Shown here: piece by piece, positions 1 through 64,000 of the stretch
Position numbering within the stretch: position 1 is the stretch's first letter
Layout of the letters: every line of letters begins with the position of its first letter
Source: Lepidodermella squamata
Lineage: Eukaryota; Animalia; Gastrotricha
Reading direction: 5' to 3'
Length of the DNA: 64,000 nucleotides
Assembly: GCA_047495785.1 (NCBI GenBank)
Contig: JBLDXI010000029.1
Coordinates: forward strand, 3,658,001-3,722,000
Notes under the pieces: model-generated
Told to the model about the DNA's origin: nothing
The model's input: the letters and a program-made list of their open reading frames with translations, nothing else
Database searches by the model: none
Made by a program: the position numbers and the translations under genes

Positions 1-13
1 TGAGCAATCGTTC

Positions 14-676
14 TCAACAGTAAACTGACACTGACCTTCTTCCAAATGTCAAAAGGGAGCTCGTGTACGCTGTAGATGTGCTGAAAACTGGGCTGACAGC
101 TGTATCGCAGACGGCGTAAAGCGATGAATTCGCAGCGTTGTAAATTATCGCAAGGAATAGCCACGTTGTGAAATTACAAGCAACGTACTGATAGCCCGTG
201 TTAGCATTCCCGAAATACAACACATTGGGTGTAGGATCGCCTCCAGCAGCAGGATTTAAACGCCATAGATGTACTTGTGGATTCCCATTCGCGGTCCATT
301 CAAAAATGGAACCCATATTCGGAACGAAAACAAAACCAGCTATTGTGAACGATGAAGTGCCCATGTTGGCTCTGGCATTGTTAACTTCGATCCAACTTGT
401 AGTGTCAGCTTTGTTCGTCTCCCAAGAAGTATTGGACGCCCCGAATGGTCCTTGAGCCAGGACACCTGCATTCGAGTTGAAAACAGCGTCCAGAGAGTTG
501 CCAGATGCGTCACTTAAGCCGAACAGCTCATTGAACGGCCAATACGCAACTACATTTGAAAAATTGAACGCTTGATTTGTTTTGAATTGCGCTATGTACG
601 TCTGGCCATTTACCATGGAGTAGAGTAGGCAAATGGCTGAAATTGAAATTGATTTTATACAGAGAAATTTGCGCAT
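14..676 (-). CDS. Secreted LamG/ConA-like domain protein, exon 1 (paralogue 1; the gene continues off the left edge, probably into EGF exons)
   Basis: ATG at 676, signal peptide, VAYWPFNE...DASGN...SFTIAGF...TWLFLAIIYN pattern typical of LamG3-like domains; high similarity to 21314-21991 and 26305-26624. Confidence 0.75.
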   Translation of the reverse strand: MRKFLCIKSISISAICLLYSMVNGQTYIAQFKTNQAFNFSNVVAYWPFNELFGLSDASGNSLDAVFNSNAGVLAQGPFGASNTSWETNKADTTSWIEVNNARANMGTSSFTIAGFVFVPNMGSIFEWTANGNPQVHLWRLNPAAGGDPTPNVLYFGNANTGYQYVACNFTTWLFLAIIYNAANSSLYAVCDTAVSPVFSTSTAYTSSLLTFGRRSVSVYC

Positions 677-1234
677 TTTTTGCTCTATATGAAAAATTAC
701 GGATTTCCAACACTGTAGGTGGAAAAAATCATTTCATGGTGTCATGAATATTACATGAATCCGCGCACATTGTTTTCTCGGGTTCCGGGCAACAAAAGCA
801 TTATTCAGTTTCTTGATCTCTACTGCCGCTGTGATCAAAGTAGCATATCGCGCTCACGCCCAATTTTATTCGACGTAATAGCACAAACTGATAACTGACA
901 TACCTGTCGGTCGTATCGAACGTCGTATTAGTCGTACATTACACATTGATTTCAGTATTTATGCTGTTGTTGCTCTTATGACTGCTTGTTTGCTGGAATA
1001 TAATGTAGTTATATGTCTCAGAACTAGGATAACCCAATTTTTGATCATTTAAGGGGAGGCTCTTAAACGTTCCATACAACTAGTTCTTTAAGGAATGATC
1101 TGAAGAGGTGAAAACTATATGTTGAAGCAAAGGAGGTAAATGTTTATTCAGTTTTTCCAATCGCGAGCATGAAACTGATTCATTTCGGCAATTCATCGAA
1201 ATTTGACCTAGGTCAAGACGATTGATATTGGTGA

Positions 1235-2257
1235 TCAGGTTGTAGCAACTGGGCTGCTGCAGGACTTCGCCATACTGAACTGATGGTAGTAATCAAAATC
1301 GCAAAACTCGTGAACTTGGGTTGACAAATTAAGATACATAGCAACCTCGAGATATCGCAACGGCGCATCGCCCCAACGTTTCTCGTAAATTTGATACGAA
1401 TCGACCACTTCACGCGTGAAACTTTGAATCCCGAGATGATCACGGAATGTCGGCACATGCAGGACTTCGAAATTGTTGTAGTAAACTGGAATTTCGTAGT
1501 TTTCTCTCTCCTCCTCCGTCCGCGGAAATACAGGAAGCTGCGATGTGTGAATTGAGCTGCTGCTCTGCTTAGCTAAGTACCCCTCCGTAAATTCGACCAA
1601 GCCAGCAGTAACAATTGGGTAATCCGTAGTCACCAACCTATAGCCATACAAGTATCTCTTCTCTTTCATATATGCAAAAATGTCGTAGTTAATCGCTGAA
1701 TCTATCTCTGAGTCCGTGTCCAGTCTTAAGTAGTATTCTACGTCCTGCAAAGCAGGGTGTTTAAGAACTCGGTGGAACCAGAAATCGCACATATGCCGGT
1801 AACCTATCGGCCATCTGCTGCCATTTTCCAATGTATCAGGATTGTAAATCTTGAGGAAATTCTCCGGAATTTCAAATTTAACCTCAACAAACTGAATAAG
1901 TTCAGCTTCGTTTGGATGTAGCCATGAGTTAGTAAATTCGTCGAAAGTTTGCCGCTCAGACGACCCTTCGTGAAAAATTAGTATCGGATATCGGAACCTC
2001 GAGTTGAAATTTGTGAAAAGGCTCTCTAGAGAGTAAGCAAGCTGTTCGTAACGGCTAGCAGTTGCTAGGTAAACGATCACATTTCGTAACTTGGTCGTCT
2101 GTTGTTGATCGGAGGATGAGGTAACAACGGGATGTGAAACCAAGAGAGAGTTCAGTTGAAGCACGGGTCCGAATAGAGCTAAGCATGCACATGCACCAAT
2201 TGCTAATATAAAACGAAGCCATTTCTTGTTAGCTCGCCATCCTCCCAAGCCGACCAT
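1235..2257 (-). CDS. Glycosyltransferase family 15 (KRE2/KTR-like alpha-1,2-mannosyltransferase), intronless type II membrane protein
   Basis: Motifs YRHMCDFW, HPALQDVEYYLRLDTDS, YNNFE, KRWGDAP; first ATG at 2257 is followed by a TM segment (FILAIGACACLALFG). Confidence 0.85.
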   Translation of the reverse strand: MVGLGGWRANKKWLRFILAIGACACLALFGPVLQLNSLLVSHPVVTSSSDQQQTTKLRNVIVYLATASRYEQLAYSLESLFTNFNSRFRYPILIFHEGSSERQTFDEFTNSWLHPNEAELIQFVEVKFEIPENFLKIYNPDTLENGSRWPIGYRHMCDFWFHRVLKHPALQDVEYYLRLDTDSEIDSAINYDIFAYMKEKRYLYGYRLVTTDYPIVTAGLVEFTEGYLAKQSSSSIHTSQLPVFPRTEEERENYEIPVYYNNFEVLHVPTFRDHLGIQSFTREVVDSYQIYEKRWGDAPLRYLEVAMYLNLSTQVHEFCDFDYYHQFSMAKSCSSPVATT

Positions 2258-3298
2258 TGCCTTCCGGCTCAAATAATTTCTATATATGACAAATAAAATG
2301 TATGCTGTGTAACCAGTATTTTTAAGTTGTTTTAGAACTATTAATACTAAGGCTGAAAATTGCAAATTGCCAAATTAATTTTCCATGGCTTAAATCAATC
2401 AGACGAGAAAAATCCTGTTTTACAAACACATTTGAACCGGTTGCCCTAAGTTACTGGTGGAATTTTAGAATCAGCTAAATTTATTTATTTGCCTAAACAT
2501 GATAAGATGCAAAAATCTCCTAAGGTTCATCGGAATGTTAAACTAAACTCTGGACCTCTGATGTTTACACTACTGACAGGTGGTTATACACACATTAGCT
2601 GTAGCATAACCAATTATTTTTAGGCATTCAAAAAATAGAATTCGGTGTGAAAATGAGCAACATACGGCCGCGGTCGTCCACAAATTATTTTTACAAAATG
2701 TTCGTCATTTCAGAAAATGGTTACCATCCTTAAAAATCATTCTAGAAAACAGGTTCAGGTAGTAACCTTTTGAGCCGCACATTATGGTGAAATTTCCAGA
2801 TTTTTATTTCAAGTCTAACTGGTCTGAATTTTTAGTTGAGAATGTGATTTTCGGAATCACTTCGATTCAACATTTTTATTTTTCGATAATTGCCGGTTAC
2901 GGTTAGCTAATTGAGAGAACAAACTGTAACTAGTGTGCAGAGCGTCATTGATTACCTGCTGGGTTGTGTCAAGGGGGCAACCATTGTGTTGAAAATTTCT
3001 CAGTTTTTTGAATTTCTGAACGGCGGCGGCCGTATGAAAACTGGACTATTTCGACTATCTGCAGTAGGAGAAATTGTATTCAGAAGAATTCCAATTGCAA
3101 AAGACATTTTGTCAGCATAGTTCAAGGTTTGTTATCATGAAGATTTGTTTGTGCTAATCTAAACGGCCGAACAACTATTGGAGCTTTGTTTTTGAGCTAA
3201 TAGGAGGAATCGAGATCGCGAATAAAAATTAAAACGAAGACAAGGCTAACCTCGACAATTAAAATATCATTTTTTAAGGTCGATACCACTAACCTAAG

Positions 3299-3345
3299 TT
3301 CCTTTCCTTTCCTTTCCTTTCCTTTCCTTTCCTTTCCTTTCCTTT
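3299..3345. repeat. (CCTTT)n pentanucleotide microsatellite
   Basis: About 9 perfect units seen directly. Confidence 0.95.
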
Positions 3346-4100
3346 TTACTGACATTTTACTGACACAAAATCGTAATGAAGGGTATGAAAGTACTGCGAA
3401 AAATGTATGTAGTATCAGAATAAATAACTGCTGGCAAGCTGGTCATTTTCAAGAAAAATAGTTGGTTCGCACTTGGTAAGGCAACAGTCACAAGCGAGAT
3501 CAGAGTTCGATGTAATGGGTTCGAAGATGAACGGCTGAGTACTTGAAGCAGCGGAAGTACAATCGGGGCAATTGCAACCCAGGGCGTCGAAATCGAAATT
3601 TTTCGAATCATAAATGTTGTTGTAGTAGTCGAGATTTGCCAAAGAAATTATCGACAGGATTCAAACCACCGACTTTGCTTTGTTCGCGGAAACATACGAC
3701 TCAATGGTCGGCGGCGTGGTGTCAATTCGCGACGTAGAATGCGAAGGAGGAGCAGCATCGAACGGGCGAGATTCAAGGCTAGAAAAACAGCCGCGGTTCG
3801 ACTTGATCGAGCGTCGAAATCGCAGAACACGAACAGTGGAATTGCTCGGAATTGCGGAATTCCTCCTTCTAATAGCTCAGAAATGGTTCAGCTACAGGGG
3901 TCACGTGATTTTTTTTCTGAATTTAATGTCGAATGCCAACTGCAAAGGTACATTGCTGGTGAACGTAATTGGCAATCACAACGCCTTTTTGTAGTTCAAA
4001 TTATTTTTTTCAGAACCGTCTTCTTCAACGCGTCGTAACATAGTCCTTGATTAGTTAATTCCCTAGGTTTGAAAAATTTGCAAAAAAGGTCTCGGTCGTT

Positions 4101-4871
4101 ACCCGGCTGAAGCTAGCAGGACGTATCTTGCAGGATTGTGTTCCGCTCATTTTCGTTCTTGTGCCACCCTTGTGCCATCAGTCTGAGGGCCTAAATAGTT
4201 TATCCAGGTGTATTCCAGAGATTGCTGCATCGATTTCATCAAGTAATTAAGGATTGACGCAATTAAGGGTCACAGTACATGCGCCCTGTTCTAAATTAAC
4301 CTCGCAGGATACTGTGCCAGTCATAAAACTTGGTGGACTGGGGTAGAATTTTGCGCCGATTACGAATATGCAATCCTCTTGCGTGTCCAATCTGCACAAA
4401 ATTCGATTTGTGCCATTATTTGTGAAAATAAGCAATAAAATGACCCATCACGTGACCTTTGACCTCAGGTGAGCTTGTGCCGGCAATGCAGGATTGACCA
4501 ATCGATAGAGCGGGGTCGATTACCCTAGTTTGCCAATTGACAGCCCAATGCAATCAAAATTGAGTGTGGAAAACGTAGCCGAAATACCGTAAAATATCAA
4601 TTTTTAGCACCGCAGGGTGACTACAACAAAAAGTGGGTCAAACACCCTTGCAGGATTGTGTGCCAGGCATTATGATATGACCGTCTAGACCAGTTTTCGG
4701 CCCTGATCACGAATTTCAAGTCCGTTTGCGTAACCGGAGCCGGCAAATCGGTTATTTTGCCTGATTTATGAGGAAAAACCGCGAAAATTGGCTTGTCACG
4801 TGACCTGTGACCCCAGGTGTGCCTGTGCCAGTGGCGCAGGAAGCGCCATTCGATCGGGCGTGGTCGAAAAC
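4101..4871 (+). repeat. Left terminal inverted repeat (~770 bp, with internal subrepeats)
   Basis: Reverse complement of 13828-14598; weaker similarity extends to ~4932. Confidence 0.95.
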
Positions 4872-6227
4872 ACTTTCTGTCAGCAGGGCAGCTCTAGGCA
4901 ATAACATTTGATAATTTAAAACGTTACTGAAATTAGCCGAAATAATATATGGATATATTTTTCCAATGTATTTTCAATTTGAGCGGTTAGCAGAATGCGC
5001 TTTCACAGGCGATTTTATCCGATTCTCTGCTGATTTCTCTGCTGTTTCTTTTTTTTTACATGAAATTACAATTACAGAATGCTGAGATGAAAATATTTGC
5101 CACATACAATTTGGTCTACTAATTATCGACGGGCTTTATTATACATTGAGCCGCCACTACTACAAGTGATTGCCGATAACAGGTGTGCGCTAATAAAATG
5201 GGCGCCTTCTTCGAAAGTTATTACACGCAATAAAGCCCCTCCCGCGTACGCGCAGGCGTACTGACTACTGACCGACAGATTTGTTTGGCCTATTCTTGCT
5301 AATGAGTATGGGGGCATAGGCGACTAGAGAAATTCGCAGAATTGATCGAGGTCATTTTGCGGTGTTTAAAGAAATACGTTGCTTATATTTGGTGAAAAAC
5401 ACCGTTTTTTCTCTCAAAAAAGCGAAATTGACGATGCAGCTCTTTAATTTTATCCTACTACAGCCTACTATGCGCCCCCACCTTTCTCGAGCCTAACGCT
5501 TAAAATCTGTAATAAAATCAATTTACAAAATGCGGACACTTTTTTAGAAAATATTTTGGATATTACCGATAAATACATTTGAATCTCCTAATTAGTTACA
5601 CTAGAGGGTGACTCAGATGCATCCGGTTAACAGGGCCTTGAAGATTGGGATGTCAAAGCCAAAAAGTAAGTATTTTCTGTTTATTATTACCTCAGTATTT
5701 CGCGGCTGTAATATCTGCGATATTGCCGATGTTAAAAGTGTCTTAAATTATCTATTATCGCCTATTGAGGAGTTCGCAGTCACAGGAAATGAGCATACAT
5801 ATTGAGCATGTTCGAATAGATTGGGCGCTCTCGGGTTTCATGTTCATTCTGAATTTTAGGAAATTTTGAGAGTATTTCTAATTTTTTCAGCTTTCTCCAC
5901 ATTTAAATTGAAACCCGTAAGATATTCCCGAGGAGGGTCGGCCGGAGGCTATCGCCGTTTTCATAATTGTTTGCGGTCTTACTTATAGTTTTAATTAATT
6001 CTCACAAAACTGTTTTTTTGGATTTTCTGGAATTTTACGATTGATGAAACAATAAACATGAAAGGCCTGTTCCTCATCTTCAGGTCGCGGCGTAGTCGCC
6101 ATTATTTAAAAAATATTCGAAGATGTCAACTTTTTTATACATTTGCGTTTGGTTCAATTTCAAATTGAAAATTGAAGTCCTGATCAGTCGATATATATTC
6201 AACCTATATTTTTCAGGGCGCAATGTG

Positions 6228-9200
6228 ATGTTCAAGCCTATCGGTTTGTTACTGCTGTACCTGGTGATGCTGTCTATAGAGGCACCTGCTGCCAGTGCTG
6301 CTCGGCGGAGGGCCAAGGACAACAGGCCAATCGATGACAAAAAGCTGCTGGATTTCTTCAAAAAAAATCCTGGTCAACTAGTTTCAGGTGATAAAAATGG
6401 GATATAAGTAATTGATGGAGATTTTAATAATGGAATTCGTAGGTTGGCGACGGCACGAGTCCGTTGTAGGGCGGTTGGCAGCTCGTCTATTCAGTGAAAA
6501 TGACGGTCCACTTCGCCACAGGCTCTACACGCACATAGCCAATAACCATCCTCAGTTTCTCAGCAGCGAGTCGACTAGTAACAGCTCTTCGTTGACCGAG
6601 TCATCGGAGGCTCCAATCATCAGGAATAAGAAGGTGATGGAAAAAAAATCGCCAGCGACAATACCGGAGGCTGTCGATGAGTTCCAGTTAACGCTAGAAG
6701 AAGTTGCGCCTTATCTGCCATCAGCTCGTCAGTCCAAACACCTGAAGCCAGGTTGGACAACCCTATTTCAGTCGAAAATGACCGCAGAAGTCCGCAAATG
6801 CGACGTTAAACTGAAATACAGCGACGTGACCAAGAACGGATCATCGGTAACTTGTGCTGGGTATTGCCAGGCAGAAAGTGGTTGCCGCAAGTTCAAGTTC
6901 AGGTTCAACCCCAGGCAACTCAATCAGGATAATCGTATTCCTGTAACGGTAACCATTATTGGGACACTGGTGCATGAGCCGGTTACGCCACGAACCATCC
7001 AAACGCGAGGTGTTGCTCGAAAACAGTTGGCGAAAGAGCTACGACAGCAGAAACCCGCGGCCTACCTATGGGCTTTGCTCGATCAGGCTCACAAAAGAAG
7101 AGTTCGAGGTGAATTTTTTATTTTATTGCAAACTGCGCGCTGTTGGCCAGCCTTTAATTTTCTTGATCGATATTGAAGCGCTCACGAACACATGCTGTTA
7201 GCCTATAAATAATGTCGTCAGCTAAGAAGAAATATTTCGAATATTTTCTTCCGAGACTTCTCATATTATCAAAATAATAGATTTGTAAAATCTGAACTTT
7301 AAATCAATATCGGTTGTAGTTAGCACGGGAATCCTAAAATAAAGGTGCCCACTTTTCATACCCGAATATTTTTATAACACCGCATTGATTCGACTTCCGA
7401 GTCAGTTGTAGTTTTGGTTCGGTGTTCGAAATGGAAAGACGAAATGTGTTATTATTCGATATTATTTTTACATAAAGTTAGCTGGCTTTTTCTTACTGGT
7501 TATGACCTGTATTTTTCCTTTTACAAGGAGAGTTTGTGAATTTGGCTGCTATACCAAGTGAGACCGTTCTTCAGAAGATATCTTCGGATCAAAACTTGGA
7601 GCAAAGAATGCACGAGAATCCATACATTGACCTCTTCTTGTGGCTGGTTGATCAAATGACGCTGGACGATGAGCTACGGTACGCTCGAGGCGTCTCAATG
7701 CTACCGCTTGGCGTAGTACTTGGCTACGATCGCCAATTTCGGCTGGGTCAGACATGGGCTCGGCAAGCGAGGAGATCCCACGTTTTTCATGTTAATTCAA
7801 CGGGTGAAGTCGTTGCGGATGATTTATTAACTGGAAAACGGGTTTTCCTATACCTGCTCTGCATGCGTTGTCCAATGCTGGGTGAAAGTGGTCCCAAGGT
7901 TCCGATGGGACAGTTTTTCCTCTCTGACCAGCACGCATTTTCCATCTCCAATGCACTTCAGGTACTTTGGAGCACTTGGGATGATGTAGTAGGCGGCAAA
8001 GTTCTGGCTCCTTATGCGGTGGTAACCGATCATTCTTTTGCCTTGATGCAAGCTGTAGCACGATGTTATAATCAATGCCGCCTGCAGCGAGTTCTCAACT
8101 ACACCTTTTCAGCCCTTCGCGATTCTTCTGGGAAAGTTCAAAGCGAGATCCAGTCTGATTTGGGTCATTTCACGTTGCTCGTCCTTTGCATGGCTCATCT
8201 ATTCAAAGAAGTCATGGGAATTTTGAATTCAAAAGGAAGAAAATACTTGCAAAAGCATGTCAAAACCTTTTTTATGCAATGCTTCGCATTTCTGCAGAGT
8301 GCTCAGAACCTTGGTCTGGCTCTCATGATTTTCCACCTGATGTGCAAGGTATTCGATACCGAGAATTATGGCGAAGACGTTGAGTTGGCTATTAGCCATC
8401 TAAACTCACTGATGCAGATCTACGCAGAAAGTATGCCAAAAGCCGAGGTTCCCATACAAGGAGATGAAGAATTTGTTGAAGATTTAAACGGTGAAGCTTG
8501 TTCGAATATCATAGCTGGGCCAGAGGATTCCAAAGAATTTCAATGTGGGACATATAAAAAGCTCTCGGCCTGTTGTGGAATGTTTTCCTACATTCGGGAA
8601 CGGTCGATTGACGACTCAATTCCAGCCGCAGATGAAATGGAAGCTGATGGTGATTCAACCCGCAATATCTTCTACGCGAAATTCGCAATGGATGCGCTTC
8701 TAGACAGACTTTTGCCGCTTTTTCCTCTTTGGTCTGCTCTCTTTGTTAGCGGAATTGCAGCGAAGCGTTTGTGAGTTTTAATAATAAACTATGAATAAAA
8801 ACAATTTCGATCACTTGGTGCTCTTAAATTTGAAACGTAGTTCAGTATTTTAGTCACATGGCACCCTGGGTGGTTGAAAGTAGTAGAATGGACTCGTAAA
8901 AATATTTTCAAATCTTTCAGTCCCAAATGGGAAAAGCCGCCTGGTCACTACACTAATGGGGCAGTTGAAGCAGAAATAAATACAACGAAGAACGTCATCT
9001 TGGGAGGTAAGAAGAAGCAGTCAATTGCCGCTGTTGTACGAAAGCTGGAAGTCAGCCAATCTGGCCGTCTGGCAGCAATCGAGCTCTCCGACGAGATGCC
9101 GGCCCCACAGAAACGAAACAGACAGGCTGATACTGCTGATAAAGAGGTCGAAAAATTTCGGAAAGAAAAACGTCGGCAAAGGATCGGATATGCTGCTCAA

Positions 9201-12200
9201 CGTCTGGTTAAGGAATTTTCTGCGAGGTTCGAAATTACTTACCAGCAAACATCCAAGATTAGCTCAGCAACGGAATCCTTGCCTCCTAAACGTCCCATTT
9301 GGGACCTTGGAAGTGATGGGGGTGTGGACGAGGCCTACAACGACATCCTCAGCTCTTCAACTTCTGATTCAGAACAATCCGACTTCTCTGTGTCTGATGA
9401 CATTTTGGGATGTGTTTTCACGCCTGGGACCTCAACTGGTCCAATGGCAGGAACCTCGACTGGTCCAACAACTCGAAGCTCGGCTGGTCCAATGGCTGGG
9501 ACCTCGACTGGTCCAAAAACTCGAAGCTCGGCTGTTCCGACAACTGGAACCTTGACTGGTCCAATGGCAGAAACCTCGACTGTTCCAACAGCTGGAACCT
9601 CGACTGTTCCAACAGCTGGAACCTCGACTGGTCCAATGGCAGGAACCTCGACTGGTCCAATGGCTGGAACCTCGACTGGTCCAATGGCTGGAACCTCGAC
9701 TGGTCCAACGGCTGGGACTTCGGAAAGACCTGCGCGTGGAACTGGAAATGACCAACGCGGGGCTTCGAAATCGGTCATCGTTACTGAAACAATGTTGTCA
9801 GGTGGCGTATATTTGCTGCAAAACGGAGGGAGTGTTAAAATTTTCTCAACCGATAAAGAAGAGTTCTATCACGTAACCAGCAACACGTGTGCAGTGGACA
9901 GCCTGATTAACGCCGTGTCCCATTGCGAAATGGAGCGTTTCTGTGGGTCCGAGCTGGTGGACTATCTGAGGAATCTAAAGGACGCGGCTTCCAGTGAAAA
10001 CGGCGAGAGGATGGCTCAGTTAGCCAGATTCAGATTTATGGGCAGAGTGTTTCCGAGGAACAATGAAACTAGGTTGTTGCCAATTGATTGCTTCGGTCGG
10101 GTCATCGAAGTATCCCCTGATTCATCAATTTGCTGCCCAATTGATCATTACGAGATGCGAGTTTCCAATGTTGGAGATGGAAATTGTATGCTTTGGCTTA
10201 CGCAAATGTGTGAACTTGATGGCTGCTATTTATTGCGAGACCTACATCCGTGTGAAGAATGCCGTAAGCCGACTCAGATACAAAAAGTGGTTAATCCTGT
10301 CTTATTGGGTTCTATTGAGGCGTCAGTTTTCTGTCCCATTCAAGGCTGTTATCTATTTATTTCATTAATTTGTAGGGAAAATGCGCAGCACTATGAGGCT
10401 GTTCGAGCAAATACAGCTTTGCAAAGGGTGACTTTCCAAGCGCAAATCGACGCCTTATTTTTTGAGGACATTGTGATGTGCCGTTGCAAAAACCATCACC
10501 GAATGCTATCACCCGCTAGGCATCATGATCCAAGCAAGCCCCTACCTTTTATTGCCATCGAGTTTGAGTCGAGTTGGGAGTGGACAGCAACCACTGTTCT
10601 CAACCAAGCTCCCAAGTCTCTTGAAATGGAACACTTTTCGTAAGTCTTCATCTCAGTGTTGTAAATGAAGCCAAATGTCAGATCTCCTTTCCCCTAAAGA
10701 TATTCGCTTCACAGCGCTATTCTTTTCAGCGAGCCTAATCGAGCAGAAGGCAAGAGAACCGAGGATAGGGAAGGCTCGGGACATTACGTCACTATCAGGA
10801 TCATCGATGGTGACGCTTACTTGCTTGACGATCTTGTAGTCAGCTCACGTACACGGAAACCGTTTTGGCGAAAATTCGACAATGAGCTTGAGAAATTCTA
10901 TCGCCTTTACTACGCAGTTATTTTCTTTTACTGCTGTCCCAAACCTGTTTCGGCTCATGTTGCTACGCTCGTGCAATCTGTTCCATCTTCCAGGTGATTT
11001 TTGTGTTTTACTTTGAAGGACTTGTCTAGCTATATGATAATTTAGCGTCCCACTTCCACCTTCACCTCCTCCACCCTATTCCGAACATGCCCATGCTGCA
11101 ATGGATCTCAGCAGCAAAGAGTCACAGCAGCCCTCGGCTGTTGGGAAAAGCTCATTTTCTAGGTATAGAATGGCTGCCTGCTTATTGGCTTATTTATATG
11201 GGACGATATCGGGACTTTAATGTTATAACTATATAGACTGGCCGGTCTAGAGGCGATTTCCGAGTTGAGCAATTTCCAGTTTGAAATACCCTCACGATTG
11301 CAAGACAGCGGGATGGTCTTTGAAAGTTCGTCGATAGTTTCGGCTATGGATGATGAGCCGGCCTCAAGTGTCAGCTCGGCTACAGCAAGTCAGCCCATGG
11401 CATCCCGGCGACGAAGGGCTCCAGAAACAACCCTGATACCCAAAGATTCGAAGCCTAGGAAAATTCCAAAGCTTGCGAATGCACCGGATCCACTGGAAAT
11501 TCCAACGTCAGCCTCGAAAGATTCAAAGCCTCGAAGAACTGTGAAGACCGTAAAAGATCCGAAGCCTCTCAAGACTACGAAGGCTCCCAAGGTTCCCAAG
11601 GCTCCAAGGTTCCCAAGGCTCCCAAGGCTCCCAAGGTTCCCAAGGCTCCCAAGGTTCCCAAGGCTCCCAAGGCTCCGAAGTCTCCGAAGTCTCCCAAGGC
11701 TCCTAAAACCATAAAAGGTAAGTCACGCAAGGGCGCTTGGACCTTCGATGATTTGGCTTCGGACGGATCGGAAGCCCAAGAAATCAGCTTCGCCTTGGGT
11801 CTCAGCGTGCTCGACCAATTGCCTGCCTCTGACAGTGCAAGTCATGACGTTGACCTAAGAAGCACCAGACCTTTTGACCTATTTGCTATGGGCATGGCCC
11901 CAATTCGCCAAAGTCTATGCCCAGGTAAATGGGTTTCTTATTTGGAAGCCATCAGCAATAAAGCAGCGACACGCTTCGAACTCCGAGCTAGGCGAGGCAT
12001 TTTGATCGAAGAGCTCTACTCTGATCTCGCTGTTCGACGTGAAGATGGGGGCAGAGTGTACAGCTTTGACGACATAAGGCCCAGTCAGTTGTGCTCAGCG
12101 ATCTTTGCTATTGACCGATGTGGGCTTACTAGGAAAGTTGGCAACTGCCAAAATGAATTCTGCACCTCTCCGCCTGGGTCAGAATTCATTACGAATCCGT

Positions 12201-12891
12201 TCCTCATCATCGAGTCGGATGGGTTTGCTTTATCAATTAATTTGTTCGGATCAATTTTGAATGCCAATTAATTCGTAGCTTTCCATCTACGCGGCAGCTA
12301 GAGGAAATGTTGGGCAACCGATTCGGTCAGACTTCGACCGATTGTCAATACGTGGAATCTAGCGGGTAAAATCATCTAAAGATTGTTAAATTAACGGCCA
12401 GGTTAAAATGTTGGGGTTGAAATTTGTTCAGATCGCCATGCCAGGGCACGAGGCTGATCAGTGTTGGCACTCATCATCACGAAGATGGCCGAGTTTCGCC
12501 CAGCCCCACCATCATCATCGCCATTGATGGTCTTGTAGCCCTTAGCAAATGCCTGAATCTAACGCAATTATCATTCCAGAATCTGAGGTAAATTTTTGTT
12601 AAGAAACGTAAAACCTGTAATATAGCAGTAATATCCAGCTATGAAGTCGTCGCCGTCGTGGCTAGGCAAAGCGGCACGTCAAACTACGGCCTCCTTACGC
12701 CTGGTTCTTTCCCGTTGGATTATACCCTTGTCACAGAGGGGAAGGCGAGACGGAATTACCTGCGGCCTGAATCACCGGCCTTGAAAAAATGGCTAGGCGT
12801 TTTTCTTATTCTTGGGCGTACGCCAGACGAACAGGAACTAGGCTGTCCGGAACCGGAACTGAATTCAGGCGACTACATATTTGACCGCTAA
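6228..12891 (+). CDS. Multi-exon NOF-like MULE transposase fused to a USP-like protease domain and a pseudo-USP domain (~1,880 aa; one frameshift at ~11604)
   Basis: Phase-compatible exons 6228-6387, 6443-7108, 7528-8770, 8921-10639 (possible 54 nt intron 10322-10375), 10700-10993, 11046-11162, 11237-~12222, ~12279-12365, ~12432-12587, ~12639-12891. Transposase motifs HVNSTG, VVTDHSFAL, CMAH, TNGAVE; protease motifs NTCAVDS and YSLHSAILF...GHY...LLDD. Confidence 0.8.
9424..9720 (+). repeat. Coding 24-bp tandem repeat (AGTSTGPM-type units) inside the transposase gene
   Basis: About 12 degenerate units of GGAACCTCGACTGGTCCAATGGCN. Confidence 0.9.
11580..11710 (+). repeat. Coding 9-bp tandem repeat (KAP/KVP/KSP); one 8-bp unit causes a frameshift
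   Basis: AAGGYTCCC units; GCTCCAAG at 11601-11608 lacks one C. Confidence 0.9.
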
Positions 12892-13243
12892 CTATTTTTT
12901 GCCGTTTTGAATTTTTAATCTCCGCTATTGGTTTTCGTTGGGATACACTAATATCTACAGGGTATCGCTGGACATTTATCATACCGCTTCACATAGAATG
13001 GAAACGATACACGATACAATACCATTTATACTCGCGCTGTTTATTAGGCATCTCTTATATATTTGAGATGCGAAGTCCTACTAACGTCTTATTTACACAG
13101 TCGGTGTCTAATTGCTTTTCCGAAGAGTGAAAATGATCCAAATAATTTTCCATTCTTATTTCCATTCTCCATTCCTGTTCAATTTGTACTATAAGAAAAA
13201 ACAGTGGAATTAATTACATTATAATCTGTAGAAAAAATAAAAA

Positions 13244-13731
13244 CGGAGTGCCTATTTGTACATAATTATGTGGTATATATTCCCTATTTGTACATAAATA
13301 TGTGGTATATTTTCCCTTTTTGTACATAATTTCCTATTTACAGATTTCACGCTAAAGGTTGATGTTTTATATGGTTTAAAAATGTTTTTCTAGTTAATCG
13401 CGAGCTGAGACACCTATTCTCAGCTATTAAAATTTTCTTACTTTCCCCTCACTTTGTCCTTAGATACATTTTAAATGAAATGCGGCTGTTTTTCGGTTCA
13501 TTTTTGCAATTTTGTATTTTGGCCAGTAGGTGTCTCAGCTCGCGATTAACTAGAAAAACATTTTTAAACCATATAAAACATCAACCTTTAGCGTGAAATC
13601 TGTAAATAGGAAATTATGTACAAAAAGGGAAAATATACCACATATTTATGTACAAATAGGGAATATATACCACATAATTATGTACAAATAGGGAAAATAT
13701 ACCACATAATTATGTACAGATAGGGACACTC
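13244..13731. mobile_element. Palindromic MITE nested in the large transposon
   Basis: 13251-13416 is the reverse complement of ~13527-13692; ~32 bp subterminal tandem repeats; AAATAAAAA on both flanks (possible 9 bp TSD). Confidence 0.75.
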
Positions 13732-13827
13732 AAATAAAAATTACGTAATAATATCGAAATACTTATTTTCAGTAACGTTTTAAATTCTCAGATTTCATTA
13801 GGCGAGGTTGCCCCGTAGAGAACCACC

Positions 13828-14598
13828 GTTTTCGACCACGCCCGATCGAATGGCGCTTCCTGCGCCACTGGCACAGGCACACCTGGGGTCACAGGTCACG
13901 TGACAAGCCAATTTTCGCGGTTTTTCCTCATAAATCAGGCAAAATAACCGATTTGCCGGCTCCGGTTACGCAAACGGACTTGAAATTCGTGATCAGGGCC
14001 GAAAACTGGTCTAGACGGTCATATCATAATGCCTGGCACACAATCCTGCAAGGGTGTTTGACCCACTTTTTGTTGTAGTCACCCTGCGGTGCTAAAAATT
14101 GATATTTTACGGTATTTCGGCTACGTTTTCCGCACTCAATTTTGATTGCATTGGGCTGTCAATTGGCAAACTAGGGTAATCGACCCCGCTCTATCGATTG
14201 GTCAATCCTGCATTGCCGGCACAAGCTCACCTGAGGTCAAAGGTCACGTGATGGGTCATTTTATTGCTTATTTTCACAAATAATGGCACAAATCGAATTT
14301 TGTGCAGATTGGACACGCAAGAGGATTGCATATTCGTAATCGGCGCAAAATTCTACCCCAGTCCACCAAGTTTTATGACTGGCACAGTATCCTGCGAGGT
14401 TAATTTAGAACAGGGCGCATGTACTGTGACCCTTAATTGCGTCAATCGTTAATTACTTGATGAAATCGATGCAGCAATCTCTGGAATACACCTGGATAAA
14501 CTATTTAGGCCCTCAGACTGATGGCACAAGGGTGGCACAAGAGCGAAAATGAGCGGAACACAATCCTGCAGGAATCGTCCTGCTAGCTTCAGCCAGGT
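13828..14598 (-). repeat. Right terminal inverted repeat
   Basis: Reverse complement of 4101-4871. Confidence 0.95.
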
Positions 14599-14876
14599 TC
14601 GGTCGTTTCCAGTTGTATTGAAACGAGTTGCCCTTATCTCTATGAAAATATGAAAAATATTAAATGGAATAAGTCACCGCTTTGAAATAAATGTCACGCG
14701 TCGATACGCGTGTCTTCAATCCTGTTGACTAGTCAACAATGTGTCCGAAAACAGAAACAAACTGAATCGCACGCCACTCTATTTTCCCGTAGACTGATTA
14801 TTATTATTTTATTTTTCATTTTATTTTAATTAATTTTTTATCGTGCACTCTTTACGCCTTCAGCCATCATAAACAA

Positions 14877-17351
14877 ATGAAATTAATACTCGAGATATTG
14901 GCCGCGATCTTCGCTGCTAGCCAACTTGTACTATGTGGGCCGTGGGCTCGTTGCTTCTCGCAATTTGACGATAAATTCACTGACTGCCGCGAACTACCCA
15001 GTGGTTGTTCTCTCTTGCGTGAATATCAGGTAGTTGTGAATACACAGAAATTTCCAAGTAGCAGATTATCTACTTAATTGCCAGTTCGGAGGCAGCCTGC
15101 CAGACCAAACGACATGTGTGCGAGCGGTTTGTTTCCTCGCCAAATATATCGAATTTTGTTATTACCCATTATCTTCTTTTCGTTCGCAGACTGCCAGATT
15201 GTGCTATGGATTTTCCACTAATGCAGCAACCTGTCGACCCGGCAATCCAGGATGTGGAAAAACTACCGAAATCATGGTGAGAATTTGACCGCCGTGGTGT
15301 TTATTTCTGAGAGCTATCATTTTTTGGGCTAAAATTACAAAAAAATTAGGAAAATAATATTTTTGACGGCCAAGCTCCGTTTCCAAATTTGTCTTAATCA
15401 TTCGATAGTAGTTTATAGATAAAACAATGTCCAGACTGATATCGACGACATTATATTCATTTTGGTAAATGTTTGAGTCAGTGTCCCAGTTTCTGAGACA
15501 TTCCAGAACTATGAAGTAGATTTTTCGTAATCGGAACTATCATTTCAAAAGTTCAGTGTTTTCTTCCACCTTATCATAGAATGCCAGTAGCCGAAGGGAA
15601 TGCTCGGTCACAAACGGATGAATTTCCTACTTTGTACTTTGTTCATCTGTTTTCTAGGTTGGAGGTCCCTACAATGGTGCTTTCCCATTCAAGACCAATT
15701 TGGTGGCTTGCACAAAAGATTTCAACTCATTACCTGTAAAAACATGCATCAATTTCCAATCAGCTATTTATACTAAATTGTTATTTTTCAAAAGAACTTG
15801 AAATTCGATTCCTGCGTTGATTCGAGCCAGAAGTTTGTTAGCTGCGTACCGAGTACATTTACATGCCCAGTCAATACGGTAAATGTGAAAAATATGACTA
15901 TTGTTTCAAAATATTTTATTCAAATTAGACGAAAAAATTAACTGGATTAGCAAACTTGGACGCATGCCTGGGTAACGTCAACAGTGAGCGATAACTTTCT
16001 TCTCAAGAATTTAACGTGATGTGCTTCTTTCCAGATGATCTTGCCGACTCTGTTAAACCCCACATTCGGTGCTTCAGCCCTACAACTCGGGAATTTACCG
16101 GCTGTCGACTGAACAGCACCCGCTGCCTAGCTAATGAAACCGAGGAATTTTCCACGGGTGTCTACAGAAACAGAGCCGCGTGCCTATCATGGGTAAGAAG
16201 TCCCCAATGGCATCAAAAAGGCAAAACATTCCATCAATTTCCTTTAATTTCCAGAATGCCGCACAGTGCGAAACATCAAATGGCAAGAAATGTTACAACA
16301 TCTGCCCGAACGGAGCAACAACTGTAGGTTTGATATTTGAACCCAATAAATTCTACAGGAAATAACTTTAATCAGTAGTTCTTCTCATGATCCATGATTT
16401 TATAAACCCCAATCTTCATTGCTTTTGCCTTACATTTTTCGATAATTAGGTGAAAACTTACTCAAGCACGACGAAATTCGCTGACAACTACGCAACCTGT
16501 CTTCGTGACTTGAACCGTTATTTCCTGTCGTCCGTCGCCTCTGATTTCTTCCGTCCGCAATTACTGGCTTGTAGAAACGAGGGCGGACAACTGGCAACAA
16601 TCAAAACTCAAGCTGATCTGGACGCCGCTAATCAAGTATTAAACACGACTAAGGCTTTCATCGGCCTCGTCGCAAGCTTCAGATGGGAGGACGATTCAAG
16701 TCTCGTAGACATCAACTCGCCATTTTGGGCTCCCACTAGCCCGTCTACCATTGGCTCCTGTAAGTTGAAGAGATTTTCAGTATTTTTATATTGATCAATT
16801 CCTGAATAGGTCTGCGCGTCTATTCAGAAGGCTTCATAGATGGTCGATGTGGTGCCAGTAACCCTGGTCTTTGTTCTGGCGCGGTGAGTAGAATGTGCAG
16901 CCTAGACAATCAAATACTTCAATTTTACGCATTATTCCAGACTTTATCCGACCTTCAGCTAATCACTACGTCTGTCAGCCATACAGCCAAGGCAGCTCAG
17001 TGTGCGAGCCTGAACAAAACTCTGGCTATAATCCGAGATAACGCGACTTTTGAAGCAGCAAGGACCTTAGTTGGCAGTGAATCTCGAGCTTGGATCGGAG
17101 CTCAACGCATTACACTGGCTGAATATTCCTGGATTACAGGCAAGCCGTTCAACAATTCACTTATCGACTTTTCGCCCTCAGATCCGCCCGGCGAGTTTGT
17201 ACACTGTAGGTGTTGACAATAAACAAAGAAATCAAGTTGAATTTGAACAATTTGATTTGCAGGCGTTGCCCTTGATCAAGGCAAGATTGTTCGAGTGGGC
17301 TGCCATGGAGGTCCAACTTTGAAACTACCCGCGCTATGCGAGCGTATTTAG
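14877..17351 (+). CDS. Secreted protein with ~5 Cys-rich repeats and two C-type-lectin-like domains (paralogue A, multi-exon)
   Basis: Signal peptide MKLILEILAAIFAASQLVLC; CxxEGGQLATI...AFIGL...FRWED and CASLNKTLAII...AWIGA...YSWITG patterns; exon-by-exon match to 49835-54183. Confidence 0.75.
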
Positions 17352-18302
17352 CTGAACGATCAAGTAGTGCTGGCAAAAAACAACACTCAACGGCCACAGG
17401 AATATCGGCATATTTCTGGAATTAACATTCTTATATTATTTTCCTCGTTCAATTTATCGAACTGCTGTGGTGATCTCGGTATTTGAACAGTGTCGAATAA
17501 AATTACTTATTCGTCAACACAAAGTAGAAGATGGACAGTTTGCCGAAAGGGGGATATAGGTAAGGGTCCCCCCTTATATCGCTCAAGTTTCCGAAGGGGC
17601 CAGGGAAAAAAAAACACGAGGGTCCCCCCCTGTGATCGGGCTTCGAGCCCGACGGGCTTGAAGGGACAGTCCCCCCGCCATCTTCAACACTGCATCAACG
17701 TTCTCATGCAGTTTTTAGATAGAATTAGTACGATTTTGAGTTGTTCCAGGCACACTTCAGCTCATGAGACCTTGGACCTAGCACCTAGCAGTTATTACAA
17801 TATAGGAGAGCTGCCGTACAAATTGAAAAATTAACCAACACAGGCTCATTAAATTTGTTCCTAAGTTTCAGGGTGAATCAAGTTTTACCTGAAAGAAAAG
17901 TCTTAGATAGAATAAAGTGAGTTTTATGGGCTTTTGGGAGGTCAACTTTTTTGACCGATTATGTGAATACACTGTTGTGTAAAAAAGCGTGCTTATGAAT
18001 AATATATCTGAGTATTTATATTTACCAACCAAGCAAAAGCAGCGGTACTTTCTAGTTTTTCAACGACATGAATTTTAGAAGCCTGAATTTAGTGCTCGAC
18101 TTTGTCTTGTCTGTCGAATGAAATTGATGGCACTATGTTTTATTGAGAAATTAGCTCTATATTCCAACCCATTTGTTGGGCGAAATTCCTGTGTCCTGCC
18201 ATACTAACAGATTTCCGAAATTTTCAGCGTTTATTTATTCCTGTATTATCCCTGGCTCTTAAATTTCCCGGAATTTATTAGGTTACTATTTTTAATTTCT
18301 TC

Positions 18303-19335
18303 ATGGATTCCGGGGAGTGGACTATTAGAGGCAAAGTTTGCCTCGTAACTGGTGCCAATGTCGGCCTTGGCCGGGAGACTGTTCTCGAATTGGTGAAGCA
18401 AGGCGCAAAACGAGTCATCATGGCGTGTCGAAACATGCAAACCGCCGCTGAGGCAATTCAATACATCCGAGAAAAAGCTGGAATAACCGATGATGAGGAA
18501 GCCGAGCGGCGATTGTCCCTTCGAAATTTGGACTTGGCATCGATAGCTTCGATTCGTAAATTCGCCGCTGAAGTGAATGCGCAGGAGCCAGAGTTGCACG
18601 TGCTGATCGAGAATGCAGCGGTTTACGGGCCAAATGAAAAGGCTCTCACAGGTGATGGATTCGAAATAAGCTTCGGGACGAACCATTTGGGCCATTTCCT
18701 GCTCACCCAACTCCTGCTTGATCTGCTGAAAAAGTTGGTTTTCATAATTTTTGAAAAAATCATGAAAAATAAAAGATCGGCCTATTCGCTCTCTTAGGTC
18801 TGCGCCAGCTCGAATTGTGATCGTTGCAGCTTTGGCCTACAAATTTTGCTGGCCAATGGGGTTTCCTATCGATGATCCTAATTACGAACGGGGCAGCTAC
18901 GGCCCTTGGACAGCGTACAGCCGATCAAAACTCGCCAACATTCTATTCACTCGCGAACTCGAGAAACGGCTGAATGGCGGCGATCGGAAATCGGGCATCA
19001 CCGTCTACTGCCTCCATCCTGGCATTATTCAAACTGAATTGATGAGAAATCGTGGCCAATGCCTCCAGTCATTAATGCGCCCGCTTGCTGCTTGCATGTT
19101 AACGTCTCCTTCGGATGGCATTAAAACAACACTCTATTGTGCCACTCAGCCTGGGATCGAAAAATATTCCGGTCGCTACTTCACGTAAATCTGCTTACAC
19201 GTAAATATGCATGAAATCGATTTTATTCCTGATTTTAGAAATTCCAAAGCAGTCGATGTTTGGGCCATTGCAAGGGACGATGTGAAAGCTGAAAAGTTGT
19301 GGGAATTAAGCGAGAACTTATTGTCACGGAAATGA
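18303..19335 (+). CDS. Short-chain dehydrogenase/reductase, retinol dehydrogenase 11/12/13-like (3 exons)
   Basis: TGANVGLG Rossmann motif, LDLAS, ENAA, TNHLGHF, catalytic YSRSK, LHPG; introns ~18735-18797 and ~19185-19238. Confidence 0.92.
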
Positions 19336-19969
19336 GCGACTGAAACAATAAATTCATTTGTCTCCTAATCATTTCTTTGAACCGAGTGTCAAACATAAAT
19401 TTCCAATAAAAAAGGGTACGAGATCACTTTTAACCAGACAGGCCCAAAAGCCATAAGCTTAGCCCAGTCTTATCTTCAACAAAGCATATCTCGTTCATAA
19501 TTTCTCGTTCATGAATTGGGAATAAGCAAGTTAGTTTCGGAAATCAGATCATGAAGTGTTTCTCTATCAATTCATAAGTTATCGAAGTAGCGTCGAATAA
19601 AAATTTTCGATATAACTGATGATTCGAGTTCCTGCACTTATTCGTATTTTGTTGCATCATTTTCCCGGCCGGGAATTTTGTCTGGCGGTGTTGCAAAGTT
19701 ATGTCAAATGTCCAAGCTTTCCTTACAGATTGTCGCATATGATAACAAACTGTAGTACCAAATCAAGCTTTATTTTCACGCAGATGAGCACATCGCTAAT
19801 GTAAGTATCGTTTGATGTTTCAGAATAATCTACGAATGAATACTCGAAAATTCTCGAAAATCACTTTTGAAACTGAAGACGATATAACTAAATTCAAAGC
19901 AGTGATGTTATACCCGCACACAGAGCTATGAGATGCAAGTTATTGAATAGGCGTTTGCCGCAATATAGT

Positions 19970-21991
19970 TCAATTGCAACCTTCCGCTGGACATGCTGCT
20001 AAAATCCAAACTCTTTACAGTGTTTCTATGAACATACGGCCTACTGCTTACCTGAAACCTCTGAAAATGAACAGATAATAGAAAAGTAGAAGTGACAAAA
20101 TAAAACTCACGCTTGAAGCAATTGGGTCCTGTCCAACCAGAATTACAGGCACACGCGTTTGGAGCAATACACTTACCACGACGGTAACAGTTCTTAGCAC
20201 AGGCAGCTAATGAGCAAAAATACATAAAATTCATAGCTGATGATGTTGGCAAGTTGACTCAATGAAATCCAACAATATATCGTTAGCGGCGCGCCAAAAC
20301 AACCACTTTACTATTTATAGATTTTATATGGATAGTACGATCGAGAGTAGAAAAAAATCAGTGCTCAAATGGCCTATCGTACTTTATCATTACGTTCGGC
20401 GACTTCAAGTACGATCGAATGAATCATCTAAGTGGTTGTTTTGGCGCGCCGCTAACGATATGAAGTAAAGCCAACTTCGTTCAAATTCGTTAAATTTACA
20501 GTAAACGTCAAATAGTTCGAATGTCAAATTTAGATAGTGGAATTTCGCAAAATATTCAGATAAGCGACTAACGCGTTAGACAATCTGGCGGCTTCCAGTC
20601 CGAAGTGCAGATGCATCGATTAGGGCGAACACACGTTCCGCCGTTTGCACAACCAGCCGGGCATATAGCTGCAATAATTGGTACAATCGTTTGATTCTCA
20701 TGATACATTACTAAAGAAATTACGTGCGTCGCAAAGCCCACCAGTCCACCCTGGCGCACATGTGCAGACGTCCTTAGCCGTGCAGTTACCTCCCATGCCA
20801 CAGGCTGGAGTACAAGTAGCTGCAACATGACTTAGACTTCAGACTGGTCAGATAGGAAAGAATAGTTCCAACTTACGCTTGCTGCAGTCCCGCCCAGTCC
20901 AACCTGCCTGACATGTGCATGTGTAGCCACGAGGGCGAGACAGATCCCCAACACAAGATGCCGGTTGGCAATTCGGGGCGCACACAATTCCTGTTAAGCA
21001 CAGATTGATCGGTCTTATCTCAATGGTCTCAGCGCGTCTTAGTAGTTTTAAATTTCACCCATTAACTTTTTAAGGTGGATTTAACATTGGCGATTTTCGC
21101 TATAAGTGAAATGCTAGCAAAATACCACCTTCTCACCCGATCACAGCTATCACTGAAAACAACAGTTTTTCTTACGATTGATAAGCTGGCATTGTTGTCT
21201 CAAAACCGCCATGTCTCCAAGGGAAAGAGCAGCTTTGTGTATTGAAACACAGGCGAACTTCATGTTATATGAACCAATGACATTTGTTGGCCTGGACAGA
21301 AATCATTAAAATATTAGCTATCATCGATATTAGCTCTATTAATCACAACTAACTGATTCCTTCTTGCCAAGCCTAAAAGTGAGCTGGTTGGCGGTAGAGA
21401 TGATGCATTCTGGTAAACTCTTCCGCTGGATGCTGTATCGCAGACAGCGTAAAGCGATGAGTTGGAGGCGTTGTAAACAAGCGCAACGAACAGCCATGTT
21501 GTGAAATTACATGCAACTTGCGAATTACCCACGTTGCGATTGGAGGCATATAAGAAGTTGGGCGTGGGATCGCTGTTAATATCATAATTATAACGCCACA
21601 ACTGGCCTCTGAAGTTTCCACTTGCGGACCATTCAAAAATAGGAGCTTTAATCGGAGCGATAACGAAACCGGCGATTGTGAATGAAGATGTACCCATGTC
21701 GACTCTAGTGTCGTTGACTTCGATCCAACTAGTATTGTCAGCTTTATTAGCCTCCCAGGCTGTATTGTTCGCTCCGAACGGTCCCTGGGTCAAGACGCCC
21801 ATGTTTGTTTTGAAAGCAGCGTCCACCGAATTGCCAGATACGTCCCGCGTGCCGAACAACTCATTGAACGGCCAAAACGCAACCAAATTTGGAAAATTTG
21901 TAACTTGATTATACTTGAATTGTGCAATGTACAGCTGGCCATTCACCAGGCAGCGTAGCAGACAGATGGCAGAAAATAAAGCTGATTTCAT
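19970..21991 (-). CDS. Secreted LamG/ConA-like + 4 EGF-like repeat protein (paralogue 2, ~8 exons)
   Basis: LamG exon 21991-~21350; EGF exons such as CPAGCANGGTCVRPNRCICTSDWKPPDC and CAKNCYRRGKCIAPNACACNSGWTGPNC; 9-nt microexon 20052-20060; 3' end inferred. Confidence 0.8.
20280..20458. mobile_element. Small MITE with TA flanks in an intron
   Basis: ~30 bp perfect TIR TCGTTAGCGGCGCGCCAAAACAACCACTT; absent from the equivalent intron of paralogue 3. Confidence 0.8.
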
Positions 21992-22330
21992 ACCGAGAAT
22001 ACTACGCTTTTTGCACGAAAAGAAACATTTGCCGTAAAATTAAAGAATTTTACTCGTGCAAGGGAAAAATGTCATTAATAATGAATAAATCTGAGCTCGG
22101 TTCGTTTTCAGCTTTGATCACATGCTGCTTTGATTGGCATGCCGGATAGCGCTCACGACTGTTTTATATCGTAACTGCCTTAGCTTTGGTGGAAGCAAGT
22201 AAGGGTTGCAGCCTTCGTGGTATCTGCATCGCACGAATATTCTGAAGAATGTCCTCTTGGATAAAATTCATTTTTTTCAGAGCTATAAATAAGTATAAAG
22301 GATCGGCCATGGCACGTGTGCGCCCTAAAT

Positions 22331-22670
22331 TAGGGTTCCAGCACTATTTTTGAGACTTCAGAGCACTGGATTTCCACTAAATATGAGTTTCATGTCTTCA
22401 CTGAAATTCAAATTGTTGCTATCATGCCCAACCGGTAGATCTTCATATTACGCGTATTTTGCGCTTGAAGCGGTCAGTTCATGGTTATACTTCTGCCATC
22501 GGAGCCGATATCGATTCCAAGTATATCCAAGTGATAATTGTTCTGCGTAGCTTAGGCTGCCATGTTGCTAAAATACAAAATCATAGGTTCAGGGAGGACA
22601 TCACTATCGATCTAAAACCGGAGTCGCCGAAATCGCAAAGAATATGAAACATTTAGTGCAAGGATGCTTA
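22331..22670 (+). repeat. Dispersed repeat / MITE-like element, copy 1
   Basis: Shares blocks (TTCCAGCACTA, GAGCCGATATCGATTCCAAGTAT, CCGAAATCGCAAAGAAT) with 29289-29660. Confidence 0.65.
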
Positions 22671-23927
22671 AAGTTAGCGCTAGAAGGCCTTAGTTTTTGG
22701 ACCCTAAACATGTTTGGTTGAAGTTTGAAAGAGTTTATGAACCGCTGGCGTCGATGGTTTACCATCGTTTAAAGAATTACCCCTGATCTTCACCTCCATC
22801 GGCTAGTTGGCCACAATTAATTCAACAAAAATTAAGTGTCAGATTGGGACGTTTTTGTTGGGTTCCCAAGAGTCTGCGTTATTCAGTAATTCAATTGTTC
22901 GCCAGCTTCATTGGTCTACCTGGCTCCAGGTAATTCAATGCAGAATATAGGTTACGATGTGCTAAATTCACACCTAAAAGGTGAGCCCACAGCTTCGGAA
23001 CCGTTGACGCTAAGACCTTATCCGTTTAACAGAATCAGTGTAATCTGTCGATGTGACTTCCTTCAAAATTGTGTTGACTTTAGCACAGGTTTCGAGTATG
23101 CCCAATTTCACTGCTGGAACGAAAATCTGAATAACGCTTTCATTGAATAACGAAGCGTCAAATATGCTCTCGTGATTTTTCCTTAATTTTATTTACAATG
23201 CCAAATGCCAAAAGCAAAGGTAACTTGCTGGTGTATTGGCAATCTCAATGCCCCTTCCAACTGTTCTTTCATGTACCTCTTTTTGTCAAATTTTTATTTT
23301 TCACGTGAAATTGCTTTCGAGTAAAATTAAGGTTTTCGCTGATTTTTTGGCTTTCCTAAGATTCTTGAGAAAATGCGTTTTATTGGGGTTTTGAGGCCAA
23401 TTCCGAGCAAAATTCTGCCCAAATTTGTGGCAGTTTCTAGCCATAGAGAAACATTTGTTTCTCCATGGCAAAATTTAATCATGCGTATGTGGGAATAAGA
23501 GCCGAAATGATTGCGCTAAGAATAAATAAATTCGGCTCAATATTTATGCCCCATACTGTATATTGAGATTGTCGATTCCGTACTCAAAAATTATTACTTA
23601 GCTTGTGAAACTTAAAAATTCCATGAATTTCACGTGGTATTTCCTATACCGGACTCAGTCCGCTTTAAAATAATTCGGACTTTCTCTTCACCGGACGATT
23701 TTGCCTGGCACGACCTTAGTCCGGTTTAGACAACTTTCACTGTATGTACTTCTCTACACGCCATTGACTAATGTGAGCGTCGCGAATGCTTACCCAATAG
23801 TCTAGGAATAAATTGTTATCAAAAACTGAAGTTGCCATATAACTGAATTCAAAGCAATAGTGCTAAAACTGCACACAGAGTTATGAGATGCAGGTTATTG
23901 AGATGCAGGCGTTTGCCGCAATACAAT

Positions 23928-26624
23928 TCAATTGCAACCTTCCGCTGGACATGCTGAAAACAAATTCCATGTCTTTCAAAGTCTTTCACTAAACCTAAAG
24001 CCTGCTGCTTACCTGAAACCTCTGAACCTGAAAATATAGTTGATAGAAGAAAAGTAAAAATGATAAAAGAAAACTCACGCGTGAAGCAATCAGGCCCTGT
24101 CCAACCAGCATCACAGGCGCACGTGTTCGGAGCAATACACTGACCGCGGCGGAAACACTTCTTAGCACAGACAGCTAAATTACATAAAATGCTCAGCTCA
24201 TTTTACAGACTCAAGCTTCGAGCTCAAGCCCCACCCTGGGGATGCGCATAAATAGCCTAAACTCACGAGCTACGCAATCTGGCGGCCGCCAGTCTGACGT
24301 ACACATGCATCGGTTAGGGCGAATGCACGTGCCACCATTTGCACAGCCATTAGGACAGACAGCTAATTCATTCGTTTATTCATTGGCAAAGCACGGCGAT
24401 TTTCGAAGATCAAACTTACGCGTATCGCACATCGTACCGACCCAGCCTGGCCCGCATGTGCAGGTATCCGGTGCCGAGCACCGTCCGCCGACGCCACAAC
24501 TTGGATTGCAAGTGGCTGCGGATGTAAATATATTCGGGAAATAAGAAACAGAAACGCTTTTTCGGCTTACGGTTGCTGCATCTCATACCGGTCCAACCGG
24601 CCTGGCAAGTGCATTTGTAGCCACTCAAGCTCCTTGGATGACTGCCACAGGTGCCAGGCAGACACTTCTCGGAACAAGTGATTCCTGTTTTTTCTTTTTA
24701 AATGCAAACCAATGGGTTATGACCCACATTTTAGTTGTTGGCTAGCTAGAATAACTCAATCTTTTTAAGACTAGTTTTTAGACAACCAGTCTTATCAGTG
24801 TGGGGTTCCAGTTTGGGGGTATCATACTCCTCCCCCAGCTCGGCCAGACAGGAGAAGAAAATGAAAACACTTAGCCCACTGATTAGTCGATTTTATGAGG
24901 TTTTAGAGCATGTTTTAGTGGAGAATATTCAACTTTCCTCGCTTCGCAGCTAAAGCCTGCTCTGATCAAAACCTCTTGAATTTGACTAATCCCTAATCAG
25001 TGGGCTAAGTTTTCATTTTCTTCATTGTCCTGCCCACCCCGACCTATAATATTCCAGTCTAGAAAGATTTCCTCACGGTTTATTATCTGGCACTGCTGTC
25101 TCAAAACGGCTAGTTGGCTGAGCGACAATGCGGCCTTGTGCAGCGACATACATGCATACTTGTTGTTGTACGATTGCAAATTATCAAGGCTTAGAAACAA
25201 ACAGACGTAGTTACCCAATATTAACCGTTTGGTTACTTAGCAGACCTTCTTCCAAAAGCCAACTTGGTGCCAACTAGCCAGGTATATTCGCCGAGTATCA
25301 GAAATGCGGTTGTATCGCAGACCATGTAGTATGAGTTGTTTCCAGCGTTGTAGACAAGCGCCACGAATTGCCATGTCGTGAAATTGCAGGACATTCTGAC
25401 TTCGGTTCCACTGCTATCGCCCATGTACAGATAATTCGGCTGATTGTCATCAGGACTAAAATAATCGTAACGCTGCATATTAGTTGTCGCACCTCCTTTG
25501 AAGTTCCATTCGAAAATATAGCTTTTCCGCGGCACAAACGCGAAACCGGCGATTGTGTCGTGGTTCCGCTCGGTTGTTAGCCGGCCGGGGCTGTCTTTCC
25601 GATGGCGCCGTACCGCTTACCTGGCGCTCGTTCGTTCCATCGCCACATTTGGCTTTGTGTCCTTTGCGTCTGCTGCGAAGACCCAGCTCCGCCGCCTGGA
25701 CGTGCTTCAAAATAACTGTCTGCGCGCCATTCTCCGTGTCCGTCTCGATGATCGTGTTCGTGTTAGTGCGCTGGAGCAGCGCTGTCGCCTGCCCAGTCTT
25801 TCGTCGCACTTACAAGCCGTCCAGTGCCGCTATGCCGACAACGTCGTCCGCTTTGTACTGCCGCTTCGCGAGGACATTGAGTCTGTTCGGCTTTACGCGT
25901 CGCCGCCAGTGAAGTCGCCTGTTTTCCTTCTCAACGCTCGCCTGCCGCCCGGCCCTCTCCCTGCCCCCCAGTGTTAGTCTCCCTCCTCTGTCTTCTTCCC
26001 TTCCTGCTTATTTTCTTATCTCCTCTCCTTCCGTCCCCTACTTTCTGTCTCTGCTTTCTTACCACTAGTCACTAGTCTTCTGTCTTATGTATTTCACTGT
26101 GTCTGATAATCCGCTCCTGGTGATAACTTCAGTGTGTGCCCGTCCGATGTTCTGAGTGGCGCACTGTCCCGGACAAGCGCCTTGTCGTCTTGTGCCCGCG
26201 CCTTTTTTTTTCATCCCTTCCATCCTTTATATTTTCGTTTTTCGTTAGGCCTGATTAATTTGCTGAAAAAAAGGACACAATAAAAAGCTTTTCGTTCGCT
26301 TTTCGTGAATGTAGATGTACCCATGTCGACTCTGGCGTCGTTAATTTCGATCCAACTTGTATTGTCGGCTTTGTTCACCTCCCAAGCTGTTTTAGGTGCT
26401 CCGAAGGGTCCGTCCACCAAAACTCCGGGGTTTGTACTGAACACAGCATCAACCGAACTGCCGGAAATGTCACTCACGGCGAACTCCTCGTTGAGCGGCC
26501 AAAAGGCTACTAGATTCGGAGAATTAGCAGTTAGATTAAGCCGAAATTGCGTGATATTCAGCCCATAAGCTTCAGTGAACAAGCAAATAGTCATGAAAAA
26601 ACTGGAGCAGGTGAATGAGCTCAT
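23928..26624 (-). pseudogene. LamG + EGF paralogue 3, exon 1 disrupted by a LINE insertion
   Basis: ...VDMGTSTFT / insertion / IAGFAFVPRKSYIFEW...; downstream EGF exons are intact and match paralogue 2. Confidence 0.8.
25558..26304 (+). mobile_element. 5'-truncated non-LTR retrotransposon (C-terminal RT region + 3' UTR)
   Basis: AYLALVRS..FG......LRRLDVLQNNCLRAIL...LPSL resembles the post-RT region of LINE ORF2; pyrimidine-rich UTR, AATAAA then a TTCG-like tail; GTG repeated at both junctions. Confidence 0.85.
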
Positions 26625-27543
26625 TTTTTCCGGGAGATACAAAATTTCAGCATAGAAATAATTGCTCATCCTTCTCGCAAATATATATGGCAATGCGCAT
26701 CATAAATGTTGAATGAACCAACGCCAACGCTTTCGCAGGGTTCGCAAAACTCGCAGCAATCCTGCATGTTTGGAGCCAGCGATGCAAAACCAGACGAATT
26801 TTATCTTCTTTACGCGTGTCGTAGTTTATCGAATTCAAATGCACGTCTGAGCAAAAATGGTCATCAAAGCAAACACAAAAATAAAAAAGAAGAACGAAAA
26901 AGTATGACAAGACCCAGTTTCCCTGAATGTCTCGCGCGTGCTTTACCTGTAACATTCTTAAGCCGAGCATGGTTTCGGGCTGCGCTGAAAACTTGAAATA
27001 GGGTCCTCCTTTTAGCGGGACCAAATTTTGAAATTTTCTGTGGCCTGAAATCGCTTCTCGGGAATTTCTTGCGGGCCAAGATTGACCGCAATAATTGTGG
27101 AAAAATCACCAGCAAATTCAGCGTAACATTCTCTCGAAGACTGAGTATTCAATGCTTCGCCTAAAATTCGTAAAATCGTTCAAAAATGAATCTTGGCATA
27201 TAATTCGACTTAGTTTCCTAAGAAAAGAAGAAAGGTCCAAACGGTCTTTCCCAATTTCGTAGGTAATGTAACGATTTTTCCAACTGATAGCATCTCCCAA
27301 CCTCAAAGAAATGGTTATTTAACGTAGAAAAACCCAGTTTTGTTCATTCGGTAATTTTTCTGTATTTCACCTGGTTTTGAACTGTTATAAAATTCCGATC
27401 AAACGATAGATGTCAGAACTGCAAATTTTATTATCGGAAAAGCTAGTGCTGGATCCTCAAACTTAGGGCTACACCACCTATTGGAATAAACTCTCATAAA
27501 ATTACGCGAAAATTATCGAAAAATGTGGTGTAATTTATTTCAT

Positions 27544-28663
27544 TTATTCAGCACCATTTAGGTCGAACAAGTAATTATAAGTCCTAATTAGCGAGTCATT
27601 TTTCGGCTGTTGAACAATTTTCGGTAGATAATTGTACTTTTTCGCAATTTTACGCCGCCGCCCGCCCGACGGGTAGCAGTACGAAAACGACAGCATAACA
27701 CTAGGCGGGTTGTCGATAAAATATCGATTCAAATGCGCCTGTTCGTGAAATCTCGCAATAATGCGCTTCTCAACATCAGCTCGAACGTTTTTCGCTAAAT
27801 CTCGCCACAACGCCATAACGCGGTGATTTCGCCCGCCGTAGAAGCAACCCGTGTAGTAGGTTTTCGTGTTCTTCTCAGTTGGACTCACGTAGGCGGTTGA
27901 TTGGGTTTCATTTCGCTCGAGGCAGTCGTCCCATTTCGACGAGAGAATGCCGGATTGGCACATGTCCTTAGTCCCGACTAGGTCGCCCAAAATTTCATAG
28001 CCAACATCGTCGTCGAAATACATTTCGGCATCGAGGGAATAGAAAAATTCATATTTCTGTGGAAAAAAAATTTAAATTTAAAAATATAAATTTGAATTGA
28101 AAATTGAATAAAATAATATTATGAAAAATCATTGAAAAATATCATTGAAAAATTTGAAAATTAAAAATTGAATAAGTTTGGAAAAATTCTGAAATTGATG
28201 GAAAAAATGTAATTTTAAATTAAAATTTAAAATTTTTTGGATTTATTTAAATTAAGGAAAAATGAAATAAAATTACATCAATAAGATGATTTGAGCCGAT
28301 AAATTTGAAGTAAATTTCAGGTCGATAAATGCTGGCACCGGGCCAGCCCAAATTTGGCTGGTAAACATAGGTCACCCTGGTGGTGTTTGCCACGCCTCGT
28401 TTCGCATCAGTGAATATGTAAAAATGATGCTCGGCCACGTTTTTTAACAGATGTTGCTCAGCTGTTCGTAGAAGCCGCTTTGTTAGCGGGAAATATTTGC
28501 CAGTTGCCATGACGAAAATCGCGAGTTTTGGCTTGGCAATTCCAGGCGAGACGATTTCATCGGCTGATTTTACATCGTTGCCATTTCGGAGAAATACGCA
28601 ATAGAAAACAACAATGGCAAGCGCTAAAAGGATGAATTTGCTCGGTCTAGCCTTTAACTCCAT
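27544..28663 (-). CDS. Glycosyltransferase family 6 (ABO/alpha-1,3-Gal(NAc)T-like), 2 exons (28663-28277, 28056-27544)
   Basis: TM anchor; AIFVMATGKY, FYIFTD, GWP, LDAEM, YYTGCFYGG, FHEQAHLNRYF, YCYP; phase-0 intron. Confidence 0.85.
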
Positions 28664-29288
28664 CCGTGTAGATTGATTAAAATACGGTTGTGAAAAAATT
28701 AAGGAGGAGAAATGAATTTTTTCTATTTTAGCATTCATAAAATCGATCCACCTAAATGATCGCGTGGATTTTGTGCGCGCGATATCGTGAGAAAATTGGT
28801 CATTAATTTTTCTAAATTCCTGGTGTTTTCTTTGTTTCGGAATTGAGACCGATCGATCAAATCGGCCAAAATTAGATTTTTCTTCAATATTTCTTTGATG
28901 AATTTCAAGTAAAGAAAGTTCCAAAGCGTCGATCGTTTTCATATCGTTGGAATTTAAATTGTCCGAAATGAGGTCACTTTGGAATTTCACGAATTTTCAA
29001 AACAATTAAAAAAAATCCAACGAGACGAAATCGCTTTATTGCACATTGCGCTATGTGATATAGATTTCAAATATCGATCTTACCAATCAGAGATTTTTCC
29101 AAATTAATTATCCATTCTACAGCTGAAAGCACCCGGAAAATGAAATGAAAAATCCCAAGGTCATGGAAGACATCAATTTCGATCAAGAAAATAAAACGCC
29201 GAAAAAATCGAAAAAATTATTGCGGGGCGCGATTTTTCATCCCCAATATTGCGCCTAAATATTCCAAGGGTGTGCCAAGTGCGCAACC

Positions 29289-29660
29289 TAGGTTTCCAGC
29301 ACTAGATTTTCTCGGGTTTCTAGTCCTCACTAGAATCTCAAATTTTGTGTTATCATACATAACCGATATACCTTCATATCACGCGTTTTTCGCGCTATAA
29401 ACGGTCAGTTTACGAATGATAATTCATCCTACAGAGCCGATATCGATTCCAAGTATTGATTTCACAAATCAGTGATTTTCCCGATATCAGGCGTCTTGGA
29501 ACCCAATGTCGATATAATTTTCTGCGTAACTTAGGGCACCATGTAGCCAGAAGGAAAAATCCTAGGTTCTGCGAAGGTATCAATATCGATCAACAAACGA
29601 AAACACCGAAATCGCAAAGAATCATCGCAAAGAATCACCGAAATAGTGCGGGAACCTCAT
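29289..29660 (+). repeat. Dispersed repeat / MITE-like element, copy 2
   Basis: Similar to 22331-22670; imperfect TIR TAGGTTTCCAGCACTA / TAGTGCGGGAACCTCA. Confidence 0.65.
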
Positions 29661-29790
29661 TTTTAGTGGCGCTAATGTTAGGACCCATATATTTGATCTC
29701 GCTGAAATTTTAATTGATTTTTTACCGTGGTTTTCCGAACCCTTTTATCAAGTAAAAAGAAGGACTCTATCATACATTTTCGAACACATT

Positions 29791-30805
29791 TTATTCCAAT
29801 CCACCATAATCTCTGAGTAATTGTTGTAAACCACGATATCCACGGCGTTTCGCGTACCAAGAAGCCGTTCGATTTTCGTTATTTCTCACATTCACCTCAG
29901 CGCCTCTTTCCAGCAGTAAACGAACGCAATCCTTCTGGTTCGATTTAGCCGCTATTACTAGCGCAGTGTCGCCTAAATTATCCTTCGCCTCGATAATTGA
30001 CACAATTTTTTCGTCACTCAACTCATCTAGCAATAATTTCGCCATTTCCACATGACCTTTAGCCACGGCTATCATCAACGCAGTTTGCCGGTCGAATGCG
30101 CTTTGAAGCAATTGATTTGTGCCGTTTTCAAGGAGAAACTTCGCGATGGGGATGTGGTTGAAACCAGCCGCGGTCATTAAGGCGGTTTGCCCGGTTATTT
30201 TTTCGAATGCGTCCATTTTTGCGCCATTTTTAAGGGCTGTTTTCACAGCTTCGACTCGACCAAACGTCGCAGCAGTAAAAAGCTGGAACTGAGCCCGATC
30301 GTCCTAAATGCATTAAAACTTGAGCATTACGAAGATCAGATCGAAATGTGAAGAAAAATAATCTCAATTTTTTGGAAAAATATTTTGAAAAACTTGACAA
30401 AAATTGAAAAAATATTTAGGAATTCTTTAAACTAAAATTGTCTTAAATTGAATTGAAAAATCATAATAAAAGGAATAATACGAAAATTAAAATGGATCAA
30501 ATTTGATTTTTTTTAAACCTTGATTTGTAAAAATTAAAAATCGGCCTTAAAATATTTCAGAAATTTACCTTGTAAGTTTCAGTTGCGTTATTGTAAGAAT
30601 CCGCGGCAGCTTTTGCCGTATTGATGGCGAAATCCATGTCGATTTCTTTCACCTAAGAAAAAGAAAAAGAAGGAAACATTATTGCCAAGAATCGAGCTTC
30701 AGCCAGATTTTTTACCGCATTTTTGTTACAGGCCTGCGATTGTTCAGCTATAAAAATTGCTGCGAAGATCAGGGTGTTCGCAACTTTTCTCCCGAAAGAA
30801 TTCAT
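29791..30805 (-). CDS. Ankyrin-repeat protein with a signal-peptide-like N-terminus (3 exons)
   Basis: GQTALMTAA, RQTALMIAV, GDTALVIAA repeats; exons 30805-~30716, ~30652-30569, ~30303-29791. Confidence 0.8.
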
Positions 30806-31504
30806 CGTAATGAATAGAGCTGGTTTAAATGTCGAGATTTCGACGTTTTTAAACACCATATAACATTCCTGAGCTGCGTTTTTATGCTAATTAAATAAAA
30901 AATCTCCAAAACGTTTTGCGACTTGCGATTCGTGAATGAGGAATTCCTAAAACAATTAACCAGTTTGTATCTATTTCGGAATTAACCCGTAACAAAAATG
31001 TGACCAATTACAGGGTCGGAATTATCAGGAATGTGAGAGAAAATCAGAAGAAATGCATAGCCCGAATTGGTAAGGAAACCCCGTAAGAAAAGGCCGTTGC
31101 ATATGCAAATGAGCATCGGGCCTCCAATAAATTATCCGCCAATCGTCCGAAGTTACTCAAAAGCACGTTTGATAAATTGCCAAAAATCAGCTAAAAATCG
31201 AGAAAACTCTCAAAATTTGCTGGGAAATGAGGAAGAATCCACATTTGCTTGAATTTTGAAGGAAATTCTCCATCCATCAATACTAACCCCAAGTTGTGCC
31301 TAAAAAAACGACAGACCGTCATAACAGCAAATACCCAAAACAGCAAACGCGACAAAACAGCAACATTTTCAACTTGCGACATAACAGCAGAAACACGATG
31401 CATCTTTCACATAGTAAGTTGTTGCTGTTTTGTCGCATTCGCTGTTTCGCGAAATTGCTGTTTTTTCGCCGTACCTAAAAACCCTGACCCCAGAATATGT
31501 CTAA

Positions 31505-31708
31505 TGTGGAGTAGGTAAAATTCATCCTGCCTTGTCTGGGCCCGCAGTTAAAGGTCCAAGTGTTGACGCCTAAAAATGCTATGGGGTACGTGAACTGAAT
31601 TAATTCGAGTTGAAATATTAAAGTAATGAGTGAAACCTGTCATCGAGTCCAATTTTTGATGCACAAAGCTCTTCAATTTTATTTCATCAATACTGTTCTA
31701 ATACCGAG
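31505..31708 (+). repeat. 204 bp host flank duplicated at 49515-49718
   Basis: Identical sequence TGTGGAGTAGG...ATACCGAG on both sides of the LTR array. Confidence 0.95.
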
Positions 31709-31992
31709 TGTGACCCTGGCGCATGGACAACTAATTGTCTATTCTGAAGGATCATCACCAGGCAAAGCTAAGCAACAGTAACTGTTTATGCCACGCTACC
31801 AGGAGACGCTAACAACAAACCAATAACAAACCAACAACAATCCAACAACAGAAGCTTCTAGAAGCTCCCAGCCCCTCAGCCGCTGCCTATATAAACTTCC
31901 TCATTTGTGTGATAAAGTACTACTCACCAGAGTATATTAATAAAGCACTTGCTTAGCCAATCCAGTCTCTTGTAACCCTGAACCCAGTTACA
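31709..31992 (+). repeat. 5' LTR
   Basis: TGTGAC...GTTACA termini; TATATAAA 31888-31895; AATAAA 31939-31944. Confidence 0.97.
31850..31864 (+). promoter_or_regulatory. Putative heat-shock element in the LTR
   Basis: aGAAg-cTTCt-aGAAg, three perfect alternating nGAAn units 24 bp upstream of the TATA box (also 41259-41273). Confidence 0.6.
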
Positions 31993-31996
31993 TAAC

Positions 31997-32009
31997 TGGT
32001 GGCAGCGGT
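31997..32009 (+). promoter_or_regulatory. Primer-binding site, tRNA-Leu type
   Basis: TGGTGGCAGCGGT is complementary to the eukaryotic tRNA-Leu 3' end (..ACCGCTGCCACCA); lies 4 nt after the LTR. Confidence 0.8.
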
Positions 32010-32135
32010 TGGTCTAGTAGCCCTCCGCTCTCAGCTCTCAGAAATTTTAAAACCGCGATAACTCTCTAGTCCCTACTTGTCTTCTCGTCAAAAGCATCAA
32101 CTTCGCCATTCATAAGGTAGTTATCCTTCCTCAAG

Positions 32136-35100
32136 GTGACCACCAGGGCAAAGTATCAGGAACAAGGGATTCCCTTGAAGGACGGTAAGACACCTCCAAA
32201 AGCAGCAAAACCCAAGACTAACAAACGGGCAGTGGATAACCTTAAAGAAGAACCTTTGGAAGAGGGAACCCTAGAGAATCTATTGCTCCCCACAGAAAAC
32301 TCTTCTTTAACCAAGAGCTCACCGAACCCGCAGGAACAGCGGCCTAGCTTCTTGCAAGCAGCAGGAAAATTTATAGCAAACAGCTTAAAGCGATCAAGCA
32401 CGATCAGAGAAGACGAGTCACCCAAGGTCGCGAACGTCGTTAACGAACCAACTATCAACTATCCACCAACTCCAAAAGGAAAGAAAAGTCTATCGTCCAA
32501 AGTAGTAAAGAAGACGGCAATGGCAGACTACAAAATACCAGCGTCAGTAACCTTCAAACATATCGAACCATTCGACGTTTCATCAGTGGCACGATTCGAG
32601 GAATCATTCGCAAAATTTGAAGCCGCAGCAAGAGCGGCTGGGGCCAAAGAGCCGGCGGCGGGCACCGACCCGTTCGCCGAAGGTGACAAACGTCTGACAT
32701 TTGGAGGCGCACGAACAATGGTCCGCTGCCTCCTGCCGGTACAGTACCAGGAAGATTGGCAGGACAGCTTTCTGGACCAACTCACAACTTACTCAAAAAT
32801 CCGGCAGAAAATTATGGAAGTGGTGGGACTTAACGTCAATAAACAAGCTCAACGCGAGGCGTTCGTCAAACGACGCCAACAGAAAGGCGAGACACCAAGA
32901 GAATTTCAACGAGAGCTGAAGCGGCTGGGGAAATGGGCGGAGATGACCGACGACGCGGGCTTCAGCAAGCTGCTAGCAGACACGTTTAAGGCGGGACTCC
33001 AACGAGAGTACCGCGCGTTCATCTACGACCATCCAGATGAGGACGAGCCGATCAACAACGACGATCCCAATTGGCTTCTCCAACAATGCGACAAATACGA
33101 TCAAAGAAAGCAGATCGTGGGCGAGGAACTGCTTGGTATCCATCAATTGTCAATAACAGACTCGGAGAAAACCTGCTACGGGTGCCAACAAAAAGGACAC
33201 ATACGGCGGAATTGCCCAAACCAAAGGCAGCAAGTTGCGCGCGGCGGACCCCCTCGTCAGATTCGATGGCCAATGAACCAATTAAGAACGAGTAACTACC
33301 GAAACGGTACAACAAAAGATTGCTGCTGTTACAACTGCGGACGGCCGGGACACTACGCAAAAGACTGCAGAGCCTCGGGGAACCAGGACGGCAACGGAAG
33401 GTTTCGACAGCCAACCACAACGCCAAGAAGAAACCCACCACCAGGTCAGAGAAGATACTTCCCGGTTCGCATGCTAGCGGTAAATAGCCTGGGGGACAGA
33501 AGTATGACCTTGGATGCTCAAGCAAATGGGAAAACCGTGCGATTCGTGGTCGACACGGGAGCGGCGGTTAGCGCAATCAGAGCCGATCTGGTTGATCCAA
33601 GAAAAGTGGCAATGCGTGAAATGGCGGCAGTAAACGCGGATGGGTCCGAAGCCACGATAAAAGGACAAGCATCTATCGAACTGGCTGCGGGACCGTTCAA
33701 AACAAAACAACCGTTCGTCGTAATGGAGGCGCTAAATGCGGAAGGCCTCCTAGGGTTCGACTTCATCAAAGACAATGGTATCATAGTCGACATACCACGG
33801 AACAGACTGTTGTGGAACCACACGGTGATACCCTGCAAGGCAACACAAGGCCCCGCAGCATTACGACTCCCGATGAGGGCAGTACGTATGGCACAAGAAC
33901 AAATCATTCCGCCGGGGGCAAGGTCAACCGTGCTGTGTAGCGTTCCAATGGTTAAGGACGGCGAGACGGTCCTCTTCAAGCCGGAAAACTCCATGGGCAA
34001 CGAAGAACCGACCTTGGTTTACGGACACACGGTGGATACGGTCAAGGACGGGAAGGTGCGCGTAACAGTCTTTAATATCGGCACCAACCCAGAGAAAATA
34101 CGCCCAATGACAGCCATCGGATGCGTGGAAAAAGTCGACAACAGCCAAATAAGGGCGACAAGGCGAAACGACACGCAAGGAAGTGGGGAACCCAAAGTCG
34201 ACCTGTCATCAAAAATGCTGACGGAGAACCAGCGCCGCCAGGTCAGAAATTTGATAAAAAGATACGCTGACATTTTCAGCAAGGACGACGACGAAGTCGG
34301 ACATTGCCCCTTCATCGAGCATAAGATCCGAGTATCAGGACCTCCGTTTCGACAACCACTCCGGCGCTCTACACATGAAGAACGCGAGATCATGCGCCGC
34401 GAGGTAGAAAGAATGGAACGAATGAAGGTCATAAGACCAAGCAACAGTAGTTGGGCAAGCGCAGTATGTTTGGTTAGAAAGAAGGACGGCAAGTACCGTT
34501 TCGCGATCGATTACCGCGTCCTAAACAAGCGGGTACACGAAGCAGGGTACGCAGACCCATTCCCATTACCAAGAATCGACGACACTCTCGAGGCGCTGGG
34601 CGGAGCAGCCTACTTTTCAACGTTCGACCTTCAATCAGGGTACTGGAACGTCCCGATGGAAGAGAAGTCGAAGGCGTATTCGGCGTTCATAACACCATGG
34701 GGCCTATTCGAATGGAAGTCATGCCCTTTGGATTGTCCAACGCCCCGGCAACGTTTCAACGACTAATGCAGTACGTATTCCACGGAATACTCTTCGAAGA
34801 AGTCCTGATCTACTTGGACGACATCATCGTCTTCTCCAAATCATTCGAGGAGCACATGGTACGCCTCGAGCATACGTTCGAAAGAATCCGAAAAGCGGGA
34901 CTCAAAATGAAGCCGTCAAAATGCCACATCGCTCAGGAAGAGGTCGAATTCCTGGGATACCTGGTATCCGGAAAAGGCGTCCGACCCGACCCTAAGAAGA
35001 CAGCTCCGGTCATCGACTACCCGGTACCTAAAGACGTGTCTCAAGTAAGGTCGTTTCTGGGCGTATGTTCCTACTATCGACGGTTCATCAAAAATTTCGC

Positions 35101-37165
35101 GAAAATCGCCGAACCACTGATCGCACTCACAAGGAAAAGCGAAGAAAAGTTCGAGTGGAATAAGGCGACCCAAGAAGCCTTCGAGGCACTCAAGGGTTTC
35201 CTAGTAAGCCCACCAATTCTTGGCTACCCGCAATTTGAAAAACCATTCAAAATCTACTCGGACGCATCAAATTGGGCCATCGGAGCGGTACTGGCACAAG
35301 ACCAGGCGGACGCCGACGGCACCATAAGAGAAGTGGTAATAGCATACGCGTCGAGACAGCTGACCAAAACCGAACGAAACTACTGCGCGACAGAACGCGA
35401 ACTTCTCGGAATATATTGGGCAGTAAAGACATTCCGACCCTACATCCGAATAAATGACATCGTCTATCTTTACACCGACCACAACCCCATCGTGCAGCTG
35501 GACCAGGCGCGGGACAGCACCGGGAAAATGGCTCGGTACAAAATGCTTTTGCAAGAATACAACATTCAGTACATCTACAAACCGGGCAAGACTCATACAA
35601 ATGCCGATGGGTTGTCGCGGACTCCACCGAACACGAGTGGCAAGGAAGGCGAACAAACAATACCGGCAATCCTCAGCCTTCAATTCGCGAATGAGTTAAG
35701 TACGGAAAACATTGCACGAGAGCAACAGCAGGACTCGAAAATCCAAAATCTCATAAATGACTGCAAGGCGGGACGAACTAAGATGTACACGTTCGAAAAT
35801 CAGCTACTGCGATTCAAATCAAGGCGAGAAAAGGGACCGGCAGAGGTAGTAGTACTGCCGGAAACACTGATTCAATCGGCAATCAAGCAAGCCCATTTAG
35901 AGCTGGGACATTTGGGAGCCGATAAAACGTGCGAGCACCTCAAGAACCGATTCTACTTCGCAGAGATGGAAGAAAGGACAAAGCGGACAATCGACTGCTG
36001 TGTACCATGCCAAAGGAGGAAAGAGCCGCAAGCCGATGTCGTACCCATGCAACATATAGCGGAAGCAGAGTACCCACTGCAGAAAGTATGTTGGGACGTC
36101 GCAAAACTAATCACGTCTTATAGCGGAAACAACTGCGTGCTGTTTATTGGGGACATTTTCACAAAGTATGTCAAAGGGTACCCCATGAAAAACGAGCAAA
36201 CAGCAACGATCGTACGACACTTCCTTCATTTCGTGAGCGAGCACGGTTGCATCGAGTCCATCCACAACGACCAAGGGCGGAACTTCGAGAGCCGAACCAT
36301 CACGGAACTTTGCAAAGCAATCGGCATCGAAAGGACAAGGTCCACGGCGTACCACCCTCAGGGTAACGGGTTCATCGAAAGATTTAACCGAACGGTGAAG
36401 GCCATGTTAGCCAAGGTGATCGACGAAAAGCAACGCGACTGGGATGTGCAATTACCGTGGAAGCTACAAGCCTACAACGCGGCAAAGCAAGATTCAACAG
36501 GCTATACACCCTACTTCCTGTTCCATGGAAGGCCCTTCCGATTCCCAACGGATGTCCTCCTCCAAAACGCGCCAAAATTCCGCAGTACGGACGCGTACGC
36601 AATCGAGATAAACGAACGGTTGCGAAAGGCTTACGCCGACACAAGAGCAAATGCGGAAGCGGCCCGTACAAAACAGAAGGCACAACACGACAAAGGAAGG
36701 AAGGAGCGAGAGGGCTTTACGATCGGCGAGCTCGTCCTCCTCCACGAACCACTACGGCAGCTTCACCTGTCCAGAAAACTGCACTGCCCATACACCGGGC
36801 TGTATACGATTGTCGCGAAGACAGGGCCGGTGACGTATGCCATTCGGTTACTGGACGGGCGGGCACCTAGCCGAATAGTTAACCTGGCTAGACTCAAACC
36901 GTTCAACGCGGACGAAGTCGAAACAATTCGAGAAGCCGCGGGACTCGTACCTGAGGAAATCGAAGAAGGGGAAGGGCCACCCCTAGGTATCGAGGACCCG
37001 AACGGCGAGATCATAACGGCACCGGTAACGGCAGACGCCACAGTAGAAGAAATGAGGCAGCAGTGCCCGGACGCGGGGATAGCAGAGGAACCCGAGGAGG
37101 TGGGTGGCGAGCGACCCAAACGAGCAAGGAGACAGCCTGATTTCTATCAGGCGGGGCAAGAGTAG
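32136..37165 (+). pseudogene. gag-pol: Gag-Pol of copy 1 with a single-base frameshift in RT (~34714)
   Basis: Same as 41545-46572 except AATGGAAG vs AATGGGAAG and a 3-bp indel at ~32460. Confidence 0.85.
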
Positions 37166-37200
37166 CTTTTAGTCAACCCCTTAATCTTTTGTTTTATAGA

Positions 37201-39891
37201 ATGTTGAAACCTAGTAACCTAGTAATAGTATTCGCGCTCTGGCACCACGCCGAGGGTGCGGAGCTACCACCCATTTTGTTCCCTAGAGCACTAGTAAGAG
37301 GCGTGCACAAAGGGTCGTTGTTCGAATTCAAGCACACGCTGCTATTCGCGGGCGGGGAAGAAGTACCATTTCGCGAAATATGGAACGAGCCAGATCCGTC
37401 AGTACGAGCATTCGCAGAATACTTTCTGGAAACAGAGCACCTTCTCATGCCACCACCTTTGGACGAGCTAAAGCGATGCTCATCGTTTCCGTCAACGTCA
37501 ACATGCTTCAACTTGGTCGGCTTCTCCGAAAAAGAATGCATCGTCAAACGAACTAAATACCCTAAACAATGCGCACTGGGAAACCCAACGACGACACCAA
37601 GAAAACAAAGGGTGCGACGAGCAGCTCACACGTTAGCAGAAGAGTCGGGCGAAACCGGCAACGAAACCACAATCGATCCAGAAACCCCACCAACGCCGGC
37701 AACCGCGGTGAACGCCACATCAATAATCACAAAAGTCACCACACCAACAACAGTAACGGCCGGCGTAACAACCGGCACACAAAGGACAAGCACGCCGAAA
37801 GCTACTGCGACCCGTAAGGTCCGAATAACGGCGAAGACAGCGACGACGCAAACCGTCACGGGCGTCGAATCGCCAACTGCGCGACGTAGTACGACCGGAG
37901 TTCAAAGTAGCGAGGCAAAGGCGGTTACCAAGGCGCAGGGCGAGCGCGGCGGGTCCAGAACCGTCCCGGGGACCACCACGCCGAGCACGGACGCGCCAAC
38001 AAAACGGAAAGGGGTCAAAAGGTCAGTTTCTTGGTTTTGCTCCAACTACTTCACAAGACTAATCTACACGGCGTTGGGTAACACCTGCGAAGAGGGAGTC
38101 GGCGAGGCAACGATGGGTACGGTACGAGAAGCCAGTGCGATAATGAAGGACGAGCAGAAAGGCATACGAATCAACGGAAAGACAAGTACCATCCTGGGAG
38201 AAGAAATCCACGACGTCGTCAACGGCCTGAAAAACAAAACAGAGGCAATGACGCAGCTGACGGATCAATTGTTTAACGACGATAAGAAATTGCAGCAATT
38301 CGCGGCGGCGCAGATGAGAGTCAATTCGCATCTCTATCACGAAATGCTAAAAATGTCACGAATGCTACGAATAACCAACATCATGCAAACAGCGTCCACT
38401 CGATCACTGAGGCTGCAAGACATACCACAGGGTTTTCGGGCGGCAATACGAAGAGACATCAAAAGAAAGGTGTCCGAGGAGAGCAAAATGTACGAAGCGG
38501 TCGTTACCAACAAACTTCCACTACTACTAAACCCCCGGTACGAATTCACCGCAGGAGATAACAACTTACAAGCCATGCTAATGGTAGACATACCGATTGT
38601 AGAGGGGCCGCAATGCGAAATGTACGAACTGGAGCCACTGGCAATGAAGATAAACGACACGTGTATATCGGCTACAAGACAGCATTTTCAGGAAGTTATC
38701 GCTATTAAATGTAATGGAGCCACAAAACTCGTGAACAAAATCGCGCTGGAAGAATGCGAAACCATTACGAATTGGGGAATAGTGTGCCCAACGGGGACTG
38801 GCGGATACGGCGCAAGACCAGCGTGGGCACAGGAAGATGATTCAGGAGCACCAGCGTTGCTCATCGAAACCCCGAATACTGAAAAGCAAGAACGAACCGT
38901 ATGTGACACAACGATGGGAGCTATCGAGGTCGGCGATCGAAGGTTTTTGTTAACACGGGAAATGGAATACGCGATCTTGCGACCGGAAGTCGAGCCATAT
39001 CAGATGGCGTTCGAAGGACAAACCAGGCGATACAAAGGTAAACCCGGACAAATCATCCAGCTACAGTGCCAGCAGAAATTGGGGGAGCTACGATACATCA
39101 GCGAAGACGAGGAAGGTAAACCGTACGAGCACTGGGTGGTGCAAGGAAGCAGAGCAACGCGGAGATGTTCCGACGGGGAACTCGAGGGACATGGTTTTCT
39201 CAAGATATACGACAATGAAACGGTAGAAGTAATCGGCGAGGAACAGGGATCTTTCGAAAAGCACGCGGCCGAACAAGAAGCGCGAATTTCGGAATTACGA
39301 CGACAATGGAAAGATAGTTCGTGGCTCGACAAATTGACAAAACGGGATGAAGTTATTAAGCAACTGGGAATTGAAGCGGTGGCCAACGGGCATTCGGCAG
39401 ATGAACACATCAAGAAAATGCAAGGCTATATGGCACAAATGAAGACAGAAGAGCATTTTGATTTTTGGGAAAAATGGACTATCCGGGTTGGGCTCACGGT
39501 AACATTCATCATCGCATTGGCAGATCTCTTTATAGCAATCGGACTGGCATACGGCATTCAAATGACAAATTCAGTAAGCAGGATACCGATCCGGCAACTG
39601 GAGGTTAGCAAAAAGACATTGGGGCCGGAGGAAATTGAGGCATCCGCGCCACTGCTTACAAGCCGGATACTGAACGATAACGGCAAAACAGCCAGAATTG
39701 ACTATCGAAAGACCGCGAAAAATCCACACGCTGAACTAAATGCGCAAGAACTGGAGGTTTATCGGCGATTGCAATATCGCTTACCCGAAACAAGCCCGGC
39801 AGAACTAACCGGTTGGATTCTGAACATCGCAAAAACGAACGGACTGTGGAGCGATGATCAAACAATGAAAAACTTCATCTGCACGGCCTAA
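37201..39891 (+). CDS. env: Envelope glycoprotein (class I fusion-protein-like), copy 1
   Basis: Splice acceptor at 37199 directly before the ATG; signal peptide; RVRR and RKGVKR basic sites; heptad repeat; Cys-rich region; C-terminal TM; N-glycosylation sequons. Confidence 0.85.
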   Translation: MLKPSNLVIVFALWHHAEGAELPPILFPRALVRGVHKGSLFEFKHTLLFAGGEEVPFREIWNEPDPSVRAFAEYFLETEHLLMPPPLDELKRCSSFPSTSTCFNLVGFSEKECIVKRTKYPKQCALGNPTTTPRKQRVRRAAHTLAEESGETGNETTIDPETPPTPATAVNATSIITKVTTPTTVTAGVTTGTQRTSTPKATATRKVRITAKTATTQTVTGVESPTARRSTTGVQSSEAKAVTKAQGERGGSRTVPGTTTPSTDAPTKRKGVKRSVSWFCSNYFTRLIYTALGNTCEEGVGEATMGTVREASAIMKDEQKGIRINGKTSTILGEEIHDVVNGLKNKTEAMTQLTDQLFNDDKKLQQFAAAQMRVNSHLYHEMLKMSRMLRITNIMQTASTRSLRLQDIPQGFRAAIRRDIKRKVSEESKMYEAVVTNKLPLLLNPRYEFTAGDNNLQAMLMVDIPIVEGPQCEMYELEPLAMKINDTCISATRQHFQEVIAIKCNGATKLVNKIALEECETITNWGIVCPTGTGGYGARPAWAQEDDSGAPALLIETPNTEKQERTVCDTTMGAIEVGDRRFLLTREMEYAILRPEVEPYQMAFEGQTRRYKGKPGQIIQLQCQQKLGELRYISEDEEGKPYEHWVVQGSRATRRCSDGELEGHGFLKIYDNETVEVIGEEQGSFEKHAAEQEARISELRRQWKDSSWLDKLTKRDEVIKQLGIEAVANGHSADEHIKKMQGYMAQMKTEEHFDFWEKWTIRVGLTVTFIIALADLFIAIGLAYGIQMTNSVSRIPIRQLEVSKKTLGPEEIEASAPLLTSRILNDNGKTARIDYRKTAKNPHAELNAQELEVYRRLQYRLPETSPAELTGWILNIAKTNGLWSDDQTMKNFICTA

Positions 39892-40190
39892 GACACAGAG
39901 ATAAGTAAGAAAATCAGCAGGAAGACATTACATCTTTTGTTTTAGTGTGCTTGGCTTGAAAATTTTGTTAAAGTATTGAAGAGATGACTCAGCGTGCGGA
40001 TGTCAATAGATAATCAATAAGTGCGCTCATAAATAATGTAGCCAGCAAGCGCAAACAAATTGTCGATAATGCTTATAAGTAAGAAAGCTTAAAAGTTTAA
40101 GTTACAGTGTGAAGTATTCTTGTACGTAAAATACTTACCGTGTGCAGTAACTTAGAGTGCTATCAAAGCTCGTAGCATCGCGACTCACAA

Positions 40191-41000
40191 ATGGAAAACG
40201 GATTCCAACATTTCTTTAACTTCGAGCTAAGGGTTATCGCTCAGGTTGGCTCCTTAGAAACGGTCGACGGGCTTGTCTCTTTCGTCGAAGGGATAATACA
40301 AGATTATATAAATCATCATCGCGGCTCGCCGACACGTCCAACAAACGGAGCAATGCGCGAATTGGCCGAACGGGCAGTAAGACGGGTGTGGCTGCAGCGC
40401 ATTCGTGAAATGGGCGGATGGGTCGACGCGCTGCAGTTAACACCGGACTCGTGGGCAGTGGGGAACCACCCGTTTTGGGCGGCTAGTTACCCCTTGACAC
40501 TAAACGACGACATCATCCGATTAGCTGAGAGATACAGGGACACGATCCAAGGCCGATTGATGGCGGCTTTCGATCAAGTATTGGGCGCCGTCAACGCGCC
40601 AGGAATACCGATAGCAGAGGTGGTTGCCGAAATACCAAACCACGAAGAAGAAAACGAGCGGTCAGATAGCGAGGGCGAAGGATTGATGACGGTGGACGAG
40701 GAACCTCCCTCATATGAAGAAGCAATGAGGGCGATACAGCAAGAGGCCACAATGAGCCCACGAGACGACGCCGAGACTACGGAAGACGACGGCGTTATCG
40801 AAACGACGCCCGAATCAGAGGAAGAACACGGCGTAAAAAGAGGGCGGCTCGAAGATCAGCCATCAACCAGCGCAGAAAGGCCAGCGGATGGCTACGACGG
40901 CAGCTGCAGTGAGCGTGCCATTATGCTTAGCTCGGAGTCAAGTTCAGACAGCGAGAACGACGCAGTCGAGCCAAATCAAAAACGCATAAAAAGGGTGTGA
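40191..41000 (+). CDS. ORF3 accessory protein (Bcl-2-core-like N-half, acidic tail, PPxY, C-terminal NLS-like motif)
   Basis: 269 aa sense ORF between env and the PPT; IREMGGW, PPSY, KRIKRV. Confidence 0.7.
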   Translation: MENGFQHFFNFELRVIAQVGSLETVDGLVSFVEGIIQDYINHHRGSPTRPTNGAMRELAERAVRRVWLQRIREMGGWVDALQLTPDSWAVGNHPFWAASYPLTLNDDIIRLAERYRDTIQGRLMAAFDQVLGAVNAPGIPIAEVVAEIPNHEEENERSDSEGEGLMTVDEEPPSYEEAMRAIQQEATMSPRDDAETTEDDGVIETTPESEEEHGVKRGRLEDQPSTSAERPADGYDGSCSERAIMLSSESSSDSENDAVEPNQKRIKRV

Positions 41001-41100
41001 AATATTCCATTTGTAAGTTTACGATTGCTAGGGCTTTAGTGAGAAATTTTGTTTGTGTGAAACATGATGCGGTGAAAAATCTATTTGAGGACAAATAGGT

Positions 41101-41117
41101 GAGTGGAGGGGGAGCTA
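41101..41117 (+). other. Polypurine tract
   Basis: GAGTGGAGGGGGAG just upstream of the LTR at 41118. Confidence 0.85.
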
Positions 41118-41401
41118 TGTGACCCTGGCGCATGGACAACTAATTGTCTATTCTGAAGGATCATCACCAGGCAAAGCTAAGCAACAGTAACTGTTTATGC
41201 CACGCTACCAGGAGACGCTAACAACAAACCAATAACAAACCAACAACAATCCAACAACAGAAGCTTCTAGAAGCTCCCAGCCCCTCAGCCGCTGCCTATA
41301 TAAACTTCCTCATTTGTGTGATAAAGTACTACTCACCAGAGTATATTAATAAAGCACTTGCTTAGCCAATCCAGTCTCTTGTAACCCTGAACCCAGTTAC
41401 A
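41118..41401 (+). repeat. Shared central LTR (3' LTR of copy 1 and 5' LTR of copy 2)
   Basis: Matches 31709-31992; preceded by the PPT and followed by the PBS. Confidence 0.97.
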
Positions 41402-41544
41402 TAACTGGTGGCAGCGGTTGGTCTAGTAGCCCTCCGCTCTCAGCTCTCAGAAATTTTAAAACCGCGATAACTCTCTAGTCCCTACTTGTCTTCTCGTCAA
41501 AAGCATCAACTTCGCCATTCATAAGGTAGTTATCCTTCCTCAAG

Positions 41545-44500
41545 GTGACCACCAGGGCAAAGTATCAGGAACAAGGGATTCCCTTGAAGGACGGTAAGAC
41601 ACCTCCAAAAGCAGCAAAACCCAAGACTAACAAACGGGCAGTGGATAACCTTAAAGAAGAACCTTTGGAAGAGGGAACCCTAGAGAATCTATTGCTCCCC
41701 ACAGAAAACTCTTCTTTAACCAAGAGCTCACCGAACCCGCAGGAACAGCGGCCTAGCTTCTTGCAAGCAGCAGGAAAATTTATAGCAAACAGCTTAAAGC
41801 GATCAAGCACGATCAGAGAAGACGAGTCACCCAAGGTCGCGAACGTCGTTAACGAACCAACTATCAACCCACCAACTCCAAAAGGAAAGAAAAGTCTATC
41901 GTCCAAAGTAGTAAAGAAGACGGCAATGGCAGACTACAAAATACCAGCGTCAGTAACCTTCAAACATATCGAACCATTCGACGTTTCATCAGTGGCACGA
42001 TTCGAGGAATCATTCGCAAAATTTGAAGCCGCAGCAAGAGCGGCTGGGGCCAAAGAGCCGGCGGCGGGCACCGACCCGTTCGCCGAAGGTGACAAACGTC
42101 TGACATTTGGAGGCGCACGAACAATGGTCCGCTGCCTCCTGCCGGTACAGTACCAGGAAGATTGGCAGGACAGCTTTCTGGACCAACTCACAACTTACTC
42201 AAAAATCCGGCAGAAAATTATGGAAGTGGTGGGACTTAACGTCAATAAACAAGCTCAACGCGAGGCGTTCGTCAAACGACGCCAACAGAAAGGCGAGACA
42301 CCAAGAGAATTTCAACGAGAGCTGAAGCGGCTGGGGAAATGGGCGGAGATGACCGACGACGCGGGCTTCAGCAAGCTGCTAGCAGACACGTTTAAGGCGG
42401 GACTCCAACGAGAGTACCGCGCGTTCATCTACGACCATCCAGATGAGGACGAGCCGATCAACAACGACGATCCCAATTGGCTTCTCCAACAATGCGACAA
42501 ATACGATCAAAGAAAGCAGATCGTGGGCGAGGAACTGCTTGGTATCCATCAATTGTCAATAACAGACTCGGAGAAAACCTGCTACGGGTGCCAACAAAAA
42601 GGACACATACGGCGGAATTGCCCAAACCAAAGGCAGCAAGTTGCGCGCGGCGGACCCCCTCGTCAGATTCGATGGCCAATGAACCAATTAAGAACGAGTA
42701 ACTACCGAAACGGTACAACAAAAGATTGCTGCTGTTACAACTGCGGACGGCCGGGACACTACGCAAAAGACTGCAGAGCCTCGGGGAACCAGGACGGCAA
42801 CGGAAGGTTTCGACAGCCAACCACAACGCCAAGAAGAAACCCACCACCAGGTCAGAGAAGATACTTCCCGGTTCGCATGCTAGCGGTAAATAGCCTGGGG
42901 GACAGAAGTATGACCTTGGATGCTCAAGCAAATGGGAAAACCGTGCGATTCGTGGTCGACACGGGAGCGGCGGTTAGCGCAATCAGAGCCGATCTGGTTG
43001 ATCCAAGAAAAGTGGCAATGCGTGAAATGGCGGCAGTAAACGCGGATGGGTCCGAAGCCACGATAAAAGGACAAGCATCTATCGAACTGGCTGCGGGACC
43101 GTTCAAAACAAAACAACCGTTCGTCGTAATGGAGGCGCTAAATGCGGAAGGCCTCCTAGGGTTCGACTTCATCAAAGACAATGGTATCATAGTCGACATA
43201 CCACGGAACAGACTGTTGTGGAACCACACGGTGATACCCTGCAAGGCAACACAAGGCCCCGCAGCATTACGACTCCCGATGAGGGCAGTACGTATGGCAC
43301 AAGAACAAATCATTCCGCCGGGGGCAAGGTCAACCGTGCTGTGTAGCGTTCCAATGGTTAAGGACGGCGAGACGGTCCTCTTCAAGCCGGAAAACTCCAT
43401 GGGCAACGAAGAACCGACCTTGGTTTACGGACACACGGTGGATACGGTCAAGGACGGGAAGGTGCGCGTAACAGTCTTTAATATCGGCACCAACCCAGAG
43501 AAAATACGCCCAATGACAGCCATCGGATGCGTGGAAAAAGTCGACAACAGCCAAATAAGGGCGACAAGGCGAAACGACACGCAAGGAAGTGGGGAACCCA
43601 AAGTCGACCTGTCATCAAAAATGCTGACGGAGAACCAGCGCCGCCAGGTCAGAAATTTGATAAAAAGATACGCTGACATTTTCAGCAAGGACGACGACGA
43701 AGTCGGACATTGCCCCTTCATCGAGCATAAGATCCGAGTATCAGGACCTCCGTTTCGACAACCACTCCGGCGCTCTACACATGAAGAACGCGAGATCATG
43801 CGCCGCGAGGTAGAAAGAATGGAACGAATGAAGGTCATAAGACCAAGCAACAGTAGTTGGGCAAGCGCAGTATGTTTGGTTAGAAAGAAGGACGGCAAGT
43901 ACCGTTTCGCGATCGATTACCGCGTCCTAAACAAGCGGGTACACGAAGCAGGGTACGCAGACCCATTCCCATTACCAAGAATCGACGACACTCTCGAGGC
44001 GCTGGGCGGAGCAGCCTACTTTTCAACGTTCGACCTTCAATCAGGGTACTGGAACGTCCCGATGGAAGAGAAGTCGAAGGCGTATTCGGCGTTCATAACA
44101 CCATGGGGCCTATTCGAATGGGAAGTCATGCCCTTTGGATTGTCCAACGCCCCGGCAACGTTTCAACGACTAATGCAGTACGTATTCCACGGAATACTCT
44201 TCGAAGAAGTCCTGATCTACTTGGACGACATCATCGTCTTCTCCAAATCATTCGAGGAGCACATGGTACGCCTCGAGCATACGTTCGAAAGAATCCGAAA
44301 AGCGGGACTCAAAATGAAGCCGTCAAAATGCCACATCGCTCAGGAAGAGGTCGAATTCCTGGGATACCTGGTATCCGGAAAAGGCGTCCGACCCGACCCT
44401 AAGAAGACAGCTCCGGTCATCGACTACCCGGTACCTAAAGACGTGTCTCAAGTAAGGTCGTTTCTGGGCGTATGTTCCTACTATCGACGGTTCATCAAAA

Positions 44501-46572
44501 ATTTCGCGAAAATCGCCGAACCACTGATCGCACTCACAAGGAAAAGCGAAGAAAAGTTCGAGTGGAATAAGGCGACCCAAGAAGCCTTCGAGGCACTCAA
44601 GGGTTTCCTAGTAAGCCCACCAATTCTTGGCTACCCGCAATTTGAAAAACCATTCAAAATCTACTCGGACGCATCAAATTGGGCCATCGGAGCGGTACTG
44701 GCACAAGACCAGGCGGACGCCGACGGCACCATAAGAGAAGTGGTAATAGCATACGCGTCGAGACAGCTGACCAAAACCGAACGAAACTACTGCGCGACAG
44801 AACGCGAACTTCTCGGAATATATTGGGCAGTAAAGACATTCCGACCCTACATCCGAATAAATGACATCGTCTATCTTTACACCGACCACAACCCCATCGT
44901 GCAGCTGGACCAGGCGCGGGACAGCACCGGGAAAATGGCTCGGTACAAAATGCTTTTGCAAGAATACAACATTCAGTACATCTACAAACCGGGCAAGACT
45001 CATACAAATGCCGATGGGTTGTCGCGGACTCCACCGAACACGAGTGGCAAGGAAGGCGAACAAACAATACCGGCAATCCTCAGCCTTCAATTCGCGAATG
45101 AGTTAAGTACGGAAAACATTGCACGAGAGCAACAGCAGGACTCGAAAATCCAAAATCTCATAAATGACTGCAAGGCGGGACGAACTAAGATGTACACGTT
45201 CGAAAATCAGCTACTGCGATTCAAATCAAGGCGAGAAAAGGGACCGGCAGAGGTAGTAGTACTGCCGGAAACACTGATTCAATCGGCAATCAAGCAAGCC
45301 CATTTAGAGCTGGGACATTTGGGAGCCGATAAAACGTGCGAGCACCTCAAGAACCGATTCTACTTCGCAGAGATGGAAGAAAGGACAAAGCGGACAATCG
45401 ACTGCTGTGTACCATGCCAAAGGAGGAAAGAGCCGCAAGCCGATGTCGTACCCATGCAACATATAGCGGAAGCAGAGTACCCACTGCAGAAAGTATGTTG
45501 GGACGTCGCAAAACTAATCACGTCTTATAGCGGAAACAACTGCGTGCTGTTTATTGGGGACATTTTCACAAAGTATGTCAAAGGGTACCCCATGAAAAAC
45601 GAGCAAACAGCAACGATCGTACGACACTTCCTTCATTTCGTGAGCGAGCACGGTTGCATCGAGTCCATCCACAACGACCAAGGGCGGAACTTCGAGAGCC
45701 GAACCATCACGGAACTTTGCAAAGCAATCGGCATCGAAAGGACAAGGTCCACGGCGTACCACCCTCAGGGTAACGGGTTCATCGAAAGATTTAACCGAAC
45801 GGTGAAGGCCATGTTAGCCAAGGTGATCGACGAAAAGCAACGCGACTGGGATGTGCAATTACCGTGGAAGCTACAAGCCTACAACGCGGCAAAGCAAGAT
45901 TCAACAGGCTATACACCCTACTTCCTGTTCCATGGAAGGCCCTTCCGATTCCCAACGGATGTCCTCCTCCAAAACGCGCCAAAATTCCGCAGTACGGACG
46001 CGTACGCAATCGAGATAAACGAACGGTTGCGAAAGGCTTACGCCGACACAAGAGCAAATGCGGAAGCGGCCCGTACAAAACAGAAGGCACAACACGACAA
46101 AGGAAGGAAGGAGCGAGAGGGCTTTACGATCGGCGAGCTCGTCCTCCTCCACGAACCACTACGGCAGCTTCACCTGTCCAGAAAACTGCACTGCCCATAC
46201 ACCGGGCTGTATACGATTGTCGCGAAGACAGGGCCGGTGACGTATGCCATTCGGTTACTGGACGGGCGGGCACCTAGCCGAATAGTTAACCTGGCTAGAC
46301 TCAAACCGTTCAACGCGGACGAAGTCGAAACAATTCGAGAAGCCGCGGGACTCGTACCTGAGGAAATCGAAGAAGGGGAAGGGCCACCCCTAGGTATCGA
46401 GGACCCGAACGGCGAGATCATAACGGCACCGGTAACGGCAGACGCCACAGTAGAAGAAATGAGGCAGCAGTGCCCGGACGCGGGGATAGCAGAGGAACCC
46501 GAGGAGGTGGGTGGCGAGCGACCCAAACGAGCAAGGAGACAGCCTGATTTCTATCAGGCGGGGCAAGAGTAG
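41545..46572 (+). CDS. gag-pol: Intact single-ORF Gag-Pol polyprotein (1675 aa)
   Basis: Two CCHC knuckles, protease VDTGA, RT YLDD, RNase H DAS/TDH, integrase HHCC and D,D35E. Confidence 0.97.
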   Translation: MTTRAKYQEQGIPLKDGKTPPKAAKPKTNKRAVDNLKEEPLEEGTLENLLLPTENSSLTKSSPNPQEQRPSFLQAAGKFIANSLKRSSTIREDESPKVANVVNEPTINPPTPKGKKSLSSKVVKKTAMADYKIPASVTFKHIEPFDVSSVARFEESFAKFEAAARAAGAKEPAAGTDPFAEGDKRLTFGGARTMVRCLLPVQYQEDWQDSFLDQLTTYSKIRQKIMEVVGLNVNKQAQREAFVKRRQQKGETPREFQRELKRLGKWAEMTDDAGFSKLLADTFKAGLQREYRAFIYDHPDEDEPINNDDPNWLLQQCDKYDQRKQIVGEELLGIHQLSITDSEKTCYGCQQKGHIRRNCPNQRQQVARGGPPRQIRWPMNQLRTSNYRNGTTKDCCCYNCGRPGHYAKDCRASGNQDGNGRFRQPTTTPRRNPPPGQRRYFPVRMLAVNSLGDRSMTLDAQANGKTVRFVVDTGAAVSAIRADLVDPRKVAMREMAAVNADGSEATIKGQASIELAAGPFKTKQPFVVMEALNAEGLLGFDFIKDNGIIVDIPRNRLLWNHTVIPCKATQGPAALRLPMRAVRMAQEQIIPPGARSTVLCSVPMVKDGETVLFKPENSMGNEEPTLVYGHTVDTVKDGKVRVTVFNIGTNPEKIRPMTAIGCVEKVDNSQIRATRRNDTQGSGEPKVDLSSKMLTENQRRQVRNLIKRYADIFSKDDDEVGHCPFIEHKIRVSGPPFRQPLRRSTHEEREIMRREVERMERMKVIRPSNSSWASAVCLVRKKDGKYRFAIDYRVLNKRVHEAGYADPFPLPRIDDTLEALGGAAYFSTFDLQSGYWNVPMEEKSKAYSAFITPWGLFEWEVMPFGLSNAPATFQRLMQYVFHGILFEEVLIYLDDIIVFSKSFEEHMVRLEHTFERIRKAGLKMKPSKCHIAQEEVEFLGYLVSGKGVRPDPKKTAPVIDYPVPKDVSQVRSFLGVCSYYRRFIKNFAKIAEPLIALTRKSEEKFEWNKATQEAFEALKGFLVSPPILGYPQFEKPFKIYSDASNWAIGAVLAQDQADADGTIREVVIAYASRQLTKTERNYCATERELLGIYWAVKTFRPYIRINDIVYLYTDHNPIVQLDQARDSTGKMARYKMLLQEYNIQYIYKPGKTHTNADGLSRTPPNTSGKEGEQTIPAILSLQFANELSTENIAREQQQDSKIQNLINDCKAGRTKMYTFENQLLRFKSRREKGPAEVVVLPETLIQSAIKQAHLELGHLGADKTCEHLKNRFYFAEMEERTKRTIDCCVPCQRRKEPQADVVPMQHIAEAEYPLQKVCWDVAKLITSYSGNNCVLFIGDIFTKYVKGYPMKNEQTATIVRHFLHFVSEHGCIESIHNDQGRNFESRTITELCKAIGIERTRSTAYHPQGNGFIERFNRTVKAMLAKVIDEKQRDWDVQLPWKLQAYNAAKQDSTGYTPYFLFHGRPFRFPTDVLLQNAPKFRSTDAYAIEINERLRKAYADTRANAEAARTKQKAQHDKGRKEREGFTIGELVLLHEPLRQLHLSRKLHCPYTGLYTIVAKTGPVTYAIRLLDGRAPSRIVNLARLKPFNADEVETIREAAGLVPEEIEEGEGPPLGIEDPNGEIITAPVTADATVEEMRQQCPDAGIAEEPEEVGGERPKRARRQPDFYQAGQE

Positions 46573-46607
46573 CTTTTAGTCAACCCCTTAATCTTTTGTT
46601 TTATAGA

Positions 46608-49298
46608 ATGTTGAAACCTAGTAACCTAGTAATAGTATTCGCGCTCTGGCACCACGCCGAGGGTGCGGAGCTACCACCCATTTTGTTCCCTAGAGCACTA
46701 GTAAGAGGCGTGCACAAAGGGTCGTTGTTCGAATTCAAGCACACGCTGCTATTCGCGGGCGGGGAAGAAGTACCATTTCGCGAAATATGGAACGAGCCAG
46801 ATCCGTCAGTACGAGCATTCGCAGAATACTTTCTGGAAACAGAGCACCTTCTCATGCCACCACCTTTGGACGAGCTAAAGCGATGCTCATCGTTTCCGTC
46901 AACGTCAACATGCTTCAACTTGGTCGGCTTCTCCGAAAAAGAATGCATCGTCAAACGAACTAAATACCCTAAACAATGCGCACTGGGAAACCCAACGACG
47001 ACACCAAGAAAACAAAGGGTGCGACGAGCAGCTCACACGTTAGCAGAAGAGTCGGGCGAAACCGGCAACGAAACCACAATCGATCCAGAAACCCCACCAA
47101 CGCCGGCAACCGCGGTGAACGCCACATCAATAATCACAAAAGTCACCACACCAACAACAGTAACGGCCGGCGTAACAACCGGCACACAAAGGACAAGCAC
47201 GCCGAAAGCTACTGCGACCCGTAAGGTCCGAATAACGGCGAAGACAGCGACGACGCAAACCGTCACGGGCGTCGAATCGCCAACTGCGCGACGTAGTACG
47301 ACCGGAGTTCAAAGTAGCGAGGCAAAGGCGGTTACCAAGGCGCAGGGCGAGCGCGGCGGGTCCAGAACCGTCCCGGGGACCACCACGCCGAGCACGGACG
47401 CGCCAACAAAACGGAAAGGGGTCAAAAGGTCAGTTTCTTGGTTTTGCTCCAACTACTTCACAAGACTAATCTACACGGCGTTGGGTAACACCTGCGAAGA
47501 GGGAGTCGGCGAGGCAACGATGGGTACGGTACGAGAAGCCAGTGCGATAATGAAGGACGAGCAGAAAGGCATACGAATCAACGGAAAGACAAGTACCATC
47601 CTGGGAGAAGAAATCCACGACGTCGTCAACGGCCTGAAAAACAAAACAGAGGCAATGACGCAGCTGACGGATCAATTGTTTAACGACGATAAGAAATTGC
47701 AGCAATTCGCGGCGGCGCAGATGAGAGTCAATTCGCATCTCTATCACGAAATGCTAAAAATGTCACGAATGCTACGAATAACCAACATCATGCAAACAGC
47801 GTCCACTCGATCACTGAGGCTGCAAGACATACCACAGGGTTTTCGGGCGGCAATACGAAGAGACATCAAAAGAAAGGTGTCCGAGGAGAGCAAAATGTAC
47901 GAAGCGGTCGTTACCAACAAACTTCCACTACTACTAAACCCCCGGTACGAATTCACCGCAGGAGATAACAACTTACAAGCCATGCTAATGGTAGACATAC
48001 CGATTGTAGAGGGGCCGCAATGCGAAATGTACGAACTGGAGCCACTGGCAATGAAGATAAACGACACGTGTATATCGGCTACAAGACAGCATTTTCAGGA
48101 AGTTATCGCTATTAAATGTAATGGAGCCACAAAACTCGTGAACAAAATCGCGCTGGAAGAATGCGAAACCATTACGAATTGGGGAATAGTGTGCCCAACG
48201 GGGACTGGCGGATACGGCGCAAGACCAGCGTGGGCACAGGAAGATGATTCAGGAGCACCAGCGTTGCTCATCGAAACCCCGAATACTGAAAAGCAAGAAC
48301 GAACCGTATGTGACACAACGATGGGAGCTATCGAGGTCGGCGATCGAAGGTTTTTGTTAACACGGGAAATGGAATACGCGATCTTGCGACCGGAAGTCGA
48401 GCCATATCAGATGGCGTTCGAAGGACAAACCAGGCGATACAAAGGTAAACCCGGACAAATCATCCAGCTACAGTGCCAGCAGAAATTGGGGGAGCTACGA
48501 TACATCAGCGAAGACGAGGAAGGTAAACCGTACGAGCACTGGGTGGTGCAAGGAAGCAGAGCAACGCGGAGATGTTCCGACGGGGAACTCGAGGGACATG
48601 GTTTTCTCAAGATATACGACAATGAAACGGTAGAAGTAATCGGCGAGGAACAGGGATCTTTCGAAAAGCACGCGGCCGAACAAGAAGCGCGAATTTCGGA
48701 ATTACGACGACAATGGAAAGATAGTTCGTGGCTCGACAAATTGACAAAACGGGATGAAGTTATTAAGCAACTGGGAATTGAAGCGGTGGCCAACGGGCAT
48801 TCGGCAGATGAACACATCAAGAAAATGCAAGGCTATATGGCACAAATGAAGACAGAAGAGCATTTTGATTTTTGGGAAAAATGGACTATCCGGGTTGGGC
48901 TCACGGTAACATTCATCATCGCATTGGCAGATCTCTTTATAGCAATCGGACTGGCATACGGCATTCAAATGACAAATTCAGTAAGCAGGATACCGATCCG
49001 GCAACTGGAGGTTAGCAAAAAGACATTGGGGCCGGAGGAAATTGAGGCATCCGCGCCACTGCTTACAAGCCGGATACTGAACGATAACGGCAAAACAGCC
49101 AGAATTGACTATCGAAAGACCGCGAAAAATCCACACGCTGAACTAAATGCGCAAGAACTGGAGGTTTATCGGCGATTGCAATATCGCTTACCCGAAACAA
49201 GCCCGGCAGAACTAACCGGTTGGATTCTGAACATCGCAAAAACGAACGGACTGTGGAGCGATGATCAAACAATGAAAAACTTCATCTGCACGGCCTAA
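46608..49298 (+). CDS. env: Envelope glycoprotein, copy 2
   Basis: Same protein as copy 1. Confidence 0.85.
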   Translation: MLKPSNLVIVFALWHHAEGAELPPILFPRALVRGVHKGSLFEFKHTLLFAGGEEVPFREIWNEPDPSVRAFAEYFLETEHLLMPPPLDELKRCSSFPSTSTCFNLVGFSEKECIVKRTKYPKQCALGNPTTTPRKQRVRRAAHTLAEESGETGNETTIDPETPPTPATAVNATSIITKVTTPTTVTAGVTTGTQRTSTPKATATRKVRITAKTATTQTVTGVESPTARRSTTGVQSSEAKAVTKAQGERGGSRTVPGTTTPSTDAPTKRKGVKRSVSWFCSNYFTRLIYTALGNTCEEGVGEATMGTVREASAIMKDEQKGIRINGKTSTILGEEIHDVVNGLKNKTEAMTQLTDQLFNDDKKLQQFAAAQMRVNSHLYHEMLKMSRMLRITNIMQTASTRSLRLQDIPQGFRAAIRRDIKRKVSEESKMYEAVVTNKLPLLLNPRYEFTAGDNNLQAMLMVDIPIVEGPQCEMYELEPLAMKINDTCISATRQHFQEVIAIKCNGATKLVNKIALEECETITNWGIVCPTGTGGYGARPAWAQEDDSGAPALLIETPNTEKQERTVCDTTMGAIEVGDRRFLLTREMEYAILRPEVEPYQMAFEGQTRRYKGKPGQIIQLQCQQKLGELRYISEDEEGKPYEHWVVQGSRATRRCSDGELEGHGFLKIYDNETVEVIGEEQGSFEKHAAEQEARISELRRQWKDSSWLDKLTKRDEVIKQLGIEAVANGHSADEHIKKMQGYMAQMKTEEHFDFWEKWTIRVGLTVTFIIALADLFIAIGLAYGIQMTNSVSRIPIRQLEVSKKTLGPEEIEASAPLLTSRILNDNGKTARIDYRKTAKNPHAELNAQELEVYRRLQYRLPETSPAELTGWILNIAKTNGLWSDDQTMKNFICTA

Positions 49299-49834
49299 GA
49301 CACAGAGATAAGTAAGAAAATCAGCAGGAAGACATTACATCTTTTGTTTTAGTGTGCTTGGCTTGAAAATTTTGTTAAAGTATTGAAGAGATGACTCAGC
49401 GTGCGGATGTCAATAGATAATCAATAAGTGCGCTCATAAATAATGTAGCCAGCAAGCGCAAACAAATTGTCGATAATGCTTATAAGTAAGAAAGCTTAAA
49501 AGTTTAAGTTACAGTGTGGAGTAGGTAAAATTCATCCTGCCTTGTCTGGGCCCGCAGTTAAAGGTCCAAGTGTTGACGCCTAAAAATGCTATGGGGTACG
49601 TGAACTGAATTAATTCGAGTTGAAATATTAAAGTAATGAGTGAAACCTGTCATCGAGTCCAATTTTTGATGCACAAAGCTCTTCAATTTTATTTCATCAA
49701 TACTGTTCTAATACCGAGCTCACCACAGCAGTCCGAAAAATTGAGCAAATATAATACGAAGTCTTAATCCAGAAATATTCTGCTATTTTGCTATTGCGAG
49801 TCTCGTTTGTTACCAGCTCTACTTGACCGGTCCC

Positions 49835-52800
49835 CTAGATACGCTCGCATAGACCAGGTAGAGCCGAAGTTGAACCTCCATAGCAGCCTGCTCGAACAAT
49901 CTTGCCTTGATCAAGGGCAACGCCTGGAAATCAAATTGTTCAAATTCCATTTTATTTATTGTTAACACTTACAGTGTACAAACTGGTCGGGCGGATCGTC
50001 AGGCGAGAAGTCGATAAGTGAGTTGTTGAACGGCTCGCCCGTAATCCAGGAATACTCAGCCAGATTAACACGTTGAGCACCGATCCACGCTCGATAGACA
50101 GTACCAACTAAGGCCTTTGCTGCTTCGAAGGTCGCGTTATCTCGGATTATGGCCAGAGTTTTGTTGAGGCTCGCACACTCAGCTGCCTGGACGGTTTGAT
50201 TTCTCGACGTAGTGATAAGCTGAAGGTCGGATAAGGCCTGGAATATTACTTATAGTTAACAAATGTTACTGTTCTCAAGTTGCAAATTCTACTCACCGCG
50301 CCAGAACAAAGAACAGTGTTGCTGGAACCACATCGGCCATCTATGAAGCCTTCTGAATACATGCGCAAACCTATTCACAAAGAGACAAAGAAATATAAGT
50401 AATTCCATTTGTTATTTTTCAGGCCCAGTGTATTCCGTCAAAAAACGGCAGAGTAACCTGCAGGTTGGCAGAAAAGCTTGAACTCAAAGGAATTCAAGAA
50501 GCTTCCGAATAGCTGTATTTCTCTAAAATTGAAAACCCGATGGAAAAGCACACTTAAGAAATCCTTAACGGTATTGAGGGCAGAAATCGAGTATCGAGAA
50601 GAAAAACCAATTTTTCCGCTCGAAACCTGGATAAAATGCCAAACCACTCATACCCATGGTGTCTGAGTCAATTAATATTTTTGCAATTAAAAAATCAACC
50701 TTAAAATACGTTTAGCAAATTTTTTTGTTGAATTCCTTTTTAAATCGAACGATTTTGGCACTGAATTCTTTTTTGGTGGAAAACACGGTCGGCATCGACG
50801 ATTTAATCCTCGGTAACGCAGGCGATTCTAACCGAATGCAGTCTGCTGGCAGCAACATCAATAAGCTCATGAATACCGCATGAATAACTGCACGGTGCAT
50901 GTCAAATGGTCTTGTAAACGAGTGGGTGCTTATATTTCGGTAACTAAGGTAACTTCGGTAAGTGACCATTTTGATTGTTTATAAGCTCACCTCTCACAGT
51001 TTGAGTGTTCAATAAAAATTGTTTTTGTTAACATGCTTTCTTTGGCTCAAATTATTGCTTTACTAGTCTAATCCATTAAAATGGAGCCTGCTTCGTACAG
51101 TAATTCAATAATTTTGATTTCACCAGAAATTGAAAAAAACAACGGGCGGAAACACATTTTCCATTGAAGCAAAAAAAGCTAACCATGTGGGAAAGATTTT
51201 TTCTTCATGACTTTGTTCTCGCACCTAAAAACCTCTGAAACCCAGTTCCTTCCTAGCTGCTGGCTAGCCAAAATAGCCAGAAAAAAGCTGCCCGGCCCAG
51301 AGTTGGCCCCAGGTCGGGCCCGAGTCGGGTTTGGGTCCGACTTTTTCGACCCGGAGCCAACTCTGGCTCAGCAGTTTAATTATTTGTTCAATTTCTTTGG
51401 CTACCGTTCTCGGCATGTAGCCAAAACAATCATTAGCAGAAAAACAACTTACAGGAGCCAGTGCTAACCGGGTTATAGGGTCCCCAAAATGGCGAGTTCA
51501 TGTCAACGAGACTCATATCGTCCTCCCATCTGAAGCTCGCGACGAGTCCGATGAAAGCCTTAGTCGTGCCTAAAACTTGATTAGCGGCGTCTAAATCAGC
51601 CTGAGTTTTGATCGTTGCCAGTTGTCCGCCTTCGCTTCGACAAGCCAGTACTTTAGGACGGAAGGATGCAGAATCGACGGACAGAAAGTAACGGTTCAAG
51701 TCACGCAGACATGCCGCGTAATTGTCAGCAAATTTCGTCGAGTTTGAGTAGGTTTTCACCTGCATTTTAAACAAAAGTGTATGACAATATCCTGAAACGG
51801 AAGATCGTGAAAAGAAATGTACCGACAATTTTAAAAATTTTGAACGTTGTACATCCCACTTACAATTGTTGCTCCGTTCGGGCAGAGGTTGTAACATTTC
51901 TTGCCATTCGAAGTGTCGCACTGAACAGCATTCTGAAAAATTAAAATTGGACATTTTAGTATTTCAATTCAAGCTTTCTTACCCATGATAAGCACGCAGC
52001 TCTGTTTCTGTAGACACCCGTGGAAAATTCTTCGGTTTCATTAGCTAGGCAGCGGGTTCTGTTCAGTCGACAACCGGTAAATTCCCGAGTAGCAGGGTTG
52101 AAGCATCGGACGTGAGGTTTTACAGAGTCGGCAAGATCACCTGGGAAGAAGCACAACCAAGAAAATTCGGAATTAAAATTCTTGAAAAAATGCATCACTC
52201 ACTGTTGACATTACCCAGGCATGCGTCCAAGTTTGCCAATCCCGTCAATTTTTTTGTCTAATTTGAAACATATATTTTGATCAAATAGTTAATTTTTTGT
52301 CCTGTTACCGTATTGACTGGGCATGAAAACGAACTCGGCACGCAGCTAACAAACTTCTGGCTGGGATCAACGCATGAATCGAATTTGAGGTTCTATGAGA
52401 AGTTCATGTAAATAGATGAAATACAATTGATGGATGTTTTTACCGGTAATGAGCTGAAGTCTTTCGCGCAAGCCACCAAGTTTGTCTTGAATGGATATGC
52501 GCCATTGTAAGGACCACCAACCTAGACGACAAGATGAAATAAGTACAAAGTAGAAAATGCAAGAATACGTGTTGCGTAATCGTTAGCTTTTGAGTTAGCT
52601 TTGGAGGAATTCCTCCAAGGCTTTTGTGGGGTGATTAAGGGGACCCTAAGACACAATCCAGGTTGATGAGAAACAAATTATGTTGACCCCTCATTTCTGC
52701 ATCATTAGCGCCCCGAGTCCTCATTTATTTCTGCTGACTAGTATTTGATTTGTTTTCCTAAAACTTCTGCTGGACGTGCCTAAATTGCACCACGTAAACC

Positions 52801-54183
52801 AGTCGCCATTAACACTTTAACTGCCAAAATTAGACGGCACCAAATTTGGGGCCAAAGACTTCAAGGAACGCACAGAAATCAACTTGTGAAAACAGTGAAA
52901 TTTCGATTGTTGCGCCATAATCTGGGTCTAATAATTAGGTCCAATTCTTGGGTCTGCTTTTTGGCTCTAATCCAAAATTTTGACGTTTTTTCACTGTCAT
53001 TTCCAAAGACCTGCTCAGACCTTGTGTCCCTGAATTCGGTGTCAAACGAACCGCCGGGTCATGGCCTACACTTTGCCATCGGCCATTTCGCCCTACGACG
53101 CATCGTTGACCAGAAAAGAGAACTTTTCGACAGACCCAGGATTTGGATCCAAATATCGGATCTCGCAGTCTATTTTTGGCAGTTAAAGTGTTAACCAGTT
53201 TTAACTGCACTGTGGTGCTGAGCAGGAATTTCCATTTTTCATTTATTCTCATTTAATTTGACACCGGTTATAAATTAAATATTATCGTAATTTTTATTTT
53301 AATATTATTAGAAGTACCAGTCCTGATATGCCCTTGCTTCAGGACATTCCTTAGGCTTTACTCCAAAGGACCCTGCCCTGACTCTATGATCTAACCAGCT
53401 CCGGTAGATGCCAAGAACCAAGAAAACCAGTACCAAACATCATTGCATTTCGTACCAAATTATTCCAAACAGTTCCATCAAATCCCCAATTTGAAGACCC
53501 AGTATTCAACCCTAACCCTAACCCTAACCGCATTTAAAGAACGAATAACATGGTTAGGTATAGAATTAAATGAAATATGGTACCGGTGTAAAATTTTCCC
53601 TGTTATTTGTGGTAAAATTTCGATAATTTCCAGGTTTTTTAGACATTTCTGATATATTTCGGCCATTCAGCCAATCCCAAAAAAATGGCCAAAAATCATA
53701 CAGTGAAATTTTCATTTGGGCTTCCCGATTTCTTTGTAACTTTCCAGACCGACAAAATTGGCTCAGTCAAAAACAAACATTGTTGTGGTAAAATTCTCAC
53801 TATAATTTCGGTAGTTTTCCCACATCCAGGATTGCCAGGTCGGCAAGTTGCTGCGTTAGCGGAAAATCCATAACATAATCTAGCTGTCTGCGGGTGGAAA
53901 AAGATCACTAATCAAATTTCCATCGATTCAGCGTTGTAACAAACCGCTCGCAAACATGTCGTTTGGTCTGGCAGGCTGCCTCCGTACTGGTACAAAAATA
54001 GATAAGCTTCTATGTTTATTTCAAAATTACCTGATATTCGCGAAATAGAGAACAACCACTGGGTAGTTCGCGGCAATCATTGAATTTGTCGTCGAATTGC
54101 GAGAAGCAACGAACCCACGGTCCACATAGTACAAGTTGGCTAGCAGCGAAGATCGCAGCCAATATCTCGAGTATTAATTTCAT
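49835..54183 (-). CDS. Secreted Cys-repeat + C-type-lectin-like protein (paralogue B, multi-exon, introns enlarged by insertions)
   Basis: Same exon series as 14877-17351 in inverted orientation; ATG 54183, TAG 49835. Confidence 0.75.
52813..53190. mobile_element. piggyBac-like non-autonomous element
   Basis: TIR CACTTTAACTGCCAAAA; TTAA on both sides (52809-52812, 53191-53194). Confidence 0.85.
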
Positions 54184-54453
54184 TTCTTGATGATACCTAA
54201 AAGCGTGATGAGCGCTGGATTATCAATTCAAGCGATAATCAATTTGGAGAAAACATGAAATAAAATAATAAAATAAAATAATTATTATAGTATTCGGGAA
54301 AAATCTAATACTAGCGTGCGATTCAATTTATTTCTGTGTTCGGACACATTTTTGACAAGTAAACAGGGGTGAACCACGTGGATAACTTTCTCAATCTGGC
54401 ACTAGATTCATTTTTTTGAAAAGCTGGCAAAAAAATTAGATTTTTCTTATATA

Positions 54454-56083
54454 CCGTAACGGTTGTAAGACAGTTCAGCAGAACTTAGTTCAGCAACGTC
54501 AGTTTAGCAGTGATATTTGAGCAGGAGACACTTCAGCAACCGCTACTTCAGCAGACGCTATTTCAGCAGACAGCACTTTAGCAGGCGACACTTCAGCAGA
54601 ACTTAGTTCAGCAGTCGCTCTTTCAGCAAACGGCTTTTTAGCAATCGACACTTCAGCAACTTCCACTTTAGCAGCTGTACTATTCAGCAAAAGACTCTTC
54701 AGCAGAAGTCTTGTGAGCAATGATATACTTCAGCAGAAGTCATTTCAGCATACGACATTTGCTCAGTGTGAATTTGAGCAGAACATAAGTTAAGCAGACG
54801 ACAGTTCAGCAGAATAATATATTATTCGTTTAAGTGACTTTTCAGCAATTACATTTTAGCAGAAGTGTATTTCAGCAAAAGGCAGTTTGTCAGAACGACA
54901 CTTCAGCAGATTAAGAGACTCTAAACGTTAAACAGGCTCTTTACTCAATGTATGATTTGAAAAATGGTTCTGCTGAACTGTCGTCTGCATAACTTAGTTT
55001 CCGCTGAACTGTACACTTTTTTTAGGTTAATAAAATTGCTGAAGTTCTACTTGCTGAAAAGTCGTTCTGTTTAACTGTCGCAGCTCATATGACTGATTAT
55101 TTTATCAGAACTGAATCTGCTGATATAACTTCTGCTGATTTGTCGTATGTTGAAATGACTTCTGCTGAAGTATATCATTGCTCACAAGACTTCTGCTGAA
55201 GAGTCTTTTGCCGAATAGTACAGCTGCTAAAGTGGAAGTTGCTGAAGTGTCGATTGCTAAAAAGCCGTTTGCTGAAATAGCGACTGCTGAACTAAGTTCT
55301 GCTGAAGTGTCGCCTGCTAAAGTGCTGTCTGCTGAAGTAGCGGTTGCTGAAGTGTCTCCTGCTCAAATATCACTGCTAAACTGACGTTGCTGAACTAAGT
55401 TCTGCTGAACTGTCTTACAACCACCGTAACGAGTGGTAACTTAGAACAAAACGTGTTTTTCGAACATTAAAAATCAGCCATTACTCCCAAATTTTTGAAA
55501 TTTTCACCAAAGGTGGGGACGGTGATTCTTGAATTTACTCACTCAAAATTTTGAGAATTTTGAGAATTTTACCTGACTTTTGGAAAATTGAAATGTGTTC
55601 CGGTAACTTTGCACAATTAGAGGGTAATTTTGGACACTCATTTGCATATGCAATTTCATTGTGAATTATCTGTTTCAAAAGTGTCTAAAAGTGTCTAAAA
55701 GTGTCCAAAATTACCCCAATTTTCACCTGTTTTTCAGGTTAATGCCCTGCTAAAACGCGTCGACGGATTGCCATTTTTTCTTCGATTATAGGGAGGGTAT
55801 AGATAGGAGAATACTCATGCCAACTTTTTCTTGAAAACTGATCGACTTTTAAAATGATAGAAGGGGGTCCCAAAACGGCACCCAAAGTCTAACTGCTTGT
55901 AACTTTTTCTGAAGTACGATTTCAGCTCCAATCGTTTTGATTTTTATTTCAAACGAAAGCTGAAGAGACGGAGAATTTTAAGCAAAAACCTCCATGATTT
56001 AAACGTTCAACCCTGAAAAGCTAAACACGTGCAAAGCCGAAAGTGTCCAAAGTTACCGTGTCCACAATCACCACACGTTACGG
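54454..56083 (+). mobile_element. TA-flanked Tc1/mariner-pogo-like MITE, copy 1 (left TIR interrupted by a foldback element)
   Basis: TA-CCGTAACG...CGTTACGG-TA termini; inverted relative of 56361-57130. Confidence 0.75.
54461..55422. mobile_element. Foldback/Phantom-like non-autonomous element with TIRs built from ~15-bp TTCAGCA repeats
   Basis: GGTTGTAAGACAGTTCAGCAG termini; ~300 bp near-perfect inverted arms; 8 bp TSD ACCGTAAC (54453-54460, 55423-55430). Confidence 0.9.
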
Positions 56084-56360
56084 TATAGGGAAACAGATCA
56101 CTATTTTCAATTTAACTGAACTACTGCCTAAAAAGTACAAACGAAGACGGTTTCATTCATGTTTGGAAACCTTGGAAACCTGTTCACGAGTTTTAGAACC
56201 TTCAAGATTTTTTGAAGAATTTTCCAATTTTTGAAAAATAGTTGTTCAATTTTGAAAAAATTTCAAATTTCCGGACTCCAGAAATTTTACGAAAATTATT
56301 ATTAAACTATTTCATGAGTAGTATATTTTTCTTCCGTAACTTATAGTCGGATGTAGCCTA

Positions 56361-57130
56361 CCGTAACGTGTGGTGATTGTGGACACGGTAACTTTGGACA
56401 CTTTCGGCTTTGCAGGTGTTTAGCTTTTCAGGCTTGAACGTTTAAATCATGGGATATTTTGCATAAAATTCTCTGTCTCTTCAGCTTTCGTTTGAAATAA
56501 AAATCAAGACGATTGGAGCTGAAATCGGATTTCAGAAAAAGTTGCTAGCAGTTAGACTTTGGGTGCCGTTTTGGGACCCCCCTTCTATCTTTCTAAAAAT
56601 CGAACAGTTTTCAATAAAAATTGGCATGAGCATTCTCCTATATTTACTCTCCCTATAATCGAAGAAAAAATGACAATCCGTCGACGCGTTTTAGCAGGAC
56701 ATTTACCTGAAAAACAGGTGAAAAGTGGGGTAATTTTGGACACTTTTAGACGGGTTAAGTATGCGGCTGCGCAGAAACATATTTTTATTGAACTTCCGAG
56801 AAACAGATGATGCGCCATCTGTTCATAATTTTTTTCGAAATCTGACCCAAAGTTAAATGTAAAACCATGAATAACAGATAATTCACAATGAAATTGCAAT
56901 GAAATTGCATATGCAAATGAGTGTCCAAAACTACCCTCTAATTGTCCAAAGTTACCGGAACACATATTAATTAGCCTAAGGTCAGGTAAAATTCTAAAAA
57001 TTTCTAGAATTTGCAGTAAATTCAAGAATCACCGTCCCCACCTTTGGTAAAAATTTCAGAAATTTAGGAGCAAAGGCTGATTTTTAATGTTCGAAAAACA
57101 CGTTTTGTCCAAAGTTACCACTCGTTACGG
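56361..57130 (-). mobile_element. TA-flanked MITE, copy 2 (inverted)
   Basis: Reverse-complement similarity to 55424-56083; same termini. Confidence 0.75.
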
Positions 57131-57883
57131 TATATATAATTTTCAATTTTCGAACGGCAAAGAATTCATTTTATATGATTATTTGAGGTGTTATGGGGTG
57201 AATTATCTGCGTTTACGATTTATTCACCTGAGGCTGCGAATTTTCCAGCTGAATATAATACGACAAAGTGCAATTTACGAGTTAATTTCCAACTGAACTT
57301 TTACCTAATGCCCAACGGCGATTCCTGATGACGATGAGCCTGAAACGATTTATCGAAATATTTTTTTGGGAATTAAAAGACTTGAGAAATAGGATAGAAC
57401 ACGGTAGGCACGCTTTATTCAGGAATTCAATTTTCCATTGGCAGTGAAAAATGATTTGTACACGCAACAATATTATAATTATTGAAGGTAAAAAAATACG
57501 CGGGCCGGTTGAACAGAAACAATTTTCACCTAGCCATATTGCGCGCACATCTCTATCAGGAGAGTGAGCGCGCAATGACGCGACGAAAAAAGTCGAAAAA
57601 AAACACACGCACACATACACATACATTCATTTCCGCGCACCGAAACAACGACATAACCACCACTTTTTACCGCACCATCCGCATCTTCGCATCCACCTTT
57701 CGAAAATTATCAGGAGAAAAGTTTGAATGTGAGGTAAAATTTTTGAGTAGATTTCAAGTCAATATCACGCAAACAGCGCCTGTTGGCTCAAAGTCCTGTA
57801 TTAGAAACAGGCGCCGTTTGAAAAAATTAAGTTTCATTATTTGATTTGTGTCGATGAGTTCTTTATTGTAGTCTCTGGCTGAT

Positions 57884-60800
57884 TTACAGGAAGGCCGATG
57901 GCGTGAGGGCGCGGTCGCGCGGGGCAGCCGAGGCGGCGCGCGAGCGGTGCGTGGTGACGCGCACGGTGGTCGTGCGAAGGCGCACAAGCTGCTCGGCGGT
58001 GTCGGCGCGTTCGGCGCTCTCTTCAACCTCGGACTGAACCTTGCGGTAACGGGCCAAGTTGATGGCGGCCATTTCTTCGGCTTGTTCGACCTGGCGCTTA
58101 TAAACCTGAAAAATGATTAAAATAAATGATTTTATCATAATTAAATTAATCAATTAGTATTATCAATTTTTTAATTTTAATTTTAATTTTTTTAATCAAT
58201 TTGAAAAATTTATTTATCGACTAATTTTTGAACTGATCGACCAAATAATATTTAAAAATCAATAATAATGAAGAATTAAAATTAAAATTAAATTTTTCAA
58301 AAATTTCAATAATTAAATTTTGAATTTTTTTCAAATTCCAAAATTTCAATTTTTCGAATTTTCAAAAATGTCTATGCTTCACGTTCACGTACCTTCAGCT
58401 TGGTCTGAAGCTGGTGGACCGACTCCTGCAGATGGCGCTGCTGGGCGGCGTCCTCCTCAGCCTGGGCAATAACCTCCTTGAGGCGCTGTTCGGCACGGCG
58501 AGCGGCCTTGCCGGTCTCCTGGTGGGCGAGGCGTTCCGAGTCGAGCTCAGCCTCGACCTCGCGCACGCGCAGCTCCAAAAGAGCCACCTGGCGCTTGCCG
58601 CCCTTGTACGCGTTCGCCTCGGCCTCCTCAACGCGGGCCTGCAGGTCGCGCACCTGCGACTCGAGCGACTTGCGCAGGCGGTCGATCTCGTTGGCGTGCT
58701 CCTGCTCGGCGCGCAGCTCATCGGCCAGGCGCAGGGCGTCGGACTGCGAGCGCTTCGCCTTCTCGTCGGCAGCCTTCAGTTCGTTCAAGGCCTCGTCAAG
58801 GTCAACCTATCAGGAGGGAAAAACAGACATGATATGCCTGAATGAAGTATTTGTCCAAAACTAGGTCATTTTCAATTTTCAACAATATTAAGAGGAATAA
58901 CATGACGCGTGTCCGAAATTAGGTCATTTTTCATTTTTCAAAAATTTTGAGGAAGAAAAGACAAAAAGATGCTTTTTTCCGAAACTAGGTCATGTAGCAT
59001 CAAAATTATCAAGAAAAAGGCTAAATATGCGTGTGTCCGAAACTGGTTCATTTTCATTTTTGCTAGAACAATCGATTGTTCCAAGATGAAAAATGACCCA
59101 GTTCCGGACACACCAATTTTTATCAATATTCACCAATATTCAGTCAAATGCGTGATTATTGCGGGCGAAAATTGGCTTACCTGGATAAAAAATGTATGTG
59201 TCCGAAACTGGGTAATTTTTTAGTTTTTAACATGTTTCCATTAATATTCACAAAAAAACGTGACTTTTGCGGGGGCAATGGCTTACATTCAGAGCCTGGA
59301 TATCGGCCTCAGTCTTGCGGCGGTAGGCAGCCAGCTGGCTGTTCTGCGTCTGCAGTTCAGAAATGCGCGCATGGGATTCGCGCAGCTCCGACTCGGCCGA
59401 CTTGCGCACGCGCTCGGCCTGGTCGCGGGCGGCGCGCAGCTCTTCGAACTCGTGGTGCACGGTGGTGGTGCGGCGCTCGATGATGACAATCTGCTCGCGC
59501 AGCTCCTCGCGCTGGCGCGTCTCCTCCTCGACGCGTGTCTGCAGCTCGAGGATCTTCTGCTGGTAGCGCTTCGACGTCGTGTCGAGGTCGATGCGGGCGC
59601 GGTTCGCGCCGTCCAGCGCGGCTTCCAGCGTCAACACGTCGGCTTCCAACTTTTTGCGGCTCTTCAGCGCTTCGTTCTTAGCGCGCGACTCGGCCTCCAA
59701 GCTGACCTGAAATTATAGCAAAATATAACAAAAATGCAATAAATTTTGAAAAATATCTGGTAAAGCCAAATTAAGACCAAAAATATAATGTCCCAAAACT
59801 AGATTTTTCGTAATTAATTTTAATGAGTTTCTCTTCTACATTAAAATCTCATTTTTCATTAAGCCTTATCGATAGATAGGATTTTAAATAGTTAAAAAAA
59901 TTTCAAATATTTTCAAAATTTTCAAAATGTTTAGTTTTGAAATTTTGAAATATTTCAAAAAATATTCGAATCACATTTAACGAAATTTTGAAAATTTAAA
60001 TTTACTTTTTGAATTTTACAGATTAATTATTTGCATACCTGGAGGGATTCGATCATGCGCTGCAGGCTGCGGCGCGACACGTCCTCCTCTTCGTCCTTTT
60101 CGGAGAGGCGCTTCTCGAAGTCGGAGCGCATCTGGGCGATTTGCAGCTGGTAACGCTGCTGCTTCGAGCACTCGACAACAATGGCGGCCTCGGCCTCCTC
60201 GAGCGCGTGCTGCAGCTCGGCCTTTTCGACCTCGATGCGGCTGCGCAGCCGCTCAATCTCGTGAACAGACTTGCCACCGTCCGAAAGTTGATCTGTCAAC
60301 GCGCGAATCTCATCTGCATATTCGAAAAAAACACAAAAATAATTATAAAAAATCACAAATTATTAAAGATTAAGTAAGGGTAACTTGATTAATAAATTTC
60401 CAGAGAGAAAATTCATTTAAAAATTCGGCAAAAATTCGAGCAAATTCAATCCGGGTAAAATACCGAAAATTACCAAACCCGGGTGTTCGGGTTTTTTTCG
60501 GTAAATTTTGATATTTAACGAGAAAATGTGCCTCGATGGGGAAATATTCCTCAAATAAAAAGCAACCCATTAAATTTTTCAAAATTTTTATAAAAATGTA
60601 CGATTACTCAAATTGTTGACATTGAATCAAATCCGTTTCAGGAAAATTGGAAAATCTCAGGAATTTCAATTTCAAGCTTTTCCTATTTGCAACAAATTTC
60701 GGGGAAATATTCACTTCAATTTAGAACGGTTCTATTTTTCTTTTAAGGCAGAGCAAAAAGAAGTTTTGAAAATTATAAATGGAACATGGAACATATTTCG

Positions 60801-62061
60801 AGAGAACCGGGTCGAACCGGGTAAAATACCGAAAATGACTGAACCCGGGTTTTCGGGTTTTTTTCGGTAAATTTTGATTGTTTCGCGAGAAAATTCACCA
60901 ACTCGAGAAATCGTTGCCCAAATTATGGGATTTTATGACGCAACTCGATGGGATTCTTTAAACGGAAAGCAATCCTAAAAAAGTTTCAATTTTCAATTTT
61001 TTAATAATTTAAATTTAAAATTTAAAATCTTACATCTAAAAGCCACGCCAGCTTAAATTTTAAGAAATTTAATCAAATCCGTTTGAGAAAAGTTGAAAAT
61101 CTCAGAAATGTTAAGGCGGATCAAAAAAATGAATCTTACCCGAGAGATTCTTGTTCTCGCGGCGAAGTCCCTCCTGCACTTCCTGAGCCTCTTCGAGTTT
61201 TGCCTTGAGTTTGTACAACTCAGCCGAAAATGAGCGCGATTCACGGTGCGACTGTTCCAGTTCAATCTTCAAATGGTCGATCTTCGACTGGTACTCCTCC
61301 ACAATTTTGTTCATCTGCTTCGACCGCTTCTCCGTCGCGCTCGCCAGCGACTGCGCCCGTTCCGCTTCAACGGTCACGTTCTCCAACTCGGCCTGCAGCT
61401 TCGCCTTCTGCTTCTCAAAAATCGCCAGCTTGGACAGCGCCGATTCAATCGCCTCCTCAGCCTCGAGCAGCTTAGCCTGGAACTTGCGCTTCACCTCCTC
61501 GCTCGGTTCCCCTCCACTGAACTCGCCAGCCGCCGCGCGAGCCTTCAGCTGCTGCAGCTCCTGGTTCGCCTTAGCCAGCGACCGTTGCAGGGCCGCCTTG
61601 CCGTTGATCTCCTCCTCCAGCTGCTCACGGGCCTGGGCAACATCGGCCTGGAGAGCTCGCGATTCCGCCTGGAACTTGGTCCGAGCCCGCGACTCCTCCT
61701 CATGCGCGCGCTTCGCCCGGTCCAACTCGCCTGCCAGCTGCTGCTTAGCCTTGTTAAGCGCCGCGATTTGCTGAGCGGCTTCCTCCAACTGCCGCTGGGC
61801 GTCCGACGCCTCCTGGCTGGCGCGTTGGCGCTGGCTCTGCAGGTTGGCGGCGTTGATTTCGGCCTCTTCGAGGCGAGCGTGCAGGTCGCCGATTTGAGCC
61901 TCGGCGGCCTTGGCGTTCTTCTCGGCGTTGGCGCGAGCCTTCGAGATGGTCGAAACCTGAGCGGCTAGATCGTCGACCTGGGACTTGATCTGCTGCTTCT
62001 CCTTCTCGACCTGTTGACGTTTGCGGTTGGCCTGCTCCAGAGCCTCGGTCAGCTCGTTGAC
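57884..62061 (-). CDS. Myosin II heavy chain, C-terminal rod exons (5' part lies beyond the window)
   Basis: Coiled-coil heptads; [37 protein letters not shown]-like motifs fit MHC better than paramyosin; 5 exons with GT-AG introns. Confidence 0.85.
58850..59220. repeat. Intronic ~60-bp spaced repeats of GTCCGAAACTRGGTCATTTT (one inverted)
   Basis: About 6 copies seen. Confidence 0.7.
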
Positions 62062-62139
62062 CTTAAATAAAATTAAGAAATTTCATTGAAATTTTAAAAA
62101 ATATAAAAAAATAAATATTAGAAAAAATTCAAAATTAAG

Positions 62140-64000
62140 GACGAATAACTTCCGAATTACCCCCACTTGCGTATTTCCCACTTGCGTATTTTCTCACTTG
62201 CGTATCAAATTAATCTCACTTGCGTATTAGTTTTCTAAAAACTTGGTGAAACAGTGTTTTATTGAGAAATTTTTACGAGATTTTTAGCAGAAAAGTCAAC
62301 AGTGAAAATTGTGACCATGTGGTACCATGCTTATGAACATGCGCTCATCAGGTGGTACACGGTTCGTTGTTTCATGTTGTTTGCAGCAGCTCACTTCATT
62401 ACAATTTTACTTTGTAAATTGTAATTGTTATTTGCTCCTGAATGCTGCTGAAATGTATGATGCCCGGTTGCAAGTTCGCGTGCAACGATGCAAGAGGCTT
62501 GGCCAACCACCTCAGAATAAAGCACAAGCTGAATAAGATCGAAATCGATGAAATCAAGTCACAGCAGGTACTCAGGGCAATTCCTCCAATCGACGAAGCC
62601 TCTGGAAGCGATATTCTCGATTTCCTCCATGACGAGCGGAGTAGTGACGATGAACTTGAGTTTTCTCCGAAAAGTCAACTCATCCGCCAGCTGCAATCCA
62701 GAATTCAACAGCTTGAGTCAGCTGGACCCGAATCGCGGTCTCCATCTCCGCAAAGTTCCAGAGTCGAATCTCGGCAGTCAACGGCGTCGTCAGAGTCGAA
62801 ATTGAGCACCGTGAATTCGCTAATTTCATTGCCTGAAAACTTTCCTTCAACTGACCCTGGCTCGTACACAATTTTCAACGAAGGTTCAACGAAAGCGAAA
62901 GAGCTGCTCTGCTTTCAAGGAGACCATTTCCATCTTCGAACTCAGAACAAGAAGTCCTATTATGAATGCAAATACCAGCGAAAGCACAAGTGCCCCATAA
63001 AGGTGTACATTGACGATGACGGCACTCTTGATATCCGCGGCCTTCATGATCCAACGAAGTATTCGCACGCCAAATGGCATGCCGAAAAGCCGACATGCAA
63101 GGATTTTCATGCGGTTCAGGATCTCAAGAGTGAGATCAAAAAATTTGATAAGCCGGTGCCCGAGGTTTATCGAGAAGCGGAACTGGATGCCGCTGTCAAT
63201 AAGAAGAAACTTCCAGGTTATTACAGTGTCAAATCTGCGTTGTACAGAGCTAAAGATAAGAATTTTCCCAAAATGCCGAAATCAGCAAAGGCGTTGGTAA
63301 AAATTCTTCGATCCCCGAATCCAGATGAAATGATTCAAAAGTACAAATCTACCAAGAAAGGGAAAAGATTCTACCTGTCTTCGGTGGGAGATGGGGACGA
63401 TCGCGCAATTATGCGTCATCTAGAGCGTTGCGGCGGTTGAGGAAAGCTAAGAGGCACTTCATGGATGGAACGTTTGATGTAAGTAATTTTCATTCTTAAC
63501 CTATTGCAACAAATGTTTTATTCTAGGCATCACCCGATCATTTTTATCAGCTCTTCAGCATAAACACGATGCATCATGACGTTTTCGTCAGCGGCATCTA
63601 CGTCTTCATGACTAGAAAGACGGAATCTCTCTACTCGAAGGTCTTTAAACGCCTCGATCATCACGTTCATTTCAAAAACAAGGTTGCCACGTCAGACTTC
63701 GAAACAGGGCTGCTGCCGGTTCTCAGGCGTTTCTACAACCGATTAACGCTATGTTTTTTCCACTACACTCAGTGTATTTACAGGTAGGAGTTTTTAATTT
63801 ATTAATTTTTTTAAATTTTTTATTGTATTACTTTTTCGAATAACCTTCCGACAGATGGGTTCAAGCGAACAATGGCGCAACCCTGTGGGCTCGGAAAGGG
63901 CAGTTTTACCGATACATTCGACGCTTCATGGTGCTGCCTCTATTGAAAACTGAACAGATCGAAACAATCCTCGATCAGCTGTACGCTGACGCTCCACCGT
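62140..64000 (+). mobile_element. MULE/Phantom-like transposon (left part) inside a myosin intron; transposase with C2H2, FLYWCH-like and MULE domains, frameshift at ~63410
   Basis: Four CACTTGCGTAT subterminal repeats 62164-62227; ORF from 62442; FMDGTF, FYQLFSI, SDFE, CFFH motifs; left boundary approximate. Confidence 0.85.

Follow-up and report, generated by a model that had tools for sequence, protein, structure and literature searches.

A candidate USP-like protease tail on the transposase of a NOF-like Mutator transposon

Does the transposase encoded at this locus end in a ubiquitin-directed protease? The first-pass annotation of the window, the whole 64,000-nucleotide stretch of Lepidodermella squamata DNA analysed here, had proposed a transposase fused to a USP-like (deubiquitinase-type) cysteine protease domain that becomes visible only after splicing. 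Such a fusion is still our best reading of the sequence, and it is partly supported. The tail is probably a highly diverged cysteine protease domain of clan CA and USP (C19) type, carried by a young NOF-like Mutator transposon; the family assignment of the tail is based on sequence motifs and their statistics. From its N terminus onward, the encoded protein would consist of a Cys/His region, a transposase core of the DDE type, a linker made of repeats, and a USP-type protease domain.

The transposon and its transposase

The segment 4101-14598 is a young cut-and-paste transposon of the Mutator superfamily (NOF-like), complete at 10.5 kb with its inverted ends and target duplication (Table 1). 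Mutator-like (MULE/NOF) elements are recognized by long inverted ends and a 9- to 11-bp target duplication, and here we found inverted ends of 790 nt that are 98% alike, with TCGGTCGTT on both sides. In the repeat search, weaker similarity of the left inverted repeat runs on to about 4935. A tRNA search of the ends found none. With ends that are 98% alike and a perfect duplication, the insertion is recent. Several breaks in the contigs of DNA run X1, and diverged stretches within them, make the transposon family look multi-copy. A second organism has copies that are about 93% alike.

The transposase core lies in exon B. In the protein atlas, the listed family sets that include MULE cover 89 of the 100 matches of this exon, and the model of the first atlas match for the transposase resembles the NOF-FB 120.7 kDa protein. 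A D..D..CxxH..E series can be read by eye at D300, D400, C453xxH456, and E688/690. The Pfam MULE family (PF10551) gave no match to the transposase even at E 10, and word-index searches with the transposase core and the transposase end returned no relative. AlphaFold2 run on the core as a single sequence reached a pLDDT of 41, too low for a usable model. A Pfam search with exon A gave no family match.

Table 1. Features of the transposon and its predicted gene, in window coordinates
Feature	Coordinates	Strand	Evidence and remarks
Left target-site duplication, TCGGTCGTT	4092..4100	.	9 bp; identical 9-mer abuts both element ends
Left terminal inverted repeat, 790 nt	4101..4890	+	Repeat search: 98% complementary to 13809-14598
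Exon A, N-terminal Cys/His-containing part, possibly DNA-binding; start codon putative	6415..7108	+	ORF 6412-7176; donor GAG/GTGAAT at 7109
Exon B, transposase core	7528..8770	+	Candidate D at 7728-30 and D at 8028-30; CxxH at 8187-98; atlas MULE sets
Exon C	8846..10639	+	Single ORF 8874-10643; preceding intron 8771-8845 GTGAGT..TTCAG, phase 2
24-nt tandem repeat x12.5, Thr/Gly/Pro-rich linker	9424..9722	+	TRF, 81% matches
USP-like domain 1, about 360 residues without intron 10640-10699	9798..10940	+	Block-chain, colinear HMM hits, UCH atlas neighbours
Candidate catalytic Cys, TGT within SNTCAVDSLINAVSHC	9888..9890	+	Sequence context ..HVTSNTCAVDSLINAV..; USP Cys-box block
OTU-like motif pair	10170..10400	+	VGDGNCMLWLT (Cys 10185-87), QHYEA (His 10389-91); four-Cys module between, 10209-10262
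60-nt GT-AG intron, phase 2, three in-frame stops (predicted)	10640..10699	+	TC/GTAAGT ... CCCCTAAAG/A; 60% AT
Exon D, USP-like His half	10700..10993	+	YSLHSAILF, GSGHYVTI, AYLLDDLVV, FYRLYYAV; block-chain and atlas
Exon E, Pro-rich linker	11046..11162	+	Phase-compatible GT-AG introns 10994-11045, 11163-11236
Exon F, Lys/Pro repeat linker, then start of degenerate domain 2	11237..12222	+	Frame breaks near 11603 in the present copy
Three more domain 2 exons	12279..12891	+	12279-12365, 12432-12587, 12639-12891
Internal perfect palindrome, 166-nt arms, 110-nt loop, 32-nt tandem repeats	13251..13692	.	Repeat search 100% complementary; TRF
Right terminal inverted repeat	13809..14598	-	Repeat search
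Right target-site duplication, TCGGTCGTT	14599..14607	.	Perfect match to left 9-mer

Gene model and the intron between the Cys and His boxes

The element holds a single multi-exon gene, for which eight GT-AG introns are predicted. These introns are 60-73% AT compared to 46-54% in the exons, and all junctions are in phase 2 apart from the first (7108/7528), which is in phase 1, giving phase 2 at seven of eight. According to the first-pass annotation, the splice phases tie the tail to the DDE exons, and this link holds in the predicted gene: 7108/7528 and 8770/8846 are phase-compatible GT-AG junctions, and the predicted spliced product of exons A to E is free of stops.

Joining transposase to tail needs no splice, as a single unbroken ORF within exon C spans both the last catalytic motif of the transposase (the E motif TNGAVEAEIN) and the Cys box. 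Exon C runs from the transposase end, with the E motif at 8967-75, through an acidic/Ser stretch and a linker of GTSTGPMA repeats to the N-terminal 280 residues of the USP-like domain. Contig depth peaks at the 24-nt repeat of the linker.

The His half of the domain lies in exon D, beyond the predicted intron 10640-10699. The ORF of exon C stops at a TAA (10641-43), and removing the intron leaves one Ser codon across the junction; the proposal that this intron bridges the Cys and His parts thus agrees with the sequence, which has GT-AG borders, phase 2, and an in-frame join. If the intron were retained, the protein would end at the TAA, and the Cys and His boxes would never occur in one polypeptide. 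Compatible with retention, the sole sequencing run that covers the stretch is a DNA run, and its contig spans 10640-10699 with the intron in place. We nevertheless consider retention very improbable: the donor GTAAGT fits the consensus perfectly, a pyrimidine tract lies ahead of the AG, the segment is AT-rich relative to the exons, and in size it matches six further introns predicted for the gene (51-75 nt). Moreover, the 98 open codons past the intron are significantly USP-like, and an intron interrupts domain 2 at the corresponding Ser/Tyr position and in the same phase. Removal of the intron, the reading that we prefer, would place both boxes in one protein.

Downstream of the domain, the present copy contains a 1-nt frame break, with the frame switching inside a 9-nt repeat (11558-11703). 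Another X1 contig (depth 102 of 288) has one extra letter behind 11602. In other copies, what comes next in frame is a second linker and then a degenerate version of the domain that lacks the His.

Evidence for a USP-like domain and competing readings

The candidate catalytic residues are located where the first-pass annotation had placed them: the Cys codon at 9888-90, the His codon CAT at 10782-10784 in GSGHYVTI, and the Asp codons GAC GAT at 10827-10832 in AYLLDDLVV. Similarity to USPs is strongest in the His half. Scored against a USP test family that was picked after the motifs had already been seen, exon D matches four chained USP blocks with 30.6 bits (z 5.5-6.0; 0 of 5000 shuffles), and the spliced domain 1 as a whole reaches a block-chain z of 4.5-5.2 (0-1 of 5000 shuffles). 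The highest z among 250 natural non-USP proteins was 3.78, and the reversed sequence and the transposase, used as controls, looked like the null. In the atlas, the top three and 83 of 100 neighbours of exon D belong to PF00443 UCH, and for the Cys-side exon piece, which was searched separately, 62 of 100 neighbours are UCH. Beyond the Cys box, the N-terminal 280 residues of domain 1 are not USP-like (z 0.6-1.5).

The Cys box SNTCAVDSLINAVSHC scores 14.3 bits on a 16-column USP block, a value reached by 25 of 10000 shuffles (p 0.0025); with 12 columns, p is 0.04. It is a weak match to G-N-T-C-[YF]-x-N-S-x-L-Q, with Y, M/N, and Q replaced. HMM alignment puts the candidate Cys on the catalytic Cys columns, and in Pfam the Cys piece matches best to Peptidase_C12, around the catalytic Cys of that family (E 0.24). 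AlphaFold2, run on the domain piece without homologues, predicts a helix two residues past the Cys at low confidence (pLDDT 31, likewise too low for a usable model). The annotation had described a longer Cys box, LQNGG...SNTCAVDS. Of this, the NTC part stands, whereas LLQNGG, which resembles the G-L-x-N-x-G that in USPs supplies the oxyanion-hole Asn directly before the Cys, lies 17 residues upstream of NTC and was joined to it only by MAFFT with insertions removed. Of the 46 columns that are highly conserved in USPs, domain 1 matches 23 in the MAFFT alignment.

We also built a profile HMM from 93 viral USPs. With this profile, hmmsearch --max gave exactly two matches, one to the Cys box (HMM 18-58, query 29-70) and one to the His/Asp box (HMM 297-327, query 306-334), and these are colinear with the viral USP profile. 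Spacing agrees as well with a full thumb-fingers-palm core, with 280 residues from Cys 31 to His 311 in the spliced domain and 279 profile positions in compact viral USPs as this alignment places them. The full hmmsearch score is just 1.3 bits and was reached by 27 of 2000 shuffles; hhalign in local mode gave p ~0.01.

Compared to USPs (MEROPS C19; PF00443 UCH, PF13423 UCH_1), the tail shares the order and spacing of a Cys box (NTC with a predicted helix), two pairs of Cys, and an LPxxIxIxF-type strand, followed by YxLxxxxxF, GHY, DDxxV 16 residues past the His (USPs have [ND]-D-x-x-V at 16-19), and a terminal YxLYY. It differs in falling below every profile threshold, in carrying a 17-residue insert before NTC and another of 17 residues that splits the His box, and in its middle 250 residues, which are unrecognisable and unusually Cys-rich. 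The USP/C19 hallmarks claimed for it are partly upheld, as colinear, correctly spaced catalytic motifs with a USP-like His half, but not in the N-terminal 280 residues beyond the Cys box, nor by any Pfam, PDB, or library match. Pfam searches with whole ORFs and cut pieces at E up to 10 gave no match to UCH or UCH_1, nor to OTU or Peptidase_C48; a Peptidase_C12 match at the Cys box and one to a deaminase motif were the only weak local ones. Herpes_teg_N did not match the domain either, and the candidate Asp comes after the His, unlike the Asp-x-His of VTD domains. A PDB sequence search with four pieces returned nothing relevant; phmmer with a 286-residue piece against 1.84 billion representatives returned one spurious repeat protein and no relative; a word-index search with the domain returned no relative; and a related-locus search in metagenome and viral contigs returned nothing.

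This set of results could also describe a Cys-rich, zinc-binding, non-catalytic region or a decayed pseudo-protease, with a role in protein or DNA binding, in which the catalytic-looking residues are remnants or chance. The tail region has 20 Cys in about 376 residues, its four-Cys module is conserved between the two domain copies, domain 2 clearly has no His, and the present copy is frame-broken downstream; the lack of any profile or library match points the same way. We regard this reading as unlikely, because domain 1 retains Cys, His, and Asp at USP spacing, the insertion is young, and the main X1 contig is identical to the window over 9995-10876. Furthermore, a codon-level comparison of domain 2 with the second organism's copy gave 6 synonymous and 6 replacement changes, the latter mostly conservative.

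Domain 2 has GTSNY where domain 1 has GSGHY. Local alignment of the two domains gives z 3.5-3.9 over the four-Cys module, and colinear semi-global alignment gives z 2.0; USP blocks on domain 2 alone were not significant. We considered SQLC of domain 2 as a Cys box and rejected it, as its aligned counterpart in domain 1 is the four-Cys module and not NTC. The four-Cys module also has a weak local Pfam match to a deaminase PCxxC motif (E 0.12).

The duplicated unit bears on a further reading, in which the true protease unit is OTU-like or compact papain-like, formed by the GDGNC Cys (10185-87) with the His of QHYEA or GSGHY, and NTC is a chance look-alike; in a variant, the OTU-like unit is nested in the USP. 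The unit repeated in domain 2 begins near GDGNC (DGGR aligned to DGNC) and not at NTC. VGDGNCMLWLT and QHYEA together score 21.9 bits on two blocks derived from 20 viral OTU domains, a score that 6-10 of 5000 shuffles and 1 of 315 natural proteins attain (p about 0.002-0.003), and Helitron and Ginger transposases often carry OTU domains (PMC2836005, PMC9741609). In OTU domains (C85; PF02338), H-[YF] comes about 80-160 residues after D-G-N-C. Against the OTU-like reading, the Cys-His distance would be 68 residues with the His of QHYEA and 179 with that of GHY, and neither falls within the 82-156 of the OTU set. Pfam OTU did not match, the atlas neighbours of that piece include UCH and no OTU family, and the blocks after the His (DDxxV, YxLxY) are USP-specific and significant. 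In the USP frame, GDGNCML falls about 100 residues past the Cys, presumably where the USP consensus has its QQDAxEFL helix. An OTU-like unit as the true protease is distinctly unlikely in our view, and the USP-type reading is the one carried forward below.

Proposed role and relation to known transposon proteases

In the mechanism that we propose, domain 1 would fold as a USP and cleave ubiquitin or one of the modifiers that resemble it. If Ulp1 on Mutator elements and the OTU, VTD, and UCH domains on Helitrons are a guide, its likely targets would be the transposase itself, sheltered in this way from degradation by the proteasome, or host proteins of chromatin or DNA repair where transposition takes place. 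The deubiquitinase activity and the self-stabilisation or anti-silencing role suggested in the first-pass annotation are, in the same way, an inference from these analogues. A broader and more tentative possibility, which we hold to be doubtful, is that the tail belongs to a lineage of active USP-type deubiquitinases that evolves fast, rides on Mutator-type transposases next to a copy without catalytic function, and has hitherto gone unrecognised because it is too divergent for current profiles.

Ubiquitin- or SUMO-type proteases ride on transposons of several superfamilies. Protease tails on transposases are already known (Ulp1, OTU/VTD/UCH, and C19), and what would be new here, with partial support from the sequence, is a USP-type domain in place of Ulp1 on a Mutator-type transposase. 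If true, the exchange of Ulp1 for USP would indicate a need for some protease of the ubiquitin family and not for a particular fold, and it would parallel the Helitrons, which carry OTU, VTD, or UCH. The tail would also illustrate how such domains drift past profile detection. A young copy with intact ends offers a defined construct for the effect of the tail on transposase degradation or on host chromatin and repair factors.

In Ulp1, the catalytic residues follow the order His-Asp-Cys, whereas the tail described here has USP-type motifs with the His 280 residues after the Cys, and no Peptidase_C48 match. Ulp1 SUMO-proteases have been described on Mutator transposases, in KI-MULEs and in MuDR elements of hydra and lancelet (PMC2836005); we group the NOF-FB 120.7 kDa cluster with them. 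Like the present element, Mutator/NOF elements whose transposase has a C-terminal Ulp1 (C48) combine long inverted ends with a 9-bp duplication, and their polypeptide joins a clan-CA protease tail to a DDE core with CxxH, as the polypeptide here probably does. Trichomonas vaginalis offers a case of a C19 domain on a DDE transposase (XP_001314237.1, transposase_11 with Peptidase C19; cited in PMC2836005), but that transposase is of the IS4/IS5 type, its host is a protist, and its C19 domain is found by standard profiles.

Helitrons and Helentrons provide a third comparison (PMC9741609, PMC11417382). Helitron-like elements stably carry UCH (PMC11417382), and Helitron VTD domains are active deubiquitinases with an invariant Asp-x-His in the active site (PMC9741609). 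They differ from the present element in using RepHel machinery where it has DDE, and in the VTD Asp-x-His arrangement, which is absent here. Common to both is a ubiquitin-type protease on a transposon protein, for which the role proposed in Helitrons is the shielding of transposition proteins from the proteasome. Active and dead copies in tandem, like domains 1 and 2 as we read them, occur there as well, in zebrafish DrT1 with its two VTD domains.

The host element and its gene

The gene under study lies within a complete, young DNA transposon of Mutator type. A repeat search found inverted arms of 790 nt each, 98% complementary, and the 9-mer TCGGTCGTT flanks both element ends as a target-site duplication. 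We assigned the element to the Mutator pattern because of these long inverted ends and the 9-bp duplication. Exon B (412 codons) has no Pfam match, and in the atlas of protein family clusters the listed family sets that include MULE account for 89 of its 100 matches; the model of its first match resembles the cluster 'NOF-FB 120.7 kDa'. In Drosophila, NOF is associated with foldback elements. Two Asp codons and a CxxH in exon B were read by eye as candidate motifs, as was TNGAVEAEIN, in the following exon, as a transposase motif.

Contigs of X1, the DNA sequencing run that matches the stretch, include some that are diverged (8403-8633, 11459-11794) and show breaks, and similar contigs from a second organism (organism B) are ~93% alike, one of them covering 10597-10831 without indels. 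Together, these suggest that the family is multi-copy and that another organism carries relatives.

Just inside the right inverted end is a perfect palindrome with 166-nt arms (100% complementary) and a 110-nt loop; the arms are partly made of 32-nt tandem repeats, and the architecture is foldback-like. Some 750 nt to the left of the element's insertion point is a perfect microsatellite, and another part of the window shows strong, sustained AT skew.

Features of the element and its surroundings (positions within the window)
Feature	Position	Detail
(TTCCT)x9.4 microsatellite	3299-3345	
Target-site duplication	4092-4100, 14599-14607	
Element	4101-14598	
Inverted arms	4101-4890, 13809-14598	
Short upstream ORF	6123-6407	
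Exon A	6415-7108	
Exon B	7528-8770	
Candidate D, D, CxxH	7728-30, 8028-30, 8187-98	exon B
Exon C	8846-10639	
ORF across exon C	8874-10643	589 codons; stop TAA 10641-43
TNGAVEAEIN (E)	8967-75	
24-nt repeat x12.5	9424-9722	
Domain 1 (USP-like)	9798-10940	~360 residues, spliced
Cys box, Cys codon	9888-9890	
VGDGNCMLWLT, Cys	10185-87	
Four-Cys module	10209-10262	C-x4-C-x8-C-x2-C
QHYEA, His	10389-91	
Predicted intron	10640-10699	60 nt; TC/GTAAGT at 10640, AG 10698-99
Exon D	10700-10993	
His; Asp-Asp	10782-84; 10827-32	
Exon E	11046-11162	
Exon F	11237-12222	
9-nt repeat	11558-11703	Lys/Pro-coding
Last three exons	12279-12365, 12432-12587, 12639-12891	
Palindrome	13251-13692	
AT skew	32000-50000	0.20-0.34; GC 45-54%

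The transposase and its Cys/His/Asp-bearing tail are joined in one predicted polypeptide. All eight predicted introns are GT-AG, with lengths of 51-75 nt plus one of 419 nt, and have an AT content of 60-73%, versus 46-54% for the exons. The first junction (7108/7528) is in phase 1 and the seven others are in phase 2. The ORF across exon C contains ..LLQNGGSVKIFSTDKEEFYHVTSNTCAVDSLINAVSHC.., which includes the Cys codon. The predicted intron that follows is canonical, with a pyrimidine tract, and holds three in-frame stops; its removal joins the frame in phase 2 and forms one Ser codon, after which the next exon reads YSLHSAILFSEPNRAEGKRTEDREGSGHYVTIRIIDGDAYLLDDLVVSS.., with the His and Asp-Asp codons. 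On direct reading of the sequence, the first-pass annotation had placed the Cys, intron, His, and Asp correctly. It had also described the fusion as visible only after splicing. TNGAVEAEIN and the Cys box share a single uninterrupted ORF, and the fusion is therefore independent of any splice. The only run matching the stretch behaves as DNA: whether a stretch has one intron or three, the run contains 0.94 of the words sampled. One DNA contig is identical and unspliced across 9995-10876.

Between transposase and tail lies a linker of GTSTGPMA units, encoded by a 24-nt repeat. Over this repeat the contigs are three- to five-fold deeper, so it occurs elsewhere in the genome too. A short ORF upstream of exon A encodes a signal-peptide-like hydrophobic stretch (MFKPIGLLLLYLVMLSIEAPAASA..), and the one donor/acceptor pair tried gave no in-phase join to exon A.

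Family assignment of the tail

Domain 1 had no Pfam match, cut pieces included, even at E 10, and PDB sequence searches returned no match. A phmmer search against 1.84 billion representatives gave a single match, to a spurious repeat protein, and word-index and locus searches returned nothing. For the fold check proposed in the first-pass annotation, AlphaFold2 run without homologues on the domain piece gave a pLDDT of 31, too low to use. Because these standard tools were uninformative, we ran a single-hypothesis test for USP. A degenerate Cys-box DNA pattern retrieved 120 giant-virus loci, from which 93 complete USP ORFs were taken and aligned.

With hmmsearch --max, the spliced domain scored a very low 1.3 bits in total, which 27 of 2,000 shuffles reached. 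The only two matches were colinear: query 29-70 fell on the catalytic Cys columns (HMM 18-58), and query 306-334 on the His/Asp columns (HMM 297-327). In domain 1, Cys and His are 280 residues apart, versus 279 profile positions as this alignment places them. The hhalign local score was 3.2 sd above shuffles (4/400 reached it). We then chained ungapped USP blocks in order with free spacing and compared long and short blocks with 5,000 shuffles. The whole domain gave z 5.2 and 4.5 (0-1 shuffles reaching the score), the His exon alone 6.0 and 5.5 (0 shuffles), and the N-terminal 280 residues alone 0.6 and 1.5 (1,215 and 393 shuffles). Transposase segments, used as controls, were null-like (z ~0), reversed domain 1 scored the shuffle mean (43.3 bits), and the maximum among 250 real non-USP proteins was z 3.78. 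For the Cys box alone, a 16-column block gave 14.3 bits (p 0.0025) and a 12-column block p 0.04. When domain 1 was added to the USP alignment by MAFFT, 23 of 46 highly conserved columns matched, including both Cys pairs, the LPxxIxI strand, GHY, the ND-type Asp, and the terminal YxLxY. Atlas searches, which cover all families, were made with the two exon pieces separately: UCH took the top three matches and 83/100 for the His exon (0.91-0.92), and 62/100 for the Cys-side piece, starting at rank 13 (0.84) and falling to ~0.80.

The His half is thus USP-like beyond reasonable chance, judged by motif statistics, and the Cys box is plausibly a USP Cys box, correctly placed. The 250 residues between them are unrecognizable. 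The proposal of a USP-like tail is partly supported. By inference, the tail would be an isopeptidase with a USP fold.

Transposases with protease tails are already known: Mutator transposases carry Ulp1 (PMC2836005), Helitrons carry active VTD deubiquitinases (PMC9741609), Helitron-like elements stably carry UCH domains (PMC11417382), and a Trichomonas transposase with a C19 domain was reported in 2010 (PMC2836005). In the literature searched, we came across no Mutator/NOF-type element with a tail of USP type. By analogy with Ulp1, VTD, and UCH, the tail would most likely remove ubiquitin or a ubiquitin-like modifier, and its target would be the transposase itself, for stabilization, or host factors present where transposition occurs.

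OTU-like motifs and the four-Cys module

VGDGNCMLWLT and QHYEA (10170-10400), nested between the two USP-like boxes, look like the Cys and His motifs of OTU proteases; the first-pass annotation had not mentioned them. An OTU-like protease unit is kept as an unlikely rival reading. Blocks built from 20 viral OTU domains did score 21.9 bits on GDGNC/QHYEA, reached by only 6-10 of 5,000 shuffles and 1 of 315 natural proteins, but the GDGNC Cys lies 68 residues from the His of QHYEA or 179 from that of GHY, whereas the OTU set spans 82-156. Pfam OTU gave no match, OTU families are absent among the atlas neighbors, and GDGNCML appears to sit where the USP frame expects the QQDAxEFL helix.

The four-Cys module, located between GDGNC and QHYEA and conserved in both tandem domains, weakly resembles the cytidine deaminase PCxxC zinc motif (Pfam PF00383, E 0.12; PDB 7fh4, E 0.4), and an H-x-E lies 31 residues upstream of it. 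This likeness is probably a coincidental resemblance of zinc ligands.

The downstream linker and domain 2

Exon D is followed by a Pro-rich exon and then by the 9-nt repeat, within which, near 11603, the frame shifts by one in the window's copy. In another X1 contig (depth 102 of 288) an extra letter follows 11602, and in a further contig 8 letters are missing at 11603, so the repeat varies among copies. On our reading of the repeat, the extra letter keeps the frame open, which makes the window's copy the broken one.

Past the repeat, the frame enters a second, shorter region (domain 2), up to 12891. It matches domain 1 best in the four-Cys module (z 3.5-3.9) rather than in the NTC box. When the two are aligned colinearly (z 2.0), the alignment pairs DGGR with DGNC, SPSPTIIIAID with KPLPFIAIEF, LS/YEVVAVV with FS/YSLHSAIL, GTSNY with GSGHY, and PLDYTLV with LLDDLVV, and a predicted intron falls at the identical Ser/Tyr position and phase in both. 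USP blocks alone did not detect domain 2. We read it as a degenerate paralogue of domain 1 without the catalytic His; such a dead copy might act in ubiquitin binding or in regulation. Compared with organism B contigs, domain 2 has 6 synonymous and 6 replacement codon changes, mostly conservative, which hints at some constraint.
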